NCBI GenBank assembly: GCA_951813565.1
Contig: OX638351.1
Span: forward strand, 1,984,001-2,048,000
Length of the DNA: 64,000 nucleotides
Source: an uncultured Poribacteria bacterium
GTDB lineage: Bacteria; Poribacteria; WGA-4E; WGA-3G
Direction: 5' to 3'
In this document: one piece after another, positions 1-64,000 of the stretch
Numbering within the stretch: the stretch's first letter is position 1
How the letters are laid out: every line of letters starts with the position of its first letter
The notes under the pieces: generated by a model
Seen by the model: the letters and a program-made list of their open reading frames with translations, nothing else
The model's database searches: none
What the model was told of the DNA's origin: nothing
Made by a program: the position numbers and the translations under genes

Positions 1-385
1 CGTTGATGCTCTTTTTCTCTTTGTCGTCTATTTCCACTCTCATGTTAAAAACTATAGATTTGCCATCCGGTGAAAATGACATTTTACCGATATACGCTTT
101 ATCGGGTACTATGAGTTTCCGGATGTTTGTCCCATCTGGATGCATCAAGTATTCACCACCGCGTGAACTAAACACAATCTGTTTACCGTCGGGGGACCAG
201 CAATCTGGGAAGGGTCTTAACTTTTCGTCTTCAATGAGGAGTGTCTGGTTACTACCATCATCATCCATAACGTAGACACCTTGCACACCGTCGTGTCTGG
301 AACTAAAAACGATTTTGGCATCTGCCACCACACCGAAAAGCAGTAGCATCAGTAGACAAAACAAACTGATCTTTGGTAAATGCAT
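1..385 (-). CDS. TolB-like (PD40 repeat) secreted beta-propeller protein, 5' part (runs off window start)
   Basis: Manual translation from ATG at 385: MHLPKISLFCLLMLLLFGVVADAKIVFSSRHDGVQGVYVMDDDGSNQTLL...WSPDGKQIVF...FSPDGKSIVF. Close paralog of 36891..38021. Confidence 0.85.
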   Translation of the reverse strand, partial: MHLPKISLFCLLMLLLFGVVADAKIVFSSRHDGVQGVYVMDDDGSNQTLLIEDEKLRPFPDCWSPDGKQIVFSSRGGEYLMHPDGTNIRKLIVPDKAYIGKMSFSPDGKSIVFNMRVEIDDKEKKSIN

Positions 386-442
386 GGTTATGCTCCGTAA
401 AAAGCGTGGTAGGGGCGCGTGTCCCCTGCCTTATGAATCGGT

Positions 443-1249
443 TTATGGATTATCGCTTTCATCAAACGTATTCGCATCTGTCGCCCACCAGTCGTCTGTA
501 TCCCCAAACGTCACTCGGAGCCGAAGATACGCATCACACACCCACTCTTCACCTTCCTGGAGATTTCCGCCAGTGTCAAAATTGAAGTAAGAGCCCCAAT
601 CACTGGTGCTATAGCTGTAGCTGGATAAAAAGTGTTTGCTCGGCAGGTCTTTTTCTAACTCATCCAACGGTTTGTTTTGGGCTGTATGGCGGAATCTTCC
701 GAACCCTCTCGCGTTATTACCGGTTTCGTTATAGGCATAGACATACCCGTCCATGACGATAGATGAGCCATCAAAGTAGTGAGCGGTGAGTTCTGAGTAT
801 CCGTAGATACCGTTCGTTTTGGAACCTGAATCGACAACGGGTTTATAGATATATGCCGTATCAGTACTGGTGTCAGAGATAAACGTATTATTTTCCTCAT
901 CAGAAAACCAAGCGACTGCCTTTATATCATACTTGGCGATCTTTATGTTACCAGATAACGAACCAAGGTCTACATAGACATTGGTCTCACCATAGTGCGA
1001 ACTTGTTGTCAGTTGTTCATATTCACTATCTGCATCCGATATCGGATACGTCTGTTTTGCATACCAGTCTATAAATTCTATGCCTTCATCCGCTGACAGA
1101 TAAGCGTAGACGGACCCACCTGATCCGTAATCAGTGCTTGGAGAAATAGAAATATACGTTATAGATGCCGCCTCACTATTATTGACAATACCGATCTGCA
1201 ATAGGAAACAAAGCATCGCAACGGTGATGCCGATTGATCTAGATTTCAT
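443..1249 (-). CDS. Secreted hypothetical beta-rich protein, paralog of 34849..35676
   Basis: ORF 443..1288; RBS AAGGAG favours ATG at 1249; signal peptide ending NSEA; motifs shared with 34849. Confidence 0.8.
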   Translation of the reverse strand: MKSRSIGITVAMLCFLLQIGIVNNSEAASITYISISPSTDYGSGGSVYAYLSADEGIEFIDWYAKQTYPISDADSEYEQLTTSSHYGETNVYVDLGSLSGNIKIAKYDIKAVAWFSDEENNTFISDTSTDTAYIYKPVVDSGSKTNGIYGYSELTAHYFDGSSIVMDGYVYAYNETGNNARGFGRFRHTAQNKPLDELEKDLPSKHFLSSYSYSTSDWGSYFNFDTGGNLQEGEEWVCDAYLRLRVTFGDTDDWWATDANTFDESDNP

Positions 1250-1869
1250 TTGTGTATCTCCTTTATATTCAGTTGATATGCTATCCAAAGCATATCGTTG
1301 CGTTTATCAATCTGGACGATATTTTCGTCCAGAGGTCTTTCTGATTTTGACAGACCCTAAAGGAGATGTTGGCAGGAAAAAACGAGAAGTTGCTGGCAAC
1401 TGTTCCTTTGGGCTCGCTGGTTTCCATATTTCTATAGCAGCAAGAGTGATACTTGTGCTAAAATGAAAACCAGCCCTGTCATACTTCTACTATGGCATGG
1501 CTACGCGCTGATTGTGCTTTTGTGATTGTTAGCACTGTCGGCGCGCCCCCACTTGGGGGTGAACGTGCCCCGGTGTCATACACGCGACCCGTGCATTTCT
1601 AACACCTTGTGTAAAGTTTACACAACTTTACAAAAAATGTCAATCACTTTACAAGTAATTTCTAACATTTTTAAGTATTATACAACTTTTCTTTTTTTGT
1701 ACATAATATCATAAATCGGATGATCCTAAGCGGCAGCGGTATAACATTGCGAATATTATCACCAAACTCATTATCAAAGCAGGTCAACTGGCTTTTGATA
1801 GAAGAAATACGAACAGATTGACGCAATCGGATAATATATGATAAAATTCTAAATAGATCGTAGAGAAGA

Positions 1870-2850
1870 ATGATGAAAGCAATTACGAGAAAAGGGGACG
1901 GCGGACCAGAAGTCCTGCAATTAAGCGAAGTGTCTCCTCCTCAACCGACAGAAACGCAACTATTGGTGGATGTGAAAGCAACTGCCCTCAATCGCGCTGA
2001 CTTAATTCAACGGCGCGGCGGCTATCCGCCACCGCCAGGTGAATCCGAAATACTCGGTTTAGAAATTGCTGGCACGGTGTTAGGAATGGGAGCGGCTGTT
2101 ACTGGATTTAACGAAGGCGATCGTGTCTTCGGACTCGTAGGTGGTGGAGGTTATGCGGAACAGGCAGTTATTGATTTTCGCATGGCAATGTTTATGCCAG
2201 ATGAATGGAGTTTTGAAGAAGCTGCTGCCGTTCCAGAGGTGTTTTTTACAGCAAATGAGAATATCTTCACATTAGGACGGCTTTCTGCTGGTGAGACTAT
2301 TCTAATTCATGCAGGTGGAAGTGGGGTTGGCACTGCAGGTATCCAGATAGCGCATCATGTTGGTGCCCGTGTGTTTGTCACCGCAGGTACATCTGACAAA
2401 ATTGACAACTGCAAGGCACTGGGGGCTATAGCAGGCATTAACTATAAACACTCAGATTTTGTTACAGAAATTGAGCGGTTGACAGATGGAGATGGTGTGG
2501 ATGTCGTGTTAGATTTTATTGGGGCGCCATATCTTGCACGGAATCTACAGATTCTCAAAACGAAGGGGCGTCTATTGCAAGTAGGATTGATGGGAGGTTC
2601 GGCTACAGAAATAGACTTAGGAATGGTGATGCGCAAACGGCTGCAAATTATAGGTTCCGTAATGCGTCCGCAATCACTTGATGAAAAAATTTCTATTACG
2701 CAGCGATTTGTAGACCGTTGGTTGCCGGAATTCAAGAAAGGAACACTTCAACCTGTTATCGATTCTGTATACCCTTTAGCCCAAGTTCGTGAAGCACATC
2801 AATATATGGAAGCAAATCGTAATTTTGGTAAGATTATTTTGAAAATATAG
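1870..2850 (+). CDS. NAD(P)H-quinone oxidoreductase, PIG3/zeta-crystallin family
   Basis: LNRADL, YPPPPG, HAGGSGVG nucleotide-binding motif, GKIIL C-terminus. Confidence 0.93.
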   Translation: MMKAITRKGDGGPEVLQLSEVSPPQPTETQLLVDVKATALNRADLIQRRGGYPPPPGESEILGLEIAGTVLGMGAAVTGFNEGDRVFGLVGGGGYAEQAVIDFRMAMFMPDEWSFEEAAAVPEVFFTANENIFTLGRLSAGETILIHAGGSGVGTAGIQIAHHVGARVFVTAGTSDKIDNCKALGAIAGINYKHSDFVTEIERLTDGDGVDVVLDFIGAPYLARNLQILKTKGRLLQVGLMGGSATEIDLGMVMRKRLQIIGSVMRPQSLDEKISITQRFVDRWLPEFKKGTLQPVIDSVYPLAQVREAHQYMEANRNFGKIILKI

Positions 2851-2922
2851 TCTGATAGACAGTTACCAACATATTCTTGTAGGCGCGGTTTAAAACCGCG
2901 CCTAATGCAGCATAAAATAAGT

Positions 2923-3215
2923 GAGGGGTGTGGATAAATAATTCCGATGTTAAATATGCGCTTAAAGGTAGTAGGCACATGCCGCTGAATGCCAAAAGCG
3001 CATTCATAGCGTTGATTTGGTGTGCTGTCCACAAGTTCAAAGAGGCGCAGCATGCCACACGGGGAATGCCATAAGGTATTCGGTCCGTTGATTTGGCGCA
3101 TGCTGCGTTGATTTGGCAATGAATTGCGCGACTACAAACGCATTTCTATAAATCAAGCGGCACCTGGCGTCTGTCCCTGTCTGTGTTGATGCGTCAAATA
3201 TTTATGCACACTCTC
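2923..3215. mobile_element. MITE with GAGGGGTGTG/CACACTCTC ends carrying REP-like palindromes
   Basis: Imperfect TIRs; 8-bp direct repeat AAATAAGT on both flanks (2915-2922, 3216-3223). Confidence 0.8.
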
Positions 3216-3615
3216 AAATAAGTAGAGCGTATCTCATAAATCATTTGTAGGGCGAGGTCTCTGTGCCTCGCCATCTCTCTCATAAGTAGAAACAATGGGC
3301 GGGCACCAAATCAACGGTCCGAATGCCTTTTGGCATTCACCGGGACCCGCCCCTACGATGAATGTAGAACCTGTGTAGGGAACCGTATTTAACGATTTAT
3401 GAGATAGACTGTAGGCATTATTGGAGTTATGGTGTTTGTAGTAGCGCAATTCATTGCGCCTCTTACATGAGTTTGTAGATTGAGTAGAGCAGAGTGTAGC
3501 GAAACCTAATTGCGTGATTTCACATTTTTTGAAGAAAACTAAATCGGTTTGCAACTAAAAATAAAACCATCACATATCATTTCAAAATATACTTTACAGT
3601 CTGTTTTTAAGGTTT

Positions 3616-6600
3616 TTGATAATGCTTTCAATTGAACATTGGAATGGGAGATTAGTAGTTTTGCGTAAACGCTTTGTGCACGCATTGTTATACGCAATAC
3701 AGCAATTTTTGAATATGTCTCCCAGAATATCAGTGCGTGCCATGTGTGCGTCCTGTTTTATTTTTTTATCAATTCTGTTTGTTTTTAGTTCTGCTGCAAT
3801 TGCTGAAGTGACCCAAACAACCACTGCAGATGGCATTACTGTAAATTTCAAACTTCCACAACTCCACGTTACGCAAGTCAAACCAGATGCCCAATTTAAA
3901 AGGGCAGGGGCAGGTGGTGTATACCATACGGTGAAATATTCCGACTGCGATTGGATTCGAGAACTGGGTTATCCTAAATTGCCAGTCACACGTGTTCTGT
4001 TGGCTATTCCTTCCGACGCGAAACTGAACAAAGCGGATATTTCTGTTAAAGCAGGTGTCTTACAGACTCGCAGCGGTATTAGACTTCTCCAAAATCAAAA
4101 AGAAACGAACCCTAATACCACAACCAATTTATACCCGACAGTTTTAGCTCGCATTGAGACGGATGGATACATCCGTTCCCAACGTGTCATTAGTTTGGCT
4201 TTACATCCAGTCCAGTATAGTGCTGCAACGCGTGAACTTCACTCTTATAGCAGTCTAACTGTTTTTATCCCTTTTGATTCACAATTGGAAACCCGTGGGG
4301 CAAGTGCAACATTCAATCCTGCACTATCTAACTTGAAGGGGACCCGTTCTCCTTACGAACAGACTTTTGCCCAGCATATTTTTAACTACACGGACTATCG
4401 CAAAGTTTTCAACGTTGATTTGGAAAGATCGCGAACTTTCCGTGCTGGTATGGGTGTTTTCCCATCGGCTCCCGCTGCACCAGGACTTACAGACGAATCA
4501 CTTCAGACCCGTTACAAACTCTATATTGATGAAGCAGGTGTATATAAGATCCCTGCGGCATCTCTCCGTACCGACTGGGGTATTGATCTTATAGGTGTTG
4601 ATCCTCGCAAACTGCGTCTCATGCACGGAGACCAAGAAATTCCTATCTACGTCAGTGGAGCAGTGGATAGAAGTTTTGACGCAGAAGATGCAATCTTTTT
4701 CTTAGCACACAGTTCTACCGATCCCAATAGCCCTTTTCCAAAGAACGCTTATACATTGTGGAATGTTTATTGGCTAAGTGTTGCTACGGAGGGACACCCA
4801 GCGCGTGTGCCACAAATTGAGGCAAGCCCCAGCGATGCAACGGCAGTTCAAGTGCCAACCTTCCGATCACGCGTCGTTTTTGAAGAGGATCATCTCAGTA
4901 ACAACCTTGAATTTGTTGATGCGGACATCGTCGCAGCGGGTGATAAACACAAATGGTTTGATGCTTTAGACTTTTGGTACTGGGACGGTATTAAAAACGC
5001 TAGCGATATCGGAGAACTACGGCTTGCGTTTCCACTTTATGACGTAGCGAAAAGTTTTGATCCACCACAGATACATGTCGTTTTACAAGGTGGCACGCCT
5101 GTAACGCATGAAATCTTGGCATCTATCAATGGGGTTCAGATTGATCGTGTAAAGTGGGAAAGTCAGGCGCAAGTGACTCTTTCAACGGGTCTCCGTGTTT
5201 GGAATAACCTCAAAGATGCGTCACAAGGTGAAACAAACGTTCTATCTCTAACGCGTATTGACGACACTTTTGAAGAGGACACTACCCGCTATCCGTATCA
5301 TATCTACCTCAATCGATTTTGGGTTGACTATACGCGCCTCTTTTTAGCTGTGAACGATCAACTCCGTTTTGGCACTCCTGTCAAGTCAGTCCAAGACAAT
5401 GAAAATAAAGGTGTTACACATCAATTTCGGGTTGATGCGTTCCTTGATCCGCAGATTTCCGTTTTCGAAACAGATGGGAATACGCTTACGGCAAAACTTC
5501 AAGGCGTTGATGTTACACGGCATGTAACCGATAATACCATGCGTGCCCGGCTCAGCGCATTAAATTCTGGAGACTTCAGAGCTGTACCGAATAACACTTA
5601 CACAGCAACTTTTCAGATACCGAATACCCGAACAACCGAGTTTATAGCGGTTTCAGATACTGCTCTTCGGAAGCCTGCTCAGATTGACACCGTTCCACCG
5701 AGCGATTTACGAAGCCCATTGAACGGTGTGGATTACCTCATCTTGACACATGCCAAATTCCGAGATACTGCTGAAAGATTAGCAAATTGGCGTGCAACAG
5801 CAGGCGGTGGTGGATACCGAACTAAAGTTGTTGACGTGGCAGATGTTTACAACACTTTCGGTGATGGAAAAGTTCACCCGATTTGGATAAAAAACTTTTT
5901 GACCTATGCGTACCAAAATTGGGCACCGCCGGCACTTTCATATCTGGTGATCTTTGGCGACGGCACCTACGATTTTCGAGGTATAAATAAAGAAATTTAT
6001 CTTGAACCCCCAGAACTTACAGGTTATATACCGCCTCACTATATTTCAACTGATTCCTTCGGTAGAACTTCTGTAGACCATTGGTACGCCACAGTCTCTG
6101 GACACGATGAATTTGTCGATTTTTATCTCGGCAGAATAAGTGTTGAAACTGAGGCGGAAGCTGATGCTGTTGTTGACAAGATTATCAATTATGAAGCACA
6201 ACGTCCCAACGGTGGATGGCGGCGCCGAATTATTTCCGTTGCCGATGATGAAGTTAGCAATTCCGGTGATCATATCTTTAAAAAGAGTCTTAACGAAATT
6301 GCCAAAGACCATACACGCCTCGGCTATGAAACCGTTGAAATTTATCTTGAAGATGTTATAGATGAAGTTGAAGCGAATCCAGAGGAATTCTCCGGTAGAC
6401 TGCCTCGGCACGTTGCAAAAGACAGAATTATTAATGCTTTAGGTCAGGGTGCTGCCATTGCCCAGTACGCTGGACACGGTGGACGAATCGTCTGGGCACA
6501 CGAAGCTATTTTTGATAATGCCTCTATTGATAAAATTGAAGAGACCGGACATCTTCCTTTTATGTTAGTGTTAAGTTGCTATAACGGCTATTTTGACGAT

Positions 6601-9600
6601 CCGGGTGAACCGAGCATGGCAGAAAAACTGCTACGTAAAGAGAGAGGCGGTATCATCGGGATGCTTAGCGCAACGCGCCTCACTTATGGCGATGGTAATG
6701 AGGAACTGAACCGAATTATCTTTGACATGCTATTCCAACGCGATATACGGCAGCTCGGTCCTCTCAGTTTTGATTCTAAACTTGAGTTCCTTCTGACACA
6801 AGGTACATCGCAGCTTGATATCATGCTTGAATATACACTTTTCGGTGATCCGGCGATGCAGATTGCTATGGCAGACCATGAAATCCTTCCTGTAATTGAG
6901 ACAAAGACGGTCAAAGCAGGCGATAAACTTAAGATCGCCTCCGGATTCATTCAGACTGCACACTACGATACTGAAACGAACAAGAAGGTTTTTACCCGTA
7001 ATACCAGTTTTAATGGGGAATTAACAGTAAAAGTTATTTTTCCCGGACAACAATCTGTTGGTGTTGATAAAACCGGTGCCCCAAGAGAGTTCTACTCCGG
7101 TGATGTTCCTGTAATAGAGACGTTACAAGTGCAAAACGGCAGTTATGATGCTGTTGAAATAGATGTGCCAGAAAATATTTCACCGGGCGATGCACATGTA
7201 GAGTATTATGCAGAAAACGCAACCGAAATTGCTGTTGGCGGCGACGGTTTCACTGTTGAGGTGCCGAAAATACTTGACATAAAACAGCAATTGATTACGA
7301 CCTCAGACGGAGAGGAGATGATTGATATCTCTGTAAACATTTCTGATGATGAAAAGATGGTTGATTCCGTTGTGTTAGAGTGGCGAAATCCGGAAACTCA
7401 CACGTGGGAAAAGGTTGACCTTGAAATAGATACTGAATCAACATCTCCTTTAGTGTCTACAGCAAGGTGGTGGAAACTTCCTGAACCTTTACCAGTCCCA
7501 ACTGATGGTTCCGCTTTTCGATATGATATTCAGATTACGGATATGGATGGGTTTGTTGTAAATTCCGATTATTACCGATTCTATCCATATATGTATCCTA
7601 ATCTTTCAGTGGTTTATAAGCGTAGAGAAAGTGTCGGACAGATCAGTTATAATTTGGGTGATCCAAAAGATGCTGCACAGGGACGCTTTTTGTCTGTTGA
7701 TGTTGAAGTTGTAGGTTCCACTAATTCTAACGATAATGCTGTTTCTGACAACGATCTGATATCCGAATTCGGACTTTCTGATATTAATGTAGAAGTAGCC
7801 TTTTTTAGCGGAAATCCAGATATAGATGACAATGGTATTATTGACACTGATGCTAATCTGCTTGGCAGAACGGAAATAAAACCGGACGATTGGGTTGTGC
7901 GCAATCCGCTACATCAAGGGGGTGGTGCGTATACACCTGATCCACTCAATATCAATCCTATTGCGACTGCCGCTATCCCAATATCTTTGCGCAGCGGCAT
8001 ACACGACGTGTTTGTCTATGTTGATCCGATTTTTAGCGAGGCGGAACAACCCGGAAAAGTTCTTGAAAATTATGAGCAAGATAATATTGGGTATAAACAA
8101 CTCACTATTTCCGGCAATATCATCGGGGAAGTGCCAACACGAAGCACTAGTGCTGATGGCGGCATCCGCATAATAACACCAGCAGGTGTAGTCGCGAATA
8201 AGTCTTCACTTCTTACTGTTTTGCCAATAGTTCCAGATACTGTGGACGCTGATTATGCCTATTTTATTGGTGGCACAGGAGAGGTGCGAAGCACTAAAAC
8301 AAAATCACCGCTTCCTATTATTGGAAGTGAACAAAAAGGCAATATTAAAACAGGGATGCTTTTTCCGGTAATGTTCCCAACACATCCATCTCTACTCGGT
8401 TATACATTGCACCTAAACGAAACAGAATCTGATGACCTATGGAATGCCTTTACACTCCAGGCACCAGTTGCCGTTGAACTTGATTTTGATTGGACAGCAC
8501 TGCAACAGGAGGTGATGCGGGAGCTTTTTGGTAGTGGGACGGATGTGTCAACTGATATGTCTGTTATAGAGGAAACCCTTAGTGCTGCTGTTGAGGAACG
8601 AGCGCGTAATATCGGTGCATATCTGTGGCTTGATGCTTTGTCTAACTGGACACGGCTTGATTCTGAAATCAAAAGACATCCAAATGGTGGTATCCATACA
8701 GCTACCCGTGCCACCCAAATTCGGAACGATAACACCAGTGATAGGAGAATTAAAGATGTAAATATCCCATCAGAGGGCGCTAACATAGGTGTCTGGATAA
8801 TCCTTTTTGAGACTGCACAGACCTACCGTCTTCTCTTTATACCCGGCGATCCTTCAGAGGTGACGACATTAGATAATCGCCAATTAGAAGAGATTGCGAG
8901 AGGGATACCGCTTAGATCTTTTACGCATGCAGGCATAACTTCCACTGCAGCTGTGCCTGAATTTACTTTTGATATCGAAGAGGGGGACACCTCTTTTCAA
9001 TTCGGTGATATTTTACGTTTCAGCGTCACGCAACTTGAAGTACCGGGTGAGGTGGGGAGTTCTCAATTTTACGCGTCATCTTTTATCAGCGGAAACAGAG
9101 GAGATGGGACAATTCAATATCTTGATTTGAGTCCAGAGACAACAATTCCACTGGATACTTGGCTTATCATGTTTGTTTCTCCAACGCAGTTTCAGATTGA
9201 AGGGAGAAACAGTGGAGTCTTGACGAAGGATGGAGTGCCAATATACGGGACAGTCGGTAAGCCTTTTGAATATAGTGATTATGGGTTGAATCTATTGATA
9301 ACACAAGGTCCTATCCCTTTTATTGTCAGTGATCGGTTCTTGTTTGAAACGTCTAAGGTGGGAACAATTCAAGCAAAAACTTCATATTTAGGCACAGTTA
9401 CTTGCCTGCGAAGCGAGGATAAAGTGCCTCCAGACATACAATTAACCATTGGCAACCAGCAACATTTTACTTCTGGTGCCCCAGTTGATGCCAAGCCACT
9501 TATCCAGGCAACGCTCACTGATGCGCGCGGTATTGATTACGTCACGCGTCCTGTTCAACTCGCTTTGGGAAGGTTTGGAGAATTTGAAACTATCTCCGAA

Positions 9601-10056
9601 ACCGAGTACAAACTCATACAGCATCCAAGTTCTACGCAATTGGTATTGACGTATAATTCTCCTGAACTTGAACCTCGCGAATATCAACTCCGACTCACGG
9701 CGAGTGATCTTGATGGAAATGAGGGAGAGAGTGAGATTACTTTTCAGGTGCATGGCAAACTCCAACTGATAGAACCCTTGAATTATCCGAATCCGTTTAC
9801 ACGGGATACCACAGTGACATGTGAATTAACAACGCCTGCTGAGTCGCTCACTGTCAAAATTTACACCCTTACCGGAAGGCTTATCCGACAACTTGAAACT
9901 GAGGCACCAGCAGGGTTTATACAACTTAAGTGGGATGGCAAAGATGATGAAGGTAGCGAAGTTGCTAACGGAGTCTACTATGGAAAAATTATTGTTAAAA
10001 GCCTTGATGATGAAGATGACCAGACCCACATTCTGAAAATGATGAAATTGAAATAG
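3616..10056 (+). CDS. porU: Large PorU-like C25 (gingipain family) cysteine peptidase with C-terminal FlgD/T9SS-CTD-like domain; likely start 3715
   Basis: Signal peptide, C25 propeptide-like N-terminus, DYLILTH, YLVIFGDG, catalytic YAGHG and LSCYNG, YTLFGDP; C-terminal NYPNPF...KIYTLTGRLIR...WDGKD...VANGVY; directly upstream of a porV-like gene. Confidence 0.75.
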   Translation: MIMLSIEHWNGRLVVLRKRFVHALLYAIQQFLNMSPRISVRAMCASCFIFLSILFVFSSAAIAEVTQTTTADGITVNFKLPQLHVTQVKPDAQFKRAGAGGVYHTVKYSDCDWIRELGYPKLPVTRVLLAIPSDAKLNKADISVKAGVLQTRSGIRLLQNQKETNPNTTTNLYPTVLARIETDGYIRSQRVISLALHPVQYSAATRELHSYSSLTVFIPFDSQLETRGASATFNPALSNLKGTRSPYEQTFAQHIFNYTDYRKVFNVDLERSRTFRAGMGVFPSAPAAPGLTDESLQTRYKLYIDEAGVYKIPAASLRTDWGIDLIGVDPRKLRLMHGDQEIPIYVSGAVDRSFDAEDAIFFLAHSSTDPNSPFPKNAYTLWNVYWLSVATEGHPARVPQIEASPSDATAVQVPTFRSRVVFEEDHLSNNLEFVDADIVAAGDKHKWFDALDFWYWDGIKNASDIGELRLAFPLYDVAKSFDPPQIHVVLQGGTPVTHEILASINGVQIDRVKWESQAQVTLSTGLRVWNNLKDASQGETNVLSLTRIDDTFEEDTTRYPYHIYLNRFWVDYTRLFLAVNDQLRFGTPVKSVQDNENKGVTHQFRVDAFLDPQISVFETDGNTLTAKLQGVDVTRHVTDNTMRARLSALNSGDFRAVPNNTYTATFQIPNTRTTEFIAVSDTALRKPAQIDTVPPSDLRSPLNGVDYLILTHAKFRDTAERLANWRATAGGGGYRTKVVDVADVYNTFGDGKVHPIWIKNFLTYAYQNWAPPALSYLVIFGDGTYDFRGINKEIYLEPPELTGYIPPHYISTDSFGRTSVDHWYATVSGHDEFVDFYLGRISVETEAEADAVVDKIINYEAQRPNGGWRRRIISVADDEVSNSGDHIFKKSLNEIAKDHTRLGYETVEIYLEDVIDEVEANPEEFSGRLPRHVAKDRIINALGQGAAIAQYAGHGGRIVWAHEAIFDNASIDKIEETGHLPFMLVLSCYNGYFDDPGEPSMAEKLLRKERGGIIGMLSATRLTYGDGNEELNRIIFDMLFQRDIRQLGPLSFDSKLEFLLTQGTSQLDIMLEYTLFGDPAMQIAMADHEILPVIETKTVKAGDKLKIASGFIQTAHYDTETNKKVFTRNTSFNGELTVKVIFPGQQSVGVDKTGAPREFYSGDVPVIETLQVQNGSYDAVEIDVPENISPGDAHVEYYAENATEIAVGGDGFTVEVPKILDIKQQLITTSDGEEMIDISVNISDDEKMVDSVVLEWRNPETHTWEKVDLEIDTESTSPLVSTARWWKLPEPLPVPTDGSAFRYDIQITDMDGFVVNSDYYRFYPYMYPNLSVVYKRRESVGQISYNLGDPKDAAQGRFLSVDVEVVGSTNSNDNAVSDNDLISEFGLSDINVEVAFFSGNPDIDDNGIIDTDANLLGRTEIKPDDWVVRNPLHQGGGAYTPDPLNINPIATAAIPISLRSGIHDVFVYVDPIFSEAEQPGKVLENYEQDNIGYKQLTISGNIIGEVPTRSTSADGGIRIITPAGVVANKSSLLTVLPIVPDTVDADYAYFIGGTGEVRSTKTKSPLPIIGSEQKGNIKTGMLFPVMFPTHPSLLGYTLHLNETESDDLWNAFTLQAPVAVELDFDWTALQQEVMRELFGSGTDVSTDMSVIEETLSAAVEERARNIGAYLWLDALSNWTRLDSEIKRHPNGGIHTATRATQIRNDNTSDRRIKDVNIPSEGANIGVWIILFETAQTYRLLFIPGDPSEVTTLDNRQLEEIARGIPLRSFTHAGITSTAAVPEFTFDIEEGDTSFQFGDILRFSVTQLEVPGEVGSSQFYASSFISGNRGDGTIQYLDLSPETTIPLDTWLIMFVSPTQFQIEGRNSGVLTKDGVPIYGTVGKPFEYSDYGLNLLITQGPIPFIVSDRFLFETSKVGTIQAKTSYLGTVTCLRSEDKVPPDIQLTIGNQQHFTSGAPVDAKPLIQATLTDARGIDYVTRPVQLALGRFGEFETISETEYKLIQHPSSTQLVLTYNSPELEPREYQLRLTASDLDGNEGESEITFQVHGKLQLIEPLNYPNPFTRDTTVTCELTTPAESLTVKIYTLTGRLIRQLETEAPAGFIQLKWDGKDDEGSEVANGVYYGKIIVKSLDDEDDQTHILKMMKLK

Positions 10057-10120
10057 CTGATGGTAGGCAGCATCCTGATAACCGACAACTAATACCAAAT
10101 TCATTTGATTCATCGTCTTT

Positions 10121-10194
10121 ACATACCGCTCCGCTGGAGCGGAAGACAGAAAACTCCACGTGCTATAAACATACCGCTCCGCTGGAGCGGAAGA
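10121..10194. repeat. Two direct copies of palindromic unit ACATACCGCTCCGCTGGAGCGGAAGA (REP-like)
   Basis: Identical units about 48 bp apart; related pairs near 45314/45361 and 20195/20245. Confidence 0.7.
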
Positions 10195-10557
10195 GTAGAA
10201 AAAACACTGGAAAAACAAGACGAATTACGTTAATTTGGTATAACAACTGACAACCGACTTATGAAAAAAGAAAATATCGTAGGGAATCAACGCTGAATAC
10301 GCTTTTGGCATTAGCGAGCAGAACAACGTGAAACCTATTTTAGGAATATTCACGTTCGTAGTCGCGCAATTCATTGCCAAATCAACGCCAAATACGCGTA
10401 TGGTATTTGTCGCCTCGGACATTCTGTAGGAGCGTCCTCCTGGTCGCGACATATTACGAATGGTCGCTCCCGCCGAATACCACAAGCGTATTCGGCGTTG
10501 ATTCACAAGAAGAAAATCGGGCTTATAAGCCCTCCAACGAGAAAATTAGATACTCTT

Positions 10558-11562
10558 ATGAGAAAAGTTTTTATTATATTTATTCTTTTTATATTCGTAA
10601 TACTACCTGCTGCAGCTGAACGAACGTATACAGCGGATTTTCTTACATTTGGAACGGGGGCGCGTCCGTTAGGTATGGGTAACGCCTTTACCGCTATCGC
10701 TGATGAGGCAAGCACCACTTACTATAATCCTGCTGGCATTGCACAGTTGACGCATCATGAATTTAATTTTATGCACGCCACGCTTGCGGACCTCGCTGCG
10801 TATGACGTGGCAAGTTATATCTACCCGTTTTCTCCCAAAATGACTTTCGGCATCAGTTGGCTCCGTGTCGGTGTAGACGACATCCCGATTACAGGCATTC
10901 CGGTTACCACCAGAGCAATTGGTCCTAATAATCGTCCTTATGTCATTGGCACTTTTAGCAATACAAGTAATGCTGTGCTGCTGAGTGGCGCACGGCATCT
11001 CACCACTTTACCACGGGATGTCTCCATCCATCTCGGTGCCAGCCTCAAGTTGATCTATATCGCAGCATATCGTAATACCAACGCCATTGGTGGTGGCAGT
11101 GATCTCGGTATTCTTGCAAAAACTAACGAAGATAAATCATCTGCTTTCTCCTTCGGTGTCGTAGCGAGTGATTTCCTTACAACTAAACTCTATTGGAATA
11201 CAGTGCCGGAAAACGAAGGTGAATCGCCTCACACAGAGACACTATTGCCGCGCCTCAAAATAGGTATTGCCTACCATCAGAAACTTGCTATTTTTAACAG
11301 TAAACTCACCTTAGCAGCTGATGTGGACACCCGCAACGACTATGAATTTCACACCGGGGCAGAATACGTTCTCTTTGAACTGTTAGCACTCCGCTGTGGG
11401 TTTGATGGACGAAACGGCACGTCCCGCGCGATGTACTTTACCGCTGGTGCTGGGATCCAACTCCGCTTCGTTACTGGTGCTGCATTTCATGTCGACTATG
11501 CCTATCAAAGACAACCAGATTTAGGCATCAGCAACCGCCTCTCCCTCCGCGTTAGATTTTAA
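10558..11562 (+). CDS. porV: PorV/UPF0164-like outer membrane beta-barrel
   Basis: Signal peptide; GTGARPLGMGNAFTAIADEASTTYYNPAGIA motif; VDYAY; terminal Phe beta-signal (LSLRVRF). Confidence 0.8.
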   Translation: MRKVFIIFILFIFVILPAAAERTYTADFLTFGTGARPLGMGNAFTAIADEASTTYYNPAGIAQLTHHEFNFMHATLADLAAYDVASYIYPFSPKMTFGISWLRVGVDDIPITGIPVTTRAIGPNNRPYVIGTFSNTSNAVLLSGARHLTTLPRDVSIHLGASLKLIYIAAYRNTNAIGGGSDLGILAKTNEDKSSAFSFGVVASDFLTTKLYWNTVPENEGESPHTETLLPRLKIGIAYHQKLAIFNSKLTLAADVDTRNDYEFHTGAEYVLFELLALRCGFDGRNGTSRAMYFTAGAGIQLRFVTGAAFHVDYAYQRQPDLGISNRLSLRVRF

Positions 11563-11829
11563 GCGTGTGGTACCCTATTACAGTAAAATCCATAATTATT
11601 TATACACTACGGTAGGTGCGGTTTCCTAACCGCACCTAATGCCGAGAAAATAAGATAAATCCCGTTAATTTGGTATAACATGTATGTTAAACATTATGAT
11701 AGACAAGTATAGATGTGAAAAAGATGGAAAGGTATATAATCTTGTTTTCTTAGTGCAGTTATGATGTGAAAAAGGCAGGTAAATCAATGTTTCCTGCCTT
11801 TTGAATGTGCATTGCTGCTTGCCCTTATT

Positions 11830-12402
11830 TTACTCTTGTAACTCTCCGTTGATATAGACATCCGAATGACTGTCATTAGTTTGGGATGAAGAACTATGTC
11901 TATTATTGAGGACGACATATAGTGGATCTGACCAAACAGAACCACTTGCCTGACAATCGGAAATTGTGTCTGCAGGAGCGAGGTGTCCAAACCCGGTAAG
12001 GTATGTATTGAAATTATCACTAAAGTCACCATTTCTACTACCACCGCCTTGGTCTGGATTTGGCCGAGGTGTTGCTGTCACCCAATCATGAGCCAGGTGT
12101 GCGCTACCCCAGGACTCCCAAACATCGTGATCATCTGAGTTTTCTGCACCGAGTTCTACCCATGTGTATAGCAGATGCTGAGATGCTGACGCAGAACTTT
12201 TGCTATATGCTGGTCCATCAGAATCTTCACCAGATCGCGAAATTGACACGTAGAAATCAGGGTTATCTGGGTCAGACCATTTACGTTCTTCATCCGTATC
12301 TCGATTGTGCCATCTACCATCAACTGGGCCGCGGAGAGAAAAACTGATAGAGACAATACTAAAAACCATCGCGAGAATTAACAAAGCGGAAAACTTTTTC
12401 AT
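11830..12402 (-). CDS. Secreted hypothetical protein, distant paralog of 59141..59683
   Basis: Signal peptide MKKFSALLILAMVFSIVS; ATGA overlap with the upstream gene. Confidence 0.75.
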   Translation of the reverse strand: MKKFSALLILAMVFSIVSISFSLRGPVDGRWHNRDTDEERKWSDPDNPDFYVSISRSGEDSDGPAYSKSSASASQHLLYTWVELGAENSDDHDVWESWGSAHLAHDWVTATPRPNPDQGGGSRNGDFSDNFNTYLTGFGHLAPADTISDCQASGSVWSDPLYVVLNNRHSSSSQTNDSHSDVYINGELQE

Positions 12403-13184
12403 TTCAATTCCTCCTTTAGGAATTCATAAGGGTCAATGCCCTCAGAGTGTTCCAAAACTGTAATATGTGATGGAATATTCCGTTTAAATACAATGTGTTT
12501 CGGGACAAAAATATCAGAAAATCCGGACAGTCCTCGCGGTAGTAAATCAAGCGTGTTTGGATGTCCCGACAGGCGTTGTGCGACTTTTTCCACGCTGCCA
12601 TCCGGTAGAGTGAAATCACTCCATGTGACATAGATAGTCCCGCGAATAGTGGGATAAACCAAACCGGTGTCATAATTTATTCCTATGCCTTCAGTACGTA
12701 TACCTTGTTGCCACAACTTAACATCAACTCGCATCATTAGTTCTTGACTTTTAGACAGTGGCTTATCAAAGATATTCGGTGCTCGGTATCCTGATGGAAT
12801 TTCAGGATAGGGCCCGAATCCGTGCGGTGAAACACGCACATCAACAGTTTCTTGTGATTGTGTAGATGTGTTTGTTTCTACTGGGTCTATACCATCTACC
12901 AGAGGATCAGACATTCCTGTTGTATCATCTGTGGAAACCGCCGTATTTTCCGTAGAGCCAACCGTTTGTGTTGTGCCTACCTGTTTGGTTGTTCTGTCAG
13001 TGTCCCGTGCTTTTTTTGACTGCTCCCATTGCCGTACCTGCTCGGCGGTTTCCGCTGCTTGTTGTCGGTCCGGTGCAAGACTGTACTGGTACCACAAATA
13101 GCACAAGTAACACAATCCCGCTATAACGAGTATAGTTCCGATACTTCCAAGTATCCATTTAAGAGTATCAGTATTGCGGTTCAT
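12399..13184 (-). CDS. Membrane-anchored hypothetical protein with VRVSPHGFGP motif, paralog of 58399..59136
   Basis: N-terminal TM helix, Thr-rich linker, conserved C-terminal domain. Confidence 0.8.
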   Translation of the reverse strand: MNRNTDTLKWILGSIGTILVIAGLCYLCYLWYQYSLAPDRQQAAETAEQVRQWEQSKKARDTDRTTKQVGTTQTVGSTENTAVSTDDTTGMSDPLVDGIDPVETNTSTQSQETVDVRVSPHGFGPYPEIPSGYRAPNIFDKPLSKSQELMMRVDVKLWQQGIRTEGIGINYDTGLVYPTIRGTIYVTWSDFTLPDGSVEKVAQRLSGHPNTLDLLPRGLSGFSDIFVPKHIVFKRNIPSHITVLEHSEGIDPYEFLKEELK

Positions 13185-13423
13185 CTTTACCTTCCGAGTG
13201 TTATAGCAAGTACATGCAACATGCAGTTGTGTCTACAATTAAAGGTTTTGTTCAAGAAATGCGATTACAGCGTACGGAAAAACCTTTCAACCGCCGCTAC
13301 AAGCGATTGTTAAAATAATATCAAATTTGCAAAAAAAAAAATCAAACAAAAATTATAAAAATTTCTGTCACACTGTTTCAGCGAGTATATCCGCATAAAA
13401 TCAAAATGAAAACCAACAGCCAT

Positions 13424-14599
13424 TTATGGACAAACAAACTTCCCTAACACCTTCCCACACGATGCCCCTGTTGCATTCGGAACGTTACCAAAATTGCCAT
13501 GCAACGCCTCGTTCGCAAGGATAGCAAAGGCAATTGCCTCTTTAGCATCTCCTGAAATTCCTTTTTCTGCAACATCAACAACTGGAATGGGATCAAACGC
13601 GTCGGCAAGACCGCGCATCATAAAAGGGTTTTGCGCGCCGCCACCGCTGACGTATAAAATATCCAATGGCGATTTTGCTTCAACAAAATGCTTATAGTAT
13701 TGGGCGATACTTTTGACTGTCAATGCTGTGACTGTTGCAAGTCCATCGGACTCTGAAATTTCTTCAGCGCTTATCTGTTGTAAGCAGGCATCTGCAAACG
13801 CTGTGCCAAACATTTCGCGTCCAGTCGTTTTGGGTGGGGACAACTCAAAAAACGGATGTGCAAGCCACGTTTTTAAAAGGTTTTTACACACCGTGCCTTG
13901 CTTTGCCAATTCTCCATTTTCATCAAACTGCTTTTCGTTATCAGTTATCTTTTGAACGCATGCGTCTAAAATCATATTGCCGGGACCTGTATCTGATGCT
14001 TGAACTGCTTCAAGGCCGCAACCTGCTGGTAGCACTGTCAGATTAGCAATACCCCCGATGTTCAAAAGTCCAATTGTTTGTGTTGAATGGTGAAATAGCA
14101 TATAATCGGGATATGCGATTAACGGTGCGCCTTCGCCGCCTGCTGCGACATCTGCTACACGGAAATCGGCGATTGTTGGGATACCTGTTTCATGTGCTAT
14201 CACAGCAGGTTCGCCAATCTGTAGTGTAGCGGGGGTTGGTGCTGAAGGCATGTGGTGAATTGTTTGCCCGTGGGATCCGATGAGGTCAACTTGTGTTAGC
14301 GTCATGCCAACCTTTTTTAGCACTGCTAAAACACTTTCCGCGAATATCTTTCCGAGCACAAAATTCATTGTGCAGATTTCATCAACTCGTGCTGTGTCAA
14401 CGCTAAAAAGGTCAAAAATTCTCTTGCGCGTCTCAGCCTTATACGGGACCGTTTCAAATGCTATCAGGTCTATTTTCGTAGTCAGTCCTGACCCTATAAT
14501 GTCAACAATGGCAACATCTACTCCATCTGCAGATGTTCCACTCATTAACCCTATAACAGTCTTTTTCTCTTTTTGTAGTAGGTCGTAAAATGGTTTCAT
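13424..14599 (-). CDS. anmK: Anhydro-N-acetylmuramic acid kinase
   Basis: IGLMSGTSADGVD, GSHGQT, DFRVADVAAGGEGAPL, NIGGIAN, DTGPGN, KEAIAFA. Confidence 0.96.
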   Translation of the reverse strand: MKPFYDLLQKEKKTVIGLMSGTSADGVDVAIVDIIGSGLTTKIDLIAFETVPYKAETRKRIFDLFSVDTARVDEICTMNFVLGKIFAESVLAVLKKVGMTLTQVDLIGSHGQTIHHMPSAPTPATLQIGEPAVIAHETGIPTIADFRVADVAAGGEGAPLIAYPDYMLFHHSTQTIGLLNIGGIANLTVLPAGCGLEAVQASDTGPGNMILDACVQKITDNEKQFDENGELAKQGTVCKNLLKTWLAHPFFELSPPKTTGREMFGTAFADACLQQISAEEISESDGLATVTALTVKSIAQYYKHFVEAKSPLDILYVSGGGAQNPFMMRGLADAFDPIPVVDVAEKGISGDAKEAIAFAILANEALHGNFGNVPNATGASCGKVLGKFVCP

Positions 14600-14711
14600 G
14601 GTTATTGGTTATCGGTAATCGGTTAAGACAGGGATCGCTTTCAAAAGTTTCTTTAACCGAATTGGTGAATGGCACGACGGAGCGTGCCTACTACTATGCA
14701 ACGGATAACGA

Positions 14712-15884
14712 TTAATACAACAGATAAGGTTCTCGCCTTACCCGAAATTGTTCTATGTCAATTGACCATGTTTCAATAATTTCATCGCACGGTGTTCCTG
14801 CTAACAGCGCCCCCCGAAGAGTTGAACTGCCTGCTAATCTATCAAAATGTGTTTCGCGAAATTCAAATTCACTGGGATGTTCATCAATTAATATTCCTAA
14901 CATCCGGACTGCCACTTCAACCGGTGCCACCTGCTTGGTATCGGTGATATGTATTGCAACGCCGTGACACACTTCACCTTCATATTTGGAGAATTGCGGC
15001 GTAAACACAATTGGACGGAAAAGCACACCTGGAAATTGATGCTTGTTCAAGCGAGTTGCCCATCTCTCTTTATTTATCCACGGTGCACCAATATATTCAA
15101 ACGGTTTTGTCGTGCCGCGTCCTTCGCTCACATTAGTGCCTTCAAATAGACATGTTCCTGGATAGAGTGTGGCTGTATCAAGTGTTGGCATATTCGGTGA
15201 AGGCGGGATCCAATGCAAGTCTGTATCGCTGTACCACATCTCACGATGCCACCCTTGCAGCCGAGCTATCTTAAGTGGAAAGTTAAATCCTTGTTCGGCA
15301 TGAAAAAGTCTTGCGATTTCGCCAATCGTCATGCCGTAGCGCACTGGGATCGGATACGGGCCAACTAACGAAGTGTGATCTGATTCTAACAGTGGTCCTT
15401 CTATGCTGATCCCTCCGATGGGATTCGGACGATCCGCAACAATACACTCAACACATTTTTCCGAGTCCATTGACCATTCAAGTGCTTTCATCGTTTCCAG
15501 CAACGTGCCAAGATATGTATAATACCGTGCTCCCACATCCTGTATATCGTAGATAAGTACATCTAAAGTTTGGAGTGCTTCGGCCCATGCAAAGGGTGTT
15601 GTTCCATACAGACTATAGACCTGTAGCGTCTGTTCCTCAGATCCATTTTTTTCTTGATTTTGACGATATTTGGTGTCTGCTATCTTTATTCCATCTTGTG
15701 CTGCACCCCACAACCCATGCTCTGGCGAAAAGAGAGCATCTAAATTGAAGTGATTATTTAGGAGCGTAATATTTTGCGTTAAGTTTTCGTCAACGCCAGT
15801 GTGATTTGTTAGCAGACCGATCGATTTTCCATCGAGCCATTCCTGTTTTTCTGTGAGTAGGTGGGTTATACCGAGTTTTATCAT
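14712..15884 (-). CDS. namZ: Exo-beta-N-acetylmuramidase NamZ (DUF1343)
   Basis: FSPEHG, YDIQDVGARYYTY, DRPNP, PPSPNMP, SEGRGTTKPFE. Confidence 0.92.
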   Translation of the reverse strand: MIKLGITHLLTEKQEWLDGKSIGLLTNHTGVDENLTQNITLLNNHFNLDALFSPEHGLWGAAQDGIKIADTKYRQNQEKNGSEEQTLQVYSLYGTTPFAWAEALQTLDVLIYDIQDVGARYYTYLGTLLETMKALEWSMDSEKCVECIVADRPNPIGGISIEGPLLESDHTSLVGPYPIPVRYGMTIGEIARLFHAEQGFNFPLKIARLQGWHREMWYSDTDLHWIPPSPNMPTLDTATLYPGTCLFEGTNVSEGRGTTKPFEYIGAPWINKERWATRLNKHQFPGVLFRPIVFTPQFSKYEGEVCHGVAIHITDTKQVAPVEVAVRMLGILIDEHPSEFEFRETHFDRLAGSSTLRGALLAGTPCDEIIETWSIDIEQFRVRREPYLLY

Positions 15885-16939
15885 CCGAACACTATCCTGT
15901 GGAATTGATTACGACATTCAATGATGCCTGTGCGTTGTGCATCTGGGTGAACCCGATTTGTCAACAAGATAGCAGCTATCCCCTTTTCAAGATCAATCCG
16001 TATTGAGGTGCCGGTGAAACCAGTATGATACATTGAACCGTCAGCAAGGATATGCCAACCGATACTTCGTTGTTCGGAAGCATCGTGCGGTGTCAGTGGT
16101 GTTGCCAATGCTTTTATGCTGCCAGGAGATAGAAACGTGCTGCCGTTTTGGAGTAGCATCTGACAAAAAATAATGAGGTCTCTCACATTAGAAAAAAGTC
16201 CTGCATTACCGGATACGCCACCCAGAAAATTGGCATTTTCATCGTGAACTTCCCCGACAATAACACCTTCGCGCCAGTTATGACCACGGTAATAACGACC
16301 ATGCTGCCCCGATTTTATCATTCTGCGTTCGAAACTGTTTGAATCTTCTGTTGCTGCACAGTTGTCATGCAGCTGCGGTGGTGGATTGTATAAGGTGCGG
16401 TTCATAGCAAGTGGTTTGAAGATAGCCTTATGCGCCAAACTATCTAACGCTTCTCCTGTGACAGTAGAGATAAGCTTCCCCATAAGAATATATCCTAAGC
16501 AGCTATAGGTAACCTTCTTACCAGGGACAGCTTCAAGTGGCATTCTACCCAAATGTTGTATCACATCTTCAGGTGAATCTGTTTCAATATAGAGCGGTTT
16601 CCAAGCGGGTAATCCAGAGGTATGTGTGAGTAGATGGCGACACGTAATATGCGGGTGTTTGAACGCGGGGAGATATGTCTGTGCTGGCGCATCTAACGAC
16701 AACTTTCCAGATGCAACCAACTGCATGGTAAGTGTTCCGATGACGATAGGTTTTGTTAAGGAGGCGAGATCAAACAACGTGTCGTGAAGCATCGGTGCTT
16801 GCTTCGGTGTTATAATACGGTCTCCGAACGCTGCGTGATAAATAACGTTGTCTTTTTTAAGGATAGCAACAACAGCACCGGGGAATATCTTTTCGGTGAT
16901 TTTCTCTTCAATGAGTGTTGAAATTGCTTTAGCAGTCAT
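15881..16939 (-). CDS. Serine hydrolase, beta-lactamase family (AmiE-like amidase by context)
   Basis: FDLASLTK (SxxK), LLTHTSG, GEVHDENA, HTGFTG; operon with namZ and anmK; start taken at MTAKAI. Confidence 0.88.
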   Translation of the reverse strand: MTAKAISTLIEEKITEKIFPGAVVAILKKDNVIYHAAFGDRIITPKQAPMLHDTLFDLASLTKPIVIGTLTMQLVASGKLSLDAPAQTYLPAFKHPHITCRHLLTHTSGLPAWKPLYIETDSPEDVIQHLGRMPLEAVPGKKVTYSCLGYILMGKLISTVTGEALDSLAHKAIFKPLAMNRTLYNPPPQLHDNCAATEDSNSFERRMIKSGQHGRYYRGHNWREGVIVGEVHDENANFLGGVSGNAGLFSNVRDLIIFCQMLLQNGSTFLSPGSIKALATPLTPHDASEQRSIGWHILADGSMYHTGFTGTSIRIDLEKGIAAILLTNRVHPDAQRTGIIECRNQFHRIVFG

Positions 16940-17159
16940 CACCCATGAGTTTATCTTATTTTTGGAAACGGTGTCAACAGATTTGTTGTGAGTATTGGTT
17001 ATAGAATGTGTTAGAAGGCAGATAATTGACGTTGCTACTTTACAATATGGTGAATTATAAAAATAAATATACACCTTCACCCCTCTGCTGGCGAGGTTTC
17101 CTAACCTCGCTGGTGCAAAGTGTCCAAATAATTCTAAAATCTACCATATATAGCACGCG

Positions 17160-18214
17160 TTAGGGTGAAATACCACTGATGAGTGTTCGTAAGTGTCGTC
17201 CCGTTTCCACATCCCACAGCTCTACTCCGCCTAATATATTGTCACTCGCGATAGTTTTTCCGTCAGGACTGAACGCTACCATTCTTCCCATTCTCCTGAC
17301 AAGATCCCGCTTATTTTTTATTCTGAACTTATTTTCTCTTGTGAGCGTTCGGAGGAGTTGTCCGGTCTTCACATTCCACAGACGGATAGCACTGTAAATA
17401 CTGGTACTTGCGATAGTTTTTCCGTCCGGACTAAACGCAACGCTCCAGACAGCTGTCATTTGCTCTGTGGTGAGAGTTCGGAGTGGCTCTCCTGTATCCG
17501 CCTCCCATAGACGCACAGTTTTGTCATGGCTTCCACTTGCGATAGTTTTTCCATCTGAGCTGAACGCAACGTCCCAGACGGTTGCCGTATGCCCTATGAG
17601 AGTTTGAAGGAGTTTTCCTGTCTGTGCATCCCACAAGCGCACAGTTTTATCATAACCGCCGCTTGCGATAGTCTTTTCGTCGGGACTAAACGCCACGCTC
17701 CATATCTTTTCTGTATGTCCTCTAAATGTTTGGAGGATTTTTCCTGTGTCCACATCCAACAGATAGAGGGTTTTGTCCCAACTCCCATTTATGAGTGCCT
17801 TGCCATCCGGACTAAACGCCACGCTCCTTGCCCAATTCGTATGTCCTGTAAATTTTCGGAGGTTTTTGCCTGTGTGTGCATCCCACAAACGAATGGTATT
17901 GTCCTGCACGCCACCACCTGCAAGTATATTTCCGTCCGGGCTAAATGCAATGGTAGCGGCAGAATCTGTAAACCCTGTGAATTGCACAATTTCATTACCT
18001 GTCCGGGCATCATAGAGCCAAATACCTTTGGTATTTGCCATCGCGAGTCGTGTGCCATCGGGAGAATACTTTATATCAGTGATAGCGCCTTTTTTCTGGT
18101 GTGCTTCCCGCCTTTGGTTAAATTATTTCGTGGTGAATTTTGCGCAAGGATGCAAGACATAAATGTGAAGGGGACGAACAGTACTATCAAAATTGAAGAC
18201 AATTTGTTTTTCAT
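17160..18214 (-). pseudogene. Secreted WD40-repeat protein with one frameshift near 18090-18110
   Basis: Signal peptide from ATG 18214 is out of frame with the WD40 repeats (FSPDG...LWD) of ORF 17160..18041. Confidence 0.75.
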
Positions 18215-19268
18215 GGGTGTGTTCTCCTTTTGTGTTGCTCTAAGCGGTAGTAATCGAGTATTTCGAGTCTTCGGAGTTGTCGTCCGGTTTCCGCGTCCCA
18301 CAGATCTACTTCATTGCTACCGCAAACTGCGATAGTCGTTCCATCTGGACTAAACGCCACCGCACTAAAACCATGACCCGAGTTCCGATCTCTGAATGTT
18401 TGGAGTTGTTTTCCTGTATCCACCTCCCATAGACAAGTGTGGTGAAGATCAGCACTTGCGAGAGTCTTTCCATCCGGACTGAACGCTATGCTACTGACCC
18501 AATGCCTATTCTCGAATATTCGTAGGCGTTTGCCTGTATTCGCATTCCACAGGCGGATGGTATTGTCATGACCTCCAGTAGCGATAATCTTGCCATCCGG
18601 ACTAAACGCCACGGACCGGACCCATCCCGTATGCCCTGTGAGTGTTCGGAGTTGTTTTCCTGTGTTCACATCCCACAGACGGATAGTATTGTCCAAACTC
18701 CCAGTAGCGATAGTTCTTCCATCCGGACTAAACACTACACACCAGATCAATTCCGTATGTCCTGTGAGTGTTCGGAGTTGTTTTCCTGTGTCCGCATTTA
18801 ACAGATAGATTTTTTTTCTAAATCTCTAATTGCGATAGTCTTGCCATCCGGACTAAACGCTATGCACCAGTCCGATAATGTCTTATGCCCTATAAGTGTT
18901 CGGAGGAGTTGTCCCGTGTTCATATCCCACAGACGAATGGTATTACTGAAACTTGCCCTTGCGATCATATTTCCGTTCCTACTAAACGCGATTTTCACAG
19001 CCCTACCCGTATGCTCTGCGACTTTGATAGGTTCGTCATCTGTACGGACATCGTAAAGCAAAATGCCGAAGTTCCCCGCCACCGCGAGGCGTGTGCCATC
19101 GGGAGAATACTTTATATCATAGACGTTGACTTTCCCAGGTCGCACTTTCGCGTCCTCAAAGAAATCCCCTTGCTGTGGATCGTCCTGCGGGGTTTGGGCA
19201 AGGCTGTTAAATGTAAATGTGAGTACTATCAACAGTACTGGCAAAATTGAAAACAATCTATTTCTCAT
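18211..19268 (-). pseudogene. Secreted WD40-repeat protein with a frameshift at an A8 tract (18810-18817)
   Basis: ORFs 18798..19268 and 18211..18750 join into one WD40 protein if one A is added (LEKK-IYLLNADTGKQLRTLTGH). Confidence 0.78.
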
Positions 19269-19400
19269 CGGTTAGTTCTCCTTTTGTGTTGTGCAAAACA
19301 CCTATTTGGGTAGAAAGACATGGATTAGATACAAAATCATTTTAACATTGCGTTTATCCTACTATGCATTGGATTCAATGTCAATTGTCCTATCTGAATC

Positions 19401-19638
19401 GGGTGTGTAAATATCTTGTCAATTTCTGAATCTCGAATTTTGCGGATGCCGCAGATTTCGCGGATTATCCCTTCATACACGCCACAATCATTTTCCAAAA
19501 AACGCTGTTGTCACAAGACACCTCTTCAATCCGCGTCTGTCCGCGTCATCTGTGATAATCCGCGATTCAGACAAAATTGGAGTTAGAAAACCTTCCTACA
19601 AGAGAATAAGGTGGACAATATCAAAAACTTACACACCC
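19401..19638. mobile_element. MITE with GGGTGTGTAA/TTACACACCC ends
   Basis: TIR matches the ends of the adjacent ISKra4-like element; internal long inverted repeat (TCTGAATCTCG...CGCGATTCAGA) also found at 21660-21841. Confidence 0.7.
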
Positions 19639-19778
19639 TGATATAGTAAAATCTGAAAACAAGTTGACACACATAAAGGATGTTAACCCCCTACCCCTTG
19701 TCAGTGAGGAAACCGTGACGTTTTCGTTAAATTGTAGTGTATAGGCAATTGTAAAATTTACTATAAAAAGAGAAGGCA

Positions 19779-21504
19779 GGGTGCGTAAAGTTTTGGTTAT
19801 AAGTGTCATGCTGCCTGTTTGAGTTCATTCCAATATTTGTCCCAGTCCCCATTTTTCACTAAACACCGTAAGGCAAGCACCGGGTTGATACCTTTCTCTT
19901 TCCACCTCATAGCAGCTTGTGGACACCTTTGTCCGACAACCTGTGGACAGGCACTCTCAATCACACCACTCCCGATTTGATACCCTTTTTCCCGAAACTT
20001 TTTATACCGCGGACGATCAGCGTGTTTTTCAAAATGCCGTGCTTCTCTTTCGAAAATATCCGATACTTCCGGGTGCTGTGTGTCTAAGCCACGAATGCGT
20101 GTGGCTACTTCTGTAATGTTGCCATCATAAAGGATAGGTTCTGTAGTTTTTACCCCATAGGCGTCAATTTAGTGAGTAAGGTTAATGCGTCTGATACACC
20201 TTTCGCCCCTCTGGGGCTTGATATTGGTGGGATCAATGCTTACTATACACCTTTCGCCTCTCTGAGGCTTTAGTAAATCACATATTAGCACCAGCGGTGC
20301 GGAAGGTGTATAGAATATATATCACCCCAAACCGAAGCACCAGCGGTGCGAAAGGTGTGTGGGCTAAAATCGGGCTTATAAAGCCCTCCCACAAGAAAAA
20401 CCAACATATATTTTCTTAAATTGACACCTATGGGTTCTGTAGTTTTTACCCAGTCTTGTATCGCCTCTGTTTCAGTCTCTCCGAAGGCAACTTTAGCAAC
20501 ATCGGACAGATGAGATTTCGCGTGCTTGTAATCCACAATCTCAACAGCATTGGGAAAGTATTCATCTGCTAAGTTCCAAATCCACGCAGCACCATCACCA
20601 AGAAACACAATCTCTTGCGTATCAATAGCTTCTTGGTAGATGCCACTATTGGTTGCTAACGCATATAACTCCTTACCAAAATGTGCTGCATCATTACGCG
20701 TTGCGACATAACGGATACTTGTCTCTCTCGCACTTGACACCGCATCAGAACCACATTGTGGATAATCTCTGTAAACACAACCGACTTTTGTCTCTTGCCA
20801 TCCATCAGTAGAGTTGGTGTAGCATCCATCACAACTTACATACCAACGCTGATTAGCCGCAAGTATTTGCGGTTCAACTTGTGCTGACACGCTCAAGTCT
20901 GATGACCACTCAAGCACTTTTTCGCGCACTATCGTATGGCTCACTTCTATCCCTTGAAAAGCCAACGCTTTCGCAGCAGCTCTATAGTCAAAATGCGCCG
21001 CAACATAACACATCCGCTCTACAACACGACGCGTCCATTTACCTCGCAACTTTTGACACGCATCCCAAGGTCTATGATAATGACCCGACGCACAACAATA
21101 CACCCAACGCTGCACACGGATCTTGCCACAAAGTGTCGTGATGTTTACACCGCGTTTCTGTATCGGACGACACGCTTGTTCACATTGTGGACATTCAACA
21201 GGTGCTGCTGATTGCTGAGATGCTGCTTCTGATACAACACTTCCAGCAACTTTTGACCACTTCTAAGCATCAGGTCTCACATACAAGTCTCAGCTGCTTC
21301 TAATGATATGCAACGGGATGACGAAAGTTCGCTTGCCACCTGAGCAATCTCTTCTAAAATCTCTTTGACTTCTGGGTTCTCTAATGATATATTAAACATT
21401 GGTATCCTCTTCCTTTTTTGAATTTATTAGGATAGGATACCCATTTTTATTGTAACTCGCAACAACTCTGGACATCAGAGTTGCTACAAAAACTTTACAC
21501 ACCC
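19779..21504 (-). mobile_element. ISKra4-like insertion sequence with degraded transposase (about 19806..21399), interrupted by a MITE
   Basis: TIRs GGGTGCGTAAAGTTTTG / AAAACTTTACACACCC; DDE motifs SCDG, FLGDGAAWIW, VDYKHAKSHL, SGVIESAC; frameshifts. Confidence 0.85.
20156..20432. mobile_element. MITE with CATAGGCGTCAATTTA TIRs and 19-bp target duplication
   Basis: GGTTCTGTAGTTTTTACCC duplicated at 20137-20155 and 20433-20451. Confidence 0.88.
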
Positions 21505-22207
21505 ATTGTTGGGGGTGTGTAAAGTTTTTGTAGAAATCCGCCCTACAGTGGAAAACGCCGCGTAATCATTAGACATTATAACGTTTTAATTGTGAGTTAT
21601 TGGTCTGCGGAAAAATCTTATGTTTGTCCGTTGGGCAGATGAGGCATCGCGCGCAACTTTCTGAATCTCGGATTTATCGGATGACGCAGATGGCACGGAT
21701 TATTGGATACTGGTAACAACAAGTCGTTTTCATAATGTCCGGTCAATAACAGAAGGCGTGCATGCGTCCGTTGAATGTGCGGATACAAAGTTCTTAAAAT
21801 CCGCGTCATCCGATAAATCTGCGATAATCCGCGATTCTGACAACACAACGCAGATTAAATCATTATAATGTCTAATGCCGATATCACAAATCGGATAATT
21901 TTCAGAAACCTATCAATAACCTCACAGTATGTTTAGCGTTGCTGATTTGTAGTATATAATGCAACATTTTTAGAATACCGATTTTTTGCAATTATCAGCA
22001 TATAGAAATAATGCGCAATTATTGTGCCAATTGTGTTTTCATATATGAGGCGTTGGTTGAATTAGACATCAAAGTCGAAGGCTGTGAAACAAACAACAAT
22101 TCCATACTATTTTCTGTCAATTTTAATTTGGTTTTCGTCCTGATATGTGGTATCATTTAAAGAAGAAATTCTTTACTTTTCATGAGTTACTAATAGGAGG
22201 TTTTTTA

Positions 22208-22672
22208 ATGGCAGAAATAGGAAAAACTGCTCCAGATTTCAGTTTATCAGGATCCACAGATCAGGAAGATACAGATGTTACGTTGGCTGATTTTGAGGGG
22301 AAAAAACTCGTAGTCCTATTTTATCCACTTGATTTTTCACCTGTGTGTTCGGAACAAGTTCCAGATTTTAATGAGAACTTAGACGCTATTCGTGCAAAAG
22401 GTGCGGACGTAATTGCTATCAATCGCGACTCAACTTTTGCACACAAAGCATGGAGTGAGTCACTGGGTGGTATCGGTTTTCCGCTTCTCTCAGACATGAA
22501 TCTTGAAATTTCAAAACAGTATGGAATGGCACTTGAAGAAGTCGGTATAACCACACGGGGTGTTTTTATTATTGACGAAGCAGGTAAAATAGTCTTCAAA
22601 CACATTGAAGATGCACCGCCAGACAATACGTTAACCGCAGAACAGGTACTGAACGAACTTGACAAACTGTAA
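22208..22672 (+). CDS. Peroxiredoxin, AhpC/TSA family (AhpE-like, single Cys)
   Basis: APDFSL, FYPLDFSPVC, FPLLSD, RGVFIID; RBS GGAGG before ATG 22208. Confidence 0.9.
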   Translation: MAEIGKTAPDFSLSGSTDQEDTDVTLADFEGKKLVVLFYPLDFSPVCSEQVPDFNENLDAIRAKGADVIAINRDSTFAHKAWSESLGGIGFPLLSDMNLEISKQYGMALEEVGITTRGVFIIDEAGKIVFKHIEDAPPDNTLTAEQVLNELDKL

Positions 22673-22700
22673 GCGGCATTTTTGGGTATTTAATAATTAT

Positions 22701-22732
22701 AAAGAGGCGGGTAAACAGATTACCCGTCTTTC
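22701..22732 (+). terminator. Probable intrinsic terminator
   Basis: GGCGGGTAA-ACAGA-TTACCCGTC hairpin followed by TTT, after the peroxiredoxin gene. Confidence 0.55.
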
Positions 22733-22865
22733 GTTATCTTAAGTTTTTTGCGGTGTCCCTAAACAAGTATTTTGGACAATAGACATTCTGATGGCACCGA
22801 ACACATAATGTTAAAAATGCTGGAAGCAGACGAATACCGTTATCTATTTGTTTTACATCTTTACC

Positions 22866-22894
22866 TTGACAATCCCTATTAGATATGGTATAAT
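22866..22894 (+). promoter_or_regulatory. Consensus sigma70 promoter for tRNA-Gly
   Basis: TTGACA-17 bp-TATAAT with extended -10 TG, 12 bp upstream of the tRNA. Confidence 0.85.
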
Positions 22895-22906
22895 TGTCAA
22901 AAGGGC

Positions 22907-22978
22907 GCGGGTGTAGCTCAGCGGTAGAGCGTCAGCTTCCCAAGCTGAGGGTCGCGGGTTCAATTCCCGTCACCCGCT
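22907..22978 (+). tRNA. tRNA-Gly (CCC)
   Basis: Cloverleaf: GCGGGTG/CACCCGC acceptor, anticodon loop TTCCCAA, TTCAATT T-loop; CCA not encoded. Confidence 0.96.
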
Positions 22979-23005
22979 TGAATGTGAAGAAATACCGAGG
23001 AAATC

Positions 23006-24139
23006 ATGGCGCGAAATACTCGACTGACCAAAGAAGAAATCCAAGAAGATAAATTTATTGAATTCATTCTGCAGTGTTATGGTTTTCTGAAAAATAATGT
23101 CAGAACCATTAGCATCGCCGTAGCGATTGCCATCGTCGGCGTTGTGAGTTTTTTAGTCTACATGCAAAATCAAGAAAAAAAACAAGCCGAAGCTGCAGCG
23201 AACTTCACTAATGCTACTGAAACTTATAAAGAAGCTGAAACGAATTTTTTAGATGTGTCAGCACCGAGCGAAAGTGAAGATGAAGCAACCACTGAAAAAG
23301 CAACTTTTCAAGATGCTGAAGAGAAACTGCAGCAAATTTTTGAGAAATATTCGAACACTGCATTGGCTGACAAAGCAAGATTTAATTACGCTAAAAGCCT
23401 CTATTACCAAGGTAAATATCAGGAAGCACGGCAGCAATTTGAAAAGATCGTTGATACACAAACACCTGAAAATCAGATTTACGCATTGTATGCACAAAAG
23501 GCAGTAGGCAACTGTTACGAACAAGAGGGAGATTACACAAATGCAATTGCAGCTTATGAAGCGAGAGCATTTCCGACTACTTCGCAGCTTGCACCCGAAA
23601 TTCGCCAGTTTGTTATTACCAGTACCAAATACAATCAAGCGCTTTGTCATGAAAAATTGAATGCAGAGGACGATGCCAAGGCATCTTACAAGGAGATTAT
23701 TGACGACTTCCAGAATACGCTTAACAATGCCATAGAGCAGAGAAGTATTGATCTAATTGAGGATGCCAAAGAAGTGATCGCAGTAATTGTGGAGCCTTTA
23801 GAACTCACAAAAGCGGAACAGATGGAATCGGAAGAACTTTTCTTTGAATCACTTGTCACATATACTGATGCGATTCGTGCGTATAAGGTTGAAAAAGATG
23901 TCGGAGGCGGGTTGTTACAGAATGTGCGAGAACGTATCCGACGTTTTGAAGACGTGGCAACTACGGTTATCGGAAACGTGCAATCAGCACGTAAGTATGA
24001 AAAATCTGGATCCCAAAGTGCGGCACTTAATGCGTACAACCAAGTTGTGGAATTCAATACGTACGGATTAAATCGTGAACTTTATGAGCGCGCTCTTCTC
24101 AACTATGACCGCCTTACAATTGCTGGAAAAGGGGAGTGA
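23006..24139 (+). CDS. Membrane-anchored tetratricopeptide repeat protein (YfgM-like N-terminus)
   Basis: TM helix followed by TPR-like helices (YAKSLYYQGKYQEARQQFE, VGNCYEQEGDYTNAIAAYE). Confidence 0.75.
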   Translation: MARNTRLTKEEIQEDKFIEFILQCYGFLKNNVRTISIAVAIAIVGVVSFLVYMQNQEKKQAEAAANFTNATETYKEAETNFLDVSAPSESEDEATTEKATFQDAEEKLQQIFEKYSNTALADKARFNYAKSLYYQGKYQEARQQFEKIVDTQTPENQIYALYAQKAVGNCYEQEGDYTNAIAAYEARAFPTTSQLAPEIRQFVITSTKYNQALCHEKLNAEDDAKASYKEIIDDFQNTLNNAIEQRSIDLIEDAKEVIAVIVEPLELTKAEQMESEELFFESLVTYTDAIRAYKVEKDVGGGLLQNVRERIRRFEDVATTVIGNVQSARKYEKSGSQSAALNAYNQVVEFNTYGLNRELYERALLNYDRLTIAGKGE

Positions 24140-25157
24140 AATGAAAAATAGAAACCATATCTTGTATGTTTGGAACCTTGAAGTTGGAAAACGTATATGT
24201 TTTGGATTGATTTTAGTTCTGTTGTGCCTACCCGTCACTGTAGATGCAGCACCCACGGGGCGTATCGCCTATGCTGTCTCCGGCTTTAACGACAGACTCG
24301 GTAGATTAGATTTTAATCTTCACATGACGACCTTCACCGAAGATGGCGACTTCAAGACAACTCCATTAAATCAAAGTGGTATGTATCCTGCCTGGGGACC
24401 AGCAGGCGACACGCTTTACTTCATCCAACGCGCCGATACACAATCACATATCTTTTCTATTAATATTAACAACCCAAAAAATAAAACACAACTTACAGAG
24501 ATTAGCGGCACCTATCGGTTCTTAGCTGTCTCACCAAATGGAAAGAAACTTGCTTTTAACGGATGGACGCGGGAACAGCAACAACAAGAAAATCAGGTTT
24601 GGGTACTTGATATTGATACAGGTGAAATGGAGACAGTGACTTCAATACCACACTTTGGAAGAACCTTCTTTTTTTGGGGAATATCTTGGGCACCGAACAG
24701 TAAAAAACTTGCGTTCTCACTCGAAAGACCAGGTGGATTAGAACAACTCTACCTCTTAGATCTTGAAACAGAGGAGATAGACATATTAACCGAATTCAAT
24801 ATTGATTTCTATCCTGTCTGGTCTCCTGATGGTCAGAAAATTTTGTTCCGTAGATGGAACAGAGAATTTGACACAATGTCCACAATTGATGTTGAAACGA
24901 GAGCTATAACACCTTTATTTGATGTGGATAAGCAGACCGGGATGTGGACAGATTGGTCATTTGATGGTCAATCAATTATCTACTCTCGCTGGGGTGCATT
25001 CTACCTGCACGATCTTCTAACTGGCAAAACAGAACAATTGTTTGAAGTAGATGGGAGCATTTTTGTAATTTCGTGGTGGAGGCATGAAGTGCTTTCTGTG
25101 ACACCTAAACAAAAATTTGCCACTACTTGGGGGGATGTCAAACGCAATTTGAGATAA
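24140..25157 (+). CDS. TolB-like PD40 beta-propeller with C-terminal WGxxK tail
   Basis: Signal peptide; PAWGP, VSPNGKKLAF, WSPDGQKILF; ends VLSVTPKQKFATTWGDVKRNLR. Confidence 0.8.
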
Positions 25158-25337
25158 CAACTTTATGAGGCACTTCGGGTGCCGCAGAATCTTTATATTC
25201 TCCTTTCTATTATTAATCCATCTCATCATTTGACAGACCCTGATATTGTAGCGAAAGGTTGCTGCTTCGCAGCTTTTCCTTCATGAGATAACTATTAATT
25301 TAGACACGGCATTATAAGAGAAAAGAAGGTTAGACCA

Positions 25338-27776
25338 ATGCTGCCTAACGTAGAAAAAGCCTTAGAATACGATAAACTCAAAACCCTTTTAAAAAGGTAT
25401 ACAGTTTCTGAGTTAGGAAATGCGCGGGTAGATAAACTTGCTCCATCAGATTCACTTGATACAGTCCGCCACCAATTAAAGTTATGCTCCGAAGTGAAAA
25501 CCTTTCAGCAACGGTTAGGCGAAATCCCACTTGCTGGATTAACGGATATAAGTCAGCAGCTTCAACAAGCCTCCAAAACAGGTGCTATCTTAGAACCGGA
25601 TGAGTTTCTAAATATTGCCAAGGTAGCACAGCTCCCATCCACTATCAAAAAGAAATTCAAAAATCCAGATTGTGATGAGTTCTCTCGTTTGCTCTCTATT
25701 GTAGACGCGCTGCCTGTTTTTGACGAAATCGTTGAATCTATTTGGTCACGCATCAGTTCTGAAGGAACTGTGTTAGACCGGGCAAGTTCAGAGTTACGTT
25801 CTATTCGCCGCAAACTTATCAAAATCCGTGAAAACATCCACATAAAATTAGAAGCGATCTTGCGTTCCTCGGACCATCAAAAATCTATTCAAGAATCGGT
25901 TATTACTTTTCGAAACAACCGTTATGTGATCCCTATCAAACAGGATGCAAAGTCTTTCTTTAGCGGCGTTGTTCAAGGTCAATCTACCAGCGGTGCGACC
26001 TATTTTATGGAACCGTTGTCAATAGTTGAAATGAACAATGCGCTTCATGAAACCGTTGAAGCCGAACATCGTGAAATCCGCAAGATTCTTTTGGAGCTAA
26101 CAGACCAGATACGTGAACGAATTGTTGATTTTGAGTGTGCCCTTGAACTGCTTGCCGAACTTGACTTTTTAAATGCAAAAGCTCGATTCAGCCATGAATT
26201 AAATGCCGTTGAACCCAAATTGAATACAAACGGTATTGTCAATTTATCGGAAGCGCGACATCCTTTGTTAGAATTCCAAACGCGCGCGAATACGCAATCC
26301 CAAAAACAGAAAACGCCAGAACCTGACAAACCTAAACATAAACTACCTACACGCGTTGTACCTACAGATGTCCGTGTTGGAAAAGACTTCAAAACGCTTG
26401 TTATTACAGGTCCAAATACCGGTGGAAAGACTGTTGTACTCAAAACGGTCGGATTACTGTGTTTGATGGCACAATCTGGATTGCATATTCCAGCAGCCCA
26501 AGGCAGTAAACTTCCCATTTTTCACCACATTTTTGCCGACATCGGTGATGATCAGAACATAGAGCAGAGTCTTAGCACGTTTTCCTCACATATTACAAAA
26601 ATTGCTGAAATGCTAAAGGCAATTGAAGGTTCTGGATTTGCACACTCTCTTGTCCTATTAGACGAAATCGGCGCAGGGACTGACCCAACCGAAGGAACCG
26701 CTCTCGGCATGGCAATTTTGGCATGGTTGAGCGAAAAAAATGTCAGGACGATTGTCACTACCCATTACGGTGCGCTTAAGGCTTATACCCATACACAAAA
26801 TAACATGGAAAACGCTTCAATGGAATTTGATTGGAACACGTTGCAACCGACTTATCGGTTGAAAATAGGCGTCCCCGGAAGTAGCAATGCAATTAAAATT
26901 GCCGAACAGTTAGGACTCCCTCCCCGTATTCTCACTGATGCAGAAAATAACTTAGGTAATAATAACGTCGCTGTGGAAGACCTACTCATCCAATTACAAC
27001 AGACCCAACAAGAATTGGATACCGAACGTAAACAACTCCATGAAAAGATTCACCTCGCTGAAACAGAATATCAAAAACACAAAGAGCTTATTGATACATT
27101 TGAGGCTGACCAGCAAACCCGTTTACAAAACGCTGAAAAAGAAGCACTTGAAATCATTACCACAGCACGCCGAACGGTAGACAACGTAGTATCAGATATC
27201 CGTCATGAACAAGCCTCCAAAGCCAGCATCCGTGAAGCATTCTCAAAAATCGAGACTGCCAAAAAACAACTCAAACCAGACCCACCCATAAAACAACAAA
27301 AGAAAAAGAAATTCAATGTCAATGTTGGCGACAAAGTCCGAATTATTCAGCTAAACCGATTCGGAGAGATAACCGAAATTAGTAAAAAGAGCAGTACACC
27401 TTTACAGGTCCGAGTTGGCAGTATGCAGATGCAGCTGTCCTACAATGACATTGACTCGGTGGTACCGAAAAAAGAGGCTCAACATCTCTCAGCATCTGTG
27501 TTAGACATTCAGCATAACAAAGCAAATTCAGTTAAAGATGAACTCTGTATTCACGGCATGCTTGTTAAAGAAGGGTTAGACATTACAGACAAATATCTGG
27601 ACGATGCCTACCTTGCAGGATTATTAAGTGTGAGGATTCTGCATGGAAAAGGGACAGGTGCGCTCCGTAGCGCAGTTCACAAGGTATTGGATGCAAACCC
27701 GCATGTCGTCAATTATCAATACGCTCATCCAACTGAAGGTGGAGAAGGCGTTACAGTCGTTAAATTCAAAGAATAA
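25338..27776 (+). CDS. mutS2: Endonuclease MutS2
   Basis: ITGPNTGGKT Walker A, QSLSTFSSH, LLDEIGAGTDP, C-terminal Smr domain (LHGKGTGALR). Confidence 0.96.
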   Translation: MLPNVEKALEYDKLKTLLKRYTVSELGNARVDKLAPSDSLDTVRHQLKLCSEVKTFQQRLGEIPLAGLTDISQQLQQASKTGAILEPDEFLNIAKVAQLPSTIKKKFKNPDCDEFSRLLSIVDALPVFDEIVESIWSRISSEGTVLDRASSELRSIRRKLIKIRENIHIKLEAILRSSDHQKSIQESVITFRNNRYVIPIKQDAKSFFSGVVQGQSTSGATYFMEPLSIVEMNNALHETVEAEHREIRKILLELTDQIRERIVDFECALELLAELDFLNAKARFSHELNAVEPKLNTNGIVNLSEARHPLLEFQTRANTQSQKQKTPEPDKPKHKLPTRVVPTDVRVGKDFKTLVITGPNTGGKTVVLKTVGLLCLMAQSGLHIPAAQGSKLPIFHHIFADIGDDQNIEQSLSTFSSHITKIAEMLKAIEGSGFAHSLVLLDEIGAGTDPTEGTALGMAILAWLSEKNVRTIVTTHYGALKAYTHTQNNMENASMEFDWNTLQPTYRLKIGVPGSSNAIKIAEQLGLPPRILTDAENNLGNNNVAVEDLLIQLQQTQQELDTERKQLHEKIHLAETEYQKHKELIDTFEADQQTRLQNAEKEALEIITTARRTVDNVVSDIRHEQASKASIREAFSKIETAKKQLKPDPPIKQQKKKKFNVNVGDKVRIIQLNRFGEITEISKKSSTPLQVRVGSMQMQLSYNDIDSVVPKKEAQHLSASVLDIQHNKANSVKDELCIHGMLVKEGLDITDKYLDDAYLAGLLSVRILHGKGTGALRSAVHKVLDANPHVVNYQYAHPTEGGEGVTVVKFKE

Positions 27777-27881
27777 TGGCATATAACAAGAAAACCATTT
27801 ATTCACTGCTTTATAGGTCATTGTAATTCCATAGTCTTCTTACGGCAATAGAGGACAATTGATTTAGCGTAGAGGCATCTC

Positions 27882-29750
27882 ATGGCAACAAATAACTATA
27901 TTCCGCGTGAAACAATTGACGAAATTCAGAGCCTGAACAGTATTGTAGACGTTATATCTGAATGCGGTGTCTCACTCAGACAAGCTGGGCTGAACTATCA
28001 AGCGCTCTGTCCGTTTCACGAAGAAAAAACGCCCTCTTTTTCCGTGTCACCAGAAAAACAGATATTCTACTGTTTTGGATGTCAAACGGGTGGTAATGTC
28101 ATCTCTTTCCTGCAAAAACATGAAGGAAAAACCTTTATGGAAGCGGTTGAATGGCTTGCCGAACGGGCAAATATATTGCTGCCAACACGAGATGCGAAAT
28201 CCACTGCAAGACAAAAACTCATCAATGACTTAAGTGAACTTAACAGGTTTGCAGTAAAATACTACCATGAACTCCTTCGCACTGGACAGCATAGTCAGCA
28301 AGCGCGTGAATATCTCAAAAATCGTGGACTACTTTCACAAACCACACACTTGTTCCAACTCGGTTATGCAAAATCTCAACGGCGTGATTTGGTAAAAGCA
28401 GCAACACACGAGGGTTGGAAAGTTCAGCAGTTGGTCGACGCTGGGTTGATTAAGAACGAAGATAAAGGTCCTCAAGACCGTTTTTGGAATAGAATTCTCT
28501 TTCCGATTTACAATGCACAAGGTGTGCCGGTTGGTTTTGGGGGTCGTTCCCTATCTGATGAACATCAACCGAAATACCTAAATTCACCCACAACGGTTCT
28601 ATACGACAAAAGCAGAGTTCTTTTCAATCTTGACAAAGCGAGACAATCTATATCCAAGAAGCAGTCTGCCATTCTCGTGGAAGGATATATGGATGTTCTG
28701 ATGCTCTATCAACACGGAATTGAAAACGTAATAGCCGCATCGGGAACATCTCTAAGTGAAGAACATGCGGCACTGTTAAAACGTTATACGCCTGAAGTTG
28801 TCATTGTTTTTGATGGTGATGCGTCAGGGTTGCAAGCTGCGCAACGTGGATTGCATAGGCTCATCGCTGAAGAAATACGTGTGCGTATTGCTCTCATGCC
28901 GAAAGGTGATGACCCAGACTCGTATGTAAAACAGAACGGTGCGGATGCTTTCAACGAACTAATTGATAAAGCGATAAACCTTATTGAATTTCAAATTCAA
29001 TCCGCAATTCAACAAACAAACATCAGACGTCCTGATGTCAAAACGCAAGTTGTCAAAGACGTTAGCGCGATACTTGTGAACATCAAAAATCGAGTCGAAC
29101 GGACAGAATATGTAAAATACGCTGTAAAGGAACTTGATGTAGATGAAGACTTACTTTGGCGGGAATTGCGAGATTTAGGCTTGAAAGATACATCCTTTCA
29201 AAATAAAATCACGAAGCAAAAAACAGCATCAAAAAAGTTGTCGTCCCGCGAACAAATTGAATTTCAACTTATCCAAACTTTAATCCAAGCACCCGAACTA
29301 ATCTCCGAAGTTAAATCACTATTGTATTACGAGGAATTAACAAATCCTCACTTTGCCAAAATCGTTCAAATGCTTTGGGATGGTAGTGAGAACGAAGAAA
29401 ACGTTGATATTCAGAACATCCTTAATACTTGTGAGGACGAAACCGGGAAAAGCATTATCTCAAACGCCCTTATCAACAAAACGAACATTCCCAATCACCA
29501 TGCAAGGATAAAGGGATGTCTCAAGAAACTAAAAAGCTTTAATTTGCAAGACGTTGAGCAGCGTATACGATCAAGCGCGCTTGCTGATGGAAACGATGAC
29601 CTTGAAACGCTCAAGGAACTCGTTGATCTCTCAAATGAAAGGCGAGCTTTTGTTCAAAAAAATATTTTAGAATCGGCAGAAATTTCACAACAGTCTGACG
29701 AAGAAACGGATAACCCTCAAATTAATGGTAATATTGAGAAGGAGAACTAA
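27882..29750 (+). CDS. dnaG: DNA primase
   Basis: CPFHEEKTPSF zinc finger, KYLNSP, VEGYMDV, FDGDASG, DPD TOPRIM motifs. Confidence 0.97.
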   Translation: MATNNYIPRETIDEIQSLNSIVDVISECGVSLRQAGLNYQALCPFHEEKTPSFSVSPEKQIFYCFGCQTGGNVISFLQKHEGKTFMEAVEWLAERANILLPTRDAKSTARQKLINDLSELNRFAVKYYHELLRTGQHSQQAREYLKNRGLLSQTTHLFQLGYAKSQRRDLVKAATHEGWKVQQLVDAGLIKNEDKGPQDRFWNRILFPIYNAQGVPVGFGGRSLSDEHQPKYLNSPTTVLYDKSRVLFNLDKARQSISKKQSAILVEGYMDVLMLYQHGIENVIAASGTSLSEEHAALLKRYTPEVVIVFDGDASGLQAAQRGLHRLIAEEIRVRIALMPKGDDPDSYVKQNGADAFNELIDKAINLIEFQIQSAIQQTNIRRPDVKTQVVKDVSAILVNIKNRVERTEYVKYAVKELDVDEDLLWRELRDLGLKDTSFQNKITKQKTASKKLSSREQIEFQLIQTLIQAPELISEVKSLLYYEELTNPHFAKIVQMLWDGSENEENVDIQNILNTCEDETGKSIISNALINKTNIPNHHARIKGCLKKLKSFNLQDVEQRIRSSALADGNDDLETLKELVDLSNERRAFVQKNILESAEISQQSDEETDNPQINGNIEKEN

Positions 29751-30308
29751 ATGGCGACTTTAGAAAATGCACATCCGCTTGATTTTCAGTTTAAAGAAGT
29801 TGAACGTAATATCAATGAACGCGAACAGGAAATTTCGCGCCTCGTGAAGCAACACAATATCCCCGCAGAATGGTTTGATAGAGAATTCAACGCTGAAACC
29901 TATAATTTCGAAACAGACGCTGATAAGGAAGCGTATCTCAAGATTGCTCGTTATCAGCACGAAATTAAACAATACATTAATACTTTCTGCATTTCTCGCG
30001 AGAAGCTACAAGATATTACGAAACAGATTGATTCCGGCATAATTAATAATGCCCAAGATGCTAAAATGGCGATTGTAAAAGCAAATCTGAGGCTGGTCGT
30101 TAGCCTCGTTAAGAGATATGGGCAAGAAACTCAAGGTCGTGAATTTTTCGATCTGATTCAGGAAGCCAACATCGGTTTAATGAAAGCTATTGATAACTAT
30201 GATTATCAAGGCGGCTATAAGTTTAGTACTTACGCCACTTGGTGGGTACGTCAAAGTATTTCCCGTGCTATTGCTTCAGCAAAAGGAAACGATGATATTA
30301 ACACTTAA
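29751..30308 (+). CDS. Truncated RpoD paralog retaining the end of the NCR and sigma region 2 only
   Basis: About 110/161 aa identical to the downstream RpoD by manual alignment; [22 protein letters not shown] present; regions 1.2, 3 and 4 absent; intact ORF with RBS. Confidence 0.8.
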
Positions 30309-30431
30309 TGAACTCAAAAAACTGTCAAATTTAGGCACAACTTTGTTTAGTAAATTTTCGCACAAACACTAAAATCTAACGAACAACAGAATAGCTCGAA
30401 AACAAACGAAAATAAAAAGGAGAACTAACTG

Positions 30432-32039
30432 GTGGACTTAGGAAACGCACACCCATATGATTTTAATGAATCTGATAACACTGATCAAGTTGAATTTGAT
30501 GACTTAATGGAATTCACACCGGGGGAAATCAGTGAACGCGAAGATCTGATAAAAACCTATCTACGCGACATGGGGAAAGTACCTTTGATAGATAAAAATA
30601 AAGAGATTGAATTATCCCAGCAAATTGAGATGGGGTTCCGCCAGGCACAAGCAGCTACATTTTCAACTCGGCTTGCTGTTGCAGAGGTCCGGAAACTTCT
30701 TTATAAAATTATCATTGCTAAAAAACGAGCATCTGATATTATTGATATGTCAGTTTCGAGTAGCTCTACCCGTGATAAGGAGCGAAAACTACGTGAAAAA
30801 GTAGAAAAGATGATGCGAGTCATTGAAACTTTAGAACTGGAATATCTTGTTGCTGCCAAGGACGCTGCTAAGAACAATTCATTCGTAGAATTTGAAACAG
30901 TTGGGAGTTATGCAAACTTCGTAAAACACCTTGAACAACTGAAGATTGACCGCGAAGAAATTAGCAAAATATCAGGACAGGTTAAAGAGGTTGAACGGAA
31001 TATTACTGACCGAGAACAAGAAATCGCACGGCTCCAAAAACAACACAACCTTCCGCCAGAATGGTTCAACGGAAGGCTTAACGCCGAAACTCATAATTTC
31101 AAAACGGTTGCTGCAAAAGAAGCATATATCAACATCGTTCGTTACCAACGCGAGATTCAACAATACCTAAATACAATCGGTATCTCCCGTGACTCCCTCC
31201 AAACTACTACTAAGCAAATTTGTGTCGGAGAATCCAATGCCCAAGATGCCAAAATGGCGATTGTTGAAGCGAATCTCAGGTTAGTTGTAAGTATTGCAAA
31301 GAAGTATAAACATCAAGCCCCTGGACTTGAATTTCTTGATCTGATCCAGGAAGGTAATATAGGGCTAATGAGAGCGGTTGATAAGTTTGATTATCAACGT
31401 GGTTTTAAGTTTAGCACTTACGCTACGTGGTGGATACGGCAGAGTATCACTCGTGCCATTGCAGACCAAGGTCGTACTATCCGTATCCCGGTTCACATGC
31501 ATGAGAGAATTAATAAACTGAGGCGCGCTGAACGTTCACTCATCCAAGAATTAGGACGTCGACCTACACCAGAAGAGATTGCCGCGGACATGGGAATTCC
31601 AGAAGATAAAGTGCGAGAAGTTTTGCGGATTGTTCCAGAAACTGTCTCATTAGAAACACCTATTGGAGACGATGATGATGACAGTCAATTAGGGGATTTC
31701 ATTGAAGATGTGAGTGTTTTGTCGCCAGCCACAGAAGCTGAGCTGAGCATCCTCAAAGAACGTATTCAAGAGGCACTTGCAGATTTGTCTGAGAGGGAGC
31801 GAGAGGTGATTGTCCTCCGCTTTGGAATTGAAGACGATACCGTGAATCCACTGTTGTCTGAACCAACTCGCCAACGAATTGAAGAACTTTGTATTACAAC
31901 TGGTTACCCAAAAACGCTTGAGGAGGTCGGTGTCGTTTTTGATGTCACACGAGAACGTATTCGTCAAATTGAGGCGAAAGCCCTCCGTAAACTTCGTCAT
32001 CCTGTTCGAAGCCATCGCCTGCGTGGTTTTATAGAATAA
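30432..32039 (+). CDS. rpoD: Primary sigma factor RpoD
   Basis: YLRDMG (1.2), [48 protein letters not shown]...[20 protein letters not shown] start. Confidence 0.97.
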
Positions 32040-32210
32040 CAGCGATTAACCCATAGAAATACCAACCACTCAGCATTGCAGAGTAATTCAATTCTCCAAT
32101 AATTTCTTCCTTCTCTCTAAAACCTCTTCTTGTAGGAGCGACCTCCCGGTCGCGACATGACCAAAATGCTGAGAAAAAACTGAAAACTGAATTACGCTTC
32201 AAGAATTCCA

Positions 32211-32408
32211 GGGTGTGTAAATATTTTGACATTAACCATGCCACTTTTCTTGTAAGAGGGCTTTGTCCGCCCGATAAATTCAAATCAACGCCAAATGTGC
32301 ATTTGGCATTTGTTCAAATCAATGATGAATAGACTTGTAGTATTCATCGGGGTTGAAAACCCCTCCTACAGAAGAGAAGAAGTATTCATGTCAAAACTTT
32401 ACACACCC
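32211..32408. mobile_element. GGGTGTGTAAA-family MITE
   Basis: TIRs; AGAATTCC present on both flanks; internal REP pair and one micro-element. Confidence 0.75.
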
Positions 32409-32607
32409 CAGAATTCCCAGGGTTATTTAGTTCTCCATATTTTCGGTTATTCTTGAATGCCCCTCTTGCTGTAGGAGCGAGCTCCAGCTCGCGACTTTTT
32501 TGACGAAAATGTGCAAAAACCCTAAAACTAAATAACCTTGCAGAATTCCAGAATTCCATAAAAACTTGATTTTTTATTTCAAACAAGGTATAATTAAAAA
32601 ACAATAT

Positions 32608-32680
32608 GGGCCCATAGCTCAGTGGTCAGAGCCGCCGGCTCATAACCGGCTGGTCCTAGGTTCGAGTCCTAGTGGGCCCA
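32608..32680 (+). tRNA. tRNA with CAT anticodon, most likely tRNA-Ile2 (lysidine)
   Basis: Cloverleaf GGGCCCA/TGGGCCC, loop CTCATAA; paired 1-72 position and no triple G-C anticodon stem, so not initiator; preceded by TTGATT-17-TATAAT. Confidence 0.9.
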
Positions 32681-32691
32681 TCTCTTCTCAT

Positions 32692-32764
32692 GGGGCGTTA
32701 GCTCAGGGGTACGAGCGCTACCTTCACACGGTAGAAGTCACTGGTTCAAATCCAGTACGCCCCA
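32692..32764 (+). tRNA. tRNA-Val (CAC)
   Basis: GGGGCGT/ACGCCCC acceptor, anticodon loop TTCACAC, TTCAAAT T-loop. Confidence 0.93.
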
Positions 32765-32979
32765 TCGCTTAGGGAAGCGTCCTACCTACCGCGTGAAGGT
32801 ATCTGTGATTACGTTCTGACAAAATTAGGTAAACCATTAAATCTGACTTTTGGAGGAATAAACAGTGTATCTTACTTCAACTATCCTATCTCCATTATCC
32901 TTTTGTAAACATAATTTTGCCATAAATTGATGCTTTTGCAAAAAAAAAAGCTAAACTTTTTCTGGTGAGATTGATATAT

Positions 32980-33891
32980 TATAGTAAATCCCGTAATTAC
33001 TTATACACTTTTATAATATCATCAATAGAGGTCTCAGCGTTGTATTGACGTATCCGCTTGATGTTGGCGAAATCCTTCTCAATCGGGTTCAACTCCGGTG
33101 AATACGGCGGTAAAAACAACAAACTCGCACCGCAATCCCGGATCAATGCCGCCGTCTGTGAACCTTTGTGGAAAGACGCATTATCCATAATCACAACATG
33201 GCTATCGTCAAGCAATGGACACAACATTTCCGAAAGCCAACTGTTGAAGGCGACCGCGTCGCAACTGCCCTCGAAAAGCACAGGTGCTGTGAAACATCCA
33301 TCAAGCCTTGCAGCAATCAGCGTCGTGGTGGTATACCGATGGCTTGGCACTTTATCTTCAACACGGACACCTTTCGGGGCATAAGCATACCGACGGAAAG
33401 TGGTTTCAGTGAAACCACTTTCGTCAAGATAAACCGGTGTTTTGCCATGCGCCTGTGTCTCTTGTTGAAGTGCCGAAAGATACTCTTGGCGTTTTATCGG
33501 ACACTGTTCTTTGTAGGTCGTGGTCTTTTTTTTCGCGTGATATTGAGTTTTGAGAAGGCATAAAAGATGCCATTTGTTGAAACACCGAAGTGTTTAGCAC
33601 GTTCGGCGAGTGTGGAATCTGGGAAATCGGCAACATGTTGCTGAAGTGCGTCATAATCAATATCTCGGGGCCCTTTGGGTCCCGGTTTTTCACAGGCGAA
33701 GGGGTCTTCTGCTTCCAACCAGTTATAGATCGTTCTTCTTGAGACACGAAAAGTGCGTTCTGCGGCGGCTTTACTGCCACCATTATTGATGAAATCAAGC
33801 ACGCGTTTGCGTAAATCTGTTGAATATGCCATAATTATAAAGGCTAGCATAAATCCCAGAAAATGTAAACTTATTTTCAATATCTACTATA
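32980..33891 (-). mobile_element. IS630 family element; transposase 33832..32997 split by a -1 frameshift at an A8 tract
   Basis: MAYSTDLRKRVLDF HTH, then YLDESG, MDNASFH, LPPYSPELNPIE; TATAGTA...TACTATA ends consistent with a TA target. Confidence 0.9.
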
Positions 33892-33963
33892 AACATAACA
33901 GGTGATCACCTCGTTATTTTATAGTTTGAAACGATTAACTTTTCTCGTTATCTTGCTTATAAA

Positions 33964-34126
33964 AACGTGAGTTTGATAAATAGTTAGAACTTCCACATTT
34001 CCTCTTAAAGTCTCTCTGATAAGGGGGATTTAGGGGGTTAAAAACACCAAAATAACGATTTTTTCAGCAAATATGCCCGTTCTCTGTTCAATTTTTGCCT
34101 GTCCAGTTAATTATCAAACTCACGTT
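33964..34126. mobile_element. MITE with AACGTGAGTTTGATAA TIRs
   Basis: Perfect 16-bp TIR; ATAAA flanking duplication; second copy at 57657..58135. Confidence 0.8.
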
Positions 34127-34143
34127 ATAAAAGGAAGTAACCG

Positions 34144-34782
34144 ATGAAATATCAACGCGGTCCACATTACTCAGGTAAGTGTCCATTCAAGATTGTCCCA
34201 GAAGATCCGATCTCTGCTGATCAGTCAATACGTCATTGTGTTGATTGTGCGACAGAGTACAACAAGCGGTTGAAAAGTCTTAAAGAGGACTTCTATCAAG
34301 TCGCTATGTTAACGGTTCTGGAATCAATACCGAAGTATAACCCGAACCATCCGAGCGGTGCCAGTTTCACTACATTTATCAAGAAACGCGTGTGTACACG
34401 ACTGTGGTGGGAACGGAAGAAAGAATTAAATTCTTTACCATTTCCACATGACGAACAACCCACGGATGATGACAACTGGACGCCAAATCCGTTAGTTGCT
34501 GGTTTGAATGCTGAAGCGTGTGCACATGAAGCATTAGAAGACGAAGTGATTCGGCAGCTTGAGGTGGAACAATTCTGTGAACATTTACCTCAATTTTTGG
34601 CAAAACTTACCGAAAAACAACGCCGTGTCCTTGAAATGAAGTATTTTGAAGAATGCAGCGGTGTTGAGATAGCCAAAGCACTCGGTATCTCAAAAGGTAG
34701 AGTGAGTCAAATTATGAAAACCGCTTTGGAAAAGGTGAAAAAGGCATACCTCCTTGCATTAGAGAAAGGTTTCAAATTTTAA
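34144..34782 (+). CDS. Compact sigma70-family alternative sigma factor
   Basis: Region 2-like EDFYQVAML...YNP...SFTTFIKKRV; region 4 LTEKQRRVLEMKYFE...EIAKALGISKGRVSQI. Confidence 0.85.
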   Translation: MKYQRGPHYSGKCPFKIVPEDPISADQSIRHCVDCATEYNKRLKSLKEDFYQVAMLTVLESIPKYNPNHPSGASFTTFIKKRVCTRLWWERKKELNSLPFPHDEQPTDDDNWTPNPLVAGLNAEACAHEALEDEVIRQLEVEQFCEHLPQFLAKLTEKQRRVLEMKYFEECSGVEIAKALGISKGRVSQIMKTALEKVKKAYLLALEKGFKF

Positions 34783-34848
34783 AACTAACGTCCTTGACGT
34801 TGATTTAAAATACCGACACCTGTTTAGGTGCCAAAAGGAGATTACAAA

Positions 34849-35676
34849 ATGTTTAAGTTGAAGTTCAAGACAATCGCGATTGCAATCGCAATTCTGTCCA
34901 TCTTTTTGCTCAGTTTTGCTGGCAATAGCGAAGCACTTCAGATTACAACACTGGAACCTGCGTACGGGTCATACGACTCAGATTATGCCCATACAGTTTA
35001 CTTGGAAACCGATAGACCTTATTACGTAGTACAGTGGTATGTTGACGGTGTTTACGCATGGACCTCCATTGGAGGTCTTGAGGGTGATGAGGACGGGCCG
35101 ACTTCTGCCTTTTTTTGTACGGATTATCTCAGCGGAAGCGTAACAGGAACCCCTCATGCTGTTGAAGCCATTGCTTGGGATCAAGAAGATCACAGTAATA
35201 CACTTTCAGACTCCGACTCTTACACATTCTATATCTTTGAACCGACAATCGTTGAAGTCGAGGGTGATGAAACCGATGTAGAGGCAACCTTGACTGTCCA
35301 TAGACATTATTATAGGCATCCGATGGTATACGCAGATTTATCGGCTTCCGCCTATAACCCGCTTGATGAAGATGAAATAGGGAAACGTTTGGCAACCCGG
35401 TATGTTGCTGCGGAGTTTAAACTCACAGTCTCTGGTCCGAACGTAAATGTTGTAAACACAGGCAGTGCGCCGCGAACAAAACTTCCCTCGCTGGAGTCTG
35501 TTGGCCCCGCCTCTGCATCCCTATACTGCTCCATTGCTGAAGGGATTGCAGGTCGGACATACACTTCCAGGGCGTATGTCGCTATTGATGCTGATGGTCC
35601 TGCGCCACAGAATCCTGACGCGCAGGACTACTTGGAATATATAGATGGGCAAACGTTTACACGTGAAGATGATTAG
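34849..35676 (+). CDS. Secreted hypothetical beta-rich protein, paralog of 443..1249
   Basis: RBS AAGGAG; signal peptide ending NSEA. Confidence 0.8.
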   Translation: MFKLKFKTIAIAIAILSIFLLSFAGNSEALQITTLEPAYGSYDSDYAHTVYLETDRPYYVVQWYVDGVYAWTSIGGLEGDEDGPTSAFFCTDYLSGSVTGTPHAVEAIAWDQEDHSNTLSDSDSYTFYIFEPTIVEVEGDETDVEATLTVHRHYYRHPMVYADLSASAYNPLDEDEIGKRLATRYVAAEFKLTVSGPNVNVVNTGSAPRTKLPSLESVGPASASLYCSIAEGIAGRTYTSRAYVAIDADGPAPQNPDAQDYLEYIDGQTFTREDD

Positions 35677-35740
35677 CCGTTAGGCAAACTTTATGGGAGG
35701 GATTCGCAACGTTTCCCTCCCATCGCAAAGGAGAACTACG

Positions 35741-36853
35741 ATGCGTTTATTACTTACCACATGCTGCCTGATCTTACTACTTTTTTCCACGATTGCAAAC
35801 GCCAAAATCATTTTTTACTCAAGTTACAATGATATTCGGGGAATTTATATCATGGATGATGACGGCAGCAATATCACACTACTCACCGATACGCTAAGAC
35901 CGTTTTTTCCCCGTTGGTCTCCGGACGGTAAACAGATCGTATTTCAAAGACGTGTGAAGCTGATCGATTCACAACAATTTCATCTTTTCCTCATGGACGC
36001 AGATGGAACAAACATTCGGCAACTCACACCCCCACTAAATGGTTTTGATGCACATCCGTCTTTTTCACCGGATGGAAAGTCTATTGTTTTTATACGTTAT
36101 GAGCAGATAGACAAGCAAAATAAAGAAAACAGTGTGTGTGTGCTGGATCTGGAGAGCGGTCAGATTAAAAAGATCTCTGATCTCGGGATAAACGACCCGT
36201 CATTTTCACCAGATGGAAAACAGATCGTCTTTACCACTACTCCCGTTGTTGGCGGTGAAGGCGGCAATGTGTGGATTATGAATGCGGATGGCCGCGATGC
36301 ACGCCCGCTACTTCCGCCTGCACCACAAGGGAATTTGGGCGTCAGCAGATGGATACCGAAATGGTCACCCGATGGAAAAAAGATACTCTATACAGAAGAC
36401 CGGGATAAACTTGAGGTCATTGGTAACGGCATACACACACTCCCACAAGGCTATTACTATTTTATTTATGATACCAGAAACAAACAGTCTCAGCAATTAA
36501 ATATACCGAAGACTTTGCGTCCTCAGAGCATTGACTGGATGGATGGCGATAAATCTATCGTTTTCAGCGCGTATAAAAGAAAGTTGAACGAACTGCGAGA
36601 TCCTAACACCCGATATAATCCGAATATCTATAAATATCATATTGCCACAGGGAAACTGACACGTTTGACGGAACATCCAGGGTACGATTACCAATTAGAT
36701 TGGATTGATGATCGTGTCTATGCGATATCACCCGCGGGCAAAAAACCGGTGCAATGGGGGGAACTAAAAAAATTTCTTCAGAGTCGCAGTGAAGCCGTTA
36801 AAACGTTTTTCGCAAGACCTGTAATGTTTTCTGCGGATCGCACTTCATTTTGA
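35741..36853 (+). CDS. TolB-like PD40 beta-propeller with WGxxK motif
   Basis: RBS AAGGAG, signal peptide, WSPDGKQIVF and FSPDGKSIVF repeats, AISPAGKKPVQWGELKK. Confidence 0.85.
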   Translation: MRLLLTTCCLILLLFSTIANAKIIFYSSYNDIRGIYIMDDDGSNITLLTDTLRPFFPRWSPDGKQIVFQRRVKLIDSQQFHLFLMDADGTNIRQLTPPLNGFDAHPSFSPDGKSIVFIRYEQIDKQNKENSVCVLDLESGQIKKISDLGINDPSFSPDGKQIVFTTTPVVGGEGGNVWIMNADGRDARPLLPPAPQGNLGVSRWIPKWSPDGKKILYTEDRDKLEVIGNGIHTLPQGYYYFIYDTRNKQSQQLNIPKTLRPQSIDWMDGDKSIVFSAYKRKLNELRDPNTRYNPNIYKYHIATGKLTRLTEHPGYDYQLDWIDDRVYAISPAGKKPVQWGELKKFLQSRSEAVKTFFARPVMFSADRTSF

Positions 36854-36890
36854 AGGGTATAATGCCCTTCTCAAAATTAGGTGAATAACC

Positions 36891-38021
36891 ATGCGTCTAC
36901 AAAAAGTCAGTTTGCTTTGCTTACTAATGCTACTGCTTTTCGGTGTGGTGGCAGATGCGAAAATCGTTTTTAGTTCCAGACGCGACGGTGTGAAAGGTAT
37001 TTACGTTATGGACGATGATGGTAGCAACCAGACGCTTCTCATTGAAGATGGAGAAAAGTGGTTCCCATACCCTGATTGCTGGTCGCCCGATGGTAAATGG
37101 ATTGCATTTACGAGACGTTATAGTGATAACTTGATGCATTCAGATGGCACAAACATCCAAAAACTCATAATCCCTAAAGCGTATGTCGGTAGAATGTCAT
37201 TTTCACCGGATGGCAAAGCTCTCGTTTTTAATATGAGAGTGGACATAGATGGCAAAGAGATAAAGACCGTCAACGTGCTGAATATAGAAACGGGGGAGAT
37301 AAAAGAGATAGCGGATGTCAGTGCGATCTTTTGTGATTGGTCGCCTGATGGCAAGTCTATTGTGTTCTCAAAGCCGGGCGTGGTTGACGATGTAGGTGGC
37401 ACGCTTTGGATAATGGGAGCCGATGGTAATAGACCACGAAAACTACTACCTCACCCTGAACGGGGACGCTTCAAAGCACCGCGCTGGTCACCCGATGGCA
37501 AACAGGTTGTCTATCTCCATGACGAATATGTGTGGGAACCACGGGACGGATTCGGCCTTGCGCTTATCTACAAGGCGCATCGGTATCTGATTTGTGATCG
37601 CAACGGAAGAAACATCAAAAAACTACGGATACCAAAGGACTGGCGACCAATACAAATTGACTGGATGGATGATGGCAAATCCGTTGTTTTCAGCGCGTAT
37701 GTTGGACTCCCTTTAGACGAAATGGTACATCCCGATCAGCTCCCACCGTGCAATATCTATAAGTACCATATCCCGACAACCGAGATTACGCGCCTCACAG
37801 ACCATCTGGGAAAGGATGACTCGCTGGATTGGATCAGCGATGATGTGCTTTCTGTTTCACCTAAAGGTAAGATGCAAACGCAGTGGGGTGCGATAAAAAA
37901 GTTTCTTCAGAGTCGTAGTGAAGCGTTTAAGGCGTTTTTCGCAAAACGTGTTAGTTTTCCTGCAGAATTAACGTTAAATGTGCATGCAGCATTTAGTGGT
38001 TTGTCAAAAACTCAAGATTAA
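36891..38021 (+). CDS. TolB-like PD40 beta-propeller with WGxxK motif
   Basis: Signal peptide, WSPDG repeats, SVSPKGKMQTQWGAIKK. Confidence 0.85.
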   Translation: MRLQKVSLLCLLMLLLFGVVADAKIVFSSRRDGVKGIYVMDDDGSNQTLLIEDGEKWFPYPDCWSPDGKWIAFTRRYSDNLMHSDGTNIQKLIIPKAYVGRMSFSPDGKALVFNMRVDIDGKEIKTVNVLNIETGEIKEIADVSAIFCDWSPDGKSIVFSKPGVVDDVGGTLWIMGADGNRPRKLLPHPERGRFKAPRWSPDGKQVVYLHDEYVWEPRDGFGLALIYKAHRYLICDRNGRNIKKLRIPKDWRPIQIDWMDDGKSVVFSAYVGLPLDEMVHPDQLPPCNIYKYHIPTTEITRLTDHLGKDDSLDWISDDVLSVSPKGKMQTQWGAIKKFLQSRSEAFKAFFAKRVSFPAELTLNVHAAFSGLSKTQD

Positions 38022-38284
38022 GTTAACACCTTTGTGTTGAAGGGTATCTCTTTCAAGACACCCTTTCACATCTAAAGAAAAACACAATGCTAAAGCATAA
38101 ACCGATTCACCCAATTTTCAACAACCGCTGGAGTCCTGTGATTGAGTTCGCAACAGATAGTCTGCTTTTCATGCTTTTTGGCATAGCTGGAGTCGTGCTT
38201 TCTGTTCTTTCCGATTGTGTGGTGAAGGTTTTTCAGGGAAAGGATTCACGGTAAAGTCGTGTTGATTTTACTATACCTCTGATA

Positions 38285-41200
38285 TTATTCAAATTCGCCT
38301 CTCACCGTCAGCGCACTTGCAACGGAAAGGTAATCCCTTCCTTCTTCAACCCTATCGTGGTTGTAGCTTAGTCCCAAATGTAGATTTGCAGTGAGATGGT
38401 CGCTAAGTTTGTAGCCTGCACGTAAAGTTGTCTCGTATCGTTCAGAACGTTCCTCCTTATTGGCACCGTAGTTTTCTCTGCGAATTGCCAAAGAAAAGGT
38501 ATTTGTCAGATCAATGTCGTGCTCAAGTTGTATTCTGCCGATCAGTGGCAAGCGTATACCGCCTTCGGTTCGGTAGCGATAGTCAATACTAAAATTCGGT
38601 GTAATAATAAAAGCGTCGCTTTGAATTCCGCTTCGTAGATGATCACGTAGGGTAGTACGAATTCCTAATGAAGTCCTGGTTTCGTCGCTCCATTTTTGCA
38701 TCCAACTTAGCGATGGGGTATGTGCGGTACTGTCACTGAGCGTAACTTCAAGGTTAGCATTCTTCCGTATTGTATAGCTATAACGAAGTTGGAAACTTGA
38801 TGCCTGTTGTGCATTAAGCTTAACATCCGCTTCATAAGTTTCTGCGTGTGATGTATAAGTGCTACCGTAACTTTTCCGAAAACTATCGGATGTGCTGAGA
38901 TTCGTTCCGAAGGATAACCATTTCCACGGATCCACAGAAGTGCGGACTGTATAGCGGTTGCTTTTTCGTGAATTGGTGCGTTCATCTGCTTCTTGATCAA
39001 GCTCCCAGATTTCTATCAGCGACTGCCCAGATTCAAGTTGACGAAAAGATTCGGTTGTGGAATAGTTTGCACTGGTGTTAATCGTAAATGTATTCAGTAT
39101 TCGAAGCAGGAGACCTTCCTGCTTAGGCTGTTGCGTGGCAAGAGAACCTTGTGCTGTAGGACTGGGACGCTGCTTTTGCACCATCTCTGCTTTATCTCGG
39201 TTAATCCAATCGTTTTGATCTTCTACTAATTTCTGAATTTGGGTTTCATCAATACCATTTTCGCGTAACTTTTCAAGATTTTGTTCAATCGGTGTCTGTT
39301 TCCCCGACTGTTCAATCGTTCCATCCTGATTCCCGTTTATGCCTCCAGTTTCTGGTTTTTCCTTATTCAACAGCCATCCGAACCATTTTTGGATGCGTAG
39401 ATTCAAGCCGAGGTTGATATTTCCATTGAGTGAAGCATCTTTCTTTACATTGAACCAGTTCTCCCGGAAACCTACACGGCTTGTCACCGTTGGACGTAAG
39501 CCGAGGAGATCACGATTGAGTCGTGGGGTGAGTGAAAGCCGATGTTCTCGTTCGGCAATAGAAAAATCTGGTACGGTATCTTCATCAGGATCCTCTTCCA
39601 CAGAAGAATCAGGCTCCGTCACGCCTCCCGCAAAATATGATGTTGTATAGCGATTTGGATCCCGTCTTTCAAGTGTCCGCCGTATATCGTAACTTGGATT
39701 AAGACTAAAAGCGTTTATTGGACTGATATCAAGTGTTATGGATCCGCTGTCTGTTTTTTCATCTCGATTCCTACCATAACCGTAGCTATAATATGAAGTT
39801 GATGTAGCGGTTGTATCTGTTGCTGTTTCAGGCTTCGCCAAAATATCTTCATGCCGATATTGCACATTGAACCCAAGTTTTGAACCGATATTGTAGCGAA
39901 AATTGCCTGTGTATAGATGACTAATTTGTGTTCCTCGCCGCTCGTTCCAAAAATCCTGATAATTGTAAGCGAATCCGAGGTTTGGAAACGGATTTCGGTT
40001 GAATTGCACCGAAACATCTCTATTGAGAGTTTCACTCTTTCCGCTTTGAAAAGAGGTATAGCTGCCTCGCAGTGCCTCCGTTTCAGATTCCTGTTCTCGG
40101 ATGGAATAGCGGATAGGCAACCATGAAAACAGTGTGACTTCCGCATCAATGTTGTAATCATTGTTCGTAGTACTATAGCCACGGGACGACAAGCGTTGCC
40201 GACCAATTTCACCAGCGCCGCTCTCAAAGTCTTTGTCCTGACTTGCGTAGCCGCCCCGCAGACGTATGATATTACCAAGCGAAACAGACATATTCCCACG
40301 ACGTGCCCATCCTGAACGAACGAGTGGATCACCGAGATGTATCTCGTTAACCCATACTTCACCGCTAATTTCTCGTTCTGTATCGTTTCGGATACCGAGC
40401 AATATGCCTCCGATATTTTTGATGGAGAGCTGCGTTCTACTTACACCTGATCCTGTGCCTCTAACAGTAAAGCCGTCAGGGTGTCCGTCAGGTGCATTTT
40501 GTACGGGAGACGGTTGTCCTTGCTGATCAGGTGTATCTGTATTATCACTTGGATTTTCAATCAGGTCAGGATATTCATTCCTGCTATGGTCCCGCAGGTC
40601 AATTTCAATAAGTTTCCAACCTTCAAAGTCTATCGGCACAGTGTATTCATAATAGTCTGTAAGATTCTCAAAGATATTAACATCTTCTTCTTGCGGTTGG
40701 TTGAGGAATGGATCAGAACTGTAGAAAGAACTACGATAACCTGTACGCACACTGGGAGCGAGCTGTAGCACAAAGGTAGTGTAGCTTTTATCACCATACA
40801 ACCATAATCGGAGTGTATCGTGCCTGCTAAAGTCTTGCCCTTCGCTTTGCGTGAATCCTTTTAGCTGCTTAGAGGTGATACCGTAAGAGTTCGGATAGAG
40901 ATAATACTCTAAACTTAGCGTCTGTTCGCGTTGTTGCTGTGTTTGAAAAGCGAGCGAAGTGGCTGTAAACGGGTGCAGTTTTCTAAAAAGCTCATTATCT
41001 TCAATCTCCAAATACGCACTTTGATAGTCGTCATAACTGAAGTTATCCTTTGCGCCAACGATGAACTTTTCAAGCGTATCTTCAACGACTTTTTGGTCGG
41101 AAAGTCCAGTGGTTGTATCTGTGAAGGATTGTGTGACTACTCCCTGTTCCCATTTATTTCCTACAATCTCAATAGATGCCCATTGGAATGTTCCCTTGAC

Positions 41201-44200
41201 GGTGCCCGGACGGTTCTTCATCAACCAGAAACGAAAATGCTGAACAAATACAAGACTGGGAACACGGGAGCCTTCTGGTAAAAATTTTGAGAGCGGGATG
41301 CTAAGGAACGTCCATCCGTTGCTATTTTTACCTTTAACCCATTCGTTCGGAATGTCATTAAGTGGGATAGCGACCTGAAAATATGCATCAACACTATCAA
41401 GTACACCGTCACCATTCAAATCCTCGCTATCCAAAATTTGATTGTTTGCACCAAAAGACTCAGGTTGAAATGGACCGTCATAACGCCATCCAACGTCTTC
41501 CCCAATATCCGATCTGCCGTTGCCAAAGTGCCGCTGTGCATCCGACAGGTTTTCAAGGTCAAGATCAAGGGCATCAACAACACCGTCGCCGGTTGTATCG
41601 TCTAACGTTTGTGGCAGGTCTTCACTATCAAGACGCCCATCAGCATCCGAATCTTCATTCACAGCACCGAGATTGAGATAGAGTGTCACATCATCATCTC
41701 CTTCCACGCGCATCCACATCTCCACAAAACCGCGTTCGGAATAATCAACGCCAGATTTTGATATGCCATTTGAGAAACCTCCCCATTCTTCAACCACATC
41801 TGTGAAATCGTATCCAACTTCCATAATCAACCGTTCTTCTGTTGAGAGAGAAAGCGGTTGAATTGATGATGCAGGCACATCCCGATTTCGCATGTAGTTG
41901 CCAACGGCTTCTGCTTCTTCTCTATCTTTCAGTACGACGTTAAAAAGTGCTCTATTCTCTTGTGTCGGTAACACACTATAATCGTGTGTCGGTAAACCTG
42001 CCTGTACCGATTCTTGGACGGACGGCACACTACTCGGCTTCCAGTTAAATTTTATGGTAGGTATTGTGGTGGTTTCCTTTACACCTTCCATGCTATCAAT
42101 CAGAGCAACGCCAACGCTATTTGGGTTGTTATGTGAATAAGCAGACTCTCCACTAAAGTCAATAGAGAGCGGAAAATTCTGGATATTGACAAAAGGCAGC
42201 GGGTTTAGTAACCACGCCATGTTGAATTCCCTACCAAAACTTGTGTTGATATTAAATGCTTGCAAGCGGTTGGGAACTTCATTGACATTCGGTATTTGGG
42301 CAGGTTTCTGCCCAGTCGTTAAGATATATCCTGTTGATACGGTAAATCCTTTTTGGTAAACCGGATTGAAATAATTCATGCCGGTCCCGTATCCTCCAAA
42401 ATAACTGGGTCCGATTCGCGAACGTCCCCCAAAACTTCCAAAACTACTATAGCCACCCGCACCAAAACCGCCGCCAAAGGTGCTATGACCTAAACCGACA
42501 TTGCCAAATCCCCTACCCGAACGTGTCCCAGAAGAAGGAAAGCCACTTGAAAATGGGTCATTCGTGAGATTATTATCCAAACCTGTTTGCATTGTTTGCA
42601 TTCCACCCAGACGATTGAACCTATCCTCAAGATTCTGTTCTCTCTCAGATTTCGGTTTCGGTTTATGTGTATAATCTAACCATACACCTACAACTGCTTG
42701 CTGTGAACCCGCGCCGAATGGGGTTTTTTCAAATTCCACTACGATTTCATCGAATTCATCAAGTTCTGTGAAAAATCGAATGGTACCAACCTCGTAGACC
42801 ATCAAGTAATCCGTATCTCGCGTTAGAACTCTCCCGTTTAGTCGCACAGTCTCACTATTTGGAATCACAAACAATCCGACATTATAGGTCTCAGATTGAT
42901 AAGAATAATCAGCAACAATTGTGTATATCTGGTCAGTACTACGGAGGGATTCAAGATAAATGGCTTCGTTGTTGAGTAAATCTCGGTGTTGATAATAAGG
43001 ATGTTGTGGATCGCTGATTTTAAAGGGTTGCAAGCTTGGGAAACGTAGTAATCCTCTGTCGTAATCTATGAACTCCGAATCAACGATTCCATCACCGTTC
43101 TGGTCCAATCCAAATATCTCAATATATGGGACAAGTCCTGCGTCAGTTTGGAATGTTTCACTTTCTCCTTGGCGGATAATTGTCAGCTGAAAATCTCGAG
43201 GGTTGATGTTTCGGTTCCCGAGGCTGTAAACATGAGATGCAGCATTTCCGCGAAAACCTTTCTCTTTTATAACAACATAACCAATCTCTTCACCCTCTTC
43301 ATCAATAGAACCGTCTCCGTTCTCATCAGCAAAAACGTTTCCAGGATTGCCGACACTACCACCACCATCGCCCAAATATTCGTAAGCGACAACGATAGTA
43401 TAACTGGAGGAGATCGGAGATAAAAACTCAATCTCGCCCGTTTCATAGTCAATGTTGTAGTCCTGCCCGGGAAACTGCGGATTGAAGTAGCCTTGACTCG
43501 TTCGTTTGCCACCTTGGTTATTGCCCACGACGCTATCGTCAATATAGATTTCCACACTCCCCTGTTTTATGGGAAGATATGCCTCGTGCAGCAGACCGTC
43601 TTCCCCTTGGTGAATTAAATAGTATCTGTTTTTAATATAATTGGCATCCGCAATCTGAATGCCGCGCGGTCCGTAACCGAAACTTGCTCTTCGCGACTGT
43701 CCACGGAACGTCCGCACTTCACGGACACCTTTGCTTCGCGATCCGAAAAGGGTCATACGGGTGTTTTTATATTCAAACACTCCTTCCAGTCCAAAAAGGT
43801 TTCGGTTGATATTTAGGAAACGGGTGTTCGGCAGGCTAAGCGTAATGTCACCGAAAGATATAGTTTTGATGAAATCTTCGGGTTTGCCTTCATACCAGAT
43901 TTTAATCTTCTGTTCTTTCGCACCACCGAGTCCATACCCACCGTAGCTGCTACCTCCATATCCACCATACCTGCCACCATACGAATCACCTGCATTGTAA
44001 TCCACGGCAATATGTGTTCGTTCGCCTACACGACCGTGCAATCCAATATTTTGGTGTTGCCGTATATTAATGCCAGTAGCACGCGGAACACCACCTCTGC
44101 CGTAACTACTGTAACCCCCATAACTACTGTAGCCACCCCCATAACTTGAACCAAAACTGTCGTATCCACCACCGCCAAATCCGCTGCTGTAGCCAAAATC

Positions 44201-44788
44201 TTCATAACCGTAGGAGGAGGAAAGTCCAAGGTCAAGCCCAGAACCGTAGTCCCCATAACTTCCGTAACTATAGCCGCCGTAGCGATTCAAATCGCCTTCT
44301 CCGAAATAGTGGGTTTTGTTGACTTCAATTGTCACTGATTGATCAATTTTTACTTGTAGGTTAGAATCCATAGGAAGATCAATGCCTTTGGTATCGGATG
44401 TTTTACGTGGTTTCCAATCGTAAAGTTCGGAGAGGTCACCGAGATCTGGCGGATATTTCCAACGGCGTAGTGTCTCTAAGTATGGAATCAGTATCTGACG
44501 ACGCACAGGTATATCTGAATCTATATCTTCCGTCGTTGATGGGTCGTCTGTTGTTTTCGTTTTAGATTCGCTCTGATCCCATGTATTTTTTTCTTTTTTA
44601 GGCTTCTTGCTAAATGGATTCTCAACTGGAGGTGGAGAGGTGATTTCCTCTTGAGGAGGTGGAGTGGTTTCGTCTTTTTCCGCAGTTAAGGCAGGTTTTA
44701 TAAAAACAAGAAAACAGAGGGCGAGCGTAAACAGTGATATATATCTATTTGCAGGCTGTGGCTTCAAAAGAATGTGCTCCATCATCAA
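38285..44788 (-). CDS. sprA: SprA/Sov-like giant outer membrane beta-barrel (T9SS translocon-like)
   Basis: 2167 aa with signal peptide; DYNIDYETG, IDYDRGLLRFP, PNSETVRLNGRVL..DTDY, ALIDSMEG, LNLGAVNED, VWVNEIHL motifs; amphipathic beta-strand C-terminus. Confidence 0.75.
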   Translation of the reverse strand: MMMEHILLKPQPANRYISLFTLALCFLVFIKPALTAEKDETTPPPQEEITSPPPVENPFSKKPKKEKNTWDQSESKTKTTDDPSTTEDIDSDIPVRRQILIPYLETLRRWKYPPDLGDLSELYDWKPRKTSDTKGIDLPMDSNLQVKIDQSVTIEVNKTHYFGEGDLNRYGGYSYGSYGDYGSGLDLGLSSSYGYEDFGYSSGFGGGGYDSFGSSYGGGYSSYGGYSSYGRGGVPRATGINIRQHQNIGLHGRVGERTHIAVDYNAGDSYGGRYGGYGGSSYGGYGLGGAKEQKIKIWYEGKPEDFIKTISFGDITLSLPNTRFLNINRNLFGLEGVFEYKNTRMTLFGSRSKGVREVRTFRGQSRRASFGYGPRGIQIADANYIKNRYYLIHQGEDGLLHEAYLPIKQGSVEIYIDDSVVGNNQGGKRTSQGYFNPQFPGQDYNIDYETGEIEFLSPISSSYTIVVAYEYLGDGGGSVGNPGNVFADENGDGSIDEEGEEIGYVVIKEKGFRGNAASHVYSLGNRNINPRDFQLTIIRQGESETFQTDAGLVPYIEIFGLDQNGDGIVDSEFIDYDRGLLRFPSLQPFKISDPQHPYYQHRDLLNNEAIYLESLRSTDQIYTIVADYSYQSETYNVGLFVIPNSETVRLNGRVLTRDTDYLMVYEVGTIRFFTELDEFDEIVVEFEKTPFGAGSQQAVVGVWLDYTHKPKPKSEREQNLEDRFNRLGGMQTMQTGLDNNLTNDPFSSGFPSSGTRSGRGFGNVGLGHSTFGGGFGAGGYSSFGSFGGRSRIGPSYFGGYGTGMNYFNPVYQKGFTVSTGYILTTGQKPAQIPNVNEVPNRLQAFNINTSFGREFNMAWLLNPLPFVNIQNFPLSIDFSGESAYSHNNPNSVGVALIDSMEGVKETTTIPTIKFNWKPSSVPSVQESVQAGLPTHDYSVLPTQENRALFNVVLKDREEAEAVGNYMRNRDVPASSIQPLSLSTEERLIMEVGYDFTDVVEEWGGFSNGISKSGVDYSERGFVEMWMRVEGDDDVTLYLNLGAVNEDSDADGRLDSEDLPQTLDDTTGDGVVDALDLDLENLSDAQRHFGNGRSDIGEDVGWRYDGPFQPESFGANNQILDSEDLNGDGVLDSVDAYFQVAIPLNDIPNEWVKGKNSNGWTFLSIPLSKFLPEGSRVPSLVFVQHFRFWLMKNRPGTVKGTFQWASIEIVGNKWEQGVVTQSFTDTTTGLSDQKVVEDTLEKFIVGAKDNFSYDDYQSAYLEIEDNELFRKLHPFTATSLAFQTQQQREQTLSLEYYLYPNSYGITSKQLKGFTQSEGQDFSRHDTLRLWLYGDKSYTTFVLQLAPSVRTGYRSSFYSSDPFLNQPQEEDVNIFENLTDYYEYTVPIDFEGWKLIEIDLRDHSRNEYPDLIENPSDNTDTPDQQGQPSPVQNAPDGHPDGFTVRGTGSGVSRTQLSIKNIGGILLGIRNDTEREISGEVWVNEIHLGDPLVRSGWARRGNMSVSLGNIIRLRGGYASQDKDFESGAGEIGRQRLSSRGYSTTNNDYNIDAEVTLFSWLPIRYSIREQESETEALRGSYTSFQSGKSETLNRDVSVQFNRNPFPNLGFAYNYQDFWNERRGTQISHLYTGNFRYNIGSKLGFNVQYRHEDILAKPETATDTTATSTSYYSYGYGRNRDEKTDSGSITLDISPINAFSLNPSYDIRRTLERRDPNRYTTSYFAGGVTEPDSSVEEDPDEDTVPDFSIAEREHRLSLTPRLNRDLLGLRPTVTSRVGFRENWFNVKKDASLNGNINLGLNLRIQKWFGWLLNKEKPETGGINGNQDGTIEQSGKQTPIEQNLEKLRENGIDETQIQKLVEDQNDWINRDKAEMVQKQRPSPTAQGSLATQQPKQEGLLLRILNTFTINTSANYSTTESFRQLESGQSLIEIWELDQEADERTNSRKSNRYTVRTSVDPWKWLSFGTNLSTSDSFRKSYGSTYTSHAETYEADVKLNAQQASSFQLRYSYTIRKNANLEVTLSDSTAHTPSLSWMQKWSDETRTSLGIRTTLRDHLRSGIQSDAFIITPNFSIDYRYRTEGGIRLPLIGRIQLEHDIDLTNTFSLAIRRENYGANKEERSERYETTLRAGYKLSDHLTANLHLGLSYNHDRVEEGRDYLSVASALTVRGEFE

Positions 44789-45612
44789 TGTTTAATACTA
44801 TGTGATAGTATTATAACGGAAATGCAAATGCCAGGTTTACGTTATATGGTATGTCAGTGCATAATTTATGAAAAAAGTGCAAATTTGTAATGGTTCATTT
44901 CATAAGGTGTAAAAGTTCTGGTATTAACCATATCATCTTTCTTGTGGGAGGGAGACCTTGTCCGCCCGATTTTAGTTTAAATTAGTAACAATCTGTTTGT
45001 AGTCGCGCAATTCATTGCGTCTCTTTTTAGCACCTTTTGAGGTGTTGTTTCACACTTCATGTATTATAACCCAAGTTGCTACCTATATCGCGAATGCTCT
45101 TGTAGGAGGGGTTTCTAACCCCGATTTAGAAAAGAAAGCATAAGAATTAGCTGGAAATCCTTGTTTTTCAGTAAAAAGCAATGTCTGCAAGCTTGAAATC
45201 TTGTCCGTAGCAACTTAGGTTATTATAGTAAAAACCATAATTATTTACACACTACAAATCAACGCCAAATGCGCATAAGGCATTTAGCGGGTTCGGTATG
45301 TGATCAATCCCTCATAGCACTCCGCTGGCGTGCAAGAACTTCGGGACATGTTTCTATAAACATAGCACTCCGCTGGAGTGCAAGAACACATTTGTTATTG
45401 AATGTAATAGACGTGAAATATCGTTCCGTTTCCTTTAATATTTAATATTAATGTCGAACTTACTTTCATTAGGAAAGTTTGCCCGATTTGAACGTCAAAA
45501 CTCATCAGGTAAGCGGAGCGAAACACAACGGACGATACTATTATAAAGAATTAACGCATGTGATAAAATGCGTCAAAAATATAGAAAACTAAATAACCCT
45601 GGTATAGAGGCA

Positions 45613-45954
45613 GGGTGTGTAAAGTTTTTGTAGAAATCCGCACAACTCCTATTGTAGGGGCGGGTCTCCGGGGAATGCCTTTTGGCATTCCCCGGGACCC
45701 CGCCCATAGGCGTCAATTTAAGCACACAATCACCAGATTGCCTCTTGTGGGAGGGCTTTATAAGCCCGATTTATATGTATTTATCGGGGTTGAAAACCCC
45801 TCCCACAAGAGGGTATATCCTTAAATTGACGGCTATGGGGCACCAAATCAACGGTATGAATGCCTTTTGGCATTCCCCGGGACCCCGCTCTACAGTGGAA
45901 AATGCCGCGTAATCATTGCAAATTGAACCTATGTAACCAAATATTTACACACCC
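45613..45954. mobile_element. GGGTGTGTAAA-family MITE with nested CATAGG MITE (45705..45837)
   Basis: TIRs; perfect 9-bp TSD ATAGAGGCA. Confidence 0.9.
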
Positions 45955-46029
45955 ATAGAGGCAGATTTTGTTGCCAGATTTGCAAAAATATGGTATACTT
46001 TCTTTAATTTACCGACAGAGAGGAGAATT

Positions 46030-46806
46030 GTGATGGAAATTGTAGCACTTGGGAAGACAGGTTTAGATGTTTCGCGGCTCTCAATCGGCACTGGGTCAAA
46101 CGGTTGGAATGGTCGTTCAAATCAAACAGATTTAGGATTTGAAGGTTTACGTGATTTACTTTTGTTTGCACACGAAAATGGCATTACGTTTTGGGATTCT
46201 GCCGACCAGTATGGTAGCCATCCACATATCAAAGAGACCCTAAAACATGTGCCTCGGAGTAGTGTCACTATTACGACAAAAACGGTTTCTCGCACACGCG
46301 AAACTGTTGAAGCAGATGTGAAGCGGTTTCTCAAAGAAATCGATTCTGACTATGTGGATATTGTGTTGCTGCACTGTCTCACACAAGTAGACTGGCCAAG
46401 TCGTTATCCAGATGCGATGGAAGCACTTGCGCGCTGTAAAGAGCAAGGGTTAATTCGCGCACACGGCGTCTCTTGCCATGACTTCGGTGCATTCCAAACA
46501 TCCGCTATGACAGAATGGGTTGAGGTCGTGTTGGCACGCATTAATCATGCGGGTGTTTCAATGGATGCATCTCCCGCGGACGTTATCCGAACGATGGAGC
46601 AGATGGCGTTTGTTGGGAAAGGCATTTACGGCATGAAAGTTTTAGGCATGGGTAAGTTGGCAAAAGACGCAGATGATCAGCGTGAGTCCATCGAATTTGT
46701 AATGGGACTGCCATGTGTTCATGCAATGACTATTGGTATGACTTCTCGTGCTGAAGTAGAAGCAAACGTAGCCGTTGTAAATGAATTATCGGAGAAAGGT
46801 GTATAA
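46030..46806 (+). CDS. Aldo/keto reductase
   Basis: LGKTGLDVSRLSIG, FWDSADQYG, DYVDIVLLH, IRAHGVSCH. Confidence 0.92.
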   Translation: MMEIVALGKTGLDVSRLSIGTGSNGWNGRSNQTDLGFEGLRDLLLFAHENGITFWDSADQYGSHPHIKETLKHVPRSSVTITTKTVSRTRETVEADVKRFLKEIDSDYVDIVLLHCLTQVDWPSRYPDAMEALARCKEQGLIRAHGVSCHDFGAFQTSAMTEWVEVVLARINHAGVSMDASPADVIRTMEQMAFVGKGIYGMKVLGMGKLAKDADDQRESIEFVMGLPCVHAMTIGMTSRAEVEANVAVVNELSEKGV

Positions 46807-46878
46807 CAGGTTATTATTTTTTGTAGCGCGAGATGACCTGCCTTAGATTTCAAGGTCAGGAACTCGCGCTATTTATCT

Positions 46879-47066
46879 GAGGGGTGTGTATAATTATTTA
46901 GTGTATCAACATAGACAGTGACACACTTCAAGTACGGTTTCATTCGTAGAGATGCTGTTGTAGTCGCGCAATTCATTGCGCCTCTTTGAATTTGGTTACG
47001 GCACGCGGAGCGTGCCTACTACCTTTAAGCATAAATTTGACATTCAATTATTTATGCACACCCCTC
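46879..47066. mobile_element. MITE with GAGGGGTGTG/CACACCCCTC ends
   Basis: TIRs; 8-bp TSD ATTTATCT; REP cargo. Confidence 0.85.
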
Positions 47067-47103
47067 ATTTATCTTAGCAGGCAGCTAAAACGAAAGTGAA
47101 TCC

Positions 47104-48549
47104 ATGGAAAAATACGAAATAGTTATCGGTTTGGAAATCCACGCAGAATTATGCACAGAAAGTAAATTATTCTGTAACTGTGCTTATACCTTTGGCGCAT
47201 CGGCAAATGACTGCACATGTCCAATCTGTTTAGGAATGCCGGGAACTTTGCCGGTTATCAACCGACGCGCGTTGGAGTTCGCTGTTCGCGCGGGTTTGGC
47301 AATGAATTGTGAAATTACAACATATAGCAAGTTCGATCGGAAAAACTATTTCTATCCTGACCTCCCGAAAAATTATCAGATTTCACAGTACGACCTTCCA
47401 TTATGTAACAATGGACAGGTAACCTTTGAATTTGATGGACAATCCAAGACCGTTGCACTCCGCCGAATTCATCTTGAGGAGGATGCTGGAAAATCTATTC
47501 ATGCCGAAGTTACAGGCGACCCTACCCGAAGTTTTATGGATTTCAACCGTGCAGGTGTGCCTCTCATGGAGATTGTAAGCGAACCAGAAATCCATTCTCC
47601 TGAAGAAGCGATTGCCTATTGCCGCGCAGTTAAAGAGATTTTAGAATATATTGAGGTGAGTGATTGTAATATGGAGGAGGGGAGTCTTCGATGTGAACCG
47701 AATATTTCCTTGCGTCCACGAGGCAGTCAAGAATTGGGAACGCGCACTGAAATTAAAAACAAAAACTCGTTTCAAGAACTGCTTGATGCAATGGATTATG
47801 AAGTGAAACGGCAAGCACGTATCCTTGATGCAGGTGGTGAGGTGGTTCAAGAAACTTTGTTGTTTGATGCAAATACCGGCAAAACAGTAGCAATGCGCGG
47901 AAAGGAAGAAGCGGACGACTATCGCTATTTCCCTGAACCCGATCTTGTTCACGTTCGGATAGATGATGAATGGGTTGATGAAATTCAGCCAACGCTCCCG
48001 GAACTTCCCGCTGCTCGCCGCAAAAGGTTTATTGATAACTACGACATCTCCCTCGAAAACGCTGAATTCCTCACCACAACACGACAAATAGCAGATTTCT
48101 TTGATGAGGCAGCGCAACTCAGCGGCGAACCTACGACCTGTGCAAACTGGATTATGGGAGACCTTACTCGTCTGTTGAACACTGCGGAAATTGAGCTCCA
48201 AAACTCAAAGATTACACCAGCACATCTCAGTGAACTCATTCAATTGATAGGTGACAATACCATCAGTGGCAAGATTGCCAAATCTGTGTTAGATGACGCT
48301 TTTGAAACTGGCAAAATGCCGAAACAGATTGTTGAGGAAAAAGGATTGTCCCAAATTACTGACACCTCCGAGATTGAGGCAATTGTCCAACAGGTCATTG
48401 ATGAGCATCCTGGTCCTGCGCAGGATTATCGTGATGGCACGAAGAAAGCTATTGGATTTCTTGTCGGTCAAGTGATGAAAGCAACTCGTGGTAAGGCGAA
48501 TCCGCAGCTTGTAAATCAGATTTTGACACGAGAACTGTCCACAGATTAA
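47104..48549 (+). CDS. gatB: Asp/Glu-tRNA amidotransferase subunit B
   Basis: VIGLEIHAEL, FDRKNYFYPDLPKNYQISQ, HLEEDAGK, DYRYFPEPDL, GQVMKATRGKANP. Confidence 0.98.
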   Translation: MEKYEIVIGLEIHAELCTESKLFCNCAYTFGASANDCTCPICLGMPGTLPVINRRALEFAVRAGLAMNCEITTYSKFDRKNYFYPDLPKNYQISQYDLPLCNNGQVTFEFDGQSKTVALRRIHLEEDAGKSIHAEVTGDPTRSFMDFNRAGVPLMEIVSEPEIHSPEEAIAYCRAVKEILEYIEVSDCNMEEGSLRCEPNISLRPRGSQELGTRTEIKNKNSFQELLDAMDYEVKRQARILDAGGEVVQETLLFDANTGKTVAMRGKEEADDYRYFPEPDLVHVRIDDEWVDEIQPTLPELPAARRKRFIDNYDISLENAEFLTTTRQIADFFDEAAQLSGEPTTCANWIMGDLTRLLNTAEIELQNSKITPAHLSELIQLIGDNTISGKIAKSVLDDAFETGKMPKQIVEEKGLSQITDTSEIEAIVQQVIDEHPGPAQDYRDGTKKAIGFLVGQVMKATRGKANPQLVNQILTRELSTD

Positions 48550-48564
48550 CGGGAACCTGTAGAA

Positions 48565-49818
48565 ATGCATACGGTAAACCCGAAATATCAAGATAAATCA
48601 TGGGACTTCAGGACGGCAGATACCAAAGAATATACCCACTGCTTCCACACTTACCCAGCAATGATGATTCCGCAAATCGCAAGAAAACTGCTAAATCAAT
48701 ATGGTATGGAAGGTGAATGGCTCTTTGATCCGTATTGTGGCACTGGCACTTCTCTGGTTGAGGCATCTCTATTCGGCATGCACAGCGTTGGGTGTGACAT
48801 CAATCCGCTTGTGCGCCTGATAGCCACCACTAAATTGATGTTTATTCCTTTGGATATTCTCGACAGTGAATTAAAAAAGCTAGACAAAGTTCTCTTTCAA
48901 GTTGAATTCGGAACTGATAAAGTACCTGACGCGCCGATTCCGAAAATTCCGAATTTGGATTACTGGTTTTCTGAAGAGATTATCAAATCTATCGCTTACC
49001 TATTAGATTGTATTAACAAAGTAGAGGATCAAGCAGTTAGGAATTTCCTTACGGTAGCATTTTCAGAAACGGTGCGCGAGGTTTCCTATACTCGCACGAG
49101 TACATTTAAACTGCATCGGATACCAGCAGAAAAACTTGAAAACTTTAACCCTGATATCTTTGGGACCTTTCGCAAAAAACTGAACAGGAACAGACAAGGT
49201 TTGGCAGCATATCTTGAAAAACGTAAAGATGTGGAAGCATCAATTTGTGATGCCAATACTGTTAATGGTGAACTACCAATGCCCTGCCCACTTGGAGGCT
49301 ATAATTTGGTTATTACCTCTCCACCGTATGGCGATTCACACACGACGGTTGCTTATGGGCAATTTTCTCGACTATCTGCAGAATGGCTCGGTTTGCCAAA
49401 TGCACGGAAAATTGACAGACTTGCAATGGGCGGACAAAATTCCCGTGAGACGTTAGCGGGGACGCCTGTTTCGTCTGCCATTAAAAAAATCAGTTCAATT
49501 GATGAAAAACGCGCCCGCGAGGTTTCCGCTTTTTATATTGACTTAGAACATAGCATCAGTTCAGCAGTAAAGACCCTTTCACAACGTTCTACAATTTGCT
49601 ATGTTGTCGGGAATCGTCGGGTTAAAGATGTTACCCTGCCAACAGACGAATTTGTTGTCTTTGCCTTTGGCAAACACGGGTTCTCACATAAAGAAACCAT
49701 TGTTAGGAACATTCCGAATAAACGAATGCCTCTCAAAAACAGTCCATCCAACGTTGCAGGGCAAACCTCTACAACAATGCACGAAGAAAATATCGTTATT
49801 TGCCAGAGAACGGATTGA
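48565..49818 (+). CDS. DNA methyltransferase, probably N4-cytosine, alpha class
   Basis: HCFHTYPAMMIPQIA; motif I DPYCGTGT precedes motif IV TSPPY; no adjacent endonuclease. Confidence 0.88.
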   Translation: MHTVNPKYQDKSWDFRTADTKEYTHCFHTYPAMMIPQIARKLLNQYGMEGEWLFDPYCGTGTSLVEASLFGMHSVGCDINPLVRLIATTKLMFIPLDILDSELKKLDKVLFQVEFGTDKVPDAPIPKIPNLDYWFSEEIIKSIAYLLDCINKVEDQAVRNFLTVAFSETVREVSYTRTSTFKLHRIPAEKLENFNPDIFGTFRKKLNRNRQGLAAYLEKRKDVEASICDANTVNGELPMPCPLGGYNLVITSPPYGDSHTTVAYGQFSRLSAEWLGLPNARKIDRLAMGGQNSRETLAGTPVSSAIKKISSIDEKRAREVSAFYIDLEHSISSAVKTLSQRSTICYVVGNRRVKDVTLPTDEFVVFAFGKHGFSHKETIVRNIPNKRMPLKNSPSNVAGQTSTTMHEENIVICQRTD

Positions 49819-49820
49819 AC

Positions 49821-50918
49821 ATGTCCGTAGGTCAGATTATCCTCTCTTGTGTAACAAAGAAGTTCGGTGACACAGTTGCTGTTGACGATGTGTCGTTACA
49901 GATAGAGGGTGGTGAATTTTTCTCCTTACTCGGACCGAGCGGGTGTGGAAAGACAACAACTTTACGGATTGTCGGCGGGTTCGTATATCCCACCGCAGGC
50001 GAGGTTTTTATCAATGGCGAACTGATGTTAGAAACACCTCCCTATCGCCGTCCCGTCAATACTGTCTTTCAAAATTACGCACTATTCCCTCACAAAACCG
50101 TCGCACAAAATATCGCATTTGGATTGCAGATGAAGAAACTTCCAAAAACGGAAATTTCAGATGCAATTGAACGTTCACTTGATTTAATTCAGTTGCCTAA
50201 CTATGGTGAGCGAAAACCTAATGAACTCTCCGGTGGTGAGAGGCAGCGCGTGGCGCTTGCACGTGCGTTAGTCAATGAACCAACAATCCTGCTGTTAGAT
50301 GAACCGCTATCCGCACTGGACCTGAAACTCCGCAAACAGATGCAATTAGAACTAAAAGCGTTGCAACGCAAAGTCGGAATTACGTTTGTATACGTCACGC
50401 ATGATCAGGGTGAGGCGATGACCTTATCGGACCGTATTGCGGTGATGAACGAAGGGAAAATCCTTCAGGTAGGGACACCATCTGAAATCTACGACTCACC
50501 GCAGAATCGTTTTGTGGCAGATTTTATCGGGACTTCAAACTTTTTTGATGGAACACTCATCAGCACTGATGGTGGATTTGGAGAGGTTGTGTCAAATACC
50601 GATCCATCCTTTAAATTCGTTTGTCTGCACCACGAAGATGTCCTGATAGACACACCTGTGACCGTAGCAGTTCGTCCGGAACGGATAAAAATATTAGCGG
50701 AATTAAATCCAGATTTACCAAATTGTCTACGCGGTGTGATTGAAGATGAAAGTTATCTTGGCACAACAGTGCAATACACGGTGCAAACCGATTACCCGAC
50801 ACCTCTCATCATTCACCAACAAAACACAAGTGTAAAAGAAGGACATCGCTTTAAGCAAGGAGATACGGTTTACCTACAATGGACAGCAGAAAGCGCTATT
50901 GTTTTAAGAGCCGATTAA
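49821..50918 (+). CDS. potA: Spermidine/putrescine ABC transporter ATP-binding protein
   Basis: GPSGCGKTT, RPVNTVFQNYALFPH, LSGGERQRVALARAL, LLLDEPLSALD, C-terminal TOBE-like domain. Confidence 0.88.
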   Translation: MSVGQIILSCVTKKFGDTVAVDDVSLQIEGGEFFSLLGPSGCGKTTTLRIVGGFVYPTAGEVFINGELMLETPPYRRPVNTVFQNYALFPHKTVAQNIAFGLQMKKLPKTEISDAIERSLDLIQLPNYGERKPNELSGGERQRVALARALVNEPTILLLDEPLSALDLKLRKQMQLELKALQRKVGITFVYVTHDQGEAMTLSDRIAVMNEGKILQVGTPSEIYDSPQNRFVADFIGTSNFFDGTLISTDGGFGEVVSNTDPSFKFVCLHHEDVLIDTPVTVAVRPERIKILAELNPDLPNCLRGVIEDESYLGTTVQYTVQTDYPTPLIIHQQNTSVKEGHRFKQGDTVYLQWTAESAIVLRAD

Positions 50919-51913
50919 CTACGATGCAATGGCAACTTGACTTTTCCATTATCCTGCTGTTGCGAAGTCAAAAAACCGATGATAATCTGAACTACCTTGT
51001 ATCCTTCAGTTCCAGGAGAGACAGGTTCTCCGCCCTCTGCAACGAGTTTCACTATCTCTTGAACCCCCGCAGGAATGCCGACAACATCCCACGATGGTGC
51101 CTCAATTTTTTCTACTGAATCTCCTTGATGAATTGTAGCACCGCCGTCGCTAATGAGAATATAGCCATTTGTGCCGACAATCTCGGCACGAAAGCCAGAT
51201 TGTGTATTCTTCGGTCCACCAGCATAATAGCCGCGCACCCCGTTCGCAAAATGGATGTACCCGTGTGCCGATGGTTCTGTTGACGGGTCGTGTCCACCAT
51301 CGCCTTTATACTCATTATAGTCCTCGTAGCCATCCTCTAATTCTGCAGTAACCCATTCTGGAGTCGAGTCTGCGAAATAGCAGATCGCATCAACACAGTG
51401 TGTTCCGTTACGAAAGAGCATGGCGCGTCCGCCGCTCAACGTGCCAATAACATATTGGACATCACCGATACGTCCTGCACCAACAACTTCATCTCTGGTG
51501 CGCCGCCACAACGGTTGCCACCTGCGCGTGTGGTCAATGGAAAGAATAGTACCGTTCTGATCCGTTGCCTCCAGCATTCTGTCCGCATCTTCAACGTTGG
51601 TTGCCATCGGTTTTTCGCAGAAGATGCCTTTAACGCCCGCGTTTGCTGCGTCAACGACAAGGTCTGCATGTCGATGGTCAGAAGTCGCAACTGTCACAAC
51701 ATCTAAGTTCTCAGCAGCGAGCATCTCTTGGTGGTTTGTGTAAAGAGAGATGTTATCCCAATTGTCCTGCCATTTTGCCTTGAATGCATCCAGTGTGCTT
51801 TGCACAAAATCACACCCTGCGGCTAATTCAACGTTCTGCAATCCGACTAACCCGGATGCGTGGATTGTCCCGATACCACTACAACCTATAATACCTGCAC
51901 GTAGTTTTGCCAT
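50915..51913 (-). CDS. Gfo/Idh/MocA family oxidoreductase
   Basis: GIIGCSGIG Rossmann motif, IFCEKPMA, NGTHCVD. Confidence 0.92.
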   Translation of the reverse strand: MAKLRAGIIGCSGIGTIHASGLVGLQNVELAAGCDFVQSTLDAFKAKWQDNWDNISLYTNHQEMLAAENLDVVTVATSDHRHADLVVDAANAGVKGIFCEKPMATNVEDADRMLEATDQNGTILSIDHTRRWQPLWRRTRDEVVGAGRIGDVQYVIGTLSGGRAMLFRNGTHCVDAICYFADSTPEWVTAELEDGYEDYNEYKGDGGHDPSTEPSAHGYIHFANGVRGYYAGGPKNTQSGFRAEIVGTNGYILISDGGATIHQGDSVEKIEAPSWDVVGIPAGVQEIVKLVAEGGEPVSPGTEGYKVVQIIIGFLTSQQQDNGKVKLPLHRS

Positions 51914-52099
51914 GTTCCTATCCTCCGCTATCCTAAAATCTTATCCCAGTGAGATTAACGCATTACCTTTGGCAAGATTGTATGCTACAGCAGATTAGAT
52001 GTCAAGTTTTTTGTGGAGAATAATACGATTTGATATATACTGAAAATTTTGGTAAAATATTTGGAAGGTTAACAAATCTTATTATGGAGGAAAATAACT

Positions 52100-52318
52100 G
52101 TGATTAGAATTATCGCTAATCCCGAAATTCTTGAAAGAAAACCGGTTATTGAAGGCACACGCATAAGCGTTGAACACGTATTGGGACTATTGGCAAACGG
52201 TATGACAAATGGAGATATTATTGCAGACTATCCGGATCTCACTGAAGAGAGTATTCGTGCTGTACTTGGCTATGCAGCCCGCACATTAACACTCCCCCGT
52301 CAAATCCCCATGCTTTAG
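52100..52318 (+). CDS. DUF433 family antitoxin-like protein, 3' end disrupted by IS200/IS605
   Basis: KPVIEGTRISVEHVL...DIIADYPDLTEESIRAVLGYA. Confidence 0.85.
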   Translation: MIRIIANPEILERKPVIEGTRISVEHVLGLLANGMTNGDIIADYPDLTEESIRAVLGYAARTLTLPRQIPML

Positions 52319-52818
52319 CTTGTGGGATGTAGACGGCTAAGTGGTTGGTAGCAAAAATAAACTTGACAATCTAATCACAATGTGGTATAACATACTATAC
52401 GCTATTATAGAAAGGTAAGATATTATGCCACTCAAAATCTCTAATAAAAAGCGTAATTATCGCACTACGAACAAAACAGTCTATAGTTGTCAATATCACG
52501 TGATTTGGTGTGCCAAGTATTGTCGTAAGGTTTTGGACACTCAAATACAAGGGCGTCTCAAACAACTGATACGCGAAAAACAAGACGCGTATGGTTACAA
52601 AATCCGTGAAGTTGAAACACAATCTGAACATGTACATTTACTGGTAGAAATGCCTCCTACAGATTCTGTAGACAAAATCGTTGGCAAAATCAAAGGTTAC
52701 ACCTCAAAAGTTTTGCGAGAAGAATACCCTTCTCTAAAAAGTCGTCTTCCTTCACTTTGGACGCGTTCAAAATTTGTAAGTTCCTGTGGTGGTATAACGC
52801 TACAAGTCATAAAAGACT
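52290..52818 (+). mobile_element. tnpA: IS200/IS605 left end and truncated TnpA (52425..)
   Basis: Left-end hairpin CCGTC..ATCCCCATG..TGTGGGATG..GACGG; TTGACA-17-TATAAC promoter; YHVIWCAKY, HUH motif EHVHLL, LWTRS; cut at the expected catalytic Tyr codon. Confidence 0.88.
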
Positions 52819-54245
52819 GGCTCTTGTAAAGAATGAGTGCTTTTTTCTTTATTTGTGCTATAGTATAGTATATGGATTTTCCAATACTTTCTTTAATTGA
52901 TGATGAAAGCGCGGAGGAATGGTTGCTAAACCATTTCCATCCCCAGGGTTTACACTGTCCACATTGCGATGCGAGCGTGGAGGAGGCACGCTATTTTAGA
53001 ACAACAAAAACAAGTTGCCTAAAGGTTTACCGCTGTCCAATATGTAAGGGTGTATATAACCTCTATAGTGGGACAGTGTTTGCTCAAAAACAGTATCGTC
53101 CTTCACAGGTAGTTCTGCTTTTGCAAGGTGTTTGCAAAGGTTTTTCTTCCGCCCAATTGGCACGCGAACTCGATATCAGTCGTCAAGCGGTGCTTTCCAT
53201 ACGGCGTGTGCTTCAGGCGTCTGCACAGATGATGCAACCTGAGGTAGTTTTGCCGGACACTGAAACAGAAACAGATGAGATGTTTCAAAACGCTGGTGAA
53301 AAAGGAGACCCGCATAAAGACCCAAAGGCCCCAACGCGTCGGCGTGGTAATAAACGCAGAGGTCATGGCACTTATGAGAATGATCGTCCCCCTATAGTCG
53401 GCACGATCGGGCGCAAAAGTAAACGTGTCCGATTGCGTGTGGCACATCGGACCGATAGTGCTACACTCTCATCACACGTGCATCAGTTCACGCGCCCCAT
53501 TGCTACTGTCCATACAGATGGATGGCGAGGCTATAATGGTATTGATCGTTCTCCTGTGAGCGTGTGTGATGGTGATGGCGAATGGGCGAGGGATGACGAT
53601 GCGGATGGTATTTTTGAAACTCACATCAACACGATTGAAGGTGTGTGGACAACGGTTCGTAACTTTCTCCGCCCATTTCGCGGTGTTCATAAAAAGTTCC
53701 GATAGTTTTAAACTATATATTTCCGTGTAATACATTGGATATCGCGGGAAATACACGTTTTGCAAGGTATCCGAGGATACCCAGGGTCTATCTACCAAAG
53801 CGTGTCTACAATAGACACGCGCCTATTTTCTCTTTATGCAATTGTCTGCTTGGTTTGTTATGCGCTGCGACGACACGCTACCAGACAGGTTTTTTATGCT
53901 TTCCGCCTGTCATTTTTTATCAACGCTTTTCGGCTTGCTTGAGACATATCCAAGTATCCACCGAGAATCCGTCTATCATCTCTAAAGGCACTCTTGCAGC
54001 CAAAGTGTTATGATACGTGACACATGTCAAAAACTACAGATAGAAAACTGAGATACAGACACAATCATGTCAAAAGACAAGCATAGTATTATGCCCGTAA
54101 ATATCAAGAAATATATAGATTATTAAATACTGTTACTTAACCTTTCGGGATATATCGCTATCTGTGAATTTGTTATTAATCTCAAATCTATTACTACTGA
54201 GTTTATATCAAAACTCGTCCAACGCACTCACTCATAACATGAGCC
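52819..54245 (+). mobile_element. IS1595 family element; transposase 52872.. interrupted at 53700 and resuming at 54143
   Basis: TIR GGCTCTTGTAAAGAATGAGTGC versus reverse complement GGCTCATGTTATGAGTGAGTGC; CPHC...CPIC zinc finger, ETDE, HTDGWRGY, HINTIEGVW; tail LSGYIAICEF after the insert. Confidence 0.9.
53701..54142. mobile_element. 442-bp apparently non-coding insertion with duplicated CC core
   Basis: Removal restores the ...HKKFLSGY... reading frame; subterminal 11-bp IR CTATATATTTC/GAAATATATAG. Confidence 0.75.
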
Positions 54246-54469
54246 CAAACGCTTTTGTTGTTAAATCGGGCTTATAAAGTCTTCCTATAAGAGTGCTTCT
54301 CGACAATTGAATGGCTCTGGATGTGGCAAAGAAAAAATACACATCTTTTCTTATGTATGCTATAATTTGAAGGAAACATGTCATTGATACTTGCTATTAG
54401 AGGGTTTCAAGCTGCTCTGAAAGTCGAACGATTTCACAACATTATTCAACATAAGAGAGGAGAGGCAAG

Positions 54470-55282
54470 ATGAACGCAAAAATAGGTTTGATATTAGCTT
54501 TAGCGATCTTGGTTTTGCAGGCAAATCCGCTTGAGAGCCAAGTTGTTGAAGATGGATTAGTTAGTTACTGGAGTTTTGATGATGCAGACGTTGGAGGCGA
54601 TATTGTTAAAGACCTTGTAGGAGGTAATCACGGAACGATTGTAGGTGCACCTAAGCAGGTCAAAGGCAAAATCGGTGAAGCGTTTGAATTCAGAGGGGAA
54701 CCAGACGCGATTGATGTTGCCTCACCGGCCAATGGAAGTCTGGATTTTGGCGATGATAAAGATTTCTCAATGATGGCATGGATTAAAGTTGACAAACCAC
54801 CGGAATTGGACGGCGGACAGTCTACAATTGTTAGCAAGGGAGATGGAGGTAACAACGCCAGGATTCTCTGGAAAATATTGGCGACTCAACTACAGGTGAC
54901 AATAGCAAATGAAGCCGGTGGAGGACCCAAAATCGACTTTAATTCCGTCGGTGATGTTGTAGATGGAAAATGGCATTATGTTTTCTTTGTGGCAGACAGA
55001 TCGGATACGACTCGCATCTATATTGATGGCAAACTTGATGCTGAGGGAGGGCCCTCTGAAGGCACAGATATTACAACAGAATCTCCATTATTCATTGGTG
55101 CATCTGTCCGAATCGGCAAAGCCACACGTAGATATTTTGAAGGGTTAATTGACGAGGTGGGTATCTATAATCGTGCGCTAACAGATAATGAAATCGAATG
55201 GAACTTCAATTCAGAAGGGCTCGCAGTCAGTCCTCAAAAGAAACTTGCTATCGCATGGGGAGAAATAAAAGTTTCAAGGTAA
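54470..55282 (+). CDS. Secreted LamG/concanavalin-like domain protein with WGxxK tail
   Basis: GLVSYWSFD, GKIGEAFEF, DGKWHYV, FEGLIDEVGIYNRALT; ends LAVSPQKKLAIAWGEIKVSR. Confidence 0.9.
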   Translation: MNAKIGLILALAILVLQANPLESQVVEDGLVSYWSFDDADVGGDIVKDLVGGNHGTIVGAPKQVKGKIGEAFEFRGEPDAIDVASPANGSLDFGDDKDFSMMAWIKVDKPPELDGGQSTIVSKGDGGNNARILWKILATQLQVTIANEAGGGPKIDFNSVGDVVDGKWHYVFFVADRSDTTRIYIDGKLDAEGGPSEGTDITTESPLFIGASVRIGKATRRYFEGLIDEVGIYNRALTDNEIEWNFNSEGLAVSPQKKLAIAWGEIKVSR

Positions 55283-55418
55283 CTAAAGTTTGGACAATTT
55301 TTAGATTTTTGTTTAATTAACCAGTTATAGTGAATTCCCAAAATACGGTGATATTATCAAGAACCAAGATCATTTTCGATAGATTGGTATTTACCGTCTA
55401 ATTTGGCTGAAAGGAGTG

Positions 55419-56820
55419 TCACAGTTGCGCCGATAGCATAACTGTGACACTTGTAAGTTCTATACGGATTGACTCTACTTTAAAATGACGAACCGCCGTG
55501 TTTGTTCTCAGGTTTCGGACGATTACCTTGTAACCGTCAAACGTTGGTTTACCATCCAAGTGCCCACTTACAACAAACGCCCACGCTTCCTGTGCCTGGG
55601 ATATGGCAGGTGCTGCTGCATCCTGCGTTTGATTTGTCCACCGTGATCCCACGAAGGCAAAATTGCGCGTCTGTGGGACATTAACGATATAGCCTTGTCC
55701 ACCTTCAATGGGGAATCCATCGTCAGGTGCGCCCGGTGTCCAACCGATGAACCGTTGATTTGCGGCATCAAGTCTATTACAACAGTTGCACCAGCTATCC
55801 CAGCGAGTGATTTTGCGGTCATCGGTTTTGGAGATGCCAAAGGTAGAGAAAGTATGTTTAAACCCTTTGTCAGCGTGAGGTTGTATGAGTTACCAAAATG
55901 GTCGCTCTCCTCCTTGGCAGCAGGTATAGCGATGAACCCGTGTCTGCGTCCATCTGCTGAGTCGTAGTGTTCGACGACTGAACCGTCCTGATTGATATTC
56001 CAGCCCTCCGTGCTGACACTGCCCGGAAACTTCAATTCTTTTAGGTTGAGGGGGCTGCCGACATAGGTGCGTGGAACATCACCCACCGCTTTGGCTCGAC
56101 CAACGACAACCCTTGCATTGTTGAGACCGTGCAGAAAAAAGTATTCCAGATTTGTTGCGTTTGGAAGGTCAATAGATAGAAATCTGCCCACCGAACTACG
56201 CATGTATGCATGATATATACCTTTAGCATCCACGTAGCTGCCCACGATATGGCCTGTCCAGCTCACAAAATCGGCATAAGTTGCCGATGCCCCGGGAACC
56301 TCGACTATTGTATCCCCTGAGAACCCGCGGCAAACACCAGAGGCATCTATATAACTACCCGTCAGTGCCCCCGTTGCATCACTAAGACCGTATATCTCCG
56401 TTTGAACGGCATCCGGAAAATCGTATTGCCGCAACTCACCATTTTCTAAGATGGCACCATGGTACAGACCATCGCTATCTTGGTAGTGTCCGGCAGCTTG
56501 CCCATCATTACCGAGTGCATAGAAATAGGTGCCCTGCGAGTCAGGGAAATCATAGGTCGTAAAAACGCCATTGATGAGTGTAAAGGCGATTTCTTTTCAC
56601 CATCAGCACTTTTCGTGTAGCCTGCGTAATCCTCAAAATCGCTACTTGCAGTCAAAGCTAAAAAGTCTGCACCCGGAACATCAATCGTCTCAAATGTATA
56701 GTTGTCACTGAAGGATTCAGCCTTGTCTTGTGCAGTGGTGTTCCTTATGAAAAAGGAATTGAGGCACATTAACAACGTGAACGTGTAAAGCAAGAAACTG
56801 GTTTTAATCTGTGTAGGCAT
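55419..56820 (-). pseudogene. Secreted repeat/beta-propeller protein, two frameshifts and apparent 3' truncation
   Basis: ORFs 56446..56922, 55568..56434 and 55419..55652 join with frameshifts near 56590 and 55770; repeated YDFP/IDVPG units; LTKGLNILSLPL. Confidence 0.7.
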
Positions 56821-57237
56821 AACGAAAGCTCCTAAATTATTTTTTCTAAAGATCAAAAACAATATATCAGATAACCTGCCCTGAATGGCGATGCTTGTAG
56901 TTGAAGCTTCGCAAGTAGGCATTCAGAAATAAGGTTAAAACGTGTACCGAGTATCATGGTGTACATTCAAAATCCTAAAAGTATGTAACCCAAGTTGCCA
57001 TCTAAGCAAAGCGAAAATATGAAGACCGTTTAACAAGGCAGTTTGAATTCTATAACATCTTCCAAACTTTAGTTTGCAGACACCCACAGGCGTGCCACGA
57101 CAAGATGTCTATATATTTTTATAATTCACCATTATAATATTACTATACTTTGGACAGTTTTAAGTTTTTTTGACACAAAAGCAGAAAAGAGTTTATCCTT
57201 TCAGAATATAACAACACTATTTTGAAAGGACATCAAA

Positions 57238-57338
57238 ATGGATCCTCTTTTCCGCTTAGAACGCATGCTATCAGATTTTAGACCTCTCTTCAAGTATAAC
57301 AATTTTAATCATTTTCGCACCATTGTCTCAGGTTTGAT
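57238..57338 (+). pseudogene. Possible transposase N-terminal stub cut by a MITE
   Basis: RBS plus MDPLFRLERMLSDFRPLFKYNNFNHFRTIVSGL ending at a MITE TIR; family uncertain. Confidence 0.4.
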
Positions 57339-58159
57339 GGGTGTGTAAAGTTTTTGTAGAAATCCGCACAACCCCTATTGTAGGGGCGGGGCACAGGGAC
57401 CCCATAGGCGTCAATTTAAGGATTTGTTTCAGGTTGGACGCTATTAAATACAACCTACAAACCTCACGCTTATTGTAGGGGCGGGTCTCTGTGCCCGCCC
57501 GTTGTTTGAATACATCAGCAATGGCGGGGCACAGGGACCCCGCCCTACGATGTGTGACGGGATTTATCCCCTAAATTGACGCCTATGGGGCGGGGCACAG
57601 GGACCCCGCCCTACAGTGGAAAACGCCGCGTAATCATTGTAAATTGAACCTATGTAAACGTGAGTTTGATAATAAAATTCAATAACCACTGTCCGTTGGG
57701 TAGAACGGAATAAACAAAAAATCGGACATAAAAGAGCGATTTTTTCTCCATTTGATGCCGAAATAACAGGAAAATGAGTGAAACTCAACTTTAAATTACT
57801 TCCAAGACGGTTGAATTGTTGGGTTTCGCTTCGCTCTACTCATAGGCGTCAATTTTAGGATATATCCTATTGTGGGAGCGAATCAACGCAGCATGCGCGT
57901 TTGGCATGCTGCCAAATCAACGCCAAATGCGACGAGTGCCATACGCGCGCTCGGCGTTGATTCTGCTTTTGGCATTTGTCGGGTTTTCAACCCCGATATA
58001 ACGATTTGAGTCTCACAATATCGGGCTTAGAAAGCCCTCCCACAAGAAAATCAGGCACTAAATTGACGCCTATAGGTTTCGCTTCGCTCTACCCAACGGA
58101 CATCTACATTTAGGTCTAATTATCAAACTCACGTTATGTAACCAAATATTTACACACCC
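57339..58159. mobile_element. GGGTGTGTAAA-family MITE with multiple nested insertions
   Basis: Same scaffold as 61405..61616, interrupted by 57403..57587, 57657..58135 and 57841..58074. Confidence 0.85.
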
Positions 58160-58398
58160 TTTAAAAAAAATAAGTTGCATTTTAATTTATTTCGTGTTAT
58201 AATAGTTTATAACGACTAAAACAGAGTTTTCAACATGGGTACCCTTTATCTAAAATTATATTAGATAACTCTGGTTTAGTCGCCGGGGTGCCCGTTTCTT
58301 TTTTAAGCAGGTGGAAAGACCACCACAGGAAAAGGCAACCTTGGCGACGAAACAGAACGCCTACGCGCAACGCGTGGCATAACAACAGGAGGTATAAA

Positions 58399-59136
58399 AT
58401 GGCTATAGGATTTTATACCAAATGGATTATCAGCGGCATTGTGCTGCTGATAATCGTTAGCGTAGGGTGTGTATTGTGGTTTAGATACGATACGGCACCC
58501 TACAGACAAGAGGCATCCGAAACCGCCGAGTTAATCCGCCAACGGGAAACAACCCAAAAAGCGGATGCGAATGGCGAGGCCGCACCGGCTGCCGAAGCCG
58601 CTGCGGAAAGCGAAACGCCAACCGTAGAGAAACAAAGAACCAATATAACCCCCGTGACGAAAGACATAGAACCGACACAAGCACAAACACACCTCTCAAC
58701 GGAAAACGCAGAGACGGCAGAAGTGCGCGTGTCACCGCATGGGTTCGGGCCCTTCCCAGAGGTGCCCGAAGATTATCCACATCAAGACGTCTTTGAAACA
58801 ATCAGCGATGACCCTGCTTATGAATTAATGGATAGAGTACGAATCAAACTCTGGAAGCAGGGAGTCCAAACAATAGGGATACATGGAGAGGGCGGTCTTT
58901 TTTACCCAACAATTCCAGGAACAATCTACATAGAACATGAGCGGATTGACTACGGTAACGGTGTAGTATTCAGCAGCCGAAGTCTCTCCGGAGATCCGGA
59001 AGCACTACAAAGTTTAGGACAAATCAACTGGAACCTTCCGCTCGAACAAATTTCTTTTCCATCCAATATAAAAGTGATTGATGCCAAAGAAGGCGGCATC
59101 AATCCTTACATTTTTTTAGATTTACAAAAGGAGTAA
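58399..59136 (+). CDS. Membrane-anchored hypothetical protein with VRVSPHGFGP motif
   Basis: RBS GGAGG before ATG 58399; TM helix; paralog of 12399..13184. Confidence 0.82.
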   Translation: MAIGFYTKWIISGIVLLIIVSVGCVLWFRYDTAPYRQEASETAELIRQRETTQKADANGEAAPAAEAAAESETPTVEKQRTNITPVTKDIEPTQAQTHLSTENAETAEVRVSPHGFGPFPEVPEDYPHQDVFETISDDPAYELMDRVRIKLWKQGVQTIGIHGEGGLFYPTIPGTIYIEHERIDYGNGVVFSSRSLSGDPEALQSLGQINWNLPLEQISFPSNIKVIDAKEGGINPYIFLDLQKE

Positions 59137-59140
59137 AACA

Positions 59141-59683
59141 ATGAAAAAGTATTTTTTACTGACCATTCTATTAACTTTTATAGCATTTTCAGTTATTGCC
59201 CATTTTCACAACGAAGCATGGGAAGAAGAACGAGAAATAAGCGGCGGTACTGTTATCAGTGGAATTTATCGTACTGCAGGCGATGTTGACGGTCCTCTCA
59301 ATGTAAGTTCCTATTGTGTAATATACAAGACATGGAGCGATACAATGCCAAGCGATACCCATGATGGCATGGTGCATCATGGGTACGCCGCCGGTTCCGT
59401 TTACAACTCCGAAGATGATGAAAAATATGAAGGAGATTGGTTTATAAACGTTCAAGCCATAGGTCACGAAACATTATTCGCCAAAAATCCGAGTGGCCCC
59501 TTCGAAGGTCAATTTAGTAAAAGCGCAGCCGCAAGTCTGGCCATTGAGAATTTTGGGTTATGCAAAGAGATGTTTCCAGATGTAAGTTATGATATAAACA
59601 AACCTTATTCTGTTTCTCACATGCTTGGGAATCATCCATCAAAACAGGAAGATAACGCAGCCTTAACAACAATACCATTTTAA
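59141..59683 (+). CDS. Secreted hypothetical protein
   Basis: Signal peptide MKKYFLLTILLTFIAFSVIA; followed by a terminator-like hairpin at 59698-59736. Confidence 0.78.
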   Translation: MKKYFLLTILLTFIAFSVIAHFHNEAWEEEREISGGTVISGIYRTAGDVDGPLNVSSYCVIYKTWSDTMPSDTHDGMVHHGYAAGSVYNSEDDEKYEGDWFINVQAIGHETLFAKNPSGPFEGQFSKSAAASLAIENFGLCKEMFPDVSYDINKPYSVSHMLGNHPSKQEDNAALTTIPF

Positions 59684-59842
59684 GTTAAGACTAACACAGG
59701 CAGGTATCCTTTTGTATATCTGCCTATTTCTTTTTCGGCGTGTTTTGGTGTTTCTGTGTTCACTCAGCACTCGCTTATCAGGAGACTTGCGATCTGTGCT
59801 ATTGCTATAGTCGCGTCACTTCGTCTTCGTAACCATTGAAAA

Positions 59843-61327
59843 CTATTTATCGGGTGCAGAAATCGTTTTCCATTCGGGCCAAATTTCTATCGCAGATTCT
59901 GGCAAAATAGTTAGTGCTCCCTCTTGACTCACAAGAGCAACTTGCAAACTGTTTTGCCCTACTTCTCTCTGTAGCGGCAATAACCAATAAGCGTGATACA
60001 AATCCCCATCAACATAACCGCCAACACATATATCTTCAATATGTTGATAGATAATATCCGCATCCCCTTGCAACTCGTGTATAACTTGTCCATTTTGTTC
60101 AATCTGAATAATAAGCGAAGATGAAACTGAATTCAACCAATTTGCTCTGAGAAAAAGTATCGGTTGACCGTCTGTGTTTTCTAACTCAAAGGTTGCTTCA
60201 ATAGCATTTTGCTCTCCTGCTTTCAGAGACATAAGAGATTTTACCAGCGGATGCTTGGCAAAAACTGGCTCCGCCTCCCCTTGATGTAAACGGGCAAACG
60301 GCGCTCCGTAGGCGTGCCATTCTAAGAACGTCATCAGGTGTGTGCCTATCTCTCTATCAAGTTGACGGATAGTTCCTGTCTGTTCAAGTTCCAGTAATGC
60401 TTCGCAAAGATTCGTTACATTCGCGTATTCGGTGCGTGCTACAGAAAGTAGTTTTGCCACAGGCCATTCTGGATGTGCCTGATATGCGTCCAAAAAGTGC
60501 ATCACTAACTGATTGGTATACCGCGCGGGCGTCATTCCTGCAACTGTAGCGGTACTACCAAGATAGGCACGGCAACCGTTATTCAAAAACGCTCGTAACA
60601 ACACTGAACCAGGAGGTGTGGTAGCACACCCATCAACAATCGCAATAGGATGATGCGGTAATGTTGGCATGCCTTTCGCTGTTACAAAATCTTCACCGAA
60701 TCTATTGCTCAAACTTTTCGGAGTGCCATGCCCAAAATGGATAATCAAATCTGACTGTGTTAGGCGTTCCGCTCCACCTCTTCCCAGTACTGCAACCTCA
60801 TGTCCTTGTTGTGTCAACACATCAAGAAACCGCTGCGTTTCCAGATGGATGCGGGTATCCTCCGAACATAAAATCGACGTCTCCGGTCCGCCGATTTGGG
60901 CAGTTTCGCTCAGTTGCCGCTGCATCGCTTCGGGATTACCAAGTACCCGTGTCGTCACAACTTCAGGAAGACCATCGCCATCTAAATCCGCATAGAAAGA
61001 ATCCGTATGAAGGCGTAATCTGTCCAAGCGAACTTCCCACATTGGAATAATGTTTTCATCTCCTACCAATATAAGATAATCCAGTTGTCCACCAGTTTTT
61101 GATATTATCTCTGATTTAATCTCCCTCACTATTTCTGTTAACTCTGGGTTGGGATACGTCGGTATTGTAATATGTTTTCCTGTCTTTTCCCGATAAACTT
61201 CATCAATATCAAGTATATCAGCATTATATCTACGCGCGAAAGTCTCAACCGCTTTCTGGATACCCAACACATCTTCAGGGTAAGTATCCGCAAGTTTAGT
61301 CATATTTACCAGTATCAACATCTTCAT
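59843..61327 (-). CDS. C25 (gingipain)-like cysteine peptidase without signal peptide
   Basis: DYLILVGDENIIP, TDSFYADLDGD..PEV..R, HFGHG and DGCAT candidate His/Cys dyad, YGAP. Confidence 0.7.
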   Translation of the reverse strand: MKMLILVNMTKLADTYPEDVLGIQKAVETFARRYNADILDIDEVYREKTGKHITIPTYPNPELTEIVREIKSEIISKTGGQLDYLILVGDENIIPMWEVRLDRLRLHTDSFYADLDGDGLPEVVTTRVLGNPEAMQRQLSETAQIGGPETSILCSEDTRIHLETQRFLDVLTQQGHEVAVLGRGGAERLTQSDLIIHFGHGTPKSLSNRFGEDFVTAKGMPTLPHHPIAIVDGCATTPPGSVLLRAFLNNGCRAYLGSTATVAGMTPARYTNQLVMHFLDAYQAHPEWPVAKLLSVARTEYANVTNLCEALLELEQTGTIRQLDREIGTHLMTFLEWHAYGAPFARLHQGEAEPVFAKHPLVKSLMSLKAGEQNAIEATFELENTDGQPILFLRANWLNSVSSSLIIQIEQNGQVIHELQGDADIIYQHIEDICVGGYVDGDLYHAYWLLPLQREVGQNSLQVALVSQEGALTILPESAIEIWPEWKTISAPDK

Positions 61328-61404
61328 TTGAAATCTCCGTGTTTTTTCTTTCTTTTTTACATCATTAGTATACCGAGATAATTGTCATTTTTCAAGTCTG
61401 AATT

Positions 61405-61616
61405 GGGTGTGTAAAGTTTTTGTAGAAATCCGCACAACTCCTATTGTAGGGGCGGGTCCCCGTGCCTGCCCGTTGCATAGCACGTCCTGCGCAGTGGCGG
61501 AGCACCAAATCAACGGTATGAATGCCTTATGGCATTCCCCGGGACCTCGCCCTACAGTGGAAAACGCCGCGTAATCATTGCAAATTGAACCTATGTAACC
61601 AAATATTTACACACCC
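61405..61616. mobile_element. GGGTGTGTAAA-family MITE
   Basis: TIRs; perfect 9-bp TSD GTCTGAATT. Confidence 0.9.
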
Positions 61617-61729
61617 GTCTGAATTGGAGCCGTAAAATTTTCCTTAATCAAAAGGCAGAGATTTGATAAAATAGTTGGTAACTTTGAACTCTAATAATAT
61701 TCCAGTTTACTCGGTAGGAAGGAATAACG

Positions 61730-63196
61730 ATGGAAATGGAAAAACGTCCAAATATCTTGTGGTATTGTACAGACCAACAGCGCTTTGATACCATCGGCGC
61801 GTTAGGAAATCCGCATATCCACACGCCAAGACTTGATGAATTTGTTCAGCAGTCAGTCTCATTCACCCATGCTTATTGTCAGTCTCCAATTTGTACTCCG
61901 TCTCGTGCGAGTTTTATGACCGGTATGTATCCTTCAGCTGTGAGCGTCACTGGCAACGGAAATCCGGTTTTTCCCCAATACTACGAAGATCGGTTAGTTT
62001 CTCATGTTCTTGCCCAAGAAGGTTACGATTGTGGCTTAATTGGTAAGCTCCATCTCGCAAGTGCATTCGACGCACAAGAACACCGCGTTAATGATGGTTA
62101 CCGCTACTTCCAATATAGCCACGACCATGGAAAACCGAACGCATTCGGACACGAATACGCGGATTGGCTACACACACAAGGTGAGGACCTTGGTAAACTT
62201 TTGAGACAGCGAGTGGTCGTGCAAAAACCAAAGAAAAATACGGGTCAATTTCCAGAACCGACTCCTGACTGCGATAATATCCCACCCCATCTCCATCAGA
62301 CCTACTGGTGTACCGAAAAAATAATCGAATTTATCCAAAAAAATCGCAGGAAAAACCAACCGTGGATGCTAAACATCAACCCATTCGATCCGCATCCGGG
62401 GTTTGACGCACCTTGGGAATATTACCGACGTTATGATCCTGAAGCGCTACCCGGTCCTTACTTTCAGGAAAGCGACATCGCTCATCAGGCGAAACTAACT
62501 GATGCTGGTATTGATTTTCAATCAAAGGCGAAACATCCTTCAGAATTTGACGATAAACAGGTACAAGCATCCTATTATGCGATGATTGAACAAGTTGATC
62601 ATGAATTTGGGCGTATACTTGACTATCTTGGTAGCGAGGGATTGCGTGAAAACACTATTATTATCTTCACTTCCGATCATGGAGAATCACTCGGAGACCA
62701 CGGGCTGTTATACAAAGGATGTCGTTTTTACGAAGGATTGGCAAGGGTGCCACTTGTCATTTCATTGCCAACACATTTCTTGGAAAATGTTCAAAGCGAT
62801 GCACTTGTTGAACTACTTGATATTGTTCCCACGCTCTACGATGTATTAGGTATAGACATACCTTATTATGTGCAGGGTAAATCGCTGACGCCTCTGTTGC
62901 GCGGTGATACTCCAACAAATGAACATCGTGAAGCAGTCCGTTGTGAGTTTTTTGGTGCACTCGCTACACCCGACCAAACGCACGCCACAATGTATCGGGA
63001 TAGACGTTGGAAACTCGTTGTGTACCATCAAAAAAGCATCTGTGAACTGTATGATCTTGACAATGACCCGTGGGAACACAACGATCTCTCCGAACATGCT
63101 GATTATCAAGATATTAAGTGGGAACTCATGCAAAAGAGTTTTGACGCTGCCGTCTATGCACACCCGCAAATGATACCCAGAGTTGCTTCCCATTAA
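61730..63196 (+). CDS. Formylglycine-dependent sulfatase
   Basis: PNIL..TDQQR, CTPSRAS (CxPxR), GKLH, FTSDHG, ELYDL..DPWE. Confidence 0.95.
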   Translation: MEMEKRPNILWYCTDQQRFDTIGALGNPHIHTPRLDEFVQQSVSFTHAYCQSPICTPSRASFMTGMYPSAVSVTGNGNPVFPQYYEDRLVSHVLAQEGYDCGLIGKLHLASAFDAQEHRVNDGYRYFQYSHDHGKPNAFGHEYADWLHTQGEDLGKLLRQRVVVQKPKKNTGQFPEPTPDCDNIPPHLHQTYWCTEKIIEFIQKNRRKNQPWMLNINPFDPHPGFDAPWEYYRRYDPEALPGPYFQESDIAHQAKLTDAGIDFQSKAKHPSEFDDKQVQASYYAMIEQVDHEFGRILDYLGSEGLRENTIIIFTSDHGESLGDHGLLYKGCRFYEGLARVPLVISLPTHFLENVQSDALVELLDIVPTLYDVLGIDIPYYVQGKSLTPLLRGDTPTNEHREAVRCEFFGALATPDQTHATMYRDRRWKLVVYHQKSICELYDLDNDPWEHNDLSEHADYQDIKWELMQKSFDAAVYAHPQMIPRVASH

Positions 63197-63263
63197 TGCG
63201 TTATTTGTTCCTGATTTTAAAGCCCCTTTTGAAAATTATACGCTAAAGCGAGGTGGAAAATAG

Positions 63264-64000
63264 ATGACCGTAAGAGCACTTCTACTCGGTTTAGCACTCG
63301 TCATTGTACAAACAGCAATTACCCCGTACAACGATTACTACCTCCAAGGGACAGACATCGCCGGAAATCACTTCCCTTTAGGCGCAGTATTTACACTGAT
63401 TTTTCTTACACTTGTCATCAACCCTATACTTAAAAGGGTATTTCCTCGCGTCACACTAAATCCGGCAGAGCTGATAGTAATATGGGTGATGATGGGAGTT
63501 AGCTCAGCGATCCCGTCAAAAGGAATGATGGGGTTTTTGCTTCCCTATTTAGCTGCACCTGTTTATTTTGCTACACCTGAAAACGAATGGGCAGAAACGC
63601 TTCACGCCCACTTTCCTGAATGGTTAATTGTATGGGATAAACACGCTGTTACCAATTTCTATGAAGGAGAATCGTCTGTTCCGTGGGCACTTTGGATAAA
63701 ACCTATCATAGTCTGGTCAGTTTTCATTATCCTGCTCTATTGTGTGACAATCTGTGTATCGATTATCTTGCGAAAACAGTGGGTCGAACGGGAAAGGTTT
63801 ATATTTCCGCTTGTTACTGTTCCCGTAGAGATGGTTCAGCAAACCTCAATGCGCAGCGGGGTGGATAGTCTTTTCAGGAATCGCCTCGTCTGGATAGGAT
63901 TTGGAATTGCCGCCGCGTTCCATCTGCTCAATGGACTGCACGAGTATTTTCCCGCGCTCCCATCCATCCCGAATCGGTACGACCTTTCCGCGCCATTTAC
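63264..64000 (+). CDS. Polytopic membrane protein (DUF6785-like), partial
   Basis: Manual translation MTVRALLLGLALV...ELIVIW...YFATPENEW...LRKQWVERERFIFPL; frame open to the window end. Confidence 0.75.
   Translation, partial: MTVRALLLGLALVIVQTAITPYNDYYLQGTDIAGNHFPLGAVFTLIFLTLVINPILKRVFPRVTLNPAELIVIWVMMGVSSAIPSKGMMGFLLPYLAAPVYFATPENEWAETLHAHFPEWLIVWDKHAVTNFYEGESSVPWALWIKPIIVWSVFIILLYCVTICVSIILRKQWVERERFIFPLVTVPVEMVQQTSMRSGVDSLFRNRLVWIGFGIAAAFHLLNGLHEYFPALPSIPNRYDLSAPF

Follow-up and report, generated by a model that had tools for sequence, protein, structure and literature searches.

The stretch of DNA analysed here (the window) comprises 64,000 nt of contig OX638351.1, to which all coordinates refer, and belongs to a 5.4-Mb genome of Candidatus Poribacteria, a sponge-associated organism. 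On its reverse strand, positions 38285..44788 hold a single open frame that, according to the ORF list and its translation, encodes a protein of 2167 aa with a TTG start as listed. Judged by its sequence, this gene is a divergent SprA/Sov-type outer-membrane translocon of a type 9-like secretion system. Searched alone, the protein reaches 155.7 bits with TIGR04189 (cut-off 200), which is its sole NCBIfam match and whose best-matching stretch corresponds to residues 1114-1562, and 25.5 bits with PF14349 (cut-off 27); direct searches of the PDB with the 2167-aa protein gave no match. The profile of an alignment that includes the protein and 36 relatives (A4, 37 sequences) matches SprA from Flavobacterium johnsoniae (6h3i_A) with an E value of 3.3e-164, and positions 134-1566 of this profile align with chain residues 112-2057. 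The TIGR04189 scores of the relatives grade continuously from 145 to 900 bits, SprA_N appears in 28 of the 30 nearest ESM-Atlas clusters, and the whole genome holds just this one SprA-like locus. The designation "SprA-like translocon", given in the sequence-only reading that preceded this work, is thus borne out by the TIGR04189 score and the A4 match to 6h3i_A.

The protein resembles SprA from F. johnsoniae (PDB 6H3I/6H3J) and Sov from Porphyromonas gingivalis in being a giant single-chain outer-membrane protein, and in the order of its blocks: strands 1-7, a large insert, strands 8-11, and another large insert. It differs from them in its host, a member of Poribacteria instead of Bacteroidota, in staying under the curated cut-offs of TIGR04189 and PF14349, and in holding three Gly/aromatic inserts (referred to as T1, T2, and T3) where SprA has connections of 4-15 residues.

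All the parts of the gene are given on the reverse strand. The protein starts with a probable Sec signal peptide (residues 1-36, 44681..44788), recognized by eye from a hydrophobic core followed by an A-x-A-like site, with cleavage expected between KPALTA and EKD. A charged, Pro-rich N-terminal region follows (residues 37-141, 44366..44680), which is presumed to be periplasmic from the translation and by analogy with F. johnsoniae, where the N-terminus of SprA is periplasmic and lies within the SkpA trimer (PMC10994853). Strand 1 of the barrel is predicted at residues 142-160 (44309..44365) from the alternating hydrophobicity in alignment A4, and the profile match to F. johnsoniae SprA places its counterpart at residue ~112 and beyond. 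According to the strand count, strands 2 and 3 would occupy residues 238-264 (43997..44077), with a 2-residue turn between them, and they hold a strongly conserved block (G252/R253/G255/T258/H259/V262/D263/Y264). Putative strands 4-7 (residues 293-350, 43739..43912), recognized by their alternation pattern and short even-to-odd turns, are followed by a folded insert between strands 7 and 8 (residues 351-696, 42701..43738). By alignment and length, this region corresponds to the first cap insert of SprA, as it aligns with residues ~265-750 of the F. johnsoniae protein and spans 346 residues versus a median of 368 in the relatives. Strands 9-11 are placed by the strand count at residues 814-884 (42137..42349), and the second large insert and the remaining barrel (residues 885-2167, 38288..42136) are free of Gly/aromatic tracts in a composition scan.

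The placement of strands relies on our own count from the hydrophobic alternation in alignment A4 and on two statements from the literature, namely the periplasmic location of the SprA N-terminus mentioned above and the description of SprA cap inserts between strands 7-8 and 11-12 (PMC9127263). Eleven alternating segments were counted, and the two large inserts fall at the positions of the published SprA cap layout, a comparison that covers the first 11 strands only. As a yardstick, members of the family have ~2000-2400 residues and a 36-strand barrel, to be compared with 2167 aa and the first 11 strand-like segments here. The even-to-odd turns are short (2, 5, 1, and 4 residues). With this count, T1 and T2 are predicted to belong to loops 1-2 and 3-4 on the cell surface, and T3 to turn 8-9 on the periplasmic side. 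The tracts would then be anchored at the rims of the two mouths of the pore, and not in external loops far from the pore, a location that would have spoken against a gating role as first suggested. This anatomy of T1-T3 is well supported.

The genome also encodes partners expected for this kind of secretion system. Positions 3616..10056 (forward strand) of the window hold a gene for a PorU-like C25 sortase with a T9SS C-terminal sorting domain, which scores 281.6 bits with Peptidase_C25, 419.9 bits with NF033707 (cut-off 420), and 24.7 bits with TIGR04183. It adjoins a gene for a PorV/PorQ-family outer-membrane protein (10498..11562, forward strand; NF033709 100.9 bits, cut-off 90), which is one of two such proteins in the genome, the other scoring 202 bits. 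Altogether, three PorU-like C25 proteins and 31 Por_Secre_tail matches were found. The SprA-like gene therefore co-occurs with PorV-family proteins, PorU-like proteins, and cargo bearing the sorting domain, as in the T9SS of SprA/Sov. With two carriers of the PorV/PorQ family encoded, lateral gating of the canonical type may still operate. In contrast to the SprA/Sov systems, the models for GldL, GldM, and GldN (TIGR03513, TIGR03517, PF12081, and PF19841) have no match in the genome, and the GldK model finds only generic sulfatase-modifying domains (up to 119.7 bits, cut-off 350). However, three of the four GldLMN models are silent in the control genomes too, the exception being a below-cut-off match of PF12081 in one of them, and for this reason the absence of a motor or ring is not proven.

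T1 (residues 169-235, 44084..44284) is a Tyr/Gly/Ser-rich acidic insert, located by composition and strand count in loop 1-2, on the predicted cell-surface side. It contains eight YG and three FG dipeptides, 82% of its residues are Gly, Ser, Tyr, or Phe, and its 17 aromatic residues are separated by a median spacer of 2. T2 (residues 268-290, 43919..43987) is a Tyr/Gly insert assigned on the same grounds to loop 3-4, also on the predicted cell-surface side, with five YG dipeptides, 83% G/S/Y/F, and five aromatic residues with a median spacer of 2.5. In the strand 8-9 hairpin, alignment and strand count reveal an insert of 107 residues in a turn predicted to be periplasmic (residues 707-813, 42350..42670). 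Its C-terminal part is the T3 tract proper, delimited by composition (residues 748-806, 42371..42547), which is rich in Phe, Gly, Ser, and Arg and shows six FG and one YG, 71% G/S/Y/F, 11 aromatic residues with a median spacer of 3.5, and four charged residues among 59. The recount of the three tracts returned the YG/FG numbers and coordinates given previously; for T3, the FG tract was confirmed as reported, while its extent had to be enlarged to the whole insert, whose leading ~40 residues (707-747) are charged and not of the Gly/aromatic type.

The make-up of T1-T3, read from the translation, is of the sticker-and-spacer kind, as in cohesive disordered domains. The densest 60-aa stretch contains 11 [YF]G dipeptides, whereas 1000 shuffled versions of the protein averaged 3.1 and never exceeded 6, and no 30-aa stretch with at least 70% G/S/Y/F occurs in the protein outside the three tracts. 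A six-frame search of the whole genome gave 4489 ORFs of 150 aa or longer; among them, this is the only one with at least six [YF]G in 40 aa, and a looser filter added a single further ORF, of 194 aa and unrelated.

These tracts are lineage-specific inserts, since the connections in which they reside are short in all other SprA relatives examined, which comprise 33 tract-less proteins and F. johnsoniae SprA (PDB 6H3I). Loop 1-2, with T1, has 77 residues versus a median of 15 in the 33 tract-less relatives; loop 3-4, with T2, has 28 versus 9; and turn 8-9, with T3, has 107 versus 4 (range 4-6). F. johnsoniae SprA is likewise short at the three sites. Within the phylum, 61 aligned poribacterial sequences were compared, 56 of them from the order of the window's organism and the five most distant from other classes and families. 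T1 and T3 are found at identical sites in all 61, down to 42-49% identity, while T2, present in the 56 members of the order, is cut down in the five distant sequences to 12-13 residues that contain 0-1 [YF]G. Composition is preserved while sequence and length drift: each protein holds 22-42 aromatic residues with a median spacer of 2-3, their number and position vary, and those of T3 are mainly Phe in the order and mainly Tyr in the distant classes. The tracts are therefore neither strain-specific nor unconserved in composition, and the previous proposal of selection at the protein level is supported by this phylum-wide conservation of place and composition but not of sequence.

These data bear on the view that T1-T3 are low-complexity expansions tolerated in permissive loops and devoid of a specific function, which we consider very unlikely. 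Loops and turns do permit insertions structurally, the lengths vary (58-84 residues for T1 and 78-123 for the T3 insert), T2 is missing from the most distant lineages, and small 2-copy DNA repeats exist within T1 and T2. Nevertheless, TRF detects just two such arrays (21 nt inside T1 and 24 nt inside T2), and all four kinds of Gly codons are intermixed in the tracts, in agreement with the earlier statement that they are not exact DNA tandem repeats. Retention of T1 and T3 across the phylum, preservation of aromatic content, charge sign, and position, and the lack of anything alike elsewhere in the proteome also argue against mere tolerance, as does a sample from an independent study that shows 0 indels and six substitutions over 2501 nt.

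The charge of the tracts is also conserved. T1 is net negative in 59 of the 61 sequences and T2 in 52, neither being positive in any, whereas the FG-rich part of T3 is net positive in 60 and has a median of 0 acidic residues. The outer tracts are acidic and Tyr-rich, and the periplasmic one is basic and Phe/Arg-rich. The consistent acidity of T1 and T2 on what is probably the cell surface would suit loops that face the sponge host or sea water and might adhere to matrix, bind cations, or shield the pore against phage or factors of the host, with a separate periplasmic role for T3. The sponge-associated lifestyle fits this proposal, and so does the report that T9SS sorting domains are borne by many eukaryote-like repeat proteins of Poribacteria (PMC3909097). 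We regard it as unlikely, however, as it leaves unexplained an insert of similar composition on the periplasmic side, surface loops exposed to selection by host or phage tend to differ between strains, unlike the two samples compared above, and T1 and T3 are shared with the five sequences from other classes and families.

Alternatively, T1-T3 may be docking or assembly loops that attach to further components of the envelope and leave the pore open, with PorV/PorQ-like carriers, the double-length PorU-like sortases, a periplasmic chaperone or scaffold, peptidoglycan, or lipopolysaccharide as candidate partners. Short motifs that are better conserved than their surroundings (SGLDLGL-SSYGY-DFG in T1, and EDRFNRLGG and GGRSR in the T3 insert) point in this direction, and the opposite charges of the outer and inner tracts could mean different partners on each side. 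In F. johnsoniae, disordered parts of the translocon do bind partners, namely the SprA N-terminus within SkpA and the finger region of SprE to PorD (PMC10994853), and the LysM wall anchors found on distant poribacterial forms of the protein imply that envelope tethering evolves in it. Against docking, throughout the phylum composition is more conserved than sequence, an uncommon pattern in docking sites that are specific, and the same odd composition recurs at three separate sites in this protein only. Docking is hence a possibility that we take seriously while not expecting it to hold.

Several known systems offer points of comparison for a role at the pore. Plug (Fjoh_1759/PGN_0144), entered merely as a hypothetical protein in PMC5053529, binds at the periplasmic mouth of SprA in F. 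johnsoniae (PMC9127263, PMC7463736), and stops leakage through the pore when PorV is absent (PMC9127263). If T3 worked as proposed below, it would occupy the mouth that Plug seals, although the two differ in kind, with Plug binding reversibly as a folded protein in its own right and T3 being part of the barrel chain as a tethered loop of low complexity, and no sequence relation between them is claimed. The YG domain of PEX13 is also associated with a conduit for folded proteins; short Gly/Ser spacers (~4 residues, versus a median of 2-3 here) lie between its aromatics, which are mostly Tyr and vary in number and position between species while composition is kept (PMC9795577). In contrast, PEX13 forms a meshwork of many molecules in two orientations within a bilayer, and its linkers are uncharged, while a single chain is present here in or beside a β-barrel, with an acidic T1 and a basic T3. 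There is no homology between them.

T3 resembles the FG domains of nucleoporins in its richness in Phe-Gly, its Ser/Gly spacers, its scarcity of acidic residues, and its probable anchoring to the wall of a wide channel. It differs from them in its shorter spacers and in its low number of repeats, 6-10 FG, where a nucleoporin has dozens and a nuclear pore combines hundreds of chains, and we know of no analogue of a transport receptor for the poribacterial SprA tracts. The drift of repeats under a constant composition that characterizes selective phases is displayed by the 61 poribacterial sequences, including the switch between Phe and Tyr in T3. In FUS-family proteins, a Tyr-rich prion-like domain is combined with an Arg/Gly-rich domain, and cohesion is driven by Tyr/Arg pairing. 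The Tyr/Gly/Ser tracts T1 and T2 and the Arg/Gly/aromatic T3 similarly coexist in one protein, but FUS-family proteins are eukaryotic, cytosolic or nuclear, and RNA-binding, whereas the two kinds of segments are here on opposite sides of the membrane and could meet only via the barrel.

Of the three tracts, the strand count puts only T3 at the periplasmic mouth, to which Plug binds in F. johnsoniae, and the earlier idea that the tracts fill or gate the lumen in place of a Plug is unsupported. A gate or gel is compatible with the anatomy of the tracts but unsupported, and a sealing function, which T1-T3 might have, is our preferred guess. It can be envisaged, tentatively and with the odds against it, that they self-associate into soft seals or curtains at the pore. 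T3 would stretch over the entrance on the periplasmic side, the site taken in Flavobacterium by the separate Plug protein, with T1 and T2 at the exit side; jointly, they would limit leakage via the very wide pore while folded cargo passes with a PorV-like carrier. The SprA pore is ~7 nm in diameter, and ~200 tract residues in a bore of this width would amount to ~120-210 mg/ml, an estimate that holds only if all the tracts are confined there; YG/FG phases reach at least 200 mg/ml (PMC9795577). Several observations run counter to such a seal. FG and YG phases consist of many chains, and each pore has one here; T1 has seven charges in 65 residues, unlike the charge-poor YG domain of PEX13; T1/T2 and T3 are on opposite membrane faces; canonical closure of the lateral opening may suffice, as PorV-like carriers are present; and other SprA relatives function without such tracts.

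A more specific version of the sealing proposal, which we regard as quite improbable, is that the acidic, Tyr-rich outer loops and the basic, Arg/Phe-rich periplasmic loop meet in the barrel and form a cohesive single-chain plug through aromatic and cation-π contacts. If true, this in-barrel plug would be a bacterial counterpart of the selective phases of the nuclear pore and PEX13, and the pore, through which folded proteins pass, would be gated by it with neither a separate Plug nor a motor.

The protein encoded at window 38285-44788 on the minus strand, a single open frame of 2167 residues, proves to be a divergent translocon of the SprA type, and it carries three Gly/aromatic inserts that are specific to its lineage and conserved in composition. 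It begins with a hydrophobic segment that, by eye, resembles a signal peptide ending between ALTA and EKD. Its sole family matches are to T9SS (type 9 secretion system) translocon families, both under their curated cut-offs: NCBIfam TIGR04189 (Sov/SprA), with 155.7 bits over five stretches (cut-off 200), and Pfam SprA_N, with 25.5 bits (cut-off 27). Direct searches of PDB sequences with the whole protein, with the poribacterial profile A1 and with residues 1100-1600 found no SprA; their only matches were to stathmin, spurious ones caused by a charged stretch. This stretch (window 39090-39360, residues ~1810-1900), rich in Glu, Lys and Gln and probably helical, lies within the C-terminal half of the barrel. 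A profile of the protein and 36 relatives retrieved SprA of Flavobacterium johnsoniae (6h3i_A) with an E value of 3.3e-164. Furthermore, TIGR04189 scores run from 145 to 900 bits across sixteen representatives (three poribacterial and thirteen relatives), which indicates that the family is continuous from the poribacterial form to canonical SprA. By homology, the protein is thus a member of the SprA/Sov family. No second SprA-like locus was found in the genome, a single 5.43-Mb contig.

The three tracts that the sequence-only reading had located in this protein are real, and the coordinates agree. All of them on the minus strand, T1 covers residues 169-235 (window 44084-44284) with eight YG and three FG pairs, T2 residues 268-290 (window 43919-43987) with five YG, and T3, the C-terminal part of a larger insert spanning residues 707-813, covers residues 748-806 (window 42371-42547) with six FG and one YG. 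Gly, Ser, Tyr and Phe together account for 71-83% of each tract. The densest 60-residue window of the protein holds 11 aromatic-Gly pairs, against a mean of 3.1 and a maximum of 6 in 1000 shuffles, and no other of the genome's 4489 six-frame ORFs with 150 or more residues reaches six such pairs in 40 residues. A looser filter added a single, unrelated ORF of 194 residues outside the window (G000:C1:106494-107075 on the genome's contig, plus strand), which carries a Tyr/Gly/Arg-rich run (YGYGYHRPYYRYYRGYY...) and is the only other Tyr/Gly-dense ORF of the genome. The tracts had also been said not to be exact DNA tandem repeats, and in fact Tandem Repeats Finder reported no arrays beyond two with 2 copies each (24 and 21 nt); within the tracts, all four Gly codons are used and intermixed.

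The tract sites were also compared with those of more distant proteins. A profile of residues 291-1490 matched 1638 proteins at E values up to 0.001 in a search of 1.84 billion representatives. Among the best 150 of these 1638 matches, the tracts are present in six, all with scores at the poribacterial level, and absent from the remaining 144, which include a few poribacterial fragments that do not contain those regions. A word-based search with residues 140-300 gave 79 proteins of 1677-2388 residues, few of them named, with the labels Candidatus Poribacteria, "hypothetical" or "LysM". The connections at the tract sites were measured on a 37-row alignment (the SprA-like protein and 36 relatives), in which 33 tract-less relatives served as the comparison set. 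The connection has 77 residues at the T1 site against a median of 15 in these relatives, 28 against 9 at the T2 site, and 107 against 4 (range 4-6) at the T3 site. Unlike the poribacterial protein, F. johnsoniae SprA has short connections at all three sites. Judged from these alignments, the tracts are inserts peculiar to the phylum.

Within the phylum, SprA-like homologues were detected in 120 of the 121 genomes sampled, the single miss being a genome that is 81% complete, and 80 related loci belong to Candidatus Poribacteria MAGs in public records. Excluding one locus with an internal stop, 61 full-length sequences were aligned (the window's own and 60 from other genomes). T1 is present in all 61, down to 42-49% identity, with 58-84 residues and 5-17 aromatic-Gly pairs, and so is the T3 insert, with 78-123 residues and 2-15 pairs. 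All 56 sequences belonging to the window's own order have T2, and the five most distant sequences have at its site 12-13 residues with 0-1 pairs. The composition of the tracts is conserved in this alignment even though their sequence drifts: the aromatics of T3 are chiefly Phe in the window's order and chiefly Tyr in the distant classes, and 22 to 42 aromatics per protein are found over the three tracts. Such retention across the whole phylum fits poorly with the idea that the tracts are neutral expansions, which we regard as improbable. The length of T1 plus T2 is uncorrelated with that of T3 (r 0.03); their aromatic counts give r 0.47, a value that is discounted because the sequences are kin. 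A contig from a separate study differs from the window's stretch by six substitutions and no indels in 2501 nt, so the stretch is stable between samples. In libraries labelled as RNA (X11, X12), three identical small contigs were not counted as evidence of expression, as they could be DNA carry-over. The distant poribacterial SprA-like proteins (P0003, P0234-P0242) bear N-terminal LysM peptidoglycan-binding domains, which the window's protein does not have.

The position of the tracts in the barrel was approached by counting strands from averaged hydropathy on the 37-row alignment, which gave eleven alternating segments. Strands 1-7 are assigned to residues 142-160, 238-254, 257-264, 293-300, 306-320, 330-341 and 343-350, followed by a first large insert of 346 residues, and strands 8-11 to residues 697-706, 814-824, 841-853 and 872-884, followed by a second large insert. 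These positions agree with a published description of SprA, in which two folded inserts, between strands 7-8 and 11-12, cap the barrel and seal its extracellular end (PMC9127263). Connections from even to odd strands are short (2, 5, 1 and 4 residues), as for periplasmic turns, with the 18-residue connection 10-11 as the exception, and those from odd to even strands are longer. The N-terminus of SprA is reported to be periplasmic, inside the SkpA trimer (PMC10994853). On this evidence, two tracts would be cell-surface loops, T1 being loop 1-2 and T2 being loop 3-4, and T3 would be the periplasmic turn 8-9, so that the tracts probably hang at the rims of both pore mouths. That the short strands 3-4 border the lateral opening was unsupported and is excluded from our conclusions. 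T1 and T2 could alternatively serve as surface loops that face the host or the environment, but we consider this unlikely.

The charge of the tracts follows the same division. T1 (residues 164-234, window 44087-44299, for this count) is net negative in 59 of the 61 sequences and T2 in 52, and neither is positive in any, while the Gly/aromatic part of T3 (residues 748-813, window 42350-42547) carries a net positive charge in 60 of 61 and has a median of 0 acidic residues. Acidity thus goes with the Tyr-rich tracts of the outer side, and basicity with the Arg/Phe-rich tract of the periplasmic side.

The sequence-only reading had proposed that the tracts fill or gate the barrel lumen in place of the Plug protein. 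The reading we prefer, though tentatively, is that they may be disordered, self-associating loops working as soft seals. T3 would lie over the periplasmic entrance, where in Flavobacterium the separate Plug is seated and prevents leakage (PMC9127263, PMC7463736), leaving the exit side of the pore to T1 and T2. The make-up of the tracts speaks for such seals: the median spacers between aromatics are 2-3.5 residues, against about 4 in the YG domain of PEX13, described as having Gly/Ser linkers and repeats of variable number and position (PMC9795577). Likewise, packing the roughly 200 tract residues into a bore of 7 nm would give an estimated 120-210 mg/ml, which comes close to the concentration quoted for FG/YG phases, at least 200 mg/ml (PMC9795577). 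Against soft seals stand the single chain per pore instead of many, the charged residues in the tracts, their location on opposite membrane faces, the PorV-like carriers encoded in the genome, and the other SprA relatives that function without such tracts. Short conserved motifs inside the tracts favour another possible role, rated about as likely as the seals, as docking loops for partner proteins. For the soft seals, a barrier function of the FG/YG type is hypothesized by analogy; PEX13 and nucleoporins have no homology to the SprA-like protein.

The genome also encodes other parts of a T9SS. A PorV/PorQ-family protein scores 202 bits (cut-off 90), and a second barrel of this family (window 10498-11562, plus strand; 100.9 bits against 90) adjoins a double-length PorU-like C25 sortase of 2146 residues (window 3616-10056, plus strand; 419.9 bits against 420) with a propeptide, a C25 domain and a T9SS sorting domain. 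This PorU-like/PorV-like pair lies ~28 kb from the SprA-like gene. There are two further PorU-like genes and 31 matches to the type A sorting domain, and PorP/SprF is matched marginally (23.6 bits). Searches for GldL, GldM (two models) and GldN gave no match in the genome, but three of the four were equally silent in control genomes, so the absence of these proteins is not claimed. The GldK candidates were rejected as generic FGE-sulfatase (sulfatase-modifying) domains, with at most 119.7 bits against 350. The genome may hold a motorless type 9-like system.

Around the gene, the 1.2 kb upstream (window 44789-46029) contain no ORF of at least 100 residues and no Rfam match at the gathering score. 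Two PD40/TolB-like beta-propeller proteins (window 35693-36853 and 36891-38021, plus strand) are convergent with it; before them lie an ECF-type sigma factor (34144-34782) and an unassigned ORF of 282 residues. An IS200-like Y1 transposase (52425-52829, plus strand) adjoins an IS1595-family transposase (52872-53705, plus strand).

A single-cell genomics study of 2014 described poribacterial proteins with type 9 sorting tags and reported that the structural genes were not found (PMC3909097). The SprA-like gene and the PorU-like and PorV-like genes of the same window probably provide the route, so far missing, by which many symbiosis-related proteins are exported. In public records, the poribacterial SprA-like proteins are named only "hypothetical" or "LysM", and no printed description of these tracts was found among the literature titles and abstracts listed. 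New here are their statistics across the phylum, the comparison of insert sizes with those of 33 relatives, the placement by strands and the charge asymmetry.

How SprA, to our knowledge the widest known single-chain outer-membrane pore, avoids leakage is a live question. The poribacterial lineage, whose protein has gained three putatively cohesive low-complexity loops at its two mouths and which seems to lack the usual motor, represents a natural experiment on gating. Even if the seal proves false, the tracts would still be a marker of the poribacterial SprA lineage, useful for annotation; if it is true, a selective-phase-like barrier would be known for the first time from a bacterial secretion pore, which would then have converged with nuclear pores and peroxisomes.
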